This document shows, in pieces, positions 1 to 64,000 of a stretch of DNA of 64,000 nt; positions within the stretch are counted from its first letter, which is position 1; each line of letters starts with the position of its first letter. The DNA lies in the NCBI RefSeq assembly GCF_006345805.1, contig NC_042998.1, forward strand, positions 138,694,001 to 138,758,000, given 5' to 3'. This stretch comes from Octopus sinensis (Eukaryota). Below the pieces are notes generated by a model. That model saw only the letters and a program-made list of their open reading frames with translations, made no database searches and was not told where the DNA came from. A program made the position numbers and the translations under genes.

Positions 1-524
1 TACAAAGGCAAATTAAAGTTTATCATGACATCAAACATTCAAAAAATATTGTAGATAATTCATATATTTAAAACACATTTCATAAAATATTGTGTGTGTG
101 TTTGATAAAAGTTGTGCATCATAAATCTGTTCTATAACATTTTTTTGTTAGAACATTAGTACTTCAATGCGTCAGGCGTTTGGCACATAAAATTTATTTG
201 CAGTTTGTCCATCTCAAAAAAAGTATACTAAAAATCGGGACAAAACTTACCGTAAAATCTTCTTCACTTACAAAAGTATTATTCGCAATGTAATCGAATT
301 CAGAGAAAATTTCTTTGCTGTTATTCAGCCATTCGTTAGTACAAAAAGAAATGTACGTGTTTTCTTCTTTATCCAATCGATTGCACTACAAAATAAAAGA
401 TTTAAATAATCCTTTATAATTTTAACATAAGGCCACTAAGTCTTAAGAGGACGGGGAAGCCGATTACATCGACCCCAGTGCTGAACAGATTCTTATTTTA
501 TTGATCCTGACAGGATGAATGCAC

Positions 525-985
525 GTAGCCAAGTGGTTAGGGGTGTTGCATTCTTGATCACAGGATCGTGGTTTCGATTCCCACAACGGGCGGTGCGTTG
601 TGTTTTTGAGCAAAACACTTCGCTTTGCGTTGTTCGAGTCTATTCAGCTGCAAATGAATAACCTTGCGACAGACTGGTCTCTCATTCAAGAAGAATGTTG
701 TGATCCCGGTTACTTATATCCACTGAAACCGGGGAACCGGCCCTACCTGTCTTTGGACTCGATAATAACAATGTTGAAAGGATGTTCACCCCATTACCGC
801 CTGACAACTGATGTTGGTGTGTTTGCGCCCCCGTAACTTGGCAGTTCGGCAAAAGATCCCGATAGAATAAGTACTAGGCTTAAGAAATAAGTCATGTAGT
901 CAAGTTGTTCGACTAAAACCCTTCAAGGCGGTGTTCGAGCATGGCCAAAGTCAAATGACGGAAACAAGTAAAAGAATAAAAGAAT
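525..985 (+). mobile_element. tRNA-derived SINE, degenerate
   Basis: A-box-like TAGCCAAGTGG and B-box-like GTTTCGATTCC head; 3' half shared with the SINE copies at 5695, 15469 and 16297. Confidence 0.75.
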
Positions 986-1095
986 ATAAAAATACAATAG
1001 AATATGAAACACCATTAATTTTTTTTCATTATACAAACACACACACACACACACACACACACCTACACACACACACACACATATACATATATATA

Positions 1096-1250
1096 CGACG
1101 GGCTTCTTTCAGTTTCTTTCTACCAAATCCACTCACAAGGCTTTTGTCTGCCCGAGGTTATAGTAGAAGACACTTGCCCAAGGTGCCACGCAGTAGGAGT
1201 GAATCCGGAACCATGTGGTTCGTAAGCAAGCTACTTACCAGACAGACACT
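1096..1250 (-). mobile_element. 5' part of SINE family A
   Basis: Reverse complement of the head of the 5695/15469 copies (ggttccgg..ttca..ctgcgtggcaccttgggcaagtgtcttct). Confidence 0.8.
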
Positions 1251-1639
1251 CCTACGCCTAAATTGTAATTTTAATCAAAATTCTTTTTAGTTAACTATAT
1301 TAACTATACGAGTGACTACTCATCTAAAGCTAGCATGGTATACATCTCTTATTTTATTGGCTCCTGATCACGTGTTGATGACAATTACTAATTTTTCCGT
1401 TCACGTTTTCAAAGAGTGTTTTATTTATTTATTTTTAAAGTAGAGAGCGGTAAAGTTTGTCAATTATTTCTGGCATTTATTTACAACGACATTAGTGGAG
1501 GGAAGGTGAAGCTGATATAGTAATGTCTGAATGGAAATATAAACATGCCAATTAAATGTATTTCTATAAGACAGTAATTCATTATATAACAGTAGTTCCA
1601 CCGTGTTTCCTCCAAATGAAATATTGTTTAGATGCATTT

Positions 1640-1935
1640 AAATGGTTACGACGACGAGGGTTCCAGTTGATCTGATCAACGGAACAGCCTGCTCGTGAAA
1701 TTAACGTGCAAGTGGCTGAGCACTCCACAGACACGTGTACCATTAACGTAGTTCTCAGGGAGATTCATCGTGATTCAGAGTGTTACAAGACTGGCTCTTT
1801 GAAATACAGCTGCTGCTCCTTTTTGCCAGATGAGGGGTCTGGAGCAAAGTGAAATAAAGTGTCTTGCTTAAGGACACAATACGTCGCTGGGAATTGAACT
1901 CACGACCTTACGATTGTGAGCCGAATACTCTAACC
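1640..1935 (-). mobile_element. tRNA-derived SINE relic
   Basis: tRNA-like head on the minus strand (tggttagagtattcggctcacaatcgtaaggtcgtgagttcaattccc). Confidence 0.65.
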
Positions 1936-2413
1936 AAAGAAGAACTAATCTACATTACTGGCTGCAAATGAATTCGCAGGCGCTAAATCAGTTTTTCGAG
2001 AGAGACGTTTAAAGAAAAGCTAGAGTTTTCTGACACCTAGCTGCGGATGGCTATTGACTCTACTGCGTTCCTTCGCCTTTGACATGATTTTTTTTTCGTC
2101 CTGCTGGGAGTTCACCAAAACCCATCCTCCTTATCATGCAAACTTATTCGGTTGCCAGTTTAGTTGCCGACTGCTCGAACACACGGTAGGCTGTAATGGT
2201 TTACATGTTACCAATAGCATTAAGAGTGACTTCACTCTCACACACACATATGCGCACGCACATACATACATACATACATACATACATACATACATACATA
2301 CATACATACATACATACATGCCAGTATGTGTATATATAGTTAATCCAAACATGAACAAGCAAGAAAAAAACAACGCGAGGACGTGGAATAAGTAATATAT
2401 ACGTGTTTACACA

Positions 2414-2465
<52 letters not shown>

Positions 2466-2874
2466 ACACACACACGTACACATACAAACAAACTTATAAT
2501 TGCAAGATAATTATGGAAGAGAGAAGTAAAATGTAACTTGATGCTCTGAGCGTAGCTAGAAGTCAGGTTGTTGACCAAGTCATTCAACATTCAATTGATT
2601 TTAATTATTCTTTATTTTTTCTTTCACTTGTTTTAGCAATTGTACTGCGGCCATCCTGGGACACCGCATTGAAGGTTTTAGTCAAATAAATCGACCCGAA
2701 TACATATGTATTTATACTTATTCTATATATATATTTATCGACATATATTTTATACTTATTTTACAGGTCTCTTTTACCGAACCGCTGATCTACAGCGGTG
2801 TAAGCCAATACCGGTTAAGTGAGAGGAGACAAACACAAACATATCGGTTCGTGTGCGAGAACACGCACCACGCA

Positions 2875-2937
<63 letters not shown>

Positions 2938-3419
2938 GCACACTCACGCACATTCACACAAATACACACACGCGCGCGACAAACTTCTGCACAGTTACAT
3001 CTGTCACATTTACTCACAAGGCATTAGTCGACCCGAGATTGCTGTAGAAGACAGGCAGCTTAAAGTGCTGCCTGGTGGGACTGAATATGAAACCACGCAG
3101 TTGCGGAATTAACTTTTTAATCGCACGTCCGTGCCTGCGTCTATATGAAAGGTCTTGCCAAATTTGATGGCATATAAAACGCATTTTCTACCCCACCAGA
3201 AAGTGTTCCCAAAATCATCCTGCGTTTTGCATGCGAAGTTGGGCCAGACAAACTTTAGTGCGCTAAAAACATTTTCATCTGAATATATACTGTTGGAATG
3301 ATGTGCAGTAAAATTTTAGAATTATCTGCCCTGCATCTTTTAATTTTTTTAAAGAAAAAGTCAAACTGTTGTGAACTACGAAGTCCAATGGTGTAAAGAA
3401 ACAGACAAATCATCTAGCT

Positions 3420-3774
3420 CAGGGGATCTCAACCATTTAAAAAAATTATTTATGGACCCCTTTGGTTACTATTTATTCTTGTGGATCTCCATAGTCATTC
3501 AATGTTTAAAAACTAATTTTATAGAAACGTATTTCAAAATGGTAATTTTGTTTTTCTTACATTATAACTTGTGTAAGTTGAACTATGTAAAATGTTAGAG
3601 AAAGAAATCTAGCAGTGTCTTGCAATATATACATCTAAAGCAAGATTTTTTTCAGGAGCCCTTAAAATACCATTGTGGATCCCCAGTTTACTATTTTGTT
3701 GTGTGGACCCCCAAAATCTTATATGGACCCCCAGGGACCATATATGGACCCTCAGGGACCCTCAGGAACCACTA
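3420..3774. mobile_element. hAT-type MITE
   Basis: 8-bp direct repeat ATCTAGCT at 3412-3419 and 3775-3782; imperfect TIRs CAGGGGATC / TAGTGGTTC; subterminal GGACCC repeats. Confidence 0.75.
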
Positions 3775-3883
3775 ATCTAGCTGAAAGACATAATTTACAT
3801 ATAAGCATTGCTATTGCTTCTCTTTATTGACATTTAGTCAAAAGAGACCGACAGAATAAGTACCAGGCTCTCTAAATAATAAT

Positions 3884-4103
3884 AATAATGGTTTCAAATT
3901 TTGCCACATGGGCAGCAATTTAGGGGCAGAGGATGTGTCGATTACATCGACCCCAGTGTTCAACTAGTACTTATTCTATCGACCCAGAAAGGATAAAAGG
4001 CAAAGTCGACCTCGGCGGAATTTGAAATCGGAACGTAACGGCAGACGAAATACCTGTAAGCATTTCGCCTGTCGTGCTAACGATTCTGTCTGCTCGCCGC
4101 CTT
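3884..4103 (-). mobile_element. SINE family C
   Basis: Reverse complement matches the + copy at 58531 (aggcggcgagc..agaa..cgttagc). Confidence 0.85.
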
Positions 4104-4105
4104 AA

Positions 4106-4205
<100 letters not shown>

Positions 4206-4228
4206 AATAATAATAATAATAATAATAA

Positions 4229-4774
4229 TGCACTACCAGGCAGTGGCTCTCGTGGCTTCTGATCTTAACTGACTGGAAGTGTTATCATGTACATTGTTTT
4301 GTCTTGGTATAAAAGATGGGCTACAACAAATATTCTGTTCAATACCACAGATTTGCTTGTCAGTGGTTTGATCTTAACCAGTTGAGTATGTTCCTTGATG
4401 GCTGACGATATGTGCATCTCTGATCACAAGCAGAAGTAGTGGGGGAGCATCACAGCCATGTGTTGAGAGGAATTCTTTGGGTTTTGGGTAATTCACTTCT
4501 GGAAACATGGGTGTTTCGTTCAACATCCTTAAACAACCCTCATTCATGGACCTTTTGAGAGGGATGAGCTACTCGACCTGAAGAAAATCTAACTGGGCCC
4601 CACCTTCAAGGTCATGCGCTGTTTATCTTGGTATGAGATCACCATGTCACGCACAAATAGTTGTGATGCATGTGCCTGGTGTACCCTTATCAGACGAGTA
4701 GTCATGATGTGTATACTGGGTTTCGTATATTTTATCCCAGTGTCACCTTGATGGCATGCACTGCTCTCTCACTT
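4229..4774 (+). mobile_element. ~550 bp (TAA)n-associated non-coding element, near full length
   Basis: Aligns end to end with 25623-26177; flanked by TAA tracts. Confidence 0.85.
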
Positions 4775-5514
4775 AACAATAATAATAATAAGTATTGGGG
4801 CCGATAACTTCGATTGCGATTCTTTAAGGTGATGCCCCAGCATAGCCGCAGTCTAATGACTGAAACAAGTGAGTATATATTACTGACAAAACTGAAAGAG
4901 GCAGAAATGCACCTCTAACTTTATCCCCACCGCTGCAGGACGATTTTCGTCTGCTACTGCAATATTTGTGTTTTTAAATACCGTATGTCCATAAGAGATC
5001 TTATCTCCTGTGGGATACCGTAGTTTCGTGGCATATTTGTATTAAACATGATACGCAAATAGCTATGTTAATTATAGTTAAACAATGACTTACGTATGTC
5101 AGGAAAGTGAATTCAACTCGTCGCATTGATTCATAGCCGGTAGATTTGATGTGTTTCACTAAATTGATATCAAAACTGTGTGGATAAGTCTCTTCACCAG
5201 TTTCAACGGGAGCTGACTTGGTTAAATGAAGACAAAAACTTGCCAAGATGATGAATACCAATCTATATGGGACTTCTGGATGGAAAACAGAAACAAAAAA
5301 GAAATTAGGCTGCTTTTTCTATTATTGGCAGATGTGACGAAAATAGTTCACTCTTCGAAAAATTAAATTTGTAAGTTGAAGATTCTAACCGTTGTTTTAG
5401 GTGTCTTAGGTGCAGCGTGTGTGTGTGCTCACGCAAACACACACGGGCACGCCACACCGCACACACACACACGAATACAAACACAAATACACACATGAAT
5501 AATTTTTTTCTTTT

Positions 5515-5578
5515 ATAAGGCCATATATATATAGTCGATACGTTCAATAAGGCCATATATATATAGTCGATACGTTCA
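5515..5578. repeat. Perfect 32-bp tandem duplication
   Basis: ataaggccatatatatatagtcgatacgttca x2. Confidence 0.9.
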
Positions 5579-5694
5579 ATAAGTAATGCCCCTGATCCAC
5601 TTGCATTTGTTTGATCTAGCTGAAATTTTGCATGTGTAATTATTTATATCTCTATAGATTACGTGGCAAATTGCAGCTCTGAACTATATATATA

Positions 5695-6095
5695 GGTGCA
5701 GAAGTAGTTGTGTGGTAAGTAGCTTGCTTACCAACCATATGGTTCCGGGTTCAGTCCCACTGCGTGGCACCTTGGGGAAGTGTCTTCTACTATAACCTCG
5801 GGCCGACCAAAGCCTTGTGAGTGGATTTGGTCGATGGAAACTGAAAGAAGCCCGTCGTACATATGTATATATATATATCTATGTGTCTATATGTTTGTGT
5901 GTCTGTGCTTGTCCCCCAACATCGCTTGACAACCGATGCTGGTGTGTTTACGTCCCCATAACTTAGCGGTTCGGCAAAAAGAGACCGATAGAATAAGTAC
6001 TAGGCTTACGAAGAATAAGTCCTGGGGTTGATTTGCTTGACTAAAGGCGGTGCTCCAGTATGGCCGCAGTCAAATGACTGAAACAAGTAAAGAAA
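5695..6095 (+). mobile_element. SINE family A, full length
   Basis: Head ggtaagtagcttgcttaccaacc..ggttccgggttcagtccc, central TA/TG tract, tail gactgaaacaagtaaa; aligns with 15469. Confidence 0.9.
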
Positions 6096-6295
6096 TACAT
6101 AACTCTTACAAAACTACGGCTGGATGTTAAAGCAGCTGCTCAACAACTTAAATGTGGACGTGATATATGATGATCTTGCGAAAGAAGATCGTCTCAATGC
6201 GACATGTCAGCTACTGGGAGAAGCTCTCATAGTTAAGTCTTTACTCCTTAAAACGAAGACGAGAAAGATATGTAGAATTATGTGTTCGGAAAATC

Positions 6296-6520
6296 TTGGA
6301 AGGACTTGTACCAAACTTTGGTATTGAAAGTTACAGAAACAGCAGAACTGGGCGTCATTGCATAGTGCCAAAGATCCCAATATTATTATCAGGACACAAG
6401 ACCAGATACTGCAATAGCTTGGGTGTCAAGAGCCCACAGCTGTTCAATATCTTTTCTAAAAGCCTGAGAGACCTACATGGTATCGATGTAGGTGTCTTGA
6501 AAACTGGATCTCCACCTGTC
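6296..6520 (+). mobile_element. CR1/L2-like LINE 3' ORF fragment
   Basis: EGLVPNFGI..RTGRHCIVP..NSLGVKSPQLFNIF resembles the post-RT region of CR1-group LINEs; a related piece lies at 13095-13300. Confidence 0.6.
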
Positions 6521-6525
6521 CAGTA

Positions 6526-6568
<43 letters not shown>

Positions 6569-7151
6569 ATATTACGCATTTATTATAATAATTCGAATAA
6601 CGGTGACATAACACTTAGATAATACTTCTACGAATTTGACCAGCACCCCGAATGACGACGCTATAAATATTAAGAATAGGGTAAGTAATGCTAATAATAA
6701 TAAACGCAGTTGCAATTGTAGGGAAAGATCCCAAATGCCCATTATTATATCATATATAGCGCTTTCGTCCATTCTAGTGGAATCGTCAAATTGAACTAAG
6801 TTCTTGCAGGAATTTTGACTCTTTTTATAGTGTTATTGAGTGTGTAGTAGTGGGGAGAGATATAAGATAGTACAAGAGGGTAATGAATGGGGAGAAAGTG
6901 AGAAAGAGCATGTGTGTGTGTGTTTTTGTATCTGAAAGAATTGTTAAAGAAAAAGAAGGAAAGGAAGAAAAGGGAGAGAAAGAAGAAAAATTGTGTTTTG
7001 TTGGTCTCTTTTGTAGCTGGTCAGGATGTTTACTTAGAGGGGGGCAAAATGTCACTTTTAAAAATTTGTCTGGTTTCTTTTTTATCATAGTGAGAGAGAG
7101 AGAGAGAGAGAGAGTGTGGTGTGTGTGGTGTTTGTATCTGAAAGAGGTGTT

Positions 7152-7251
7152 NNNNNNNNNNNNNNNNNNNNNNNNNNNNNNNNNNNNNNNNNNNNNNNNN
7201 NNNNNNNNNNNNNNNNNNNNNNNNNNNNNNNNNNNNNNNNNNNNNNNNNNN
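7152..7251. other. Assembly gap (100 N)
   Basis: Run of N between GT microsatellite flanks. Confidence 1.
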
Positions 7252-7253
7252 GT

Positions 7254-7287
<34 letters not shown>

Positions 7288-7771
7288 CCTGTATATATGT
7301 GAGATAATAGTTTCAGTATTAAAGTGAAACAATTAAAGTGAAAATATCTGACATTACTATAGAGAGATGTTATTGATTCACTTTTGACACGGATACTCAA
7401 ATAGTGGAGATATGATATTACTGTGGGCTCGCATGAATGAAATTGGTTGTGTAGTTCTCAGAATTTAGGGATTCACACAGACAGACAGATACACTTTCTC
7501 ATCTTTATATATACAGATAACATTACTCATAATTTTTTTTGTATCGTGTGCCCTCTTTTTTTTTTGCCAATTTTCACATTATGTACACAAATTTTATACA
7601 TTCTATATCTTCCTTAAAAGTAAGGGAAGGATTTAAAAATCTCACGTTATACCGAATTTGCCAAATCAAAAATAAATACACAAAAAGACATTATTATCAT
7701 ACCATAGTAAATATATAAACCTCTGATTATTAATAAAACTAACAGCTACTCTTCGTATTACTCTTCGTAAA

Positions 7772-7985
7772 AGCGGCGAGCTGGCAGAATCGTTACCACG
7801 CAGGGCAAAATGTTTAGCAGCCTTTCGTCTGTCTTTACTTTCTGAGTTCAAATGCCGTCGAGGTCGACTTTATCTTTCATCCTTTCAGGGTCGATAAAAT
7901 AAGTACCAGTTGAGTACCAGGGTCGATGTAATTGACTTAATCTCTCCCCCGAAATTGCTGGCTTTGTGCCAATATTTGAAACCAA
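7772..7985 (+). mobile_element. SINE family C
   Basis: aagcggcgagctggcagaatcgtt..gttcaaat..gaggtcgacttt. Confidence 0.85.
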
Positions 7986-8749
7986 TATATTAGTTTTAGC
8001 AGAATTAGCGGAGAGGAGATACAGTTGTGTCGCACTAAAAGGACATACAGTATTTAGTTACACCCATTACCTTCTGAGTTCAAATCTCTCCAGGGTTGAC
8101 TTTGATCTTGTCCCTCGATGAAATAATTACAAGTTAATTTACTAATTATTTGCGGTTTTGTGACTATATAACGGTATTTGGCTTCATCTGGATGCTTTTA
8201 TGCATAATACAGAAAAAAAACAGCAATAAAAGAATTCCTATACATACCCATGTTTTCAATTTAAACTAAATATGTTAAAATATCAGTCTAATATCGTTGA
8301 CAATCTTGATTGTAGCAATTAGATATGTATTGGTTATCTTCTCGCTCAGCAGAGTTAATTCTACCAAAGACTTTGCAACTTTCAGTTACGTCGACTAAAA
8401 CAAAATGATACTATTTGTTAGACAATTCTCTCTTTTATAGTGAAAACAAGCTTCATTTTCGCAGGAAGTTTTTTTTCCTGTAAAAGAATTGAAAAAAGAA
8501 TTCCCAGCAATGACTGGCGTGAGTAAAGTACAGTTTGTTTGAATTCGAAAGTAGGAAAAGTTTTAATTGAATATCACCGTAGCTTGTGCCGGATAATAGA
8601 TCATTAGCTGAAGCTTGTCATTAATCACATGGTAGTTAATAATTGTCATGAATAAATCAAGGAAGTAATAGAGTTGTATGAAAAAAAAAGAAGAGACTTT
8701 TGTTATAATGTTAATGAAAAGCAGTAAGCATTATTACGATTGTAGATTT

Positions 8750-10630
8750 CAAATTCCGTTGAGGTCGACTTTCCCTTTCACTCATTCGGTGACGATAGAA
8801 TAAGCACCTGTTGATCTCTTCCCCTGAATTTTCAGGCCTTGTGCCTGAAATAGAAAGCATTATTCTTTTCTTTTCTACTTTAGGCACAAGGCCCGAAATT
8901 TTGGGGGAAGGGGGGGCAGTCGATTAGATCGACCCAGTACGCAACTGGTACTTATTTTGTCGACCTCGAAAGGATGAAAGGTAAAGTCAACCTCGACATA
9001 ATTTGAACTCAAAACGTAAACACAGACGAAATACTGCTAAGCATTTCACCCGGCGTGCTAACGGTTCTGCCAGCATGCCGCCTTATAGAAACCGTTATTA
9101 TGACTAGATGTATCATTGGTAATGTCGAACGAAAAAAATTACTGCACATAGTTACGACTTTTTACATTTTGTGCTCAAACTCTAACAGCGCCGAATTTTA
9201 TATATATTTATTTTAATAATGCCAATAACATAAATATTGGTCAAGTACAAGTTCATCAGAATTGACTATAGTAAAACAATATTTGTAGTTTTGAACATTA
9301 TACTTATGAGCAACCTATATCTAATTTATTAGCATTTATTATAATAATTTTTTTCCTTCTAATTTTGGAACAAGGCCAGCAATTTTTAGGGGGCAGAAAA
9401 TATGTCGATTACATCGATTCCAGTACTTGATAGTTATTTTATTCTATCGAGTCGAAAGGGCTAAAGGGAAAATCGACCTCAACAGAATTTGAACACAGAA
9501 CGTAACGAACAGGAAGAAATGTCACCGTGTATTTTGTCCGACGCGCTAATGGTTCTGCCAGCTTCCCGCCCTAAAAATAATCCTTCCAACTATTGAATTA
9601 AGGCCTGAAATTTGATGGGAAAGGCCTAGTCGATTACATGGATCACTGCACTTGAATGATACTCCATCGACCCCGAAAAGACGAAAAGTTATGTCTACCT
9701 CGTCGAAATTTGAACTTAGAAAGTAAAGTAGGAAGAAACGCCACCTAACAACAATAATAATACTGTGTATTATAAGTACAAGGCCTGAACTTTGCGGGGC
9801 AGAAGGTGTTAGTTGATTACATCCCAGTGCTTAACTGGTACTAATCCATACATTCTGAAGATTGGTATACTCGATTATACTTACTCCAGTGCAAGATTGG
9901 CGCCTGTTTTATTGACTCTGGAAGGATGAAAGACGAAGATGACCTTGACAAGGCTTGGATTCAGAACCTAATGGAATGTAACGAAAAGCTGCAAGGCAAT
10001 CTACCGTTTCTGTAATTTTAGTTCTACATCAACAGCAATAATTATTGCTTTTAATATAGGTGCAAGGTCTGAATTTTTAGAAACGGGATCAGTCTAGTAA
10101 ATTGTTTCTGTATATGATTAACATATTTCATTGACGCTAAAAGGACGAAAAGCAAAGTTGACCACGGCAAGCTTTGGACCAAGAACGTACATTTGGAAAA
10201 AAAAGCAAAGCACTTTGTCCGACGCTCTAATAATTCTGCCTAATCAATTTCTCACGTAGGCACAAGACCAGAAATTTTGAAGGAAGGGATTACTCGATTA
10301 AATCAACTCCAGTATTTGACAGGTACTATATATTATAGTTCTTGAAACGATGAAAGGCAAAATTGATCCCGGCGAGTTTTGAACACTGGAACAAATGCTG
10401 TAAAGCATTTCATCCGATGAGATAACGATTCGGCCGACCTATTACCCAACAACATTAATAATAATGGCTTCTGATTTAGGCAAAAGACCAATAGTTTTGA
10501 GGGAAAAGGAAATAGTCGGTATTATCAACCCCAGTACATGAATGGTACTTTATTTTGTCGATCCCGAAGGGATGAAACGTAAAGTCGATCCCGGTAGAAT
10601 TTGAACTCAGAACGTAGAGTAGGAAGAAAT
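8750..10630 (-). mobile_element. Cluster of about 7 co-oriented degenerate family-C SINEs plus one opposite copy
   Basis: Recurrent a(c)aaggcc..aattt starts near 8880, 9365, 9595, 9775, 10058, 10258 and 10478; + copy at 8750-8850. Confidence 0.75.
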
Positions 10631-11055
10631 GCTGGGTGGGTGTGACGGTTAGAGAATATTCATTTTCTTTTTTTTATGAAAAGAAGTAGATAAGAAATTG
10701 CCATCAATACCCGCTTATAATTAAAGTTGGAAAGAGGTATCAGGTAGAGTCGCTACGTTTCTGCACTGGGAGGTCACAGTTTCGGTACTATAGACATAAA
10801 GTTAGAAATGTTTTATTCTTTTACTCTTTTACTTGTTTCAGTCATTTGACTGCGGCCATGCTGGAGCACCACTTGCAAGAAAGAATCTCAAGACAGCTTC
10901 TTCGATCCGAGCCAAGCGCCAAGAAGACCAAGGGGTAGACCAATAACGAAATGTTCTTTTACGGGGCTCAGAAAAACTGAAGGCCCGCTGAAAATTGAAA
11001 GGGGAATATGTTGAGTAAAATCATAATTTACTGATCCTCCTGCATGATTGATCGC

Positions 11056-11128
<73 letters not shown>

Positions 11129-11712
11129 ATATATATACATATACATACATACAGAGTACAGACGACAGAGAAAGTTAAAGGGATGGAAGAAATGTACTAC
11201 AAGTCCAACAGTTGCTTTTGGGGGACCAGCGATCCATAATAATGTTGGTAGATATAGTTCATCATAATATGCGGCCGTATGGACGCAATTAATATTGGAT
11301 AAGACGAGCCTCTATAATCAGGAGCTCGTATTATCCAGTGTTAATTGCATCCATACAGCCGCAGATTATGATGAACTAAATTTACCGACATTATTACGAA
11401 TCGCCGAGCCCCCAGAAACAGCTGTTGGATTTATAACACCTTTCTTCCACCCTTTTCTCTGTCGTTTGTACTCTGTGAAAGTTGAACTTATTAATATAAA
11501 CTAGCAGAAAGACCACCCTCGGGCGGTTTTATGCCAGCTCCTTGATAATATTTTCACATTTGATTCCCAATTCTAAGAATTTTTATATTTTATGTCTAAT
11601 TATTTCTTTGTATATTTCACTTGCTTAGTAAATATTGCTTTCATTATTTTATCACAATCATAATCTCTCTCTTTTAAACCAGCATCACGGTAGTCCAACG
11701 ATAAAAAATCAA

Positions 11713-12010
11713 TATGAGAGGTATAGAAAATATAGCAAAGTGCCAGGACCTAGCTATTCAATTACAGAGATTATGGAAAGGGCTTGTAAAATGTATCCCA
11801 GTAGTTATAAGTACATTGGAAACTATCCCTAGAAATTTGAACAGATGGATAGAGGAAATAGACATAACACTCAGTTTAGTACAGCTGCAGAAAATAGTGT
11901 TATAGTGACAGCTAGGATACTAAGGAGTGTTCTTGGCACCTAAAGTTACTTCTTGTAGCCCAATGTTAGGACTCCTTTTTTTTCCCAACACTCTAACCTG
12001 TTGTGCGCAA
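11713..12010 (+). mobile_element. R4/Dong-like LINE 3' fragment
   Basis: KYS K.QDLAIQLQRLWK..IPVVI..LQK; same family as 20410-20670; followed by a (CAA/TAA)n tail. Confidence 0.8.
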
Positions 12011-12079
12011 ATGAAAATAACAACAACAACAACAACAACAACAACAATAATAATAATAATAATGATAGTAGTAGTAATA

Positions 12080-12257
12080 ATGGTTTCAAATTTTTTCACA
12101 AAGGCAGCAATTTTGGGGGATTACATCCACTCCAGTGTTCAACTGGTACTTATTTTATCGACCTCGAAAGGATGAAAGGCAATGTCGACCTCAGCGGAAT
12201 TTCAATTCAGAACATAAAGACAGGACGAAATGCTGCTATGCATTTCTTCCGGCGTGC

Positions 12258-12293
<36 letters not shown>

Positions 12294-12316
12294 TAATAAT
12301 ATTAATAATAATAATA

Positions 12317-12358
<42 letters not shown>

Positions 12359-12753
12359 CCTTTTTACTATAGCACATGGCCTGAAATTTTGGGGGAGGGG
12401 CCAGTCGGTTAGATCAGCCTCATTATGCAACTGGTAGTTAATTTATCGTGCCCGAAAGGATGAACGACAAAGTCGATCTCGGTGGAATTTGAACTCAAAA
12501 CGTAGCAGCAGACGAAATACCTATTTCTTTACTACCCACAAAGGGCTAAACACAGAGAGGACAAACAAGGACAGACAAACGGATTAAGTCGATTACATCG
12601 ACCCCAGTGCATAACTGGTACTTAATTTATCGACCCCGAAAGGATGAAAGGCAAAGTCGTCCTCAGCGGAATTTGAACTCAGAACATAAAGACGGGACGA
12701 AATGCTGCTATGCATTTCTTCCGACGTGCTAACGACTCTGCCAGCTCGCCGCC

Positions 12754-12755
<2 letters not shown>
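12080..12755 (-). mobile_element. Chain of three family-C SINE copies separated by TAA tracts
   Basis: Repeated gaaaggatgaaaggc..gtcgacctc..gaatttgaactc blocks. Confidence 0.85.
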
Positions 12756-12820
<65 letters not shown>

Positions 12821-13390
12821 TAATAATAATAATATGTTATTTGTATTTATTAGAATATGTTGGTGTGCATTATAAAGTGTGCAAAAGGAATTCTAAACCA
12901 GTTCGTTCCTCTATCTTCTTTGCAGAAATGTATGAGTGCGTTTTTTATGTGTGGCTTTATTTTAGAAAATTATGTGGGAAGTTTTTTGAAACTTCGGGGA
13001 CATGTAATTTCTTATTGATATTTTTTTATATCGTCGAATTGTAATCTCGGTTTTTATGCGTGTTATTATATGTAAATGTTAGTATGTGTGTAATAATTTG
13101 GCATTCAATGGTCCACAGCTCTTCAATATCTTCCCAAAGGAGCTGAGAGACCCACATGTTGTGAATGTAGACGTCTTCAAAACTAAACTGGATCTCCTAC
13201 TGTCAATAGTCTCAGATGAGCCAACTTCATGGCATGAAGTGAGAATGAGAGTAGAAGCAAACTTTTTCGTTCACTAAATTCCAATTATTAATGGAGGATG
13301 AATGAAAGTGTAGCAACACCAGTTGGCGGTTATCTAGCATGACCACAGCCCTTGATCTAAAACTAGTAACAGTGTACTCATCCCCCCACA

Positions 13391-14620
13391 TATTGGATTG
13401 GTGCATAATTAACGACCGTTTTTAAAATTCTAGATTTATTCGAAAATAAGACATCAAAGTACGGTAAAGATATTTTAAAATGATTATTCTGGAGCGTAGT
13501 CACCATCTACTTCAATAACTACTTCCTATTTGCTTAGCAAACGGTCGATTCTACGCGTAAAACATTGATGATCAGTGGACACAATCCACGTTTGAACGTC
13601 ACCTACAAGACCACCCAAATCCTTGTAGATTTTACCTGCCTTCCAATTTTTTTAACGGACGATTGACGTAATAGTCTGCAGGAACTTCAGTAGGAGAATA
13701 TAGTGGGTGCTCATGTAGCTCTCATCTTTTGTCTTTGATTGCTTGATTTACCCGCCGTTTGACATCTTGTCTCGCGTTGTCATAGTGAAAAACGATGTTA
13801 TTCTTCTTTTGAGGACGTTTGGCTTTGATAGCAGCTTCCAAGCGGTCGAGTTGAGCCAAATAATCGTCACTGTTGGCGCAGTGCTGATTTTTTCCCATTT
13901 CTGTCAGTAATAGGCTATTCACATCTCTTATCGTTTTCATCTCACCAATAACAGAAACATTGTTGACGAACTTGCGCGATGATTTCCCAGTGAATAATCC
14001 CAGAACGATCCGACCATGCACACCTTATGGCCTTCTCGTGGTAAAAGTATTTTGGAATTCTTTTGGGAGATCGGTTGCGGTTAATGCACTCTTTTTTTTT
14101 TTTTTTCATTTAGTGTCCCTGAAGAGTAAGCACGACTCATCGCTAGTGACAAGAAACTGGAGATTTTGTTTATTTCGCTGAAGTAGCTGGTTGAAAACGC
14201 GGACTCGCTCGGCCTTGTGATCGGAAATGACATGCGGATCCCATCCAGCCACTTTCCATATTTTCCCAAGCTTTTTGAGTCGCCTAACAATGGTGGAATG
14301 ATCGACTTCGAATTGTTGAGCCAGCATTTGTGTCGATAAAATTTTATCTACTTCCACCGCTTGCAAAAGAGCTTGATGATCAAAATCAGATGAACGACCT
14401 CTACCTTTCTCATCTTCTAAGCTTTTGTTGCCGGATTTGAAACACTAAAACCATCTTCTAACTTGTCTTTCACCGATATTCCGTCACTGAAGAGAGCGCT
14501 GAGATCGTGAAATACTCAACGATAGTGTGACTTTTCTCAAAGTCATAAAGCAGGATATGACGCATATAAGCCTAGTTATTGACTCTCATTGCGAAAGGAA
14601 TAAATAAAAAAAGAAAAAAA
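13391..14620 (-). mobile_element. Decayed mariner (DD34D) transposon
   Basis: Frameshifted transposase from ATG at about 14565: HTH region, WDPH (WVPHEL-like), VTSDE, FHYDNAR, YSPT..PADY; left end ttggattggtgcataatt. Confidence 0.85.
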
Positions 14621-14752
14621 AACGATCGTTTGTTAAATTAATTTAAAATACAACTGTTGTAAATTTATTATTTTATTTATTTATTTATTTTACTCGGCAG
14701 AATTTACAAAATGATTCAAGGGTCGAGAGTTTCAAGTGCATGACACTTGTAA

Positions 14753-14785
<33 letters not shown>

Positions 14786-14790
14786 ACACA

Positions 14791-14858
<68 letters not shown>

Positions 14859-14968
14859 GTATGTATATATATATACATATATATATACATACACATGTAT
14901 ATATCTATGTACATATATATGTAATGTAATTACATTTTATGTGTGTGTGTATGTATGTATGTATGTAT

Positions 14969-15012
<44 letters not shown>

Positions 15013-15134
15013 TCATTTATTTATTTATTCATTTTACTCGGCATAAGTTACAAAATGATTCAGGGCCGAGTGTTTCAAGTGTAAGTACCACACAAACACA
15101 CACACACATGCACATTCACACATATGTATCTATA

Positions 15135-15171
<37 letters not shown>

Positions 15172-15468
15172 ATATATATATGCATATGTATATATATGTA
15201 TATAATGTGTATTACATAGATCATATATATATTATTTATATTATATAGATCTTATATATATTATACTAGCTGAATATCCCATCGTTGCTAGATTATTTTC
15301 ACAATAGAATGCCCTGGTGGACTTTCGGAATAGCACACCCACATAAGTTGGATTTACTCCGTTTTCAGTTTTCTTTTTCTTTGCAGATGATGAGTGGAAA
15401 GATTTTACGGGAAATATTGGGAACTGAGAGTTCCCACTTTCGGAACTATTTTGTCCATTTTTTTTCAC

Positions 15469-15888
15469 AGGCGCAGGAGTGGCTGCGTGGTAAGTAGCTT
15501 GCTAACCACATGGTTCCGGGTTCAGTCCCACTGCGTGGCATCTTGGGCAAGTGTCTTCTGCTATAGCCCCGGGCCGACCAATGCCTTGTGAGAGGATTTG
15601 GTAGACGGAAACTGAAAGAAGCCTGTCGTATATATGTATATATATATGTATATATGTGTATGTGTGTGTGTTTGTGTGTGAGTGTTTGCCCCCCTAGCAT
15701 TGCTTGACAACCGATGCTGGTGTGTTTACGTCCCCGTCACTTAGCGGTTCGTTAAAAGAGACCGATAGAATAAGTACTGGGCTTACAAAGAATAAGTCCC
15801 GGGGTCGATTTGCTCGACTAAAGGCAGTGCACCAGCATGGCCGCAGTCAAATGACTGAAACAAGTAAAAGAGTAAAAGAGTAAAGAGT
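15469..15888 (+). mobile_element. SINE family A, full length
   Basis: aggcgcaggagtggctgcgtggtaag through to an agtaaaag tandem tail. Confidence 0.9.
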
Positions 15889-16141
15889 ATATACTTAAAA
15901 ACAATGGGAGACGTCTTTCAGGTGTAAAAAAAATGTGAAAATTTATGAACTTTTTCAAACCCTCTTCCCCAACTCAGTATCAGTTTTGGCCAATACTGTT
16001 TACGGTATAAGTACTTAAAAACGACGAGAAAAACCTTGGAGGTTATAAAAAAATGGTTGGTAAAGATGTATTGTTGATATGCTGTGATTTTATCCGCTAC
16101 TTCCGAAATCCGTTATATGGAGGTCCATAGTACCGAGGAAT

Positions 16142-16178
<37 letters not shown>

Positions 16179-16201
16179 CACATACACACGCACACACATA
16201 C

Positions 16202-16234
<33 letters not shown>

Positions 16235-16296
16235 TGTATGTATGTATGTATACATTATGTATGTATGTATGTATGTATGTATGTATGTATGTATAT

Positions 16297-16645
16297 GCGC
16301 AAGCATGGCTGTGTGGTATGAAGCCTACATCCCAACCACATGGTTCTCAGTTCAGCCCTGCTGCGTGGCACTTTCAGAAAGTGCTTTTTTACTATAGCTT
16401 CGAGATGACCAAAACCTTGAGTGCGGATTTCATAGATAGGAAACTGAAAGAAACCCGTCCTATATATATATATATATATATATATATACTGATATACTGG
16501 TGTTTGCATCCCCGTAACTTAGCAGTTCGGAAAAAGAGACCAATAGAACAAGTACTAGGCTTTAAAAATAAGTACTGGTATCGATTCATTCTACTAAAAT
16601 TTCAAGGCAGTGTCCCAGCATGGCCGCTGTCCAATGACTGAAACA
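16297..16645 (+). mobile_element. SINE family A, diverged
   Basis: Colinear with the 15469 copy. Confidence 0.8.
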
Positions 16646-17242
16646 CGCAATCCCGCTCTCTCTCTCTCTCTCTCTCTCCTCTCCCTCCCCCTCCTGAATT
16701 CTTTTGTTCCTCTTTTTCTCTCTCTTCTCTTCTCACGTGACGGAGTGGCCAGACAGCAAGTCCTTTTGCATCTGACCGCGGTCACTGCTATATCGATATT
16801 CTTCCCCGTGTTCGTGAAAGTTTTGTTTCTCTGCTGTAAGGCTTCATTTCCACACACGCCAGCTGAATTCAATTCGTCCCCAGTCGAAAGACGCCTGTTG
16901 TTATGTCCTGTTATTATTATTATTATTGTATTTTTGTATTTATTGTATATTTATTGTATTTTTGTGTTTATATTCGTGTAACATTGTCTGTTTTTCCGTC
17001 CTTGTTTTCGTATACATTCGATGCTTTTTTTCTCCAAGGAATCTAATGCTCTTAGCTTAGTTTTTCCTTGAGACTGGCTAGATTGGAGCAATCTCAAGAT
17101 TAATCAGCCGAAATTGCGAGGATGATCCGGTTCTTGAATGAGGATAAAAGGCTTGTTTTTTTGTATCGTCTATCTGGCTGTTTTGTTGTCCCTTTTTGTA
17201 TTACCTAGTTGTCCGGATGTTTTGCGTTCTTGTCCCATTTTG

Positions 17243-17293
<51 letters not shown>

Positions 17294-17301
17294 ATAATAC
17301 A

Positions 17302-17332
<31 letters not shown>

Positions 17333-17391
17333 CTAATAATATATTATCTATAATACATACATACATACATACATACATACAATACATACAT

Positions 17392-17460
<69 letters not shown>

Positions 17461-17468
<8 letters not shown>

Positions 17469-17597
17469 GTAACAAGTGAAAAAACTACAGAAGGCTTAAA
17501 GGTTAAAAAATATATATATTTGAGTCAATATGTCTGAAATATATTTTTTAGCCTTAAGCACCTTCTGTAGTTTTTTCACTTTTTACTATTTTCTATA
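17461..17597. repeat. ~55-bp-arm inverted repeat between (TA)n tracts
   Basis: aaaatagtaacaagtgaaaaaactacagaagg..aaaaaatatat pairs with 17540-17597. Confidence 0.85.
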
Positions 17598-17633
17598 TAT
17601 TCAACCACGTGCTTTCACAAACCAACTTTTTAA

Positions 17634-17679
<46 letters not shown>

Positions 17680-17855
17680 TATAGATATATATATATATAT
17701 ATATACTTTGGGTATGATAGATGAGTTCAGTAAAAATTTAGATTCAGATGAATATGGTACTTAAGTTGAGGCACCAGAATTTAGTACGGTATTGTCCATA
17801 CACTTTCAAGTAAGGCAATTTAAATAAAAATAAGCAACAAGGATATCCAGAGGTA

Positions 17856-17944
17856 GTGCAGTACGATTGTTTCATGCAACTCCATTTAATTGAACAATGC
17901 AATCATTACATCAATTTAAAATGCAGAGCAATCTTCAGCTGCAC
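17856..17944 (-). ncRNA. Type I minimal hammerhead ribozyme-like motif
   Basis: GTGCAG-CTGAAGA-stemII-GAAAC AATC GTA-CTGCAC on the minus strand. Confidence 0.55.
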
Positions 17945-18254
17945 AAAGACATAGAATTTAATTAAATTAGAATAGATGGATACATTACTATAATTATACC
18001 TAAAATCTCCAAGAAGTTAAGGAGATAGACAAAGAAAATGCTGTCTCACTCCAGTTTGGAAGTTACGAAAACTGAGACGGAATACATCAAAATGGCGAGG
18101 AGGCTAATAAAGTCAAAGCTAAATGGTCCGAATCTAGTGAAGGCTGTAAATACTTGGGCAATATCATTACTTAGAGTAACTTCTAAACTGGAATGAGACA
18201 GCATGTTATACTAATGTGTCCACCTGTTCTAATTTAACTAAATTCTATGTCTTT

Positions 18255-18319
18255 GTGCAGCTGAAGATTGCTCTGCATTTTAAATTGATGTAATGATTGC
18301 ATGAAACGATCGTACTGCA
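18255..18319 (+). ncRNA. Type I minimal hammerhead ribozyme-like motif
   Basis: TGCAG/CTGCA stem I, CTGAAGA core, GAAA, palindromic stem III ACGATCGT, GTA cleavage triplet; first pair of stem II is non-canonical (U.U). Confidence 0.65.
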
Positions 18320-18657
18320 TTACCTCTGGATATCCTTGTTGCTTATTTTGATATATATATATATATCAATATTTAGTTCATCCATAGCAGTACCAGTACC
18401 AGTTGATAGAATTTATTATACATATGTTTCAGAATAAAGCGCTAGGTGAGTACAGAGCGTAATAAGTAGTAACTAAATGAAAAGGAAGTAGAAATGACAT
18501 AATTACGTTCATTAGCTAACAACAGTTTCTCTTTTAAGAAGCAGCGCGCTTAGCTCTCAGTACTCTGCTCCTAATAACAGAAAGAACTGTATGAATAGAG
18601 CTAAATAAATAGAGTTGATTATGTCACTCCTGTTCCCTTGTCATTCATTTAACACAT

Positions 18658-18698
<41 letters not shown>

Positions 18699-18939
18699 CA
18701 CATGCACGCACACACACATATGCAAGCACACAAACACATACAAATATAGTTTAATGAAATAAATTACCCACTCTATTGCATAGCATATGAGTATCTGTTT
18801 TTTTTTACTGACTCATAAAAAATTGGACAACTTGGACACTGCTATATCGCTATATCATATAAAGTGTGTATTGCACTAGACCACTTACGATTTGTGCATT
18901 ATAGCACTCCTGGCACTACGCTCTTTATAGTCTGTAAAT

Positions 18940-19009
<70 letters not shown>

Positions 19010-19099
19010 GCATCACAACAAACCACAGCATATAACCAAGGCATACAGAGCTGCGCTCGGTAGTGCAGTGAAAGCATGTACTAAAAATAAGACTACTGA

Positions 19100-19166
<67 letters not shown>

Positions 19167-19173
19167 AATAATA

Positions 19174-19234
<61 letters not shown>

Positions 19235-19323
19235 TAATAATAATAATAATAAGGATTTGGCCTAGATCAGTGTGCAATATTAGTCATTAGGCATAGATAA
19301 GAGTGCCGTATTAGTCATTAAGT

Positions 19324-20670
19324 ATGGAATTTGGCATACATAACTGTACAAAATTAGTCATGAAAAGGGGACAGGTAGTCAACAGTGAAGGCATCCAATT
19401 ACCAAATGGCCACACATTAAAATCATTGAAAGAAGGAATTAGTTATAAGTATCTAGGAGTATTAGAAGCTGACAGAGTGATAACTGAAGAAATGAAAACG
19501 AAAACTGAGAAGGTACATCAGAATGGCGAGGAAGCTAATGAAGTCAAAGCTAAATGGTTCGAATCTAGTGGAGGCTGTAAATACTTGGGTAGTATCATTA
19601 CTTAGATAATGAGCTGTATCATTACTTAGATTGGACAAAAGCTGAATTAGAAAAGTTAGACAGAAGAACTAGGAAGGAATTCAATATGAATGGAGGACAT
19701 TACCCAAGAGCAGGAGTAGCAAGATTATACTTACCTAGAAAGGAAGGTGGAAGAGGCTTAATATCAGCAGAAGACTGTGTGGAGTTAGCTAGAATAAATA
19801 TAGACTTTTTTGTGGGTAATAGTGAAGAAAGTTTATTAAGAGCTGCTAGAGTCACAGCAAGACATAGGTAACCAAAACGCCAGACGAAGTTAAAAACCAA
19901 AAAGAAAGAACAAAAGTTATTTGACTGGCAGGAGAAGTCTTTGTATGGTAGATTCCTAAAGATAGCTTTAACAAATAGTTGTAGTGAGAGATGGTTATGG
20001 TTTCAGAATGAGGGAGACAGAAAATTTGTCAGTAGCAGCACAAGATCAAGCACTAAAGGCTAATTGGATAAACGCCAAGGTATACAAAACCCAAGTAGGT
20101 TCTCAATGTAGAATGTGTCACTCATATAGTAAGTGGATGTAGCATGCTGGTAGAGAATACAAGAAAAGACATGACAGCCTAGGGAGAACAATCCACTGGA
20201 AGCTACGTAGAAAGTTAGGATTTGGTTATACTGATAAATGATATGAACATGAATCTAGTAAAGTACTAGAAAATAAGAAATATAAGATGTGGGATTTTAA
20301 CTGACAGAGAAATAGAATCTAGAAGGCCTGGTTTAGTAGTAGTAGATAAAGAGAATAGAAAGTGCCAGATAATTGACTTTACAGTCCCAAATGCTGAAAA
20401 AAAAATCAATATGGGAGGTATAGGAAAATAGCAAAGTAACAGAACCTAACCATTGAATTACCGAGACGGGTAAAATGTATCCCAGTAGTTATAGGCGTAT
20501 CAGGAACTAACCCTAAAGATTTGAACAGATGGATAGAGGAAATAATACAGCTGCAGAAAAGAGTGTTATTAGGGACAGCTAGGTTACTTAGGAGAGTTCT
20601 TAGCATCTAAGGTTACTTGTTGTAGCCCGATGTTAGGAACTTTTCTTTTCCAACAATCTAATCTGTTGTG
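19324..20670 (+). mobile_element. R4/Dong-like (RLE) non-LTR retrotransposon, 5'-truncated and decayed
   Basis: FG..C.KLVMKRG, YKYLGVLEA, LYLPRKEGGRGL, zinc-knuckle and RLE remnants; lies among (TAA)n tracts. Confidence 0.9.
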
Positions 20671-20697
20671 TTTAATATTATTATTATTTTTATTATT

Positions 20698-21248
20698 GAG
20701 TGAGAGAGCAGTTCATGCCATCAAAGTGACACTGGGGTAAAATATACGAAGCCCAATATACCCATCAGGACTACCCGTCTGATAAGGGTACACCAGGCAC
20801 ATGCATCACAACCATATGTGCGCGACATGGTGATCTCATATCAAGATAAACAGCGCATGACCTTGTAGGTGGGCCCAGTTAGAATTTTCTTCAGGTTGAG
20901 TAGCCCATCCCACTCAAAAGGTCCCTGAATAAGGGTTGTTTAAGGATGTTGAAAGAACCACCCATGTTTCCAGAGGTGAATTATTCAAAGCCAAAGAATC
21001 CCTCTCAACACATGGCTATGATGCTCCCCCACTACTTCTTGCTCGTGATCAGAGATGCACATATCGTCGCCACTAAGGGACATGCTCAACTGGTTAAGGT
21101 CAAACAACTGACAAGCAAATCTGTGGTATTGAGCAGAATATTTGCTGTAGCCCATCTTTTATACCAAGACAAAACAATGTACATATAACACTTCCAATCA
21201 GTTAAGATCAGAAGCCATGAGAGCCACTGCCTGGTACTGCATCAGGGC

Positions 21249-21249
<1 letters not shown>
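20698..21249 (-). mobile_element. ~550 bp (TAA)n-associated element, full length
   Basis: Reverse complement of 25623-26177; TTA tracts on both sides. Confidence 0.9.
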
Positions 21250-21344
<95 letters not shown>

Positions 21345-21409
21345 AACAATAATAATAATAATATAATAATAATAATAATATAATAATAATAATATAATAA
21401 TAAAAAATT

Positions 21410-21787
21410 TTAAAAAATGCTTTCTAATTGATGTATCAATACCGCAGATGACAACGTGTCTCTAAAAAAATGGAGAAACTCTCAAAATACAAAGACCTGG
21501 AAATAGAGGTAACTAGAAATGTGGAACCTGAAAACAGAAACAATTCCTATCATAGTAGGTGCATTAGGCATGATAAAAAAATATTCAGACAAATACATAA
21601 CAAAAACACCAGACTTACAAACACATATACATACAGAAATTTCACTACTAGGCACTGCACACATCCTACGCAGAACACTTCCATACAATAACCATCAGAG
21701 CATCACAACAATCACAGCACATACCCAAGGCACACAGAGCTGCGCTCGGTAGTGAAGTGAAAGCACGCTATAAAAATAAAACTACTG
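21410..21787 (+). mobile_element. R4/Dong-like LINE 3' end (second family)
   Basis: EKLSKYKDLEIE..WNLKTETIPIIVGALG..LLGTAHILRRTL; the 3' UTR recurs at 19008-19100; (TAA)n tail. Confidence 0.9.
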
Positions 21788-21822
21788 ATAATAATAATAA
21801 TAATAATAATAAAAATAATATT

Positions 21823-21984
21823 AGGGCCTACCTGCAAGGTCATGCGCTGTTAATCTTGATATGAGATCACCACGTCGCGCACATATGGTTGTGATGCACG
21901 TGCCTGGGTGGTCAGATGGGTATACTGGGCTTCGTATATTTTACCCCAGTGTCACTTTGATGGCATGCACTGCTTTCTCACTCA
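21823..21984 (+). mobile_element. 5'-truncated copy of the ~550 bp element
   Basis: Matches the last ~160 nt of 25623-26177. Confidence 0.85.
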
Positions 21985-22325
21985 AACCTAGCATAGAAGC
22001 AGTTGCTCATGCAGAATTAAAATCCCTAAATCTTCAATGCAATATAGAGAACGTCGTGTATGAGACGGGTATAATGTTCAAACCAGTGGGTCGACGAATG
22101 GACAAAAGAAAGTAGGCGCGGCGGAAGGTTAGCTTGAAGATCCGGATCATCTACCACAAGTCCTCGTTTAACATCCAGATGTTGAATCCACAACTTTAGC
22201 CAGACATATATGGACATTGAATGAAAACACTGCACAACATGACATCAAACGGAAATACTAGAAAATGCAGGTTTTACTTTAACAATGGTTGGAAGTGCAG
22301 GGACTTTTTAAGACAAGATCAAATA

Positions 22326-22915
<590 letters not shown>

Positions 22916-23469
22916 AAGAACTTCTTCCAGCCGAGGGCCTACCTAAGCTTTTAAAGTGGAGCATTTTACCCTTGCCTTCACGAGTGTAGATATATACATC
23001 CTAGTTAGGTACATCATGTGTATAAAGGTTGGTTCTTCCCTTATGGGAAGAGTTAAATGAAGAGTTAATATTCACCTACCGATGTTTCAAATGGTTATGT
23101 ATGACTTCTTGTAAATACCGTTAATTTATATATACAGACTTAGACAAATACATGCGTATACTTGTCCCTACGTCTTTAAAAATAACCCTTACCACGTCCC
23201 ACCCATTTCTCTCACCTCTTCTCTCCCCGTGCTTCTATCCAGCTCGCTCATACCCTATCTATGCTCTACAATCAAATATCCTATAAAACCGAAGAAGACA
23301 TTTTGTCATCTAAATGCTTGCATGGAGGTCACTGGCTAAAAAAAAGGGACAAATCCAAAGGACATAACTTCGTTGGGCTTAATGAGATAGTGTTGTTCTC
23401 TGGTTTTGATATTTCTTTCATCTATGAATTTCATTTCATAGACTGGTTTCACTTGGTTATAATAATAAT

Positions 23470-24068
23470 AGTCCTTTCTACTATAGGCACAAGGCCTGGA
23501 TTTGTGGGAGGGAGATTGTCGATTGCAATGATCCCAGTGTTTCACTGGTACTTAATTTATCGATTCCGAAAGGACGAAAAGCAAAGTCGACCTCGGCAGA
23601 ATTTGAACTCAGAACGTCAAGACGAACGAAATACCTATTTCTATTTCTTTACTATCCATAGAGGGTACAAACAAAGGCAGACAAACGGATTAAGTCGATT
23701 ACATCGACCCCAGTGCGTAACTGGTACTTAATTTATCGATCCCGAAAGGATGAAAGGCAAAGTCGATCTCGGCGGAATTTGAACTCAGAACGTAAGGGCA
23801 GACGAAATACGCCTCCGCATTTCGCCCGGCGTGCTAACGTTTCTGCCAGCTCACCACTTAACAACAACAACAACAATAATAGCCCTCATGCAATACTAGG
23901 CATGCCCTAGGGCGGTATTTCGTCTGTCTTTACGTTCTGAGTTCAAATTCCGCCGAGGTTGACTTTGCCTTTCATCCTTTCGAAGTCGATAAATTAAGTA
24001 CCAGTTGCGTACTGTGATAGACAGACCCCTCCCTAAAAATTTCGGGCCTTGTGCCTAGAGTAGAAAAG
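23470..24068. mobile_element. Family-C SINE copies in opposite orientations
   Basis: Minus copies 23470-23860; 5'-truncated plus copy 23909-24068 flanked by a 17-bp direct repeat aatac(t/c)aggcatgccct. Confidence 0.85.
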
Positions 24069-24217
24069 AATACCAGGCATGCCCTGACGCAATGCCGAAC
24101 ATACCAGGAAAGCTCTGATGCAATAGAAACTACGTGCAGATGCTATCGCATCAGGGCGTAGTTTCAGGATAATAATAATAATAATAATAATAAAATAATA
24201 ATAATATAATAATAATA

Positions 24218-24470
24218 ATAACTGCTCATATCCTACACAAAATACTCTCTATGTAATCCAAAGGTTTAAAACAAACTTTTTTTTATTTTTTTAATTTTTT
24301 TTATGTATTACACATTCACTAGTACAACACCAAAAAAACCCCCAAATATATGGCACACTAGGCATAACAACAACGTGAACTTCCAACCTGTTGTCTCTTG
24401 AGGTCTCTGGGTGAGACTTGGAGCCAACTTGTACAGACATAGAGCAAAAGTCAAACATAGAATAATAATA
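24218..24470 (+). mobile_element. R4/Dong-like LINE 3' end (family of 57777-58875)
   Basis: AHILHKILSM* plus a 3' UTR nearly identical to the reverse complement of 57777-58000. Confidence 0.9.
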
Positions 24471-24480
24471 ACAACAACAA

Positions 24481-24546
<66 letters not shown>

Positions 24547-25083
24547 CCCTGATGCAATACCCGGCACTGGCTCTCATGGCTTCTGATCTTAAATGATTGG
24601 GAGTGTTATCGTGTACACGTTTTCTTTTGGTATAAAAGATGTACTACAGCAAATATTCTGCTCAATACCACATATTTGCTTGTCAGTTGTTTGACCTTAA
24701 CCAGTCGAGCATGTTCTTGGTGGTGGCTGACGATATGTGCATCTCTAATCACATTCAGAAGTAGTGGGGAAGCATCTTAACCATGTGTTGAGAGGAATTC
24801 TTTGAAGTTTGCATAATTCACTCCTGGAAACATGGGTGTTTCGTTCGTCATTTTTAAACACCCCTTATTCAGGGACCTTTTGAGCAGGATGGGCTACTCG
24901 ACCTGAATAAAATTCTAACTGGGCCCCACCTGCATGGTAATACGCTGTTTATCTTCATGTAAGACCACCGTGTCGCGCACATGTGGTTGTGATGCATGTG
25001 CCTGGTATACCCTTATCAAACAGGTAGTCATGATGAGTATATTTGAACCCGTGTCATTTTGATGGCATGTGCTGCTCTCACTC
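24547..25083 (+). mobile_element. ~550 bp (TAA)n-associated element, diverged full-length copy
   Basis: ccctgatgcaatacc..ctctcactcaataat. Confidence 0.85.
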
Positions 25084-25312
25084 AATAATAATAATAATCC
25101 TTTCTACTAAAGGCAAAAAACTTTAAATTTTAGTGGGAAGGGGCTAGTCAATTTGATCGACCTCAGTGTTTCACTGGTGCTTAATTTATCGACCTCGAAA
25201 GGATAAAAGACAAAGTCGACCTCGGCGGAATTTTAACTCGGAACCGTTAAAACGGACCAAATGCGACAAAGAATTTTGCCGGGCGTGCTAACGATTCTGC
25301 CAACTCGCCGCC

Positions 25313-25394
<82 letters not shown>

Positions 25395-25395
<1 letters not shown>

Positions 25396-25499
25396 GTGCC
25401 TAGTGTACCCTTATCAGACGGGTAGTCATGATGGGTATATTGGGCTTCGTATATTTTACCCCAGTGTCACTTTGATGGCATGCACTGCTCTCTCACTCC
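25395..25499 (+). mobile_element. 5'-truncated copy of the ~550 bp element
   Basis: Last ~100 nt only, inside (TAA)n. Confidence 0.85.
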
Positions 25500-26177
<678 letters not shown>

Positions 26178-26281
26178 AATAATAATAATAATAATAGTAT
26201 ACCCATACTTTGATCTAATATTTATTCTTTATTTTTTCTCTGACTCCTAAAAATTGGGGGAAAAATCTATATCTGTATCTA

Positions 26282-26374
<93 letters not shown>

Positions 26375-26472
26375 ATATATATATATATATATATACATAC
26401 ATACATACATACATATATATATATACATACATACATATATATATTATATATATATATATATATATATCTATA

Positions 26473-26521
<49 letters not shown>

Positions 26522-26549
26522 ATTATATATATACATAATATATATATAT

Positions 26550-26596
<47 letters not shown>

Positions 26597-26613
26597 GTGT
26601 GTGTGTGTGTGTG

Positions 26614-26644
<31 letters not shown>

Positions 26645-28050
26645 TGTGTGTGTGTGTGTGTGTATAGGAAAGAGAGGGAGAGGGATGGACACACTTAAAC
26701 ACAAAGACAACTACACGCATACACACGCACACGATCTTGCTCGAAAATATTCATAGCTCCGTAACTGGATTTTTAATTGAACAATCATTTCATGCTTAAT
26801 AATTAATAATTGTTTCTAATTTAAAACATAGATAGTTTTGAGAGGAACATTGTATTTGTTTGGCTGGTACACTGGTTAATCGATCCTGAAAGGGTGTGAT
26901 GCAAAAGTGACCTCGGTAGGATTTGAACCCAGAACGTAGTGAAACGGCAAAAGTGCAGCACGGTATCTGTTTCGATACCTATTTCTTTACTACCCACAAG
27001 GGGCTAAACACAGAGAGGACAAACAAGGACAGACAAACGGAATAAGTCGATTATATCGTTACGCACTGGGGTCGACATAATCGTTTGTCTGTCCTTGTAT
27101 GTCCTCTCTGTGTTTAACCCCTTGTGGGCAGTAAAGAAATAGGTATCTGTTTCGACACACCCTTACTGTGTATGAAGAAAAAAAAGATCGACTAATAAAG
27201 AAAGAAATGCGATTCCAGTTTGTTTTTTCTCTTTTGCTTAAAATGATCATATTGAACTGATGTCGCTAAACTTCCAAATAGTTATATAGGACTTATGGTT
27301 ACCGTTCAATTAACTAAGACTTTCTAAACTCATTGAAAAACAATATTAAAAATGTATCTATTTTTATTCTGGTCTTCAGAAGTGGTGTTATTGAAAGAAG
27401 TGGTGCTGTTTGTTAGCAGCATTGATATTGCTAAAGTTTTTATTTGTGTTGGAACTGCAAAAACAATTGACACTATTAGCGTAATGGCTCCCACCCACGA
27501 GTTACAATAAAAACAATTGTTGTTTTTTTCACTTGTTATTTGTTTTGCTATAGTTCTGCTTTATTCAAGTTCACATTTATCAAAACACATTTCAGCTGTA
27601 ACAACAATCCAGTCTCTTTATCCTTCCTTTTCAGGTTTTTCTTTCAGCTATAAGGTATTCGTGAAGACGCGTCGCCTAGTGGCTGGAGTGTTACGCTCAC
27701 GGTTGTAAGATCTTGGTCTCGATTCCCGGACCGGACGGTGCATTGCATTCTTGAGCAAAGCACTTCATTTCACGTTGCTCCAGTTCACTCTGTTGCAAAT
27801 GAGTTTCTGCAATAGCTGGGAGGTTAAGCCTATGAAGGCCCAGGGTACCGCTCACGGGTGGGATGTGTGGAGAAAGTGTTATTTCAATCACTTATATGCC
27901 TTAGAAGCTGGGTTGAGCTCCGGTTTTGTGAGTTCCAGACTTCATGACTGACCTAAGTTGAAGGAAAATATATTTACATAATTCAAAAAAAATTAATAGA
28001 ATGAGATAAAAATCCAAGGCTTTGAAAGATTTCAGAACATTTATAAATAG

Positions 28051-28099
28051 GTCTTACAGCTGTTTCCGGGATATTTTATATATCCCTCCATCGGAGACG
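28051..28099 (-). ncRNA. Degenerate hammerhead-like motif
   Basis: GTCT-CCGATGGA-GGGATA loop TATCCC-GGAAAC AGCT GTA-AGAC; core deviates from CTGATGA. Confidence 0.4.
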
Positions 28100-28426
28100 G
28101 TGTAAGAGAATGGTTAAGCAATAGTTATTCTAGATAAGATATGAAATAGAGAGTGAAGTGGAGGAATGAAAACAGACGTGAGATATGCAGGGATATTGTA
28201 TCTGCAGTTCCATTATTTAGGCAGAATGGTGTACATATAAGATTCCCAACCTTTAAGTCACTTCAAAAAAACCCTTGATTCAATAACACCGTTTACAAGC
28301 TCTATGCTTGGAATGACCAATTTTAAATACAATTGGAACTTTCAAGGTACAGGAATCATATATATACCATTCTGCCTAAACCCCCTTCTTGTCGATATAT
28401 ATCAGTGTCCATACTAAAATTAACTA

Positions 28427-29823
28427 CCACACATGTACGGTCTTCCTAAGATTCACAAGGATGGTATTCCATAAAGACCTATATTGAGCTGTAGAGGTTC
28501 AGCCTGTCATCCACTGAGCCGCTTCCTTGTGGATATAATCAGTCCATTAGCAGGAAAGTTAGCATCGTACGTGAAGAATTCCACCCACTTCACAGAATTG
28601 ATCAAGGATACCCCATTAAATCCAACCAGATGGTGAGTCTAGATGTCCCAACAGGTAAAGCACTATCGGTAATTCAAGAAAAACTAGTGACAGACACCCG
28701 TCTAAAAGAACGCGTTAGTATACCAATAAAAATCTTTATAGAAGTGTTGACCTTCTGTGTAGAAACTACCTACTTCAGTACGGACACTGATATATATCGA
28801 CAAGAAAATGGTTTAGCTATGGGTTCGCCATTGTCACCGATAATAGCCAATATATACATGGAATACTTTGAGAATTTGGCTTTAGGATCAACACCACTAA
28901 AACCAACCCTATGGCTGCGATATGTTGATGACACCTTTATACTCTGGCCCCACCAGGAAGATGTCCAAGTGCTGTTAGATCATGTGAACTCAATAAAGCC
29001 ATCCATACAGTCTACAATGGAAAAAGAAAAAGACAATCAGCTAGCATTCCTGGGCGTATTAATAACACGTACCAAGTATAGATTTGAGACATCCGTATAC
29101 TGCAAGATGACTTTCACTGGACGATACCTCAACTTCAACTCTCACCATCCATACAGTGTAAAGAGAGGGATTGCTCAGTGCCTAAAACATCGAGCAATGA
29201 ATATAAGTAGCGATCGTGATACCCACCACGAAGAAATGATCAAGCTCAGTAGCAATCTATTAAGCAACAAGTACCCCAAAAGCATATTCTCCACCCCAAT
29301 TACGAAGAAAAAAGAGGATAAAACCGATAAACTGTCCACAGTCTGTCTACCCTGTGTGAAAGGCCTCTCCGAAAAGATACAAAAGATATGCGGCCCATAT
29401 GACATCAGGACAGTATTCAAAAGTAATATAACACTTCGCAAATATCTCCTTTGAGTGAAACCACCAATAGAAGAGAATATGACTAAGAACTGTGTGTATA
29501 CCATCCCATGCAGCCGTGGTAAGTTATACAAAGGCGAAACATGCCGTCCTCTCAAAATAAGGGTAGAGGAGCATCGCAAAGCTGTGACACGAGGAGATAT
29601 TGATAAATCGGGTATAGCTGATCATCTATAGAAAAATGGAGACCACCTCCCCCTGTGGGATGAAGTTAAAATAATAGGCAGAAAATACCACTGGAAAATA
29701 CGAAAACGAAAAGAAGCAGCACATATGCTAGGGCACAACAACCTCCTAAGCAGACCGAGTGCAGATATGAACAGCATATGGGAACCGGTATTAAGGAAGG
29801 ATAGGAGAATATTAGATTTATAA
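28427..29823 (+). pseudogene. Penelope-like reverse transcriptase and GIY-YIG endonuclease, disrupted
   Basis: PHMYGLPKIHK, GLAMGSPLSPIIANIYME, WLRYVDDTF, LNFNSHHP; after stop 29452: CVYTIPC..LYKGET.RPLKIRVEEH. Several stops and a frameshift. Confidence 0.92.
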
Positions 29824-29859
29824 GCCCTAAAATTTAAAATTCACTCCATAATTGACCAC

Positions 29860-29926
29860 GGGCATATGGTGTAGTGGTTAAGAGCGCAGGCTACTAACCC
29901 CAAGTAGTCCAAGTTCGATTCCAAGC
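29860..29926 (+). ncRNA. tRNA-like Pol III head inside the Penelope 3' region
   Basis: A box TGGTGTAGTGG and B box GTTCGATTCC; no complete cloverleaf. Confidence 0.6.
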
Positions 29927-29994
29927 AATATAATAATAAAAACAACATCGAAAAATACCTTAGGAATGAAAACCTAGGTTCGAAATTTCCCCAA

Positions 29995-30040
29995 GACACC
30001 TGATGAAGGCTGGAGGGTATATCAGCCGAAGCGTTGTGTT
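29995..30040 (+). ncRNA. Type I minimal hammerhead-like motif (GAAA to GAAG variant)
   Basis: GACAC-CTGATGA-A-GGCTG..CAGCC-GAAG-CGTT-GTGTT. Confidence 0.55.
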
Positions 30041-30413
30041 AACAACAAATATGAGGACAAATATCCGTCAATTGTAAATAATGTGTAAGACCTTCTATTT
30101 ATAAATGTTCTGAAATCTTTCACAGCCTTGGATTTTTTTTTATTCTGTTAAATTTTTTTATATATACGCATGCTGATATATGACCTACGTTGGACTCCTC
30201 ATTCGCATAATTACCGAACCTGGAGCTTAACTATAGTCTGTCCATAGCACTTACTCAGCATTACCTGACACCTTTGGGTCTTCTTGACACCATTACCTCT
30301 CATAACCTCAATTTACATTATTCAATGTATTTTCGCCTGTCAATGAACAGTAAGGTGTGATTTGTGGGAGATTTGGCTGCTATTTATAAAAGTCAAATCA
30401 CTACGGGAGACAC

Positions 30414-30670
30414 CAGGAGCACCAGCACCAGCAGCACCAGCACCAGCACCACCAGCACCACCAGCACCACCAGCACCACCAGCACCACCAGCACCAGCAC
30501 CAGCACCACCAGCACCACCACCAACACCACCACCAGCACCACCAGCACCACCACCAACACCACCACCAGCACCACCAGCACCACCACCAACACCCCCACC
30601 ACCAACACCACCAACACCCGCACCACCACCAGCACCAGCACCACCAGCACCACCAGCACCACCACCACAA
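30414..30670. repeat. (CCA/GCA)n degenerate trinucleotide array
   Basis: accagc/accacc units; generates the Pro-, Thr- and Val-rich pseudo-ORFs. Confidence 0.9.
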
Positions 30671-31305
30671 CCTTGACTTTCATCCCTTTGGGATCGATAA
30701 AATAATGTTTCAGTGAAATACTGGAGTTGATGGAATCGACTTCCCTCAAAATTGCTAGCCCTGTTTCTATATCAGGATTTGTTTTACAAACGTCAGGGAG
30801 ATGAATGATTCAGTCCCAGAACAATGAGAGACAACTCATTTTAAGGTCCTTGTTTGTAATTTAGAAACTATTACTGGGATTTTGATTAAATATATATAGA
30901 AAACGAAAGAAAATCTATCAAGTTGAAAACACTCATAAAGTTTGTACAGGAAATAGAATGCCCAATGAGTTTGTTAACAGTCATGAAGTCTATTTAGGGA
31001 AAATGTGAATAATAAGCGGTCGGTTGATAGAACCGTTAGAGTGTCGGATTGATTGCTTTTTCCGGTTATCGTTCCCGCTCATTATGTTCTGATTCAAAAT
31101 CCTGCAAGTGATTGGTGAATTAGTATCCTATACAGACTTCATGAATGTTAGCAAGCTAAAAGTTAGATTTCTTTCATTCCTTGTCTTTTTTTTGGGGAAT
31201 TGTATGAAAATCCCAGCATCAATTTCTAAATTTCATATAGGGGACTTCCATGCCCTAATGCAAGTAGGGAGAATGATTGTTAAAGCTGTATGGTAGTTAT
31301 AAATT

Positions 31306-31407
<102 letters not shown>

Positions 31408-32106
31408 TAACCGGAAAAACAATCTATCCAACACTCTAACGATTCTGTCAACCGACCGCCTAATTTTCCAACTTTTCCTAAACGGACTTTATAACTACCA
31501 GCAAACTTATTGGTCATTCTATTCCCTGTACAGACTTTGAGTTTTCAACTTGATAGATTTTCTTTCGTTTTCTATATATATATTTAATGAAAGTCCCAGT
31601 AATAGTTTCTAAATTACAAACAAGGACCTTAAAATGAGTTGTCTCTCATTGTTCTGGGATTGAGTCACTCATCTCCTTGACGTTTGTAAAACGATTTCTG
31701 ATATAGAAACAAGGCCAGCAGTTTTGAGGGAAGGAGGCTTAAACGATTCCATCAAATCCAGTATTTCGCTGAAACATTATTTTATCGATGACGAAGGGAT
31801 GAAAGGCAAGGTTGACATCAGCCGTATCTGAACTCATGCCAACTGTAAAATAAATGCCAAGCAATGCAATTATCATCGATTCAACTACCTACACACGCCT
31901 CCTCCTCAAAAGATTGACATTTCAAATCTTATTTCATTAGGTAAATCTATTTGTTCCACAATCAACAGAATTGACGAGTCAACGATGTGGTGGTGGTGAT
32001 GATGGTGACGGTGCCTCCCATAGTGATTTGATTTGTATAAATAGCAGCCAAATCTCCCTCAAATCGCACCTTACAGTTCATTGACAAGCGAAAATACATT
32101 GAATAA

Positions 32107-32888
32107 TCTCTCTATATATAAAACTGAGAATGTGTGTCAGTCTGTCTGTGTGTTTCCCTAAAACTTGAAAACTACACAACCAATTTCATTCAAATTTTAC
32201 ACATGCCTTGCTTAGGGTCCGGGGAGTGTCATCGGCAAAAATTTTAAAAAACTTTTTGCCTAGGGCGAGCGCGCAGCAATATCATATCTTCTCCACTACG
32301 ATTCCCTAAAACTTGAGAACTACACGACCAATTTCATTCAAATTTTACACCTGCCTTACTTAGGGTCCATGTAGTTTCGTGGGCAAAAAAATGTTCAACT
32401 TCTTGCTTAGGGCGAGCCCATAGCAATATCATATCTTCTCCACTATTTCAGTATTACGTGTTAAAAGTGAAACAAAAACATTTCTCTATTTTATGTCAGA
32501 TAATTTCACTTTAACATTAAAAATTAGAGATAATAATAACAATTGAATTATATGTAGTAAGTAATAATTAAAATCAAACTAAAGTATAACAAAAGTAAAA
32601 ATAGCAATTGGTATAAAATTGCATCAATGATTTGAACTTGAATAAGTGGTTTCACATGAATGGGAATAAATTAAAAATAAAATTAGCGTGGAGAAATGGA
32701 AAAGTCATACAATTCCAGTCTGTTATATATTTTCAGTATTGTTATCACTAGCGATATCAAGATATAACTTTGTATTTTGTATTTTATGTGTAGATGTATA
32801 TATATAGATGTACATGTAATATGTACACCTATACACATATATACATGCACTAGCACTATGACCCGGCAAAGACGGGTCATAATGCTAG
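32107..32888 (+). mobile_element. Non-autonomous Helitron
   Basis: 5' TC, 3' CTAG, inserted between A and T; hairpin ATGACCCG/CGGGTCAT at 32858-32880; internal ~148 bp tandem duplication (32155-32446); the empty site is preserved in the opposite palindrome arm. Confidence 0.9.
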
Positions 32889-33988
32889 TGTAAATATATT
32901 TCTCTTAAACTTAGGTCAGTCATGTTGTCTATGACTAAAAAAACTGGAGCTTAACCTGGCTTCTAAGGCATATAAGTGATTGAAATAACACTTTCTCCAC
33001 ACATCCCACCCGTGAGCGGTACCCTGGACCTTCATAGGCTTAACCTCCCAGCTATTGCAGAAACTCATTTGCAGCAGAGTGAACTGGAGTAACGTGAACT
33101 GAAGTGCTTTGCTCAAGAATGCAATGCACCGTCCGGTCCGGGAATCGAGACCAAGATCTTACAACCGCGAACGTAACATCCAGCCACTAGGCGATGCGTC
33201 TTCACGAATACCTTATAGCTGAAAAGAAAAACCTGAAAAAGAATGACAAAAGATTGATTGGATTGATGCTACAGCTTGAATGCAGTTCGATAAATGTGAA
33301 CTTGAATAAAACCGAACCACAGCAAAACAGAACTACAGCAAAACAGAACTACAGCAAAACAAATGACAATTGTTCTTACTGTAACTCGTGGGTGGAAGCC
33401 ATTATGCTAAGAGTGTCAATTGTTTTTGCAGTTCCAACACAAATAAAAATTTTAACAATATCAATGCTGCTAACAAACAGCACCACTTCTTTCAATAACA
33501 CCACTTCTGAAGACCAGAATAAAAATAGATACAATTTTATTGTTGTTTTTCAATGAGCTTAGAAAATCTCAGTTAATTGAACGGTAACCATAAGTCATAT
33601 ATAGCCATTTGGAAGTTTAGCGACATCAGTTCAATGTGATCATATCAAAATTAAGCAAAAACAAACAAAAGAAAAAAACCCCAAAATAAATGAACTGGCA
33701 GAGTTGGGTGCATCCTAACTAACACTCTCTCAACACATCCGGTTTATTGTGTTCTGAGATTAATATGCCACCAAGACCAAATTTTACCTTTCATTTCCGA
33801 GGTTAATAAAATAAGTATCCATTGAGGCCATTGATGGCCTTGTATCAAAATTTTAAACCATTAATATTTAACTATGAATTGATTACGCATTTAAAAATCC
33901 AGTTAAGTAGCTATTCATATGTTCGAGCTTGGGTTTGTGTCTTTGTGTTTGTGTTTTACTTTCTCTCTCTCATTAGCTTTGTCTCCCC

Positions 33989-34103
<115 letters not shown>

Positions 34104-34330
34104 TTAGAAGGTTGTTTGTATGGCCAGTCAGAGAGTGACCATTGGTTTCGCACCTTTGGAGTGCTTAGCTGCATAGGCAACTCGTGAGATTCGAATGGCC
34201 GAGGCATATAACCTCTCTACAACTAGAGAGAGGAAATCGTCATGGTCAGTTTAGTTTGTAAACAAAAATATTCCAGAACGAAACTCTTACTAGTGATACC
34301 TTGAGGTAAGCGGAGTTGGTCCTAATTGAC

Positions 34331-34762
34331 CAGTACTGGCTATGTCTAACACAGGCCTGCCGAAGATGTTTGACACTGGTAGCATTTACTTAGTCGACAA
34401 ATGGGGAATTCCATTTTCCCACCACCAATTTCCTCTGATGACGGCACTAACTAAAAACCTTTTTGAAATTAAAAATGACCCCGAAACGTGTGAGTTTTTT
34501 TAGGGTTCTCGCTCGTATAGCTAAGCAAAGCTTATATCGTTTGGTCCCGTTGATGTATAGCCCCAGTTATTCTAAGAGCCTCCATTAAATGAGCAAGAAT
34601 CCCCATAAAACTCACTTGACCGGGATCCTCCAAAAAGGTTTTTAGTCAGTGCCCTTAGAGGAAATTAGTGTTGGAAACATGGAATTCACCATTTGCAGAC
34701 TTGGAAAATGCTAGCAGACTCAAACATTTTCGACAGGCCCGTAGTTGACATAACCAGAACCG
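34331..34762. repeat. Diverged foldback, ~185 bp arms
   Basis: 34331-34517 aligns to the reverse complement of 34589-34762. Confidence 0.8.
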
Positions 34763-35071
34763 GTTTCGTCTACGATGGTCCTGGTCTTTTGGCATAATAA
34801 ATAAAACTATGAATTCTAACCAATATATTGAGTTTAATATCAGATAATGTTTGCACTACGTAAAATGTATTAGAAATATACTCTGGCCGAATTATTAGCA
34901 TGCTGGGCAAAATGTTTAGCGGTATTTCGTCCATTTTCACGTTCAGAGTCGATAAAATAAGTAGCAGTTGAATGCTGAAGTTGATGTAATCGATTTAACT
35001 CTTCACCCGAAATTGCTGGCCTTGTGTCAAAATTTGAGGCCAATATACTTTCAGCTCTTACATTACGATAC

Positions 35072-35102
<31 letters not shown>

Positions 35103-35191
35103 TGTATGTATGTATGTATGTATGTATGTATGTATGTATGTATGCATGCATGCATGCATGCGTGTATGTCTGTATGCATGCTTGTATGTTC

Positions 35192-35222
<31 letters not shown>

Positions 35223-35347
35223 GCCCCTATCTATCTATTTGTATGTCTGTGTGTGTATATATATATATACATATACACGCATATATTCATACACACACAT
35301 ATGTAGATACATATAACACACACACACATATGCATATATATTTTTTT

Positions 35348-35808
35348 AATGAATCTTTTCGGTTTGACCGGCAGTTTTTTAAAATAATTTCCACGTAACT
35401 AAACACTTTTAAACTTCGTATACTGGTAGAATGTGTTTATAAAACATCTTTTTCTTTTGGCTTTATTGAGAAAATTCTATAGTTTGTAAGATATTTGTTG
35501 TTTTTTATTCTTCAATTTCTGCAATTTCAACCAATCAATGACGTCTATTGAGGTGAAAACTTTCTGTGCCGTATGAATATGTCCCTCGTTTAAGAAACAG
35601 ATTGGGTTTGTTTACATTTCTGAAGAAAAAAAGATACCCTTCCCCCACCCCTAACCCTAACCCTAACTAACCCTAACCCTAACCAACCCTAACTCTAACC
35701 CTAAAACAGATTGAAATGCAATAGATCGATACTAGGGTCATAATTATGGGTGACAATTTCATATGACACCGCTAGAAAAAACTGCTGTTCAAACCGAAAA
35801 GATCCATT
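35348..35808. mobile_element. MITE with ~33 bp TIRs and internal (CCCTAA)n
   Basis: TIR aatg(a/g)atcttttcggtttga(c/a)c(g/a)gcagtttttt at both ends; telomere-like repeats at 35649-35704. Confidence 0.85.
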
Positions 35809-36058
35809 TTAATAACCGTTTGCCTCAGTTGCACATGACTTAAAGTTACGTGAGCGCGCAGGATAGTTGTTAGGATCAGGGTCCAAGCAGCTGATGAGAT
35901 GGATGTGCCCCCGAAAATTTAAGTCATGTGTAGCTAAGTGAAACTGATATTTAAAAAATTGTTTCTTTTTTTAAATCTAGCGTACAATTCTAATAATAAA
36001 ATATTTCAAAAACTAAATCGGGAATTGATGACGATAAGTAGAAAAACAGCGTTGCAAG

Positions 36059-36422
36059 GAAAATGAAATGTTTCAACAGAGTATCGAAATAGGGTCGCCA
36101 GTTTGGCTTATAGAAAGTTCATTGTTTGGTCTTTAAAGCTGACCAGAATATTTTGTAAATATTGATTTTATGGGATTCCATGGCATGAAATTTTTCTGAA
36201 TATATTTTTCCATCAGAACAATTAGTGAAAGTAATTATATGTGATTGAGGATAAGTACCAGTTGCAAATACTAAATCCAGGATATATGTTGATGCTAATT
36301 AACTAGCAACAAATTATGTCAACTTAGTCTTCTTCAAAATAATAATAACAAAAACAAAATTTTATCGCGGTTTCGAGCATGGAATTCCCTTTATGGAAGA
36401 TTTTTATTAAAAGAAAAATCCC
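36059..36422 (+). promoter_or_regulatory. Candidate immune-inducible proximal promoter motifs
   Basis: ISRE-like GAAAATGAAA 36059-36068; kappaB-like GGGATTCCA 36172-36180, TGGAATTCCC 36380-36389 (rc GGGAATTCCA) and GAAAAATCCC 36413-36422 (rc GGGATTTTTC); C/EBP-like TTGCAA. Motif match only. Confidence 0.5.
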
Positions 36423-36445
36423 AAATAAAGAGAACTTGTTTATCC

Positions 36446-36482
36446 TATATAAGGGTGAAGGGTCCAACGAAATGTATCATTC
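36446..36482 (+). promoter_or_regulatory. TATA box and initiator; predicted TSS about 36479
   Basis: TATATAAG at 36446-36453; Inr-like TCATTC at 36477-36482, with its A 31 nt after the start of TATAAG. Confidence 0.65.
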
Positions 36483-36629
36483 TGTTTGGATTTGTGCATT
36501 TAGACGTTGTGTAGTCTTTATCAGATATATCTTGATTACAAAGATAACCAATAAATTTTTGACTGTAGCAGAGACAATCCCACAGTGCTGTTTAATTAAA
36601 AAATATCATTCGAATATAAAAGACGAAAT

Positions 36630-36633
36630 ATGG
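36630..36633 (+). CDS. Putative helical cytokine, coding exon 1 (ATG G)
   Basis: ATGG|GTAAAT donor, phase 1, completes GAA with exon 2; 150 nt downstream of the predicted TSS. Least certain exon. Confidence 0.6.
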
Positions 36634-36752
36634 GTAAATATAAATTTTCCTTTCTTTCTTCCATTCATTCTTTCCTTCTTCCTTTCTTTCTTTCTTTCTT
36701 TCTCTCTCCATATATATATCACTCACTCTCTCCCCATCTCTCTCCCTCTCCT

Positions 36753-36783
<31 letters not shown>

Positions 36784-36809
36784 ACCTACCTACCTACCTA
36801 CCTACCTAC

Positions 36810-36874
<65 letters not shown>

Positions 36875-36883
36875 CATCTATCC

Positions 36884-36961
<78 letters not shown>

Positions 36962-37622
36962 TTTCATTTGTGTAGCTACAATGCTTGAATTCAATGTTAT
37001 ATTTTTAGTAAATTATTTGCAATTCAGTATATTTATTGGTCTATATACATAATCTATTAACGAGAAATGTAGTTATTGGTGTACATATATATATATATAT
37101 ATTGTTTTATAAACAGTTTCTAGCTTTGAATATTATTAATACTCTGTATAATCAAAACTAGTTTCACCTAGGCACAGTAGATAACTGCACTGGCATAATT
37201 GCAACGTTAATACATGTGCTTTCCTTTCTGTCTTTACTATTATCTATTGTTGACAACCAGTTAAACGCATTGGACAATATTATCATTGCATCACGTAAAT
37301 GAAATGAAATGGTTCTCAACTAACAGTCAATAACTACGCCGAAGACTCTACTTTTCAGAAGCTGAATTCTATCTAAACAGCATCTGCCATAAACAGAGAT
37401 TATGCTTGAAAGCCATAATTTAAGAATTTTACTGATAACGATGAAGATCAAGATGTAAGGAAGACAGATTTGATACTTGCTGACAAGTTTCAAGTATCAC
37501 CAACATTGAGTAAACATTTTTGTCTCTGGAGAAATAAGCTCATTGGATGGTAAAAAGCTATAATTCGGTTGTGTTGATGTCTGTGCTGTGATCAGATGAT
37601 TTTCGTAGTAACTGGTTTAGGA

Positions 37623-37660
<38 letters not shown>

Positions 37661-38347
37661 CGTAGGCGATGTGGTTTGGGAGAGTTTTAGCAAATTCATT
37701 TCTTCAGCAATCGCCTTCTTTGATAACAAAAATAGTGATTTTCATTTGACGCAGAACGTTCATAACATTGGAATTGATTCTAAATCCTGGCGGAATGAAT
37801 GTCAAAGAAGTTTTAAATTTGCCTCAGAATCCAGTGTAACAAATGTAACTAGCTTAAAGTTTTTCATCCGACACTTAACAGCTTTTCACAGCTCAATATT
37901 CTTCTGAAGACGAACTAAACCTTTAATTTGTTACTATTTTTCATTTCCTTTTCTCTAAAGTACGGAGCCACAGTGTGTAGCTAATCTGAAATCAGGATTA
38001 TTTTGTCCAGAAATGTATCCACTTCTGAAAAGAGAAATACTGATTTCTAACACTGGCACAAAATGACAAGTTTTGCGGGAAGGTATAATCGATGTAAATA
38101 ACTCCAGTACTTGACTGGTGTAATATTTACTCGATCGGAAAGATGTGAGGCAAATTCATCTCAGTGGGCTTTGTCCTTAGAACGTAGAGCTTCGTAGCTA
38201 AATAGTGCAAGATATTTTGTCCGTTGATTTAACAATTCTGCTTAAAATTTAAAAATATTAGCAGAATTTTCACTCCAAATTCTTGAGACAATCCCAGCAA
38301 AATCAAACAATTTTTATTTCATTGTTTATTTTCTCTTTGTATTTCAG

Positions 38348-38535
38348 AATTCTCAAAAACATTATTATACGCCATCCTAAATATTTCAAGTGTTCTCCTG
38401 GCAACATTAGCACCAGTCATAAGCACTGAGCTGGATCATAATTTGGATTCCACTGAAAGACAAGAAATTATCAACGAAATAGAAAATTTCAACGCTCAAG
38501 CCCTAACTTTGATTAGAAAAACTTATGAATTATAC
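38348..38535 (+). CDS. Putative helical cytokine, exon 2 (signal peptide and helix A)
   Basis: ttttctctttgtatttcag| acceptor and |gtaagt donor; the only open frame is FSKTLLYAILNISSVLLATLAPVISTELDHNLDSTERQEIINEIENFNAQALTLIRKTYELY. Confidence 0.85.
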
Positions 38536-39201
38536 GTAAGTTGATTTTTTTGTTAATTTATCATTATCGTATTTGATGGCATAGAAGATAATTTGTTTCA
38601 CCCCCAAGTTATCTCAAAAAACCATCATGGGTCCTGTATGTAATGTTATACCACCAAAAACAAATTTTTTCCTTGTCGCTCACCACTACAGACTAATGTT
38701 AGACAGTCCCTTCTACGTAGCTGGACTCCATAACAATAATATTTACTTAAAGATTGCTATGATACAGCAATGGTCCCTGCTATAGCTAAGGTACTTTTTA
38801 ATGTGCTACTAGATTACATGCTTTAGTGTATTAAAACTTGTTTTTCTGAATAAGCACTGCTGAAATTGTGGAGCATTTAATATGTCCATGCGTCTTTTAT
38901 GTCATCAGATGCGGTATTTTCACTATTTCTTGCTTGTCATTCGCCTTACTTCTGATATCATTTAAAAATTTTCCTCTGATTATCAAGAACAGGATTATAA
39001 AGAAATAATTTCTTTTACTGATTATATAATTCAAGGAGAATAGATATCGCAAACCCACTCTAGACTGTTGGGAGAGATGCACTTCATTTTTAAGATTCAA
39101 ATTTTGTAAGTTGCCTGTAAATAAGAAAACATCGATAAGGAAGGAGTTCTAGAGAGTTACAGTTCTTGGGAAAGAAGGATTAGAGGAAATTTTCAGTATA
39201 T

Positions 39202-39256
<55 letters not shown>

Positions 39257-39650
39257 ACACACACACACACACACACATATATATACATACATATATATAT
39301 GGGATGGAATAGACAGATGTATAACAACGCTATGTGAATTTTGTAATAAAAACGTGAACTTAAAAAATAGATATAAATACCCAGAAAAATTAATTTAATT
39401 TTCTTTAATTTTTCCCCCGTCTCTTATTACACGACTAAATAGGCTTAAACAATTGAAACCAGTAGCAGAGTTAATATTTTCTTCTTTTTATTAGGATAGT
39501 GTTCTCAAAGCATTTTTTCCTTTCAATTTTAATATAACTGTACATGTGTGAAACCTCTTAACCTTTTCAGCATACAAACATATAATATTACATAAACACA
39601 CATAAATATTACGCATTTGTATGATACATATGTAGATATATATTAAACAA

Positions 39651-39690
<40 letters not shown>

Positions 39691-39906
39691 CTACATATGT
39701 AATACACGTGACCCGTTGGCGATTTCTTCTTCTCCTCCTCCTTTGGATTTTTCCTTTTCTCCTTTCCGACAATTAATATACTTCTTGTGCACGTCCTCAC
39801 GTTCGTTAGTTTTTCTTCCTTTTTTCGTTTTTAGCCGTTTATTTGAATTGTTTGTTTATTTTGATTGACCACACACACACACACAGACACAGACACACAC
39901 ACACAC

Positions 39907-39954
<48 letters not shown>

Positions 39955-39990
39955 ATACATACATACATACATACACACAAATATATATAT

Positions 39991-40035
<45 letters not shown>

Positions 40036-40331
40036 TATTACTTGTATATGCGCGCGTGTATTTGTGTGATTTATTCTGACTCAGAATAAGCCCGATATTT
40101 TCTGTATGACAGTAACTTGTAGTCATTTAAATCGTTGACTCATGGTGTCTCGTCAATTTCGAAATGATGACAGCAAAGTTGACTCAGGATTTATTTGAAA
40201 TTAGAACGTAAAGAAACGAAACTAAACAATGCAATGAATTTAGTTTAATTTCCTCCTGTTTCTTCCAAATCCCTATTTTTAATTTCTCGAGCAAAAAAAA
40301 AAAAGAATATATATATATAGATACAGAATCT

Positions 40332-40583
40332 TTTACTTATTTCAGTAATTTGACTGCGGCTATGCTGGAGCACCTCCTTTAGTCGAACAAATCAACCCCG
40401 GGACTTATTCTTTGTAAGCCTAATACTTATTCTATCGGTCTCTTTTGCCGAACTGCTAGGTTACGGAGATGTAAACACACCAACATCGGTTGTCAAGCGA
40501 TGGCAGGGGGACAGAGACACACAAATACATACGTACATACATACATACATACATACATACATACATACACACACACACATATA

Positions 40584-40614
<31 letters not shown>

Positions 40615-40742
40615 GATGGGCTTCTTTCAGTTTCCGTCTACCAAATCCACTCACAAGGCTTAGTAGAAGACACTTGCCCAAGGTACCACGCAGTGGGACT
40701 GAACCTGGAACCATGTGGCTGGAAAGTAAGCTTCTTACGGCA
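40332..40742 (-). mobile_element. SINE family A in intron 2
   Basis: Reverse complement of the 15469-type copy. Confidence 0.85.
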
Positions 40743-41856
40743 CAACCACACAGTCTTTTTTAATATCATTAACATTATAAGTGAAGCAAATTGATTTCAA
40801 GCGAGAATAAAAACGGAGCCTCGGCTCAGCGGAAATATATATTGTATTTACTCGAGTACAATGCAAACTCGAATATAAAGTAACCTCCACTTTTTTGTAT
40901 CTGAAGCTCATTAATATATTTTATTCTCTTATCTCTTTGTTAAATACCTTTGAGTATAATTCTACCATTTAATTTTGAAATATTTTCGCATTATACAAAG
41001 GTAAATGTGGTATGTTGCACTTTAGGGCTTCCTTCTGATTTTCATCAATATTTCTAAATTATTTAAGTGGCATATGTTAAATAGGATGAATCCACTTTAC
41101 ATTTCAGTCAGGATTCCCGGTTAACAAATTTTATTTCACTTACATTGGTAAAGTCACTGAGAAAGACGGATATCGTAACTTACCATTCGCTTCACCTACA
41201 ATAATGAGTTACATTCTTAGTAAAATAAACTAATATTTCTACCGAGAGACTAGAAAGTATACAGAGATTACTTACATAAGATAATGAAGAATTACTATTT
41301 TTTTTCGGTAATTCGGAGACAAAAGTGCTTTACTCTCTCCTCTGAAAGATAAATGCCTGAAAACTTTATTGTATATTATGCGGGAGTATCAGCAATTAAA
41401 GACCCAATCTGGGTACATCTCAGAACACAAATTCAAAAGATGCCTGCACCATATCATTCCATCACTATCACATGGAAATTAATCTTCAAATATATCTGAA
41501 GTTAAAAGGTAAATGAATAATCACAGGTATTGGTTAGTAAATTATAGATAAAGCAGCTGCTATTCCACTCCAGCTCTAGACAAAGTATAGAAAAGCTATT
41601 CAAATTCCTTCTCCTGGTACATGAGAGATAATGTATGACATCATATACCACATGACTAGCCAAAAATGATGGGTAACATTTAAACCATTTAAACATTATT
41701 CATAATTTCTCAGTCTGTGCAGTACAGCAGAGTGTAAGGTTGATTATACAAAAGCTTAGATTTATCATCCTGTTTACCAAACACCGCAGACACACACGCA
41801 CATGCACACACACGCACGCACACGTTCACCCACACCCACCCACATACATGTACTCT

Positions 41857-41911
<55 letters not shown>

Positions 41912-42309
41912 CCCCCCCTCTCTATATTTATACACACACATGTATATACTTACGCTAATATCTATTATTTGCTGACAGAGCGATGATGTTTCCGAGAATA
42001 CCACGCTGAAATTTGACGAGGAACTTCAGTTTCACAACACGAGGAACGATAACAGAAACATCACTAATGAAGAATTAGAGGTTCGTTTATGTCTTTTTTC
42101 TTTGTACTTTTCTCTGTACTTTTTCTGGGACTTTTTCAGATACAATATGAAATTTTGAGATTGGGTAATGGTAGCATAAACATAAACAATATTCCAGTGT
42201 GCCAGGTTTCTCACAAAGTCTATATAAGTACACAGATACACACATACATTCATGCCTGCAAGTTTAAAATTCTTACATGCATTCGTACATACATACATAC
42301 ATACATACA

Positions 42310-42341
<32 letters not shown>

Positions 42342-42371
42342 CATACATACATACATACATACATACATCAG

Positions 42372-42800
42372 ATGAAAGGAATAGTCTATATAAACAGAAG
42401 ACTATGCATGAACAAGTCAGTAGAAAGCTCCGTGATGATAGTAACATCGATCATCAAAACAGTTTATCATGGACCAATAGCCGGATTACTACCTCCCACT
42501 TTGAAGGGTAAGCATTTGCAATCCAAGAACAGGAAATATTAACCAAGTACATGCTGCATAAAAGGGATAGAGATGCAGGAAAATCCGTAAAATGTGACAA
42601 CCGATGTAGACTTTGTGGAGTTCACACTGAAGATATCACCCACATCATAAGCAGTTGTCCGAAAATGTCATCACGGTATAATCTACCGATGAGACATTAC
42701 GTTGTAGCTAGGACACTCTATAATGAAATCCCTCGGAAGGATAATCCCGAGGACAAAGAAGTAAGAACCCACAATATGGTAGAAGCCATAGCCTATTTAC
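42372..42800 (+). mobile_element. R4/Dong-like LINE internal fragment
   Basis: K.MH.Q..RKL; CDNRCRLCGVHTEDITHIISSCPKMSSRY..MRH zinc-knuckle/RH motif. Confidence 0.8.
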
Positions 42801-43574
42801 AACTAAATATACTGATGCATACGGGAATATCTTCTAAGTTATAAGCGTATTGCTAAACTTGCATTTTTAATTTGAACTGTAGACCATTCGGTTGGCAGTC
42901 TTTTAGTCTATTAGCTGTAGTTTTTCATCAACGATTGTACGGCTTAAATGTAACTCCGATATAGTAACTTGCTAACAGTCATACGTTATTACTTCCCTCC
43001 CATTCAATGTAGTATTTACTTAACTTACTATTCTGTTATGTACATGAACTATTGTGTATTTTTTATTTTTTTTACAGGGATGTAATATTATCTGTTTGCT
43101 CTAATTTGAGTCATTACCCAGAATGTTTTGTGATGATTATAGCTTTAAAATATTTACTTACACATAGTTTCTTTGACATATATGTCATACAAATATACGA
43201 TATGACACAAGCAGTTGGGACAGCAAGCTGGCAGAATCGTTAACCGGAAAAGTGCTTAGCGGCATTTCTTCCGGCTCTTTATGCTCCGAGTTCAAATCCC
43301 GACTTTTGGAGGTCGATAAAATAAATCGATAAAATACGCACACCTTGTGCACTGGGACCGGTGTGATCGACTAACCCCTTCACATATACTTCAGGACTTC
43401 ATAGTAAAAAAGGCATTACATAAGCACTTTGTTGAAACTTTTATTGGTAATACATATATCTTTTGCTCAGTTTGACGACGTAACTGTTATGTGTAACCAT
43501 AACAAATCATAATAAAACATTTGGTTTGACTAAAATATATTTATAGTGAAGACTATCTATGAATACTAAATACA

Positions 43575-44230
43575 AAGTGCATTCCAGAAGTTTTTAGACC
43601 TTTTCAGGAAAGTCATTACTTTCAAAGTACAAAACACTTATCTCTTTCAAATTAGCATTCTCTGATTCAACGCACTTGTAGTGTTGCAGCCACTTCGTGA
43701 AGCCCCCATGAAAGCTCTCCAAAGTGAAGGTGTCCAGAACCCTTGTCACAGATCCCTTCATCTTGAAAACAACTGCCTGGGGGTTCTCCTTTAGTTTGGG
43801 GGACAACCAAAAACCACAGGGAGCAGGGTCTGGATTGTAGAGAGAGGGTGAGGGACAGTTTTGATGTCTATCTCTATCAAGTAGTTGGTTACCAGAATGC
43901 TCGTGACTGAACTCCTTAGGAACACACTTTGCATAAATTTTGCGCATGATCAGATTTTTCATGAATAATTGTGTAAAGTTGCCACACCAATGCCAAACTG
44001 AATGCTTATTGTCTTTATAGACACGACGTCTTCATCCAGAAAATTGCAAATTTTCTCAACCAGCTCTGATGTCCTGACGTCCCTTTCCCTCCCATACCTC
44101 TCATCGTCTCTCACCTCCTATCATCCTTGAACCGCTTGTGCTAGCGAAAAAGTTTATCAATAAATAGTCTGGAACATTTTATAAGTTTCTGTACCATTTT
44201 TGCTCAGTTAAATACAACACTTTATTACAT
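43575..44230 (-). mobile_element. Internally deleted mariner relic
   Basis: NLIMRKIYAKCVPK and PSLYNPDPAPCGFWLSPKLKE motifs. Confidence 0.7.
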
Positions 44231-44520
44231 AGCGAGCTTCCAAACATCTCGACTGCATTGTATAAACTAGTCAATGGTGACAAGCAGTGTTTTGCAGGAT
44301 GTGTTTAAGGTGCTGGTACACATGTCTCCTTCAATCTAAAATAACAAAAATAGGCAGATCAGCTCATTAGGTGAATAGTAATGATATAATAAAATTACAA
44401 TAATCTACGATAGTTATAACTTGCTCTCCTAATGAGAAAGTCTGAGAATCTCTTGAATGCAGTCGTTGCTGCTAAATTGATTCCAACAATATCATTCCTT
44501 TGTTTCACTTATTGGGCCGA

Positions 44521-44664
44521 CGCCATGCTGGGGCGCCGCCATGCTGGGGCGCCGCCATGCTGGGGCGCCGCCATGCTGGGGCGCCGCCATGCTGGGGCGC
44601 CGCCATGCTGGGGCGCCGCCATGCTGGGGCGCCGCCATGCTGGGGCGCCGCCATGTTGGGGCAC
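44521..44664. repeat. GC-rich 16-bp tandem array
   Basis: cgccatgctggggcgc x8 perfect plus one variant unit, embedded in a SINE-A-type tail. Confidence 0.95.
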
Positions 44665-44824
44665 CGTCTCAAGGGGTTTAATCAATCAAATCGACGCTGT
44701 TATTTTTTTTCAGGGTCTTGTATTTACTCCATCCACTTTTTTGCTGAAACGCTAAGTTACGAGAAATTAAGCAAACTAACACTGGTAGACAAGCAGTGAG
44801 TGATATATACTATCACAAAGACAA

Positions 44825-44906
<82 letters not shown>

Positions 44907-45195
44907 ACGCACACGCACGCAAATACGTGCATGGACGCACGACACACCTAAATATAATCAATCAAATGTATCAATAAAAGTACTTGTATAAATACTGCAA
45001 ATGCATTGTCAGGTGTTTTATAAGGTGAAATCTCCGACTGTCAAATTTTTCAAAGTCTTGGATAATATTCTTTGATCATTCTCTCTTTGATCTGTATGAC
45101 ACTCACCATTCTATCTGTGATCGCAACACTTATTCGTTTCCTTTCATTGGACATAAAATACTAATTAAGATTATTGTAATTGTTTATTATTTCAG

Positions 45196-45414
45196 AGTAT
45201 TGCACGATTAATGGTTCCATCTTTGGACCGGTATATAAAGGAATTTGAAATTGTAAGGAATATCGAACAGGAATCTCGATGCATACCCATCTATGGAAAA
45301 ACAGCGGATTGTTTTGCCAAACTCTGTCGTCGTTCTGGAAGTATAAATGTCGCTTACTGCTGTTTGGAAAGTACTATAAGAAAGCTCAAGAAAATAAAAG
45401 CATTTTTACACAAG
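45196..45414 (+). CDS. Putative helical cytokine, exon 3
   Basis: tgtttattatttcag| acceptor and aag|gtaact donor, phase 0-0; SIARLMVPSLDRYIKEFEIVRNIEQESRCIPIYGKTADCFAKLCRRSGSINVAYCCLESTIRKLKKIKAFLHK. Confidence 0.85.
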
Positions 45415-48211
45415 GTAACTATGAAATTATTTCATTATATGCTTTACTATTGAATCTTCTCTTTGTTATTTCCAGCCGGTTGTTTAAATAAGTGGCCTTC
45501 TAAATTGGCCGTGCAACAGTTTATCAGGAAAGTCTTTGATGACAAACCGAACAAATAATTCGAATCTGAGTTGTCCTCGCTCTCATTACTATATCAGATC
45601 CTGTTTATGAAGAACTCTTTCTGCAGCATAAACTTGCAAATCACACTAGAATATCTTCATTTGCATCTATACACAAAGTTCCGAGTGCATAGATCTAAAT
45701 TTAACACTTAAAAGAGAAAAAGTCTTGACATTTAGGATGTTAGGCGTTCATAAGAAAAAGAAGAAAATAAAGAACGGAAAAATAGAGAATGAGGAAAGTT
45801 GTTGGGAAAGACAGAAAAGTTTAGGAGCCAGGTGGGTATGCGGTCCTATAGGAGGGGAATTAGAAGAGGAGGAGGAATGGTTGCTATGTATGTATATATA
45901 TATACACAAACACATACACCCCCGCCCCCCCACATACACCCAAAGTGTGTGCATCTATGTATGTATCACACATAAACGATGTCTCCTCCGCTTTATTGGA
46001 GAAAAATATAAACACTTTGATCTCTGGCAACGCAACGATCATGCTTTTCTTTGTAGTTGTATGCAAGTGTTAAGCTGTTTATCGCAAAAGTTAAGTTAAT
46101 CACGCTGTCCTCATTATGTCATTGTCCTTCAAATCCCAGTAAACCACCACCACCATCATCAATACCACCACCACCACCACCACCACCACATCACTACCAC
46201 TGTTGTCTCTACCGAGAGGTTTGTGTATGCATGCTGTTGCTATCTTCGATGCTTGGATACAACTGAATAATCGATTTTAAATTCTTTACAGACGCACTGA
46301 ATTAATAAGTGGCGCCATAAAATTCAAAGACATAATGTTTGTTTCCTTATTCAGTCATTAGAAATTTTCTCATGTAAACAATGCAACACATCTTATAACT
46401 TGCCCTCAAAATAAATGAGAGGGTCACGAGTGTAGTGCCTTTTGTTAACGGTCAGAGCTGACCTAGATCTAAACAACAAAACCCACAGTGATAATTGAAT
46501 CTCCCTTAATAAAAAAAGGACATTTTAGATAATGCGGACTGATGAACATTCTACCTAAAAACATACAGAATATTAATGACTAGAATACTTTTAATCATAT
46601 GACTGCTTGATCAAGGCTAACCTTGAGTTAAAAAAAAACAAAAAACAAAACAAAACCAATCTTTAAAAATATCGATCTTGCCTTTATTCAAATTCAGAAC
46701 ACGGGACATGACTCCTACGAGATATGAGGTTGAATGATTTGAGGCTGAATGATTTGAGATTGAATGATTTTCGTAAGCTTTTCAAGAATATTATCGACGT
46801 AAATGAAGAGAAATATCGGGGTATAACGTAGACTGAGGCGGAAACGCTGTGTAGAGTAGTACTTTCCTTGAGGGATGTGCAATATATATCGTTTCCTCAG
46901 ATACTGGTTCTTACACTCCTTGGGGTTCAGTCACGTTCAGAGAAAGGCTTGAACCGCTGGTTTTATAGCAAGACCATCCCAGCTAAAATATTTACGAGGA
47001 AAACCTGTCCCCACTGATCAGGAAACAAGCTCTCCTAAGTCCCCAACTGTAGAACAAGTGACGAGTGGATGAAGACATGATTTCAACTGATGAACTAGCA
47101 GAAGAAGGCAATGTTAGATAGATTGGATATAAAAACGCAGCTCAAGCAATACCTGGGTTGACGGCAGTCCGTTGTTTCGTTGCCTAATCCTGCATGCCAT
47201 ATTTCACATTTGCCACTGAGAGAATGTGGACTAATGAACATTCTATCTAAAAAACATACGGAATGGTAATGACTAGAATACTTTTGTTTATAGGATCAAG
47301 AGTATTCTAATTATTACTATTCCTGACAAATCGGAATCCACCCTAATCAAAAATCCGCCACCGGCATTTCTTCACTAAAGAACGAAATACTGGGAAACGA
47401 AAGGCCGATGTATATGGAATGGAAAAGTTTTCTTACATACTAAAAGACATTCAAAGATTTCATAAATACTTTTTGGTATAGGGAACAAAAATTTTCTATC
47501 ATTTACTCATTTCTTAAGGGCATTATTGACCAGAATAGAACGAACGCCTTCAGCTGGGAAACCACTTGAAGACATCGTGGAATTAGTTGAATACAGAAGA
47601 GATAAAACAGCTTTTCTCTCTGTGGGAACATGACATAGTGAGATGTATCAACTATCCAAAAAATATATAAATCATCAATAAATTAAAATTCCGAACGTAG
47701 CGCTTATTGCAGTATAATTTATGCAAACAATATTCAAAAATAAATTAAAGGTTTGAAAACTTTCTTGCATGTCACATTAGTTTTTGCGGAATCAACCACC
47801 AAAATAATTTCCCATTTTCTTTTCGTTTCATTTTCTTGTGAAACTCAAATAAGAACCACCACTCGTGTTTAGATTCATTGATCAAGGGCTAGCTTTGACG
47901 GAAGGGACACAATCAGGTTGAGACATCAATGCTTCAATGTCCTCTTACGTCAATGAATCCTGTGTGTTGTCAACATACATCGTCTGAAAAGAGAAGTATT
48001 CTCTGAAGGCGAAATACAACAGCAATTTTTATATTCACGTTCAAATCTGCCTGCACATATTAAGAATGAATATGTACATCCTCGTTTTGATTCTCACTGT
48101 TTTACGTACATGTTATAATTAATCATCTGTTCATTATATTCCTGCAGAAACTCCAGTCTCAATGAGACATGGGTTGGAAATTCGCCTAACATATTAACTT
48201 TTTTTTTTCAG

Positions 48212-48364
48212 CTGTTTATAACACTTCGAAAGGATGTCAGACACAATTTGAGGAACAATATAACTCAATTTTCGCTCCAGGAACAAGAGGAATTCACAAT
48301 GACTATCCTTCGCAGAACTTCCATGCAACTAGACTACATACAGAATACATTGAAAAAGCTTTAA
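48212..48364 (+). CDS. Putative helical cytokine, terminal exon (helix D)
   Basis: Branch-like cctaac, then t10-cag| acceptor, phase 0; LFITLRKDVRHNLRNNITQFSLQEQEEFTMTILRRTSMQLDYIQNTLKKL*. Confidence 0.82.
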   Translation: MFITLRKDVRHNLRNNITQFSLQEQEEFTMTILRRTSMQLDYIQNTLKKL

Positions 48365-49049
48365 AAATAGTTTAGGAAACATTTTCCTTTCACCGAATCA
48401 TTTCATAGGTCTTCTCGGTATATTTATTGTGATTTCATTTAGTTCTGTTCAGAACCATATCTTTATAGAAGAGAAAATGCGATGTTTTGACGTCCAAGTC
48501 TTACCATGAGTATGATCAGCTTATCTTTTATTTTTTTGTCTTCTGTCTTTTACTTGTAGCAGACATTGGATTGTAGCCAAACTGAAGTATCACCTTAAAG
48601 GTTTAGTTGAACAAATTGATCCCTGTAGATAGTTTAAGTGTGGTACCTATTCTTTAAATTAAGTACTTATTCTATCGATATCTTATCCAGAACCGCTAAG
48701 TAAATATTTAGCTAAGTAAATATTTAGCTGACGGGATTCAGTTGTAGCGACGTTCTGCGTTCAAAACATGCAACATTTGACTTCCCTTTCCACTTTTACC
48801 CACTAGGAACGATAAAATATGTACCAGTAATATACTGCAACTAAATCTCTCTTATGCAAATTTATTACCTTGCTGAAGTTACACATAAAGACAAGTATTA
48901 TTTTTTTAATCTGCATAGATTTATTTAAATATATAAAAAACATCACTTGTAAATCATACACATAGACACACGCACATATACGTATGTATGTGTATATATA
49001 CATACAAACATGTGTGCGTGTGTGTACATATATATACACATATATGTAT

Positions 49050-49081
<32 letters not shown>

Positions 49082-50167
49082 ACACACGCGCGCGCACACA
49101 CACACTCAGACACAGCACTTTCAGAAGCGATGAGTGTTCTTAAAAACAGTGGTTAGGTTGTCCTCAGTTTCTTTGCTCTCAATTTTTTTTGCTGCTGAAG
49201 TAATTTTCTTTGAAGAAGAGCTGATTACTCGCTTATCAAAAATATCATGGAATCAACTCATGCGCAAAATCCATCTCTCTATAAACGTTGACCATATGCC
49301 TAATTCGAAGAAATCCAAAATTTTTACGATCTACTTTTATAATTATCCCGAAAATATTTTTTTGAAAAATTATTTATTGGAGTATGTTTATGTGTAAGTT
49401 TGTATGAGATTTTATGTATACAAAAATGTATGCATGCATGTATGTATGTATGTATGTATGTATGTATGTATGTATGTATGTATGTATGTATGTATGTCTG
49501 TCTGTCTGTCTGTATGTATGTATGTATGTATGTATGTATGTATGTATGTATGTATATATATATATATATATATATTTATTTATTCTACACACACACATAT
49601 ATACATATGTTCATACGTACAGTTCTGTATAACCATGCATGTATGAGAAAACTGTTTAAATGAGTATTTATTATTAAAATTGGATGCATGTTGTTAAGAA
49701 TCTGTGCAAGATGGTATACGCTATTTATTACACTGACTTTTTTGAAAAAAATATTCTCTTGGGTCAATAAATAAAAGGTCCATCGAATTTTCGGAAAAGT
49801 ATTAGTTATAAGGAGAAATAAGATCGGTTCTAGTTATAGTCTCGGCGGTACTTCCAGAAATACCTTGTCAAATCTTACAAAATAGATGTAAAATCTCAAT
49901 CATACTGGCCATGACATCTGACCTGAAATGTGTCACCATTAATGTTACCGCTCATGACACCAATTTAAAATTGTGTGATCTGAGCCAGAGACTATTGATT
50001 TGTATTCAGGAACCAAACAAAACGGGTGATATGATATGAACTGAAAGATCTGCGAGTACAAATCTCATTCAGAGTAATTTGTGATTCACTTTCTTAATGC
50101 TAATACTTGTCTAGAAAATTCAAATAATCATAAAAATCATATAGACACCTATAGGATGTCTTAGAAT

Positions 50168-50269
50168 ATTTATTTGTATAGTTATACACGCCCACGTATT
50201 TATTTATTTATTCATTTATTTATTTATTTATATTTGTTACATTATAATATTTTGACTTTGGAATATTTA
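50168..50269 (+). promoter_or_regulatory. AU-rich element cluster (candidate 3' UTR)
   Basis: Seven overlapping ATTTA pentamers at 50198-50230, plus copies at 50168 and 50265. Confidence 0.45.
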
Positions 50270-50306
50270 TCATTTGTAATACTAACTTTTGTTTTTAACG
50301 TTGATA

Positions 50307-50312
50307 AATAAA
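50307..50312 (+). terminator. Candidate polyadenylation signal
   Basis: AATAAA followed by U/GU-rich sequence; an earlier AATAAA lies near 49767. Confidence 0.45.
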
Positions 50313-50487
50313 GATTGTAAATATTTTCCCGTTGTCAAGATTTTTTTTACCTAGATCTTTATCGATACTTTATCGATACTTTATCGATCTTTATCGAACT
50401 GTTTTATAATAAATGTATTTCGTCATCCGGTGTATGCAATTGAGGTAGTATTAAGTTATAACAGTCATCTATGTATCATAATATGTA

Positions 50488-51799
50488 CGAAGTGCTATCA
50501 AAACGCTCCCGGACTAGTTCTGTTGTGCATAAAAGAGTGCAGTACACGGCTGCGTGCGCAGTGAGAACTAGCAGTGACCTTCACGAGGCAGTGTATCAAG
50601 TGTCATGGCTATGTTTACTTCGCAAGTTGTGAAATTTGCTTTTTGTGATAGCGCGTATGCTGTAGTCTGCGATTTTGTCCTGGACAGGAAGTTGGAACAA
50701 AGAGTCAACGTGGAATTTTACGTTACACTTGGGAAGTCTGCTGCAAAGACATTGAAAGGCTTCGACAAGCATATGGCGACGAGGCAATTGGTCGTACGCA
50801 ATGTTTCGAGTGGCATGGGTGCTTCAAAATGGAAGAACCTCCCTGGAAGACGATGGGCAATCTGGAAGACCTGCCACGAGCGTCACCCTGGAAATGTGGA
50901 GAAAATTCGTCAGCTTTTGCATGAAAATCACTGGAGGACAATCAACGACATCGCCAATGTTGTTGGTCTGTTGTATTGGTTCGTGTAGGCAATCCTAACG
51001 GCTGAATTGAACATACAGTGTGTCTCTGCCAAGTCCCCCCCCCCGCCTGCTAACCACTGAGCGGAAAGAACATCGCATCGAAGTCAGTCAAGATCTCCGC
51101 CAGCGTACCACATAAAGGATGACCCATTCTTTATGTCAATGATCATCACCAATGAGAGTTGGGTCTTTGGGTACGACCCTGACACGAAGCAGCAGTTGTC
51201 ACAGTGGATGAGCCCATCTTCAGGACCGAAGAAAGCACGACAGAGCTGCAGCTTAATCGTGAACATGCTCATCGTTTTATTCGATATCCACAGTATTGTA
51301 CATCAAAAATTCTCCCCCCCCTGGGCCAAACCGTCAATCGAGGGTTCTACTGCGACGTTTTGAGGTGTTTGGGGGAGGACAATCGGCGAAAGTGGCCAGA
51401 GCTGTGGAGCGCGGGGTGTTGGATTTTTCACAGCGACAATGTACCCTGTCACCGAGCTCTTTTCACTCGTGAGTTTCTGGCCCAAAACAACATAGTATCA
51501 CTTCCACACCCACCCCATTCGACATATTTAGCACCTGCGGACTTCCATTTCTTCCCCAACATGAAAATGCAGCTCAAAGGTCACCGTTTTAACACCTTTG
51601 TCGAGATTCAGAGCGAATTGCAGAAAGTCCTCGACTAATTTCCGGAAAACGACTTCCTGACCGGATATGTGGCAGGAATGTTGGGACCGGTGTACTGCTG
51701 TGCAAGGTGACTATTTCGAAGATGATGTTAAAACTTAGGCAAATAAATTATTTTTTTTATTAAACATAACTAGTCTGGGAACTCTTTGATACAACCTCG
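50488..51799 (+). mobile_element. Full-length mariner with TIRs, transposase decayed
   Basis: ~32 bp TIRs flanked by TA; EQRVNVEF, SLEDD..SGRP, IITNESWVFGYDP, HSDN, HPPHS..LAPADF; frameshifts present. Confidence 0.92.
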
Positions 51800-52759
51800 T
51801 ATACACTGATGATAGGCCAGTTACTGCGTGTATGTCTCGAGATAGCATCTTTTATGGACTTGCTGAATGAAAAAACACAATGAATATGGAAGAGAGGGAC
51901 GAAAAACTACTCCAGCAGAAAAACCGACCCAGCAAGAACATCAACTGCTTTTCGGCCTTTTTTATATATCAATTGCCAATAACAGATTATTATTCCTCAG
52001 GGTGGCTATTCGTAACATCAATGAATATTTTATTCACAGTTACTTATATCGAAGGACAAATTCTCGTCCGAACATGTAGCTGGCTGCGAGTACGTACCGT
52101 GGAAAGATCCATCTGGTTTTGTCGTTGGCCGCTGCTTGGGTGAATTTTTCGCATCCCTCCAATGTTTATTGTGTTTTTTAAACAGCACATTCATATGAGA
52201 TGTTATCTCGGGATAAATAACACAGTAACTTTCGACATGTGTTGGGTTGTACTATTCATCCTTCTGATCACTGAATGCAACACGTCTATCGGGAAATCTC
52301 CGTCCGGGTGATGTTCCTGAGTTACCATCTCACCGCTGTACGCCAGTCCGTCACAACGTTACTTATTTATGGTTTAACGGACATTTAAGCTAAATGAAAT
52401 GTTTTGCTCAAGAATCCAATGCACAGAAGGTGTGGGAATCGAAACCATAATCTCGCGATCGTGAGTGAAACACCTTAAACAACTAACTCACGTGCATTCA
52501 CATAGATAGCTATTGTAAATTTAGCGATGCTTGAGTGTCTGCAATTCTTTTTAACTTTTCATAATCTCTGTAGCTAAGTGCTTTGGCTATTGAAGTTTGT
52601 TAGAATCTACTGGTGTTTTTCAGGCAGACTCATGCATGAAGATAGCTGGTCGGGCGCTAGGGTGGAACCCACTAATCCAGTACACCGAGTAACTGAGAGA
52701 AGTCTATTTAAATGCCTGTTTGTTTTCTATGTGTGGAATTGAACTCTTCATTACAACCT

Positions 52760-53250
52760 AACGATTATGCAATCCCATAACTTGCTGGATCGCAAAGGCA
52801 TCACTGAAAATTTTCAATTAACTTGCTGAGTCTGGAGTAACCCTGACCTTTGTAGGTCCCCCGAGACCGATGAGTTTGATCTCGTTAATGTTCGGTTTAA
52901 AGTGTTGCAGGTCAACATTGGCAGGGAACACATGACTGAAGAGAAGATTCCAGAGGGGAGATGTTCTTGTGAGGAAGGATTGGGGCAGTGGTTTGTGTGG
53001 GACTGACGGTTAGATGCAATAAAGGTAGCGAGAGGCGGAGAGAAGAATGAGTCGGGATATCTGAGTGGCAGAAGTAAAAGACTATCTCCCAAGAATAAAA
53101 TCCACTATAATAGCGACAGAGCAAACGGAGAAAGACTCTTCTCTGAATGTAGTCAAGAATATCTGTGTATATAACAGCAAAACTGCCCAAATGTGGAAGC
53201 AGCACTCCATTGTGGGGCTTGTAAAATGTCCACAACTGTTGGTTCACCTG
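52760..53250 (-). mobile_element. CR1/L2-group LINE relic
   Basis: LDYIQRRV..LLCRYYSG..SWEI pattern; heavily decayed. Confidence 0.45.
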
Positions 53251-53809
53251 TTTGCAATTATTAGCTAGCTAATAAAACATGCGTGAGGTATTCAATGTTT
53301 AAGGTAGTGGTAGCGTTGTGTGATAATACTTATACTGGAGTGAACTGGACCTTCGAGAATTAAGTGTCTTGGTTATGGAAAGAACCCACTTTTGGGAGTA
53401 AAATGTGGACTGTTGACCCTTAGGTTAGTACGTTATTGAGGTAGTCTAACTAACAAAACATAAGCTGGAATATATTTTGAGTCGTGAAAAAGAGAAGTGT
53501 AACATCCCGGTCGTTTGTCTCCCCTCAGTGAAAGAGAGAGGGATTGAGAGAGGTTAAAGATCTTATTACTGGGTCACAAAATAGCGAACGAAATAGTTAT
53601 CTGATTCAGAGATCAATTACAAGTTTGTCAGGGATAGATCTCTAAGTCTCTAGTGGTACGATACAAATCCAAGACACGTTGGCTGGTCCTTCGTTATTGT
53701 ACAAGTATTATCAATAGTAATTTTCAGTTATGTATCACATGTTCATAGGTCATCGATTTAGTATTGTTTTACACAGTTGTATGAAAAACAATTGAATGAA
53801 TTATGAAAT

Positions 53810-54110
53810 AAGTTATAGAGACGCAAGTGATGCGCGTTAAGAAAATAAGTAGTCCTGGTTTCAATGGCTGCTGTGCATGACTGTGATTTTGAACTGTTTG
53901 ATCACCGTCCCTGTTCTCCTGGTTTGACTATTATATGTTCCCCAACACGAAAAGACACGTAACTGGGAACCAGTATTGCAGTGATGATGACGCTATATCT
54001 GCAGCTGATGACGTTTTTGACCAACAAGATGAAAGCTTCTCCCCTAATGGAATCCAAGCTCTGCAAAAACAATGCGTGGACTGCAATGGGAACTATGTTG
54101 TAAAATTAAA
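53810..54110 (+). mobile_element. Mariner transposase C-terminal fragment
   Basis: HRPCSPG..MFPNTKRHVTGNQYCSDDDAISA..NGIQALQ..CVDCNGNYVVK. Confidence 0.8.
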
Positions 54111-54189
54111 CCTCATTTGATCACACTTCATAAAAGTGTCTTCGTCAGCATCTGAACTTGCCAGCCGCCTATCCTCTGTATGTGTGTGT

Positions 54190-56360
54190 CTCGTTGGCTT
54201 CATCTCGTATCTGATAATTTAGTTTCTTCTTTGCTGAAATCTTCCTTTATGGTGATGACATAGCTGACTATGTAGATCAATTCTTGCATGGAAGAGTCGA
54301 TGGAATTTACTGCATGGTAATGTTGGTGGAGGAGAAGGGTGATTTTGTTGAACCTTTCTCCCCTGTCGTTTGATTTCTTCCTTTTCTCTTCTGGTGGCTT
54401 TGAAAATTCTGGTTCCGATGGTGATGGAACACCGCCACTAGGTACAGTCTCGGTCTTGTGTTTCACACGATTTAGGCTCAATCCCAGTGGCTTTCAGGGT
54501 TGCTTAGAGTTGGTATCTTCGAAGAGGGCAACCCCGTGATCATTTTCCTGAAGTGAGCTCATTGAATAAGACTTGTCGTGGGAACCTTGACTCTTCCTTT
54601 CTTGCTACATGTCTGGACCATCTTTTACGGTATTTCATGATCGGTGATTCGATGCTTTGACTGTTGGCTCTTTCCAAAACTTTGTTGCTGGTGACATAGT
54701 GTCTCCATTTGATGCTCAAGATTGAACAAAGCTTTTGTTGATGAAAGTGTTCTAATTTTTGGATGTCGAAACGATATAGAGTCCAGATTTTGCAGCCATG
54801 TAGCAAGGTTGAAATGACAACAGCATTATAGACCATAATTTTTGTTGTTAAGTTAAGATCTTTGTTATTGAAGATGCATTTGATTAACTTTGCCCGGTGC
54901 AGCTCCAATTTTGCATTCCACATCCTGTTCTGAGTTGCACATGTTTGATAAAAGGCTGCCTGGATATGGAAATGCTCTACCTTTTTGAGAGGTGTATCAG
55001 AGATGGTAACATCAAAATCTGGTAAGATGGTATTTGGGGCTGTTTGTGCAAGGACCTTGGTTTTCTTGATGTTTACTGTAAGGTCAAAGCGATGGTAGGC
55101 CATAGCAAAGTTGTTCAGAGACTGTTGGAGTTCTGCTTTTGAATGACAGCGGACAGCATTGCCATCAACATATTGAAGTTCTGAGATGTGTTGCATGTGT
55201 GTTAGATGTTTTGATCGAAGTCTACTAAGAGTGAAAAGTCCTCCATCATATCGATATCTGATGTCAGCTCCTAGATTGTCTGGAAGGACTTCGTGAAGCA
55301 TTACAGCCAGATATGAGAATAACGTAGGTGCCAAGACGCATCCTTGTTTTAGTCTGCACGTGACTGGAAATTCTTCTGACAGTATGTTTTTGGTGGAATA
55401 CACGTCCAGACATGTCATGGATTGCTTGAATCAGAGAGATCAGGAGATCCAATATGATGAAAATCCTTCCACACAGCATCTCTTGGAATGCTATCAAAGG
55501 TTTGTTCAAAGTCATAGAAAAAAAAAAGGAAAATGGGCTTTTGTCGCTCCCTGCTTTTCTCTTGGCATTGCCTTGCACAGAAAATCATGTCAGTTATGCC
55601 ACGTGGATCTTTTCGGCGATGGCCTGGAGCCAATTTAGAAGTATCATGGTAAAGACCTTTCCAGTGATGGAGAGTATAAATATTCCTCTATAGTTCCTAC
55701 AGGCTTTTCGATCACTTTTTGAAGATTGTTATGATGATTGTTATGACTTTCAGTTCTTTAGGAATGTGTTAAGATTCCACATGTTTAGGTGAAGATGCGG
55801 TTTTGCAAGGATAAGCTTCTATGTTCGATCAGCTCCAAAGGAATGTTATCTGGGCATGGAGACTTCCTTGATATCATATGCTTCATAGTTTGCTTGAATT
55901 CATGAAAAGTAGGCTCCCTGTTCATTCATAGCTGAGGAAGATGATTTGGAACGTTTCTCAGGACGTTCTCAGCCGTGTTCAAGTTTCTGTTTAGGAGGAT
56001 AGAAAAATGTTTCATCCAGCATAGGAGCATGTCTAGTAGATCAGTCAGGATATTTGTATTGTCAGCTGCAAGGAGGAATCCAGTTGATGTTCGTACTGGT
56101 CCATACAGTTGTTTCGTCCCTGCATAGAAATTTCTGTAGTCACGTGCATCTACATCCTAGGATAAATCCTTCTGTTTCGGCTTTCAAACCAATGTTCTGC
56201 AGTCACTGATGGGTTCTTTTCATATCCACATCAGCTCCTCCAGCTCCTTTGTGGTATTGCCCATGCAATGCTTTTTCTTGCCACAGTTTCGACATTTCCT
56301 TCAAGCTTTCTTGTTTGGTCTTATACTTTTTGCTAGCTTAGTGAGCAGTGTGTCCCCATT
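54190..56360 (-). mobile_element. RTE-clade (BovB-like) LINE, decayed RT
   Basis: RGITDMIFCARQCQEK..F.DF..FDSI, LKQGCVLAPTLF, ELQYVD, LTVNIKKTKV, RFPRQVLFNEL..GK. Confidence 0.9.
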
Positions 56361-56379
56361 ATCATCATCATAACAACAG

Positions 56380-57680
56380 TCAACAGGCAACAAGTTAGAA
56401 GATCATGTTGGTGTTATGCCTAGGGTGTTATATATTTGGTTTTGCATATTGTATTGTTCTAGAGAATGTTTAAGAAAACATAGGAAAATTATGTGTTTGT
56501 TTTAAAATTTGACAGTGTTTTACATAGGATATGGACAGTTCCCTGAGCACTATCTTTTGAATTTCTGCCATTTTTGGGTAGGAACCAGGGCCTTTTGCTA
56601 TCATTCCTCGGGCACCTATGAAAACAGGTATTGTTTTAGTTTTCAGGTTCCACGTTTTGCGAGTTTCTATTTCAAGATATTTATACTTGCTCAGTTTTTG
56701 GCAGGTCTTGACATACATTTATGTCGATTGGGACAGTCATACCAATGAGGAGGCATGATTTTTGTCGGAAGTCTTTCAATATAATGTCTGGCCTATTCGC
56801 ATCTATCTTTCTGTCAGTTTGAATGGTGAAGTTCCAGAGGAGTGAAATGTGATCATTTCCAAGCACTGGAGGTGGTTTGTGTTCCCAGCAGTTTTTATCA
56901 TGGGGCAGGTCCAGGTTTTTGCAAATTATCCAGTGACTATATCATGCCTGTTGAGATACTCTGTAGGCACAAGAACACTGCACATGGAGCCAACATGATC
57001 AATTGTTTCATTTTGTTGTTGACATACACGACATGTTGGGCTACTGTCGTTATTTAATATATTGGCCTGGTAGTTCCTTGTAGGTAGGCATTAATCTTGG
57101 GCTGCTATGATAAACCCTTCTGTTTTTGATTTTAAGCCAGAAGACACTAATCATTGATGGTTAAGGGTTTTGTCAACATCGGCACTATTTTCTCTCTTTG
57201 GGTATTTGCTATTTAGAGGTTTTTCTTGCCATTTATCAGGAAGAATATTTAAGGCAGCAGTTTTAGTACGGATTTTCATACACTTAGCCTTTTCTGTGTT
57301 TGTTTCTAGTATGTCTAATTCTGGAATTTGTTGTATTTGGAATTCACTTTGCCAGTTTTGTCACTGAGTATGATGCTTTCTTGTTTTCATGCTTTGAGAC
57401 AAGTTTTAACATAGTGTTCAGAGTTTTTCAGGTAGGTGTCTAAGCCAATTGTTACAATCTTTATTGCTAATTCCAGTTGTAAAAGTCCACGGCCGCCCTC
57501 TTTTCTTGGCAGGCAAAGTCGTTCTATATCTGCCTTAGGGTGGTGCATTCTATGCATTGTCAACAATTTTCGTGTTTTTCTGTCAAGGTTACATATTTCA
57601 GTAATAGACCAGTTAATGATATTGAAACTGTAAGTCACGACCGGTATGGCTAAAGTATTGATCACTTCGATCCTGTTCCT
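56380..57680 (-). mobile_element. R4/Dong-like LINE, 5'-truncated
   Basis: INTLAIPVVTYSF..LCLPRKEGGRGL, RPDIILKD, KLSKYKYLEIE. Confidence 0.9.
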
Positions 57681-57711
57681 TGCATTATCATTATTATTGT
57701 TGTTGTTGTTG

Positions 57712-57776
<65 letters not shown>

Positions 57777-57778
<2 letters not shown>

Positions 57779-58875
57779 GACTTTTGCTTTATGTCTGTAC
57801 AAGTTGGCTCCAAGTCTCACCCAGAGACCCCAAGAGACAACAGGCTGGAAGTTCACGTTGTTGTTATGCCTAGTGTGCCATATATTTGGGTTTTTTTTTG
57901 GTGTTGTACTAGTGAATGTCTGATACATAAATTTAAAAAAAAAAGTTTGTTTTAAACCTTTGGATTACATAGAGAGTATTTTGCGTAGGATATGAGCAGT
58001 TCCCATGAGCACTATCTTTTGAATTTCTGCCATTTTGGGGTTTCCTGGTATCTGAGTTAGGTAGCAACCAGCCCCTTTTTCTATTATTCCCAGGGCACCT
58101 ATGACAACAGGTATTGTTTTAGTCTTCAGGTTCCACATTTTGCTGATTTCTATTTCAAGATCTTTATATTTGCTCAGTTTTTGGTAGGTCTTGACAGATA
58201 CGTTTATATCGATCAGGACAGTCATATCAATGAGGAGGCATGTTCTTTGTCTGAAGTCTTTCAATATGATGTCTGGCCTATTTGCATCTATCTTTCTGTC
58301 AGTTTGAATGGTGAAGTTCCAGAGGAGTGAGATGTGGTCATTTTCAAGCACTGGAGGTGGTTTGTGTCCCCACCAGTTTTTTTCATGGGGCAAATCCAGG
58401 TTTTTGCAAATTACCCAGTGAATATATTGTGCAGCTCTATCATGCCTGTTGAGATACTCTGTAGGCGCTAGAAGACTGCACTTGGAGACAGCATGATCAA
58501 TGGTTTCATTTTGTTGTTTCATTTTGTTTTAAGGCGGCGAGCTGGCAGAAACGTTAGCGCGCCGGGCGAAATGCTTAGCGGTATTTCGTCTGCCATTACG
58601 TTCTGAGTTCAAATTCCGCCGAGGTCGACTTTGCCTTTCATCCTTTCGGGGTCGATTAAATAAGTACAGTTACGCACTGGGGTCGGTATGATCGACTTAA
58701 TCCGTTTGTCTGTCCTTGTTCGTCCTCTCTGTGTTTAGCCCCTTGCGGGTAGTAAAGAAATAGCTTTCATTTTGTTGTTGACATACACGACACGTTGGGC
58801 TACTGCCGTTCTTTAATATGTTGGCCTGGTAGTTTCTTGTTGGTAGGCATTGATCTTGAGCTGCTATGATAAACC
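57777..58875 (-). mobile_element. R4/Dong-like LINE 3' part interrupted by a SINE
   Basis: ETIDHAVSKC..RHD..LLWNFTIQTD..NRPDIILKD..IDMTV..KLSKYKDL (RLE domain); (TAA)n tail. Confidence 0.92.
58531..58764 (+). mobile_element. SINE family C, full length, with TSD
   Basis: tttcattttgttgtt at 58504-58518 and 58765-58779. Confidence 0.92.
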
Positions 58876-58902
58876 CTTATTATTATTATTATTATTATTA
58901 TT

Positions 58903-59278
58903 GAGTGAGAGAGCAGTGCATGCCATCAAAGTGACACTGGGGTAAAATATACGAAGCCCAATATACCCATCATGACTACCCGTCTGATAAAGGTACACCA
59001 GGCACATGCATCACAACCATATGTGCGCGACATGGTGATCTCATATCAAGATAAACAGCACATGACCTTGCAGGTGGGGCCCAGTTAGAATTTTCTTCAG
59101 GTTGAGTAGCCCATCCCGCTCAAACGGTCCCTGAATAAGGGTTGTTTAAGGATGTTGAAAGAACCACCCATGTTTCCAGAGGTGAACTATTCAAACCTCA
59201 AAGAAACCCTCTCAACACATGGCTATGATGCTCCCCCACTACTTCTGCTCGTGATCAGAGATGCACATATCGTCAGCC
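58903..59278 (-). mobile_element. 5'-truncated copy of the ~550 bp element
   Basis: Matches the 3' two-thirds of the reference; TTA tracts on both sides. Confidence 0.88.
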
Positions 59279-59279
59279 A

Positions 59280-59315
<36 letters not shown>

Positions 59316-59866
59316 GAGTGAGAGAGCAGTCCATGGCATCAAAGTGACACTGGGGTAAAATATAAGGATCATACACATCATGACTACCCGTCTGATAAGG
59401 CTATACTAAGCACATGCATGACAACCATATGTGCGTGACATGGTGATCTCATATCAAGATAAACAGCACATAACCTTGCAGGTGGGGCCCAGTTAGAATT
59501 TTCTTCTGGTCGAGTAGCCCATCCCACTCAAAAAGTCCCTGAATAAGGGTTGTTTAAGGATGTTGAACGAAACACCCATGTTTCCAGAGGTGAAGTATTC
59601 AAACCCCAAAGAATCCCTCTCAACACATGGCTGTGATGCTCCCCCACTACTTCTGCTTGTGATCAGAGATGCACATATCGTCAGCCACTAAGGGACATGG
59701 TCAACTGGTTAAGGTCAAACAACTGACAAAGCAAAACTGTGGTATCGAGCAGAATATTTGCTGTAGCCCATCTTTTAAACCAAGACAAAACAATGTACAT
59801 AATAACACTTCCAATCAGTTAAGATCAGAAGCCATGAGAGCCACTGCCTGGTACTGCATTAGGGCA
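59316..59866 (-). mobile_element. ~550 bp (TAA)n-associated element, full length
   Basis: Reverse complement of 25623-26177. Confidence 0.9.
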
Positions 59867-59939
59867 TTATTATCCTCCTCCTCCTCCTCCTCCTCCCCCT
59901 CCTCCTCCTCCTCTTCCTCCTCATCATCATCATCATCAC

Positions 59940-59998
<59 letters not shown>

Positions 59999-60019
59999 TA
60001 TTATTATTATTATTATTAT

Positions 60020-61479
60020 TGCCTTTGTACAGCTTCTAACGCTGGAGATGTACTACAGTGTCAGCTGTTCACTACCAGTGAACTAAGGTAACACCTTATT
60101 TTTCGAGCACCTTCCGGAGTATTCAAGCCAAGAAGTGCTGTTTTCTTCAAGTGCTCCACCCTTATTGCAGCCCCTATTTGTTCCACATACTTCTCGAGAT
60201 TTTTGCTCATTGTTCCCAGGGCTCCGACAATTATTGGTTCTATTGCTACCCATTTCATCGACCACAACTGATTAACTTCCCAAGCTAAGCTGTCATATCT
60301 CTCAACTTTTCTTTCTTCCTTATCGCATACCTTGTTGTCAGCTGAGCATGCTATATCTATGATCCAGCATAGTTTGTTTTCTTTCTCAATTAAGACTATG
60401 TCCGGCTTCCTATTCTTTATCTCATGGTCGCACTGAATCATAAAATCCCATAGGATCTTTGCGTTTCTATTTTCGACGATGCCTTCAAGTTTGTGGTCGT
60501 ACCAAGTTTTTGCTCTGTCAAGTCCATACTTGTTGCAGAGTGTCCACTAGACAGGCCTGGCTATATTGTTGTGGCGTCTCTTATATTCCTTCTGGGCTAG
60601 TGGCATACATTGGCTGGTAATATGCCATACGGTTTCACCGTTTTGTCCACAGATTCTTCACTTATCACTTTCTGCTGTGTTGTCTATTCTGTATTTTATG
60701 TAGTTTGTTCTTAGTGCTTGCTCTTAAGCAGCACAGATCAGAGCCTCCGTTTCCGGTTTTAAATCTCTTTTAGCCATCCACAGCCATCTTTTTTCTCTGT
60801 CTGTCATATCTTCAACAACCCTATGATATTGACCATGCATTCTTTTCTTTACCCACATATTTTCAGTTTCATTCATTTTCAATTTCTTGTATAGTGCTTT
60901 ATGGAGTGGCAAACAGGATATCGGCCTGTAATGTCTACTGTATTGCCTTTTGCGATGTTTTTCAGGCACAGCAGTGTATTACCCAATGTAAACCACTCTG
61001 GTGTTCCGTGGTCAGCATTTAACAAGGTGTTGAGTTGCGCAGCTATTCGTGCATGAAATTCACCAAATCTTTTGATCAGTAGCCTTGAACTCCATTTGGT
61101 CCCGGGGCCTTCCAGTTGCTCATTTTTTGCTGATTTTCTTCACTTCCCTAACTAAAATGACTAGTTCTGCCTGTTTTGGACAGACTACTGTTTGTTTCAG
61201 TTCTTGCAACCATTCAGCATCCTTCTTGTGCTCCTTGTCTTTGCTCTAGATGTCACTCCAAAACCTTTGACTTTCAATGTCATCTAGTATCAACTTTTCA
61301 TCTGTACAGTCTCCATTCATTTCTTTATAGAATCTCTTCTGATTTACTCTAAATAACCTATTCTAGTGGTAACCTTTCATTCTTTGATTGCATCTTACCA
61401 TCTTTGCTTTCCTTGCAATGAGGCACTGTTTCAGTTCCTACGCTACTACTTTCAGGCCCTTTCTTAAAAAAAATAATAT
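60020..61479 (-). mobile_element. R4/Dong-like LINE 3' segment with RT core deleted
   Basis: NRLFRVNQKRFY..HYRPISCLPL fused to MHGQY..ETEALICAA; CRIC..ETVWHITSQC..RRHN..KPDIVLIE..IDIA. Confidence 0.88.
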
Positions 61480-61828
61480 GCTACATCTGCTAATACTACT
61501 AACTAATACTACTAACACTACTAGCTAATACTACTAACACTACATAAATACTACAACTACTACTATTATGATAGCACAGGAATCTGCGGCCCAACTACCA
61601 TCCTTACCACTACCCTACCTCTACTATTGTTGCTGTTGCTACAACCACTGCTGTTGCTACTGCACATAAAAACAATAATATCAGTGATATCAGTGATGAT
61701 AATAATTATAATAATGAAAGAAAACGGGTGGAGCCTCCTCCTCCTCATGGGCTGATTAATGATACATCCAGTGATGGTGTCACAATAAAAACACTGGTAA
61801 TTGCGCAACCTGATAATCGCTACCTCAT

Positions 61829-62689
61829 ATGAGTGACAATGAAAAAACAAAATATTGTGAATAACGGTGGTAATGATGGTGACAGTGTTACACCCGGTAG
61901 GCTCAGAGATTCTGGTCCGGCTCCAGCTTGTCGATATCCAGAAAGGGACCACCACACAAAGCGTAGATGGAGCAAGTAAATTAATGTTGTGGTCATGGAG
62001 TGTTACTACCTGAGCAGCGCTGTAGATGAAAATGGTGTTCAAATTAGCGATTACCGACAACGTATGTATGATCATTGGAGTGAAAAGGGATTGTTTCAAC
62101 CTACGGATCAGACTATGTGATCAAGCTAGAGCAATAAGAAAAAAATGTTGGTTCACAGTAGAGCTCGAAGCTATCATAGCAGCAGAGATAACAATGAAAA
62201 TGCAGTTCCTACTAATAAGAGTAATCCCATAGCACAGGAATGGATCAGTGGCAGTTCATTTGATGAGAGTCATATAGATGATCTAAAAGAAGACAAAACT
62301 AATGGCGACATGACAGATGAACAAAAGGCAATGAACCACAGAATAAAGGTAAGACTAAAGGAGAACGCTAGCGACATTATTTGCAACCTTAAAAAGGTTG
62401 ATCGATGGAAATTGAACCAAGAAACGAAAAATGTCAATGAAATTCTGAAATACATCAGAACAAACAACATCACAGAAACAAATAATTTGATCAAGGGAGC
62501 AAGTATTGTTGTAGCAGAAAACGTGGATGTTGATGTCAAGAAAAAGAAACATAATGAGAGTGACAAAAGAAAATATCCATGGTGTAAAAGAATCCAAGCA
62601 GGGTATACATGCTCTCGGAGGAAATCTGTGTGTTAGACCGAAAAGAGAAAGAGGAGCTTAAAAGCGAAGAAAAATAAAGGGTCTGAAAA
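61829..62689 (+). mobile_element. Inverted 5' segment of an R4/Dong-like ORF
   Basis: KRRWSK..VVMECYY..YRQRMYDHW..RLCDQARAIRK Myb-like N-terminus, then NNITETNNLIKGA..PW.KRI. Confidence 0.8.
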
Positions 62690-62774
62690 TTATTATTATT
62701 ATTATTATTATTATTTTTGTTGTTGTTGTTGTTGTTGTTGTTGATGTTATTATTATTATTATTTATTTATTTTT

Positions 62775-63010
62775 TTAAAACTCAGGTTTTGTTGGAACTC
62801 CTGGAGTCTTGCGCAGTGTGCTTATTACCTACAGCCTACGGTACCATGCTATCTTTTCTGCGATTCTAGCAATACCAAGGAGGCAAACTTTTGTAATAGC
62901 TCTACTGGGCACTTTATTCCGAATCAAACTTATATTCCTCTTCATGCCTTCTAACACTGTCCCCAAAGACGCGGCAAAAATCGGCATTATTATTACTAGG
63001 GTCTTGGTTT
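62775..63010 (-). mobile_element. RLE LINE 3' fragment (further family)
   Basis: IMPIFAASLGTV..ITKVCLLGIARIAEK, followed by an A/TAA tail. Confidence 0.65.
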
Positions 63011-63259
63011 CATGATGGTAAGGTCCGTTTTCTGGGCTGAGATGCACGTTGTGCCCTTGGGAAAGGCAGCGAATTCCCGCTACTCCAGGGTATTCAGCCC
63101 AAAATGACCGCTTGCTATACAGGGAAAGAGGGTTACATCAAGCAAAGGCGATATTAATCGACTGCTATATAGGGAATGAGTGCTATATAGGGAATGAGAG
63201 CTGCAGCAGCTGACTGCAGCACAAATCGATTGCTTTAGAGAGACAAAGAGAGAGAGAAA

Positions 63260-63306
<47 letters not shown>

Positions 63307-64000
63307 AAGAAAGAGTGGGATGAGGCGGTCTGTAGCATCTGGCTGCTGTACACGGAAAGAGGGCTGCTAATGGGGGGGGGGGCTCCCTCCCTCAATTCGT
63401 CACATCCTGGATGTTCCTATGGATAAGGGATGGGAGGGCTGAAAGTATGTCTGTCTGCTCACGACTATATAGGCACCTAAAACACTAGCGAAACGCGGTG
63501 TTGCCTACGCGGTCATACTCATTTGCGAGTGATGGCTAAATACCGAAGCTCATCATAATACCTAAGCAAAATAAAGATTCCAAGATTCCAACTGTAGCTC
63601 TTGAATATCTAATAGGCCTGCCTCAAGAATGAACTCACGACACAATTAGCCAACCATGAGACCCTCAGAATTCCAGTTCAAACGACTAGAAATAGTAGTC
63701 AAATCTCACCCAAGCTTTAAAGTCTTAAAAACGGAAGGATGCATTGGATATTATACATACAGGTGTTGGACGAAATAATGAAAAAAAAAAAAAACCCTTA
63801 AAATTTCAAAAAAAATTATTTTTATATGGGATAGAACAACTTTAGCAGTAATTACAGCTTGAATTCCACGAGACATGGACTCGTACAGAGTCTGAATTGT
63901 TTCCAAAGGAAATTTTGTCCATTCTTCAGCTAAAACAGTCTCCAGTTCTTGTAGTGATGATGGTGGAGTATATCGACTCCTTATTTCTTTTTCTGAAATG

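What the first reader, a model, noticed from the sequence alone, without database searches (positions are those of the whole stretch)
36446..48364. Four-exon gene for a secreted class-I helical cytokine-like protein, missed by the ORF track
Seen in sequence: four exons with canonical GT/AG sites join in frame (phases 1,0,0) into 187 aa: MEFSKTLLYAILNISSVLLATLAPVISTELDHNLDSTERQEIINEIENFNAQALTLIRKTYELY-SIARLMVPSLDRYIKEFEIVRNIEQESRCIPIYGKTADCFAKLCRRSGSINVAYCCLESTIRKLKKIKAFLHK-LFITLRKDVRHNLRNNITQFSLQEQEEFTMTILRRTSMQLDYIQNTLKKL*. It has a hydrophobic signal peptide ending near A-P-V, amphipathic helices, a C-x9-C pair, and a C-terminal helix T-I-L-R-x5-L. Established knowledge: long-chain class-I cytokine genes (IL-6, G-CSF, GH family) have a tiny first exon, a phase-1 first intron and then phase-0 introns. 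IL-6 (C73-C83) and G-CSF (C64-C74) carry a C-x9-C disulfide, and IL-6 helix D reads LILRSFKEFL. Inference: this is a highly diverged four-helix-bundle cytokine, a candidate ligand for the molluscan Domeless/gp130-like JAK-STAT pathway, whose ligands are poorly characterised.
Basis: partly seen in the sequence, partly recalled or inferred. Interest (0 to 1): 0.95.

Follow-up and report, generated by a model that had tools for sequence, protein, structure and literature searches.

The report
Octopus-only secreted helical protein gene
The exons are real, but they belong to a five-exon gene already annotated in Octopus sinensis (uncharacterized LOC115226017, 221 aa) that encodes an Octopus-only, probably secreted, all-helical protein, and no test I could run shows it to be a cytokine.

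Summary
The window is Octopus sinensis chromosome CM016860.1. A fifth coding exon (41979-42080, 34 aa, phase 0/0) was missed. With it, the 221-aa product is identical to RefSeq XP_029652854.1, "uncharacterized protein LOC115226017".

The O. bimaculoides orthologue keeps every splice site and the ATGG|gtaaat start. Its coding sequence has no indels and half the intron divergence, with dN/dS about 0.33. The gene is therefore real and under constraint.

No relative outside Octopus was found in 1.8 and 5.8 billion-protein searches. Pfam and PDB sequence searches gave nothing. hhalign against human IL-6 gave 0.2% probability. The IL-6/G-CSF PROSITE signature is absent.

AlphaFold2 predicts only helices (four long, two short), but at pLDDT 42-50 and without a compact bundle. 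Foldseek returned no cytokine and nothing significant.

[quoted passage not shown] This copies the IL-6 layout, but class II cytokines have a similar pattern.

Verdict: a known, uncharacterised orphan gene for a probably secreted helical glycoprotein. The cytokine reading is an untested lead, with probability about 0.1-0.15.

The parts
36446..36454 (+). TATA-like box TATATAAGG; putative proximal promoter, about 180 nt upstream of the ATG
   Evidence: Read directly from the sequence. It is identical in O. bimaculoides, but the flanks there are also about 94% identical. Its promoter function is inferred. No transcript data were available.
36630..36633 (+). Coding exon 1: ATG plus one base (phase-1 donor ATGG|gtaaat), in good Kozak context (A at -3, G at +4)
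   Evidence: This is the CDS start of RefSeq XP_029652854.1: the gene range in L002 begins at this base. The site is conserved in O. bimaculoides.
38348..38535 (+). Coding exon 2 (aa 2-64): signal-peptide-like hydrophobic segment plus predicted helix A (36-64)
   Evidence: It is present in all four annotated Octopus models.
41979..42080 (+).
   Evidence: cag|AGC ... GAG|gttcgt. It is included in the RefSeq O. sinensis, O. bimaculoides and O. vulgaris models. It differs from O. bimaculoides at 4 of 34 residues, against 1 of 73 in exon 4.
45196..45414 (+). Coding exon 4 (aa 99-171): helix B, Cys-rich B-C segment (C127, C137, C142, C153, C154) and start of helix C; the most conserved exon
48212..48364 (+). 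Coding exon 5 (aa 172-221 plus TAA): end of helix C, N-I-T sequon, helix D
   Evidence: Conserved in O. bimaculoides.
14016..14079 (+). Alternative distal first coding exon (MHTLWPSRGKSILEFFWEIGC, phase 1) used by the O. vulgaris model CAI9717624.1
   Evidence: tblastn match at 100% identity. Sequence and donor G|gttaat are shown. Its use in O. sinensis is unverified.
46695..46727 (+). Alternative terminal exon (NTGHDSYEI*) used by the O. vulgaris model; it would remove helix D
   Evidence: ttcag|AACACG ... TGA. It appears only in an annotation and has not been verified.

Best explanation
This is the gene LOC115226017 of Octopus sinensis, a five-coding-exon gene restricted to Octopus.

Shown:
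- The exon-intron structure.
- Identity to the RefSeq product.
- Orthologues in O. bimaculoides and O. vulgaris.
- Purifying selection.
- No detectable relatives elsewhere.

Inferred:
- The 221-aa precursor enters the secretory pathway through its N-terminal hydrophobic segment. The likely cleavage site is after V-I-S27.
- The mature protein is about 23 kDa, N-glycosylated and almost entirely alpha-helical. It has four long amphipathic helices (36-64, 94-124, 150-185, 193-220), a long variable A-B loop, and a conserved Cys-rich segment between helices B and C.
- The odd number of cysteines (five) allows two internal disulfides plus one free thiol, or a disulfide-linked dimer.
- It most likely acts outside the cell as a soluble binding or signalling protein. 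Whether the fold is a cytokine-type bundle, and what it binds, is not established.
For: - The window is identical to CM016860.1, and the CDS range matches.
- The five-exon translation is XP_029652854.1 exactly.
- Splice sites are canonical and conserved.
- CDS divergence is 3.5% against 6.7% in introns, with 0 indels against 4.9 expected and dN/dS 0.33.
- Only Octopus proteins were found among 5.8 billion clusters and 1.84 billion representatives.
- Two AlphaFold2 runs give all-helix secondary structure with the same helix boundaries.
- The mature part has three N-x-S/T sequons, five cysteines, only 2 Pro and 2 Gly, and strong 100-degree hydrophobic moments over the helices.
Against: - No transcript or protein evidence could be consulted, so the first exon is uncertain. 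Three annotations give three different N-termini. With the long O. bimaculoides N-terminus, the hydrophobic segment would be an internal membrane anchor.
- That hydrophobic segment is about 21 residues, which is long for a signal peptide. No signal-peptide predictor was available.
- The structure models have low confidence (pLDDT 42-50) and are not compact.
- dN/dS rests on only 23 substitutions between two close species.
Confidence: 0.7

Rival explanations
1. One reading: a highly diverged long-chain class-I (IL-6/G-CSF/GH-like) four-helix-bundle cytokine. It would bind a Domeless/gp130-type receptor and activate JAK-STAT in octopus.
For: - The corrected gene has five coding exons and four introns, one in the signal-peptide region and three in the mature domain, with phases 1,0,0,0. 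PMC13081863 describes this layout as conserved in IL-6 genes.
- From my own knowledge, not verified here, GH, EPO and G-CSF share it.
- Helix-to-exon mapping is parallel: helix A in exon 2, the A-B loop in exon 3, helices B and C in exon 4, helix D in exon 5.
- The protein is secreted-type, glycosylated and about 190 aa mature. It has four long amphipathic helices and a long A-B loop that evolves fastest.
- A C-x9-C pair is present.
- JAK/STAT ligands outside Drosophila are largely unknown (PMC9195186), so an undetected ligand is plausible.
Against: - No cytokine family appears in Pfam at E <= 10, and there is no PDB sequence hit.
- hhalign against human IL-6 gives probability 0.2%.
- The PS00254 signature is absent.
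- The C-x9-C lies between helices B and C, not before helix B. There are five cysteines, not four.
- AlphaFold2 gives no confident bundle, and Foldseek returns no cytokine.
- The predicted C-D link is only 2-7 residues, and the last 75 residues contain no Pro or Gly. If correct, this gives a C-D hairpin that is incompatible with up-up-down-down topology.
- The phase pattern is shared with class II cytokines, and its elements are common ones.
Confidence: 0.12
2. A secreted helical protein with a job other than receptor signalling, for example a reproductive, egg-coat or pheromone protein, a salivary-gland or skin secretion, or a lipid-binding or carrier protein of the haemolymph. Genus-restricted, fast-evolving secreted proteins are often of these kinds.
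For: - It is an orphan restricted to Octopus.
- It is very helical with few Pro and Gly, as in apolipoprotein-like or coiled-coil proteins.
- An odd cysteine count suggests covalent oligomers.
- Constraint is moderate (dN/dS 0.33).
Against: - Nothing positive points to any particular one of these roles.
- No expression data were available.
- No match to any such family in Pfam or PDB.
Confidence: 0.3
3. A type II (signal-anchor) membrane protein, or a non-secreted coiled-coil protein. Translation would start in an upstream exon, leaving the hydrophobic segment as an uncleaved internal transmembrane helix.
For: - The O. bimaculoides RefSeq model XP_014770371.1 puts 110 residues before the hydrophobic segment. 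The O. vulgaris model puts 21 residues before it, from a distal exon that is 100% present in this window.
- The hydrophobic stretch is about 21 residues, which is transmembrane length.
Against: - The three N-terminal extensions are unrelated to each other.
- The O. bimaculoides model depends on a donor created by a 3-nt insertion that is absent in O. sinensis.
- One older model draws its first exon from a foldback repeat.
- The ATGG|gtaaat start is conserved and has a strong Kozak context. V-I-S|T fits the -3/-1 rule.
- Sequons and cysteines all lie C-terminal to the segment, as expected for a lumenal or extracellular domain in either case.
Confidence: 0.12
4. A spurious or decaying gene model: transcribed noise, or a recent de novo ORF with no function.
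For: - There are no relatives outside one genus.
- The structure prediction has low confidence.
- Transposon debris fills the introns and flanks.
Against: - The open frame, all eight splice sites and the start are conserved between species.
- The coding sequence has half the intron divergence and no indels (P = 2e-4 and 0.008).
- dN/dS is below 1.
- Four annotation efforts predicted the same internal exons independently.
Confidence: 0.05

Closest known systems
RefSeq XP_029652854.1, uncharacterized protein LOC115226017 (Octopus sinensis), with orthologues XP_014770371.1 / A0A0L8HRT9 (O. bimaculoides) and CAI9717624.1 (O. vulgaris)
   Same: The five-exon translation from this window is identical over all 221 residues. 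The orthologues are 94-100% identical over the shared exons.
   Different: The orthologue models differ from one another only at their N- and C-terminal exons.
IL-6 / G-CSF / MGF family of long-chain class-I helical cytokines (Pfam PF00489, PROSITE PS00254)
   Same: [quoted passage not shown]
- Phases 1,0,0,0.
- Similar size.
- Predicted long amphipathic helices.
- A long A-B loop.
- A C-x9-C pair.
   Different: - No sequence or profile similarity.
- The family signature is absent.
- The C-x9-C is in the B-C segment.
- There are five cysteines.
- The predicted C-D link is very short.
- No confident bundle is predicted.
Class II helical cytokines (IL-10 family, IFN-lambda)
   Same: These are multi-exon genes with phase-0 introns throughout. 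IFNL2/3 have a first exon of four codons followed by a phase-1 intron (PMC2654155). They are secreted helical proteins of similar size.
   Different: There is no sequence match. Their fold has six or seven helices and was not tested here. They are known only from vertebrates.
Drosophila Unpaired (Upd1-3), the only well-established invertebrate Domeless ligands
   Same: They are secreted, glycosylated, predicted helical, evolve fast and are hard to trace outside their own lineage (my own knowledge).
   Different: The exhaustive search returned no insect protein. Upd proteins are larger and basic, whereas this mature protein has pI 6.4.

Membership tests
RefSeq gene LOC115226017 (Octopus sinensis) | Same genomic position and identical product | tested here: met
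   Window bases 26630-58364 are identical to CM016860.1:138720630-138752364, and the CDS span is the same. The 221-aa translation is an exact match to XP_029652854.1.
IL-6/G-CSF/MGF family (PF00489, PS00254) | Match to the family profile (Pfam IL6) or to a member sequence | tested here: not met
   hmmscan against Pfam-A at E <= 10 lists only DUF3969, VWA and Pox_polyA_pol_N, all below their cut-offs. hhalign against human IL-6 (sequence verified against PDB 8qy5) gives probability 0.2% over 10 columns.
IL-6/G-CSF/MGF family (PF00489, PS00254) | Signature C-x(9)-C-x(6)-G-L-x(2)-[FY]-x(3)-L (as quoted in PMC5716431) | tested here: not met
   A regular-expression search finds it in human IL-6 but not in the octopus protein. 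Only the C-x9-C part (C127-C137) is present, and it is followed by FAKLCRRS.
IL-6/G-CSF/MGF family (PF00489, PS00254) | Four conserved cysteines forming two disulfides in the helix A / A-B loop / helix B region | tested here: not met
   There are five cysteines (127, 137, 142, 153, 154). All lie after predicted helix B and all are in exon 4.
IL-6/G-CSF/MGF family (PF00489, PS00254) | [quoted passage not shown] | tested here: met
The coding exons are 4, 188, 102, 219 and 153 nt, with phases 1,0,0,0. The feature is not exclusive to this family.
Class-I long-chain helical cytokines in general | Up-up-down-down four-helix bundle with long A-B and C-D crossover loops | tested here: inconclusive
   Two AlphaFold2 runs gave pLDDT 41.8 and 49.6 and pTM 0.32 and 0.39. 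They show helices but no confident packing. The A-B loop is long (about 30 aa), but the C-D link is only 2-7 aa. Foldseek against PDB gave a best E of 0.4 and no cytokine.
Class-I long-chain helical cytokines in general | Cleaved signal peptide and secretion | tested here: inconclusive
   The features were read by eye: n-region MEFSK, a hydrophobic core, and V-I-S|T fitting the -3/-1 rule. No predictor was available, and other annotations give alternative N-termini.
Class-I long-chain helical cytokines in general | Binds a cytokine-receptor homology module and activates JAK-STAT | not testable with these tools
   This needs recombinant protein and a receptor or STAT assay.
Drosophila Unpaired family | Detectable sequence relationship to Upd1-3 | tested here: not met
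   phmmer over 1.84 billion representatives returned only the O. bimaculoides orthologue and one translated tandem repeat.

The most novel reading that the evidence does not exclude
The protein is a genuine cytokine-type four-helix bundle. It could be an extremely diverged relative of the IL-6/G-CSF/GH lineage, retaining its 1-0-0-0 five-exon gene structure, or an independent invention. It would serve as the endogenous ligand of the cephalopod Domeless/gp130-like receptor. That would make it the first helical JAK-STAT cytokine identified in a lophotrochozoan.
Probability: 0.12. Interest if true: 0.85.

Novelty: already known. Interest (0 to 1): 0.35.

Why it matters
As it stands, this is an annotated but uncharacterised orphan gene. 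Its main practical value is a corrected gene model and a list of conflicting N- and C-terminal annotations across three Octopus species.

If the cytokine reading were proved, it would matter. Ligands of the JAK-STAT receptor Domeless are firmly known only in Drosophila and are described as largely unknown in other invertebrates (PMC9195186). A gene sharing the IL-6-type exon-phase architecture in a mollusc would push helical cytokines back to the bilaterian ancestor and give cephalopod immunology a testable ligand. The present evidence does not justify that claim.

Tried and rejected
- Word-index homology search with the 187-aa protein, and again with the mature 193-aa part at E <= 10. Only the Octopus cluster was found.
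- Exhaustive phmmer over 1.84 billion representatives. It found only the O. bimaculoides orthologue plus P0005, a translated tandem repeat that I rejected as junk.
- Pfam at E <= 10 and PDB sequences at E <= 10. Nothing meaningful.
- AlphaFold2 on the full precursor alone, then on the mature protein aligned with the O. bimaculoides orthologue. Both were low confidence. Foldseek against PDB on both gave only weak coiled-coil or BAR-like noise. I treat these as inconclusive, not as evidence against a bundle.
- hhalign against human IL-6. No relationship.
- Exact look-up of P0001 in assemblies. Not on record.
- No transcript-derived (Logan) copy of the protein appears in its cluster, so no RNA evidence could be obtained.
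- Metagenome scan for host-contaminant copies. Nothing.
- Literature search for the locus and accession names. No paper.
- A kappa-B-like GGAATTCC 58 nt upstream of the TATA-like box, considered as a hint of immune regulation. Rejected as not significant: 2 in the window against 0.8 expected, and 19 of 100 shuffles reach that count.
- ATTTA motifs after the stop codon: 7 per kb against 2.6. This is weak, and part of it comes from a local duplication.

Full report
**Where the window comes from.** A locus fetched for the protein (L002, GCA_006345805.1, CM016860.1:138720630-138752364) is base-for-base identical to window 26630-58364. The window is therefore Octopus sinensis chromosome CM016860.1, and window base 1 is about 138,694,001. 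It is AT-rich (30-41% GC). It is full of microsatellites and transposon debris.

**Checking the observation.**
- Exon 1 is 36630-36633 (ATGG|gtaaat).
- Exon 2 is 38348-38535.

All have canonical AG/GT sites with good polypyrimidine tracts, and the phases are 1,0,0. The translation equals the quoted 187 aa exactly. Position 36446 is the start of a TATA-like TATATAAGG. The ATG has A at -3 and G at +4, and an in-frame stop lies 33 nt upstream.

**The missed exon.**
- The single database relative found was O. bimaculoides A0A0L8HRT9.
- tblastn places these residues at window 41979-42080. The sequence there reads gacag|AGC...GAG|gttcgt, 102 nt, phase 0/0.
- With this exon the product is 221 aa. An exact-sequence look-up shows it is RefSeq XP_029652854.1, 'uncharacterized protein LOC115226017 [Octopus sinensis]'. 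The 187-aa version is not in the collection.

So the gene has five coding exons and is already annotated. It was 'missed' only by a prokaryote-style ORF list.

**Is it a real gene?** I fetched the O. bimaculoides locus (L001) and located every exon in it.
- All eight splice sites, the ATGG|gtaaat start and the stop codon are conserved.
- The coding sequence differs at 23 of 663 sites (10 synonymous, 13 non-synonymous). dS is 0.076, dN is 0.025 and dN/dS is 0.33.
- The coding sequence has no indel. The 8.8 kb of alignable intron has 6.7% mismatches and 65 gap openings.
- At the intron rates one expects 44 mismatches (P = 2e-4) and 4.9 gaps (P = 0.008) in the coding sequence.
- Replacements concentrate in exon 3 (4 of 34) and spare exon 4 (1 of 73).
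- Four annotation efforts agree on the internal exons: JGI O. bimaculoides, Gnomon O. bimaculoides, Gnomon O. sinensis and the O. vulgaris annotation.

**Disagreement at the ends of the models.**
- The O. vulgaris model starts in a distal exon that is 100% present at window 14016-14079. It ends in a small exon at 46695-46727.
- Gnomon's O. bimaculoides model adds 110 N-terminal residues through a far-upstream exon. It also uses a donor created by a 3-nt insertion that O. sinensis lacks.
- The old JGI model takes its first exon from one arm of a foldback repeat at window 34329-34764.

No transcript data were accessible. The protein's cluster holds no transcript-derived member. The true 5' end therefore remains to be shown.

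**What the protein looks like**.
- The N-terminus is MEFSK followed by about 21 mostly hydrophobic residues and V-I-S|T. This is signal-peptide-like, though long enough to be a membrane anchor.
- The mature part is 194 aa, 23 kDa, pI 6.4. It has three N-x-S/T sequons (N71, N91, N187) and five cysteines (127, 137, 142, 153, 154). It has only two prolines and two glycines.
- Two AlphaFold2 runs agree on secondary structure. Long helices lie at 36-64, 94-124, 150-185 and 193-220, and short ones at about 71-86 and 134-145.
- One O. bimaculoides replacement puts a proline (L74P) in the first short helix. That argues this segment is loop.
- Confidence is poor: pLDDT 41.8 and pTM 0.32 for the precursor alone, and 49.6 and 0.39 for the mature protein aligned with its orthologue. 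The models are not compact.

**Testing the cytokine interpretation.**
- *Sequence.* Pfam at E <= 10 shows no cytokine family, and PDB sequences show nothing. An exhaustive phmmer over 1.84 billion representatives finds only the orthologue and a junk repeat. A second word-index search at E <= 10 finds only the same cluster.
hhalign against the octopus alignment gives probability 0.2%.
- *Family signature.* C-x9-C-x6-G-L-x2-[FY]-x3-L (quoted in PMC5716431) is found in IL-6 but not here.
- *Cysteines.* The C-x9-C pair is real, but it sits after helix B. In IL-6 and G-CSF it precedes helix B (my own knowledge of those structures).
- *Fold.* Foldseek of both models against PDB gives a best E of 0.4 and no cytokine. 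With such models this is uninformative.
- *Topology.* The predicted C-D link is 2-7 residues, and the last 75 residues contain no Pro or Gly. If true, this makes a C-D hairpin and contradicts an up-up-down-down topology. A reading in which 172-192 is the crossover cannot be excluded.

- It has five coding exons and four introns, one in the signal peptide and three in the domain. PMC13081863 describes exactly this layout as conserved from lamprey to human.
- The phases are 1,0,0,0.
- Helix A falls in exon 2, the variable A-B loop in exon 3, helices B and C in exon 4, and helix D in exon 5.
- From my own knowledge GH, EPO and G-CSF share this plan. I could not verify those phases in the held literature.

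The pattern is not diagnostic. IL-10 and IFN-lambda genes have all-phase-0 introns, and IFNL2/3 have a four-codon first exon followed by a phase-1 intron (PMC2654155). From my own knowledge, phase-1 introns are common in signal peptides generally.

**Conclusion.**
- The gene is real, constrained, restricted to Octopus in everything searchable here, and already annotated as uncharacterised.
- The most defensible mechanism is a secreted, glycosylated, helical extracellular protein that may form a disulfide-linked dimer.
- Membership of the IL-6/G-CSF family fails every sequence-level test.
- 'Works like a helical cytokine' remains an open lead, at about 0.12. It rests on gene architecture and general protein character only.
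- Ligands for invertebrate Domeless receptors are indeed poorly known (PMC9195186, PMC5645147). That is why the lead is worth the RNA-seq and deep-alignment tests listed above, and why it should not be asserted now.

Noticed in passing
window 34329-34764: Foldback (MITE-like) inverted repeat: 108-nt arms at 80% complementarity, with an inner 23-nt pair at 96%. The old JGI O. bimaculoides model A0A0L8HRT9 takes its first coding exon (MGLPKMSDAGS...) from one arm, so that N-terminus is probably an annotation artefact.
   Followed up: partly
window 14016-14079 and 46695-46727: Alternative first and last coding exons used by the O. vulgaris annotation (CAI9717624.1). Both are present intact in this O. 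sinensis window. They could be real isoforms, and the second would remove helix D. They could also be prediction errors.
   Followed up: partly
L001 34546-34570 versus window 36630-36650: O. bimaculoides has a 3-nt insertion (AGT) just after the ATGG|gtaaat donor, and this creates a second GT donor. Gnomon used that donor, together with a far-upstream exon, to build a 321-aa model in which the hydrophobic segment is internal.
   Followed up: partly
window 44513-44666 (intron 3) and 36753-36961 (intron 1): A GC-rich 16-nt minisatellite (TGGGGCGCCGCCATGC, 9.6 copies, 97% matches) and a (TCTA)52 microsatellite that starts 120 nt after coding exon 1. Many further TA, AC and TACA arrays lie in the introns.
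   Followed up: no
window 28630-29454 (+), 54540-55418 (-), 42551-42844 (+): Retrotransposon remnants: two reverse-transcriptase fragments (Pfam RVT_1, E = 1e-9 and 2e-6) and a zf-RVT fragment inside intron 3. By eye, ORF pieces at 43594-43962 (-) and 50605-51638 (+) look like mariner-type transposase, but they gave no Pfam hit at E <= 0.01.
   Followed up: partly
window about 7000-7100: A run of N (an assembly gap) flanked by CA/GT microsatellite. It shows up as X in the ORF translations.
   Followed up: no
window 36381-36388: GGAATTCC, a kappa-B-like palindrome 58 nt upstream of the TATA-like box. It is conserved in O. bimaculoides but not statistically unusual: 2 in the window against 0.8 expected.
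   Followed up: yes
window 48365-49364: Seven ATTTA motifs in the 1 kb after the stop codon, against 2.6 per kb in the window. Two come from a local duplication (taagtaaatatttagc twice). No canonical AATAAA or ATTAAA lies within 1.1 kb; the nearest variants are AGTAAA at 48699 and 48715.
   Followed up: partly
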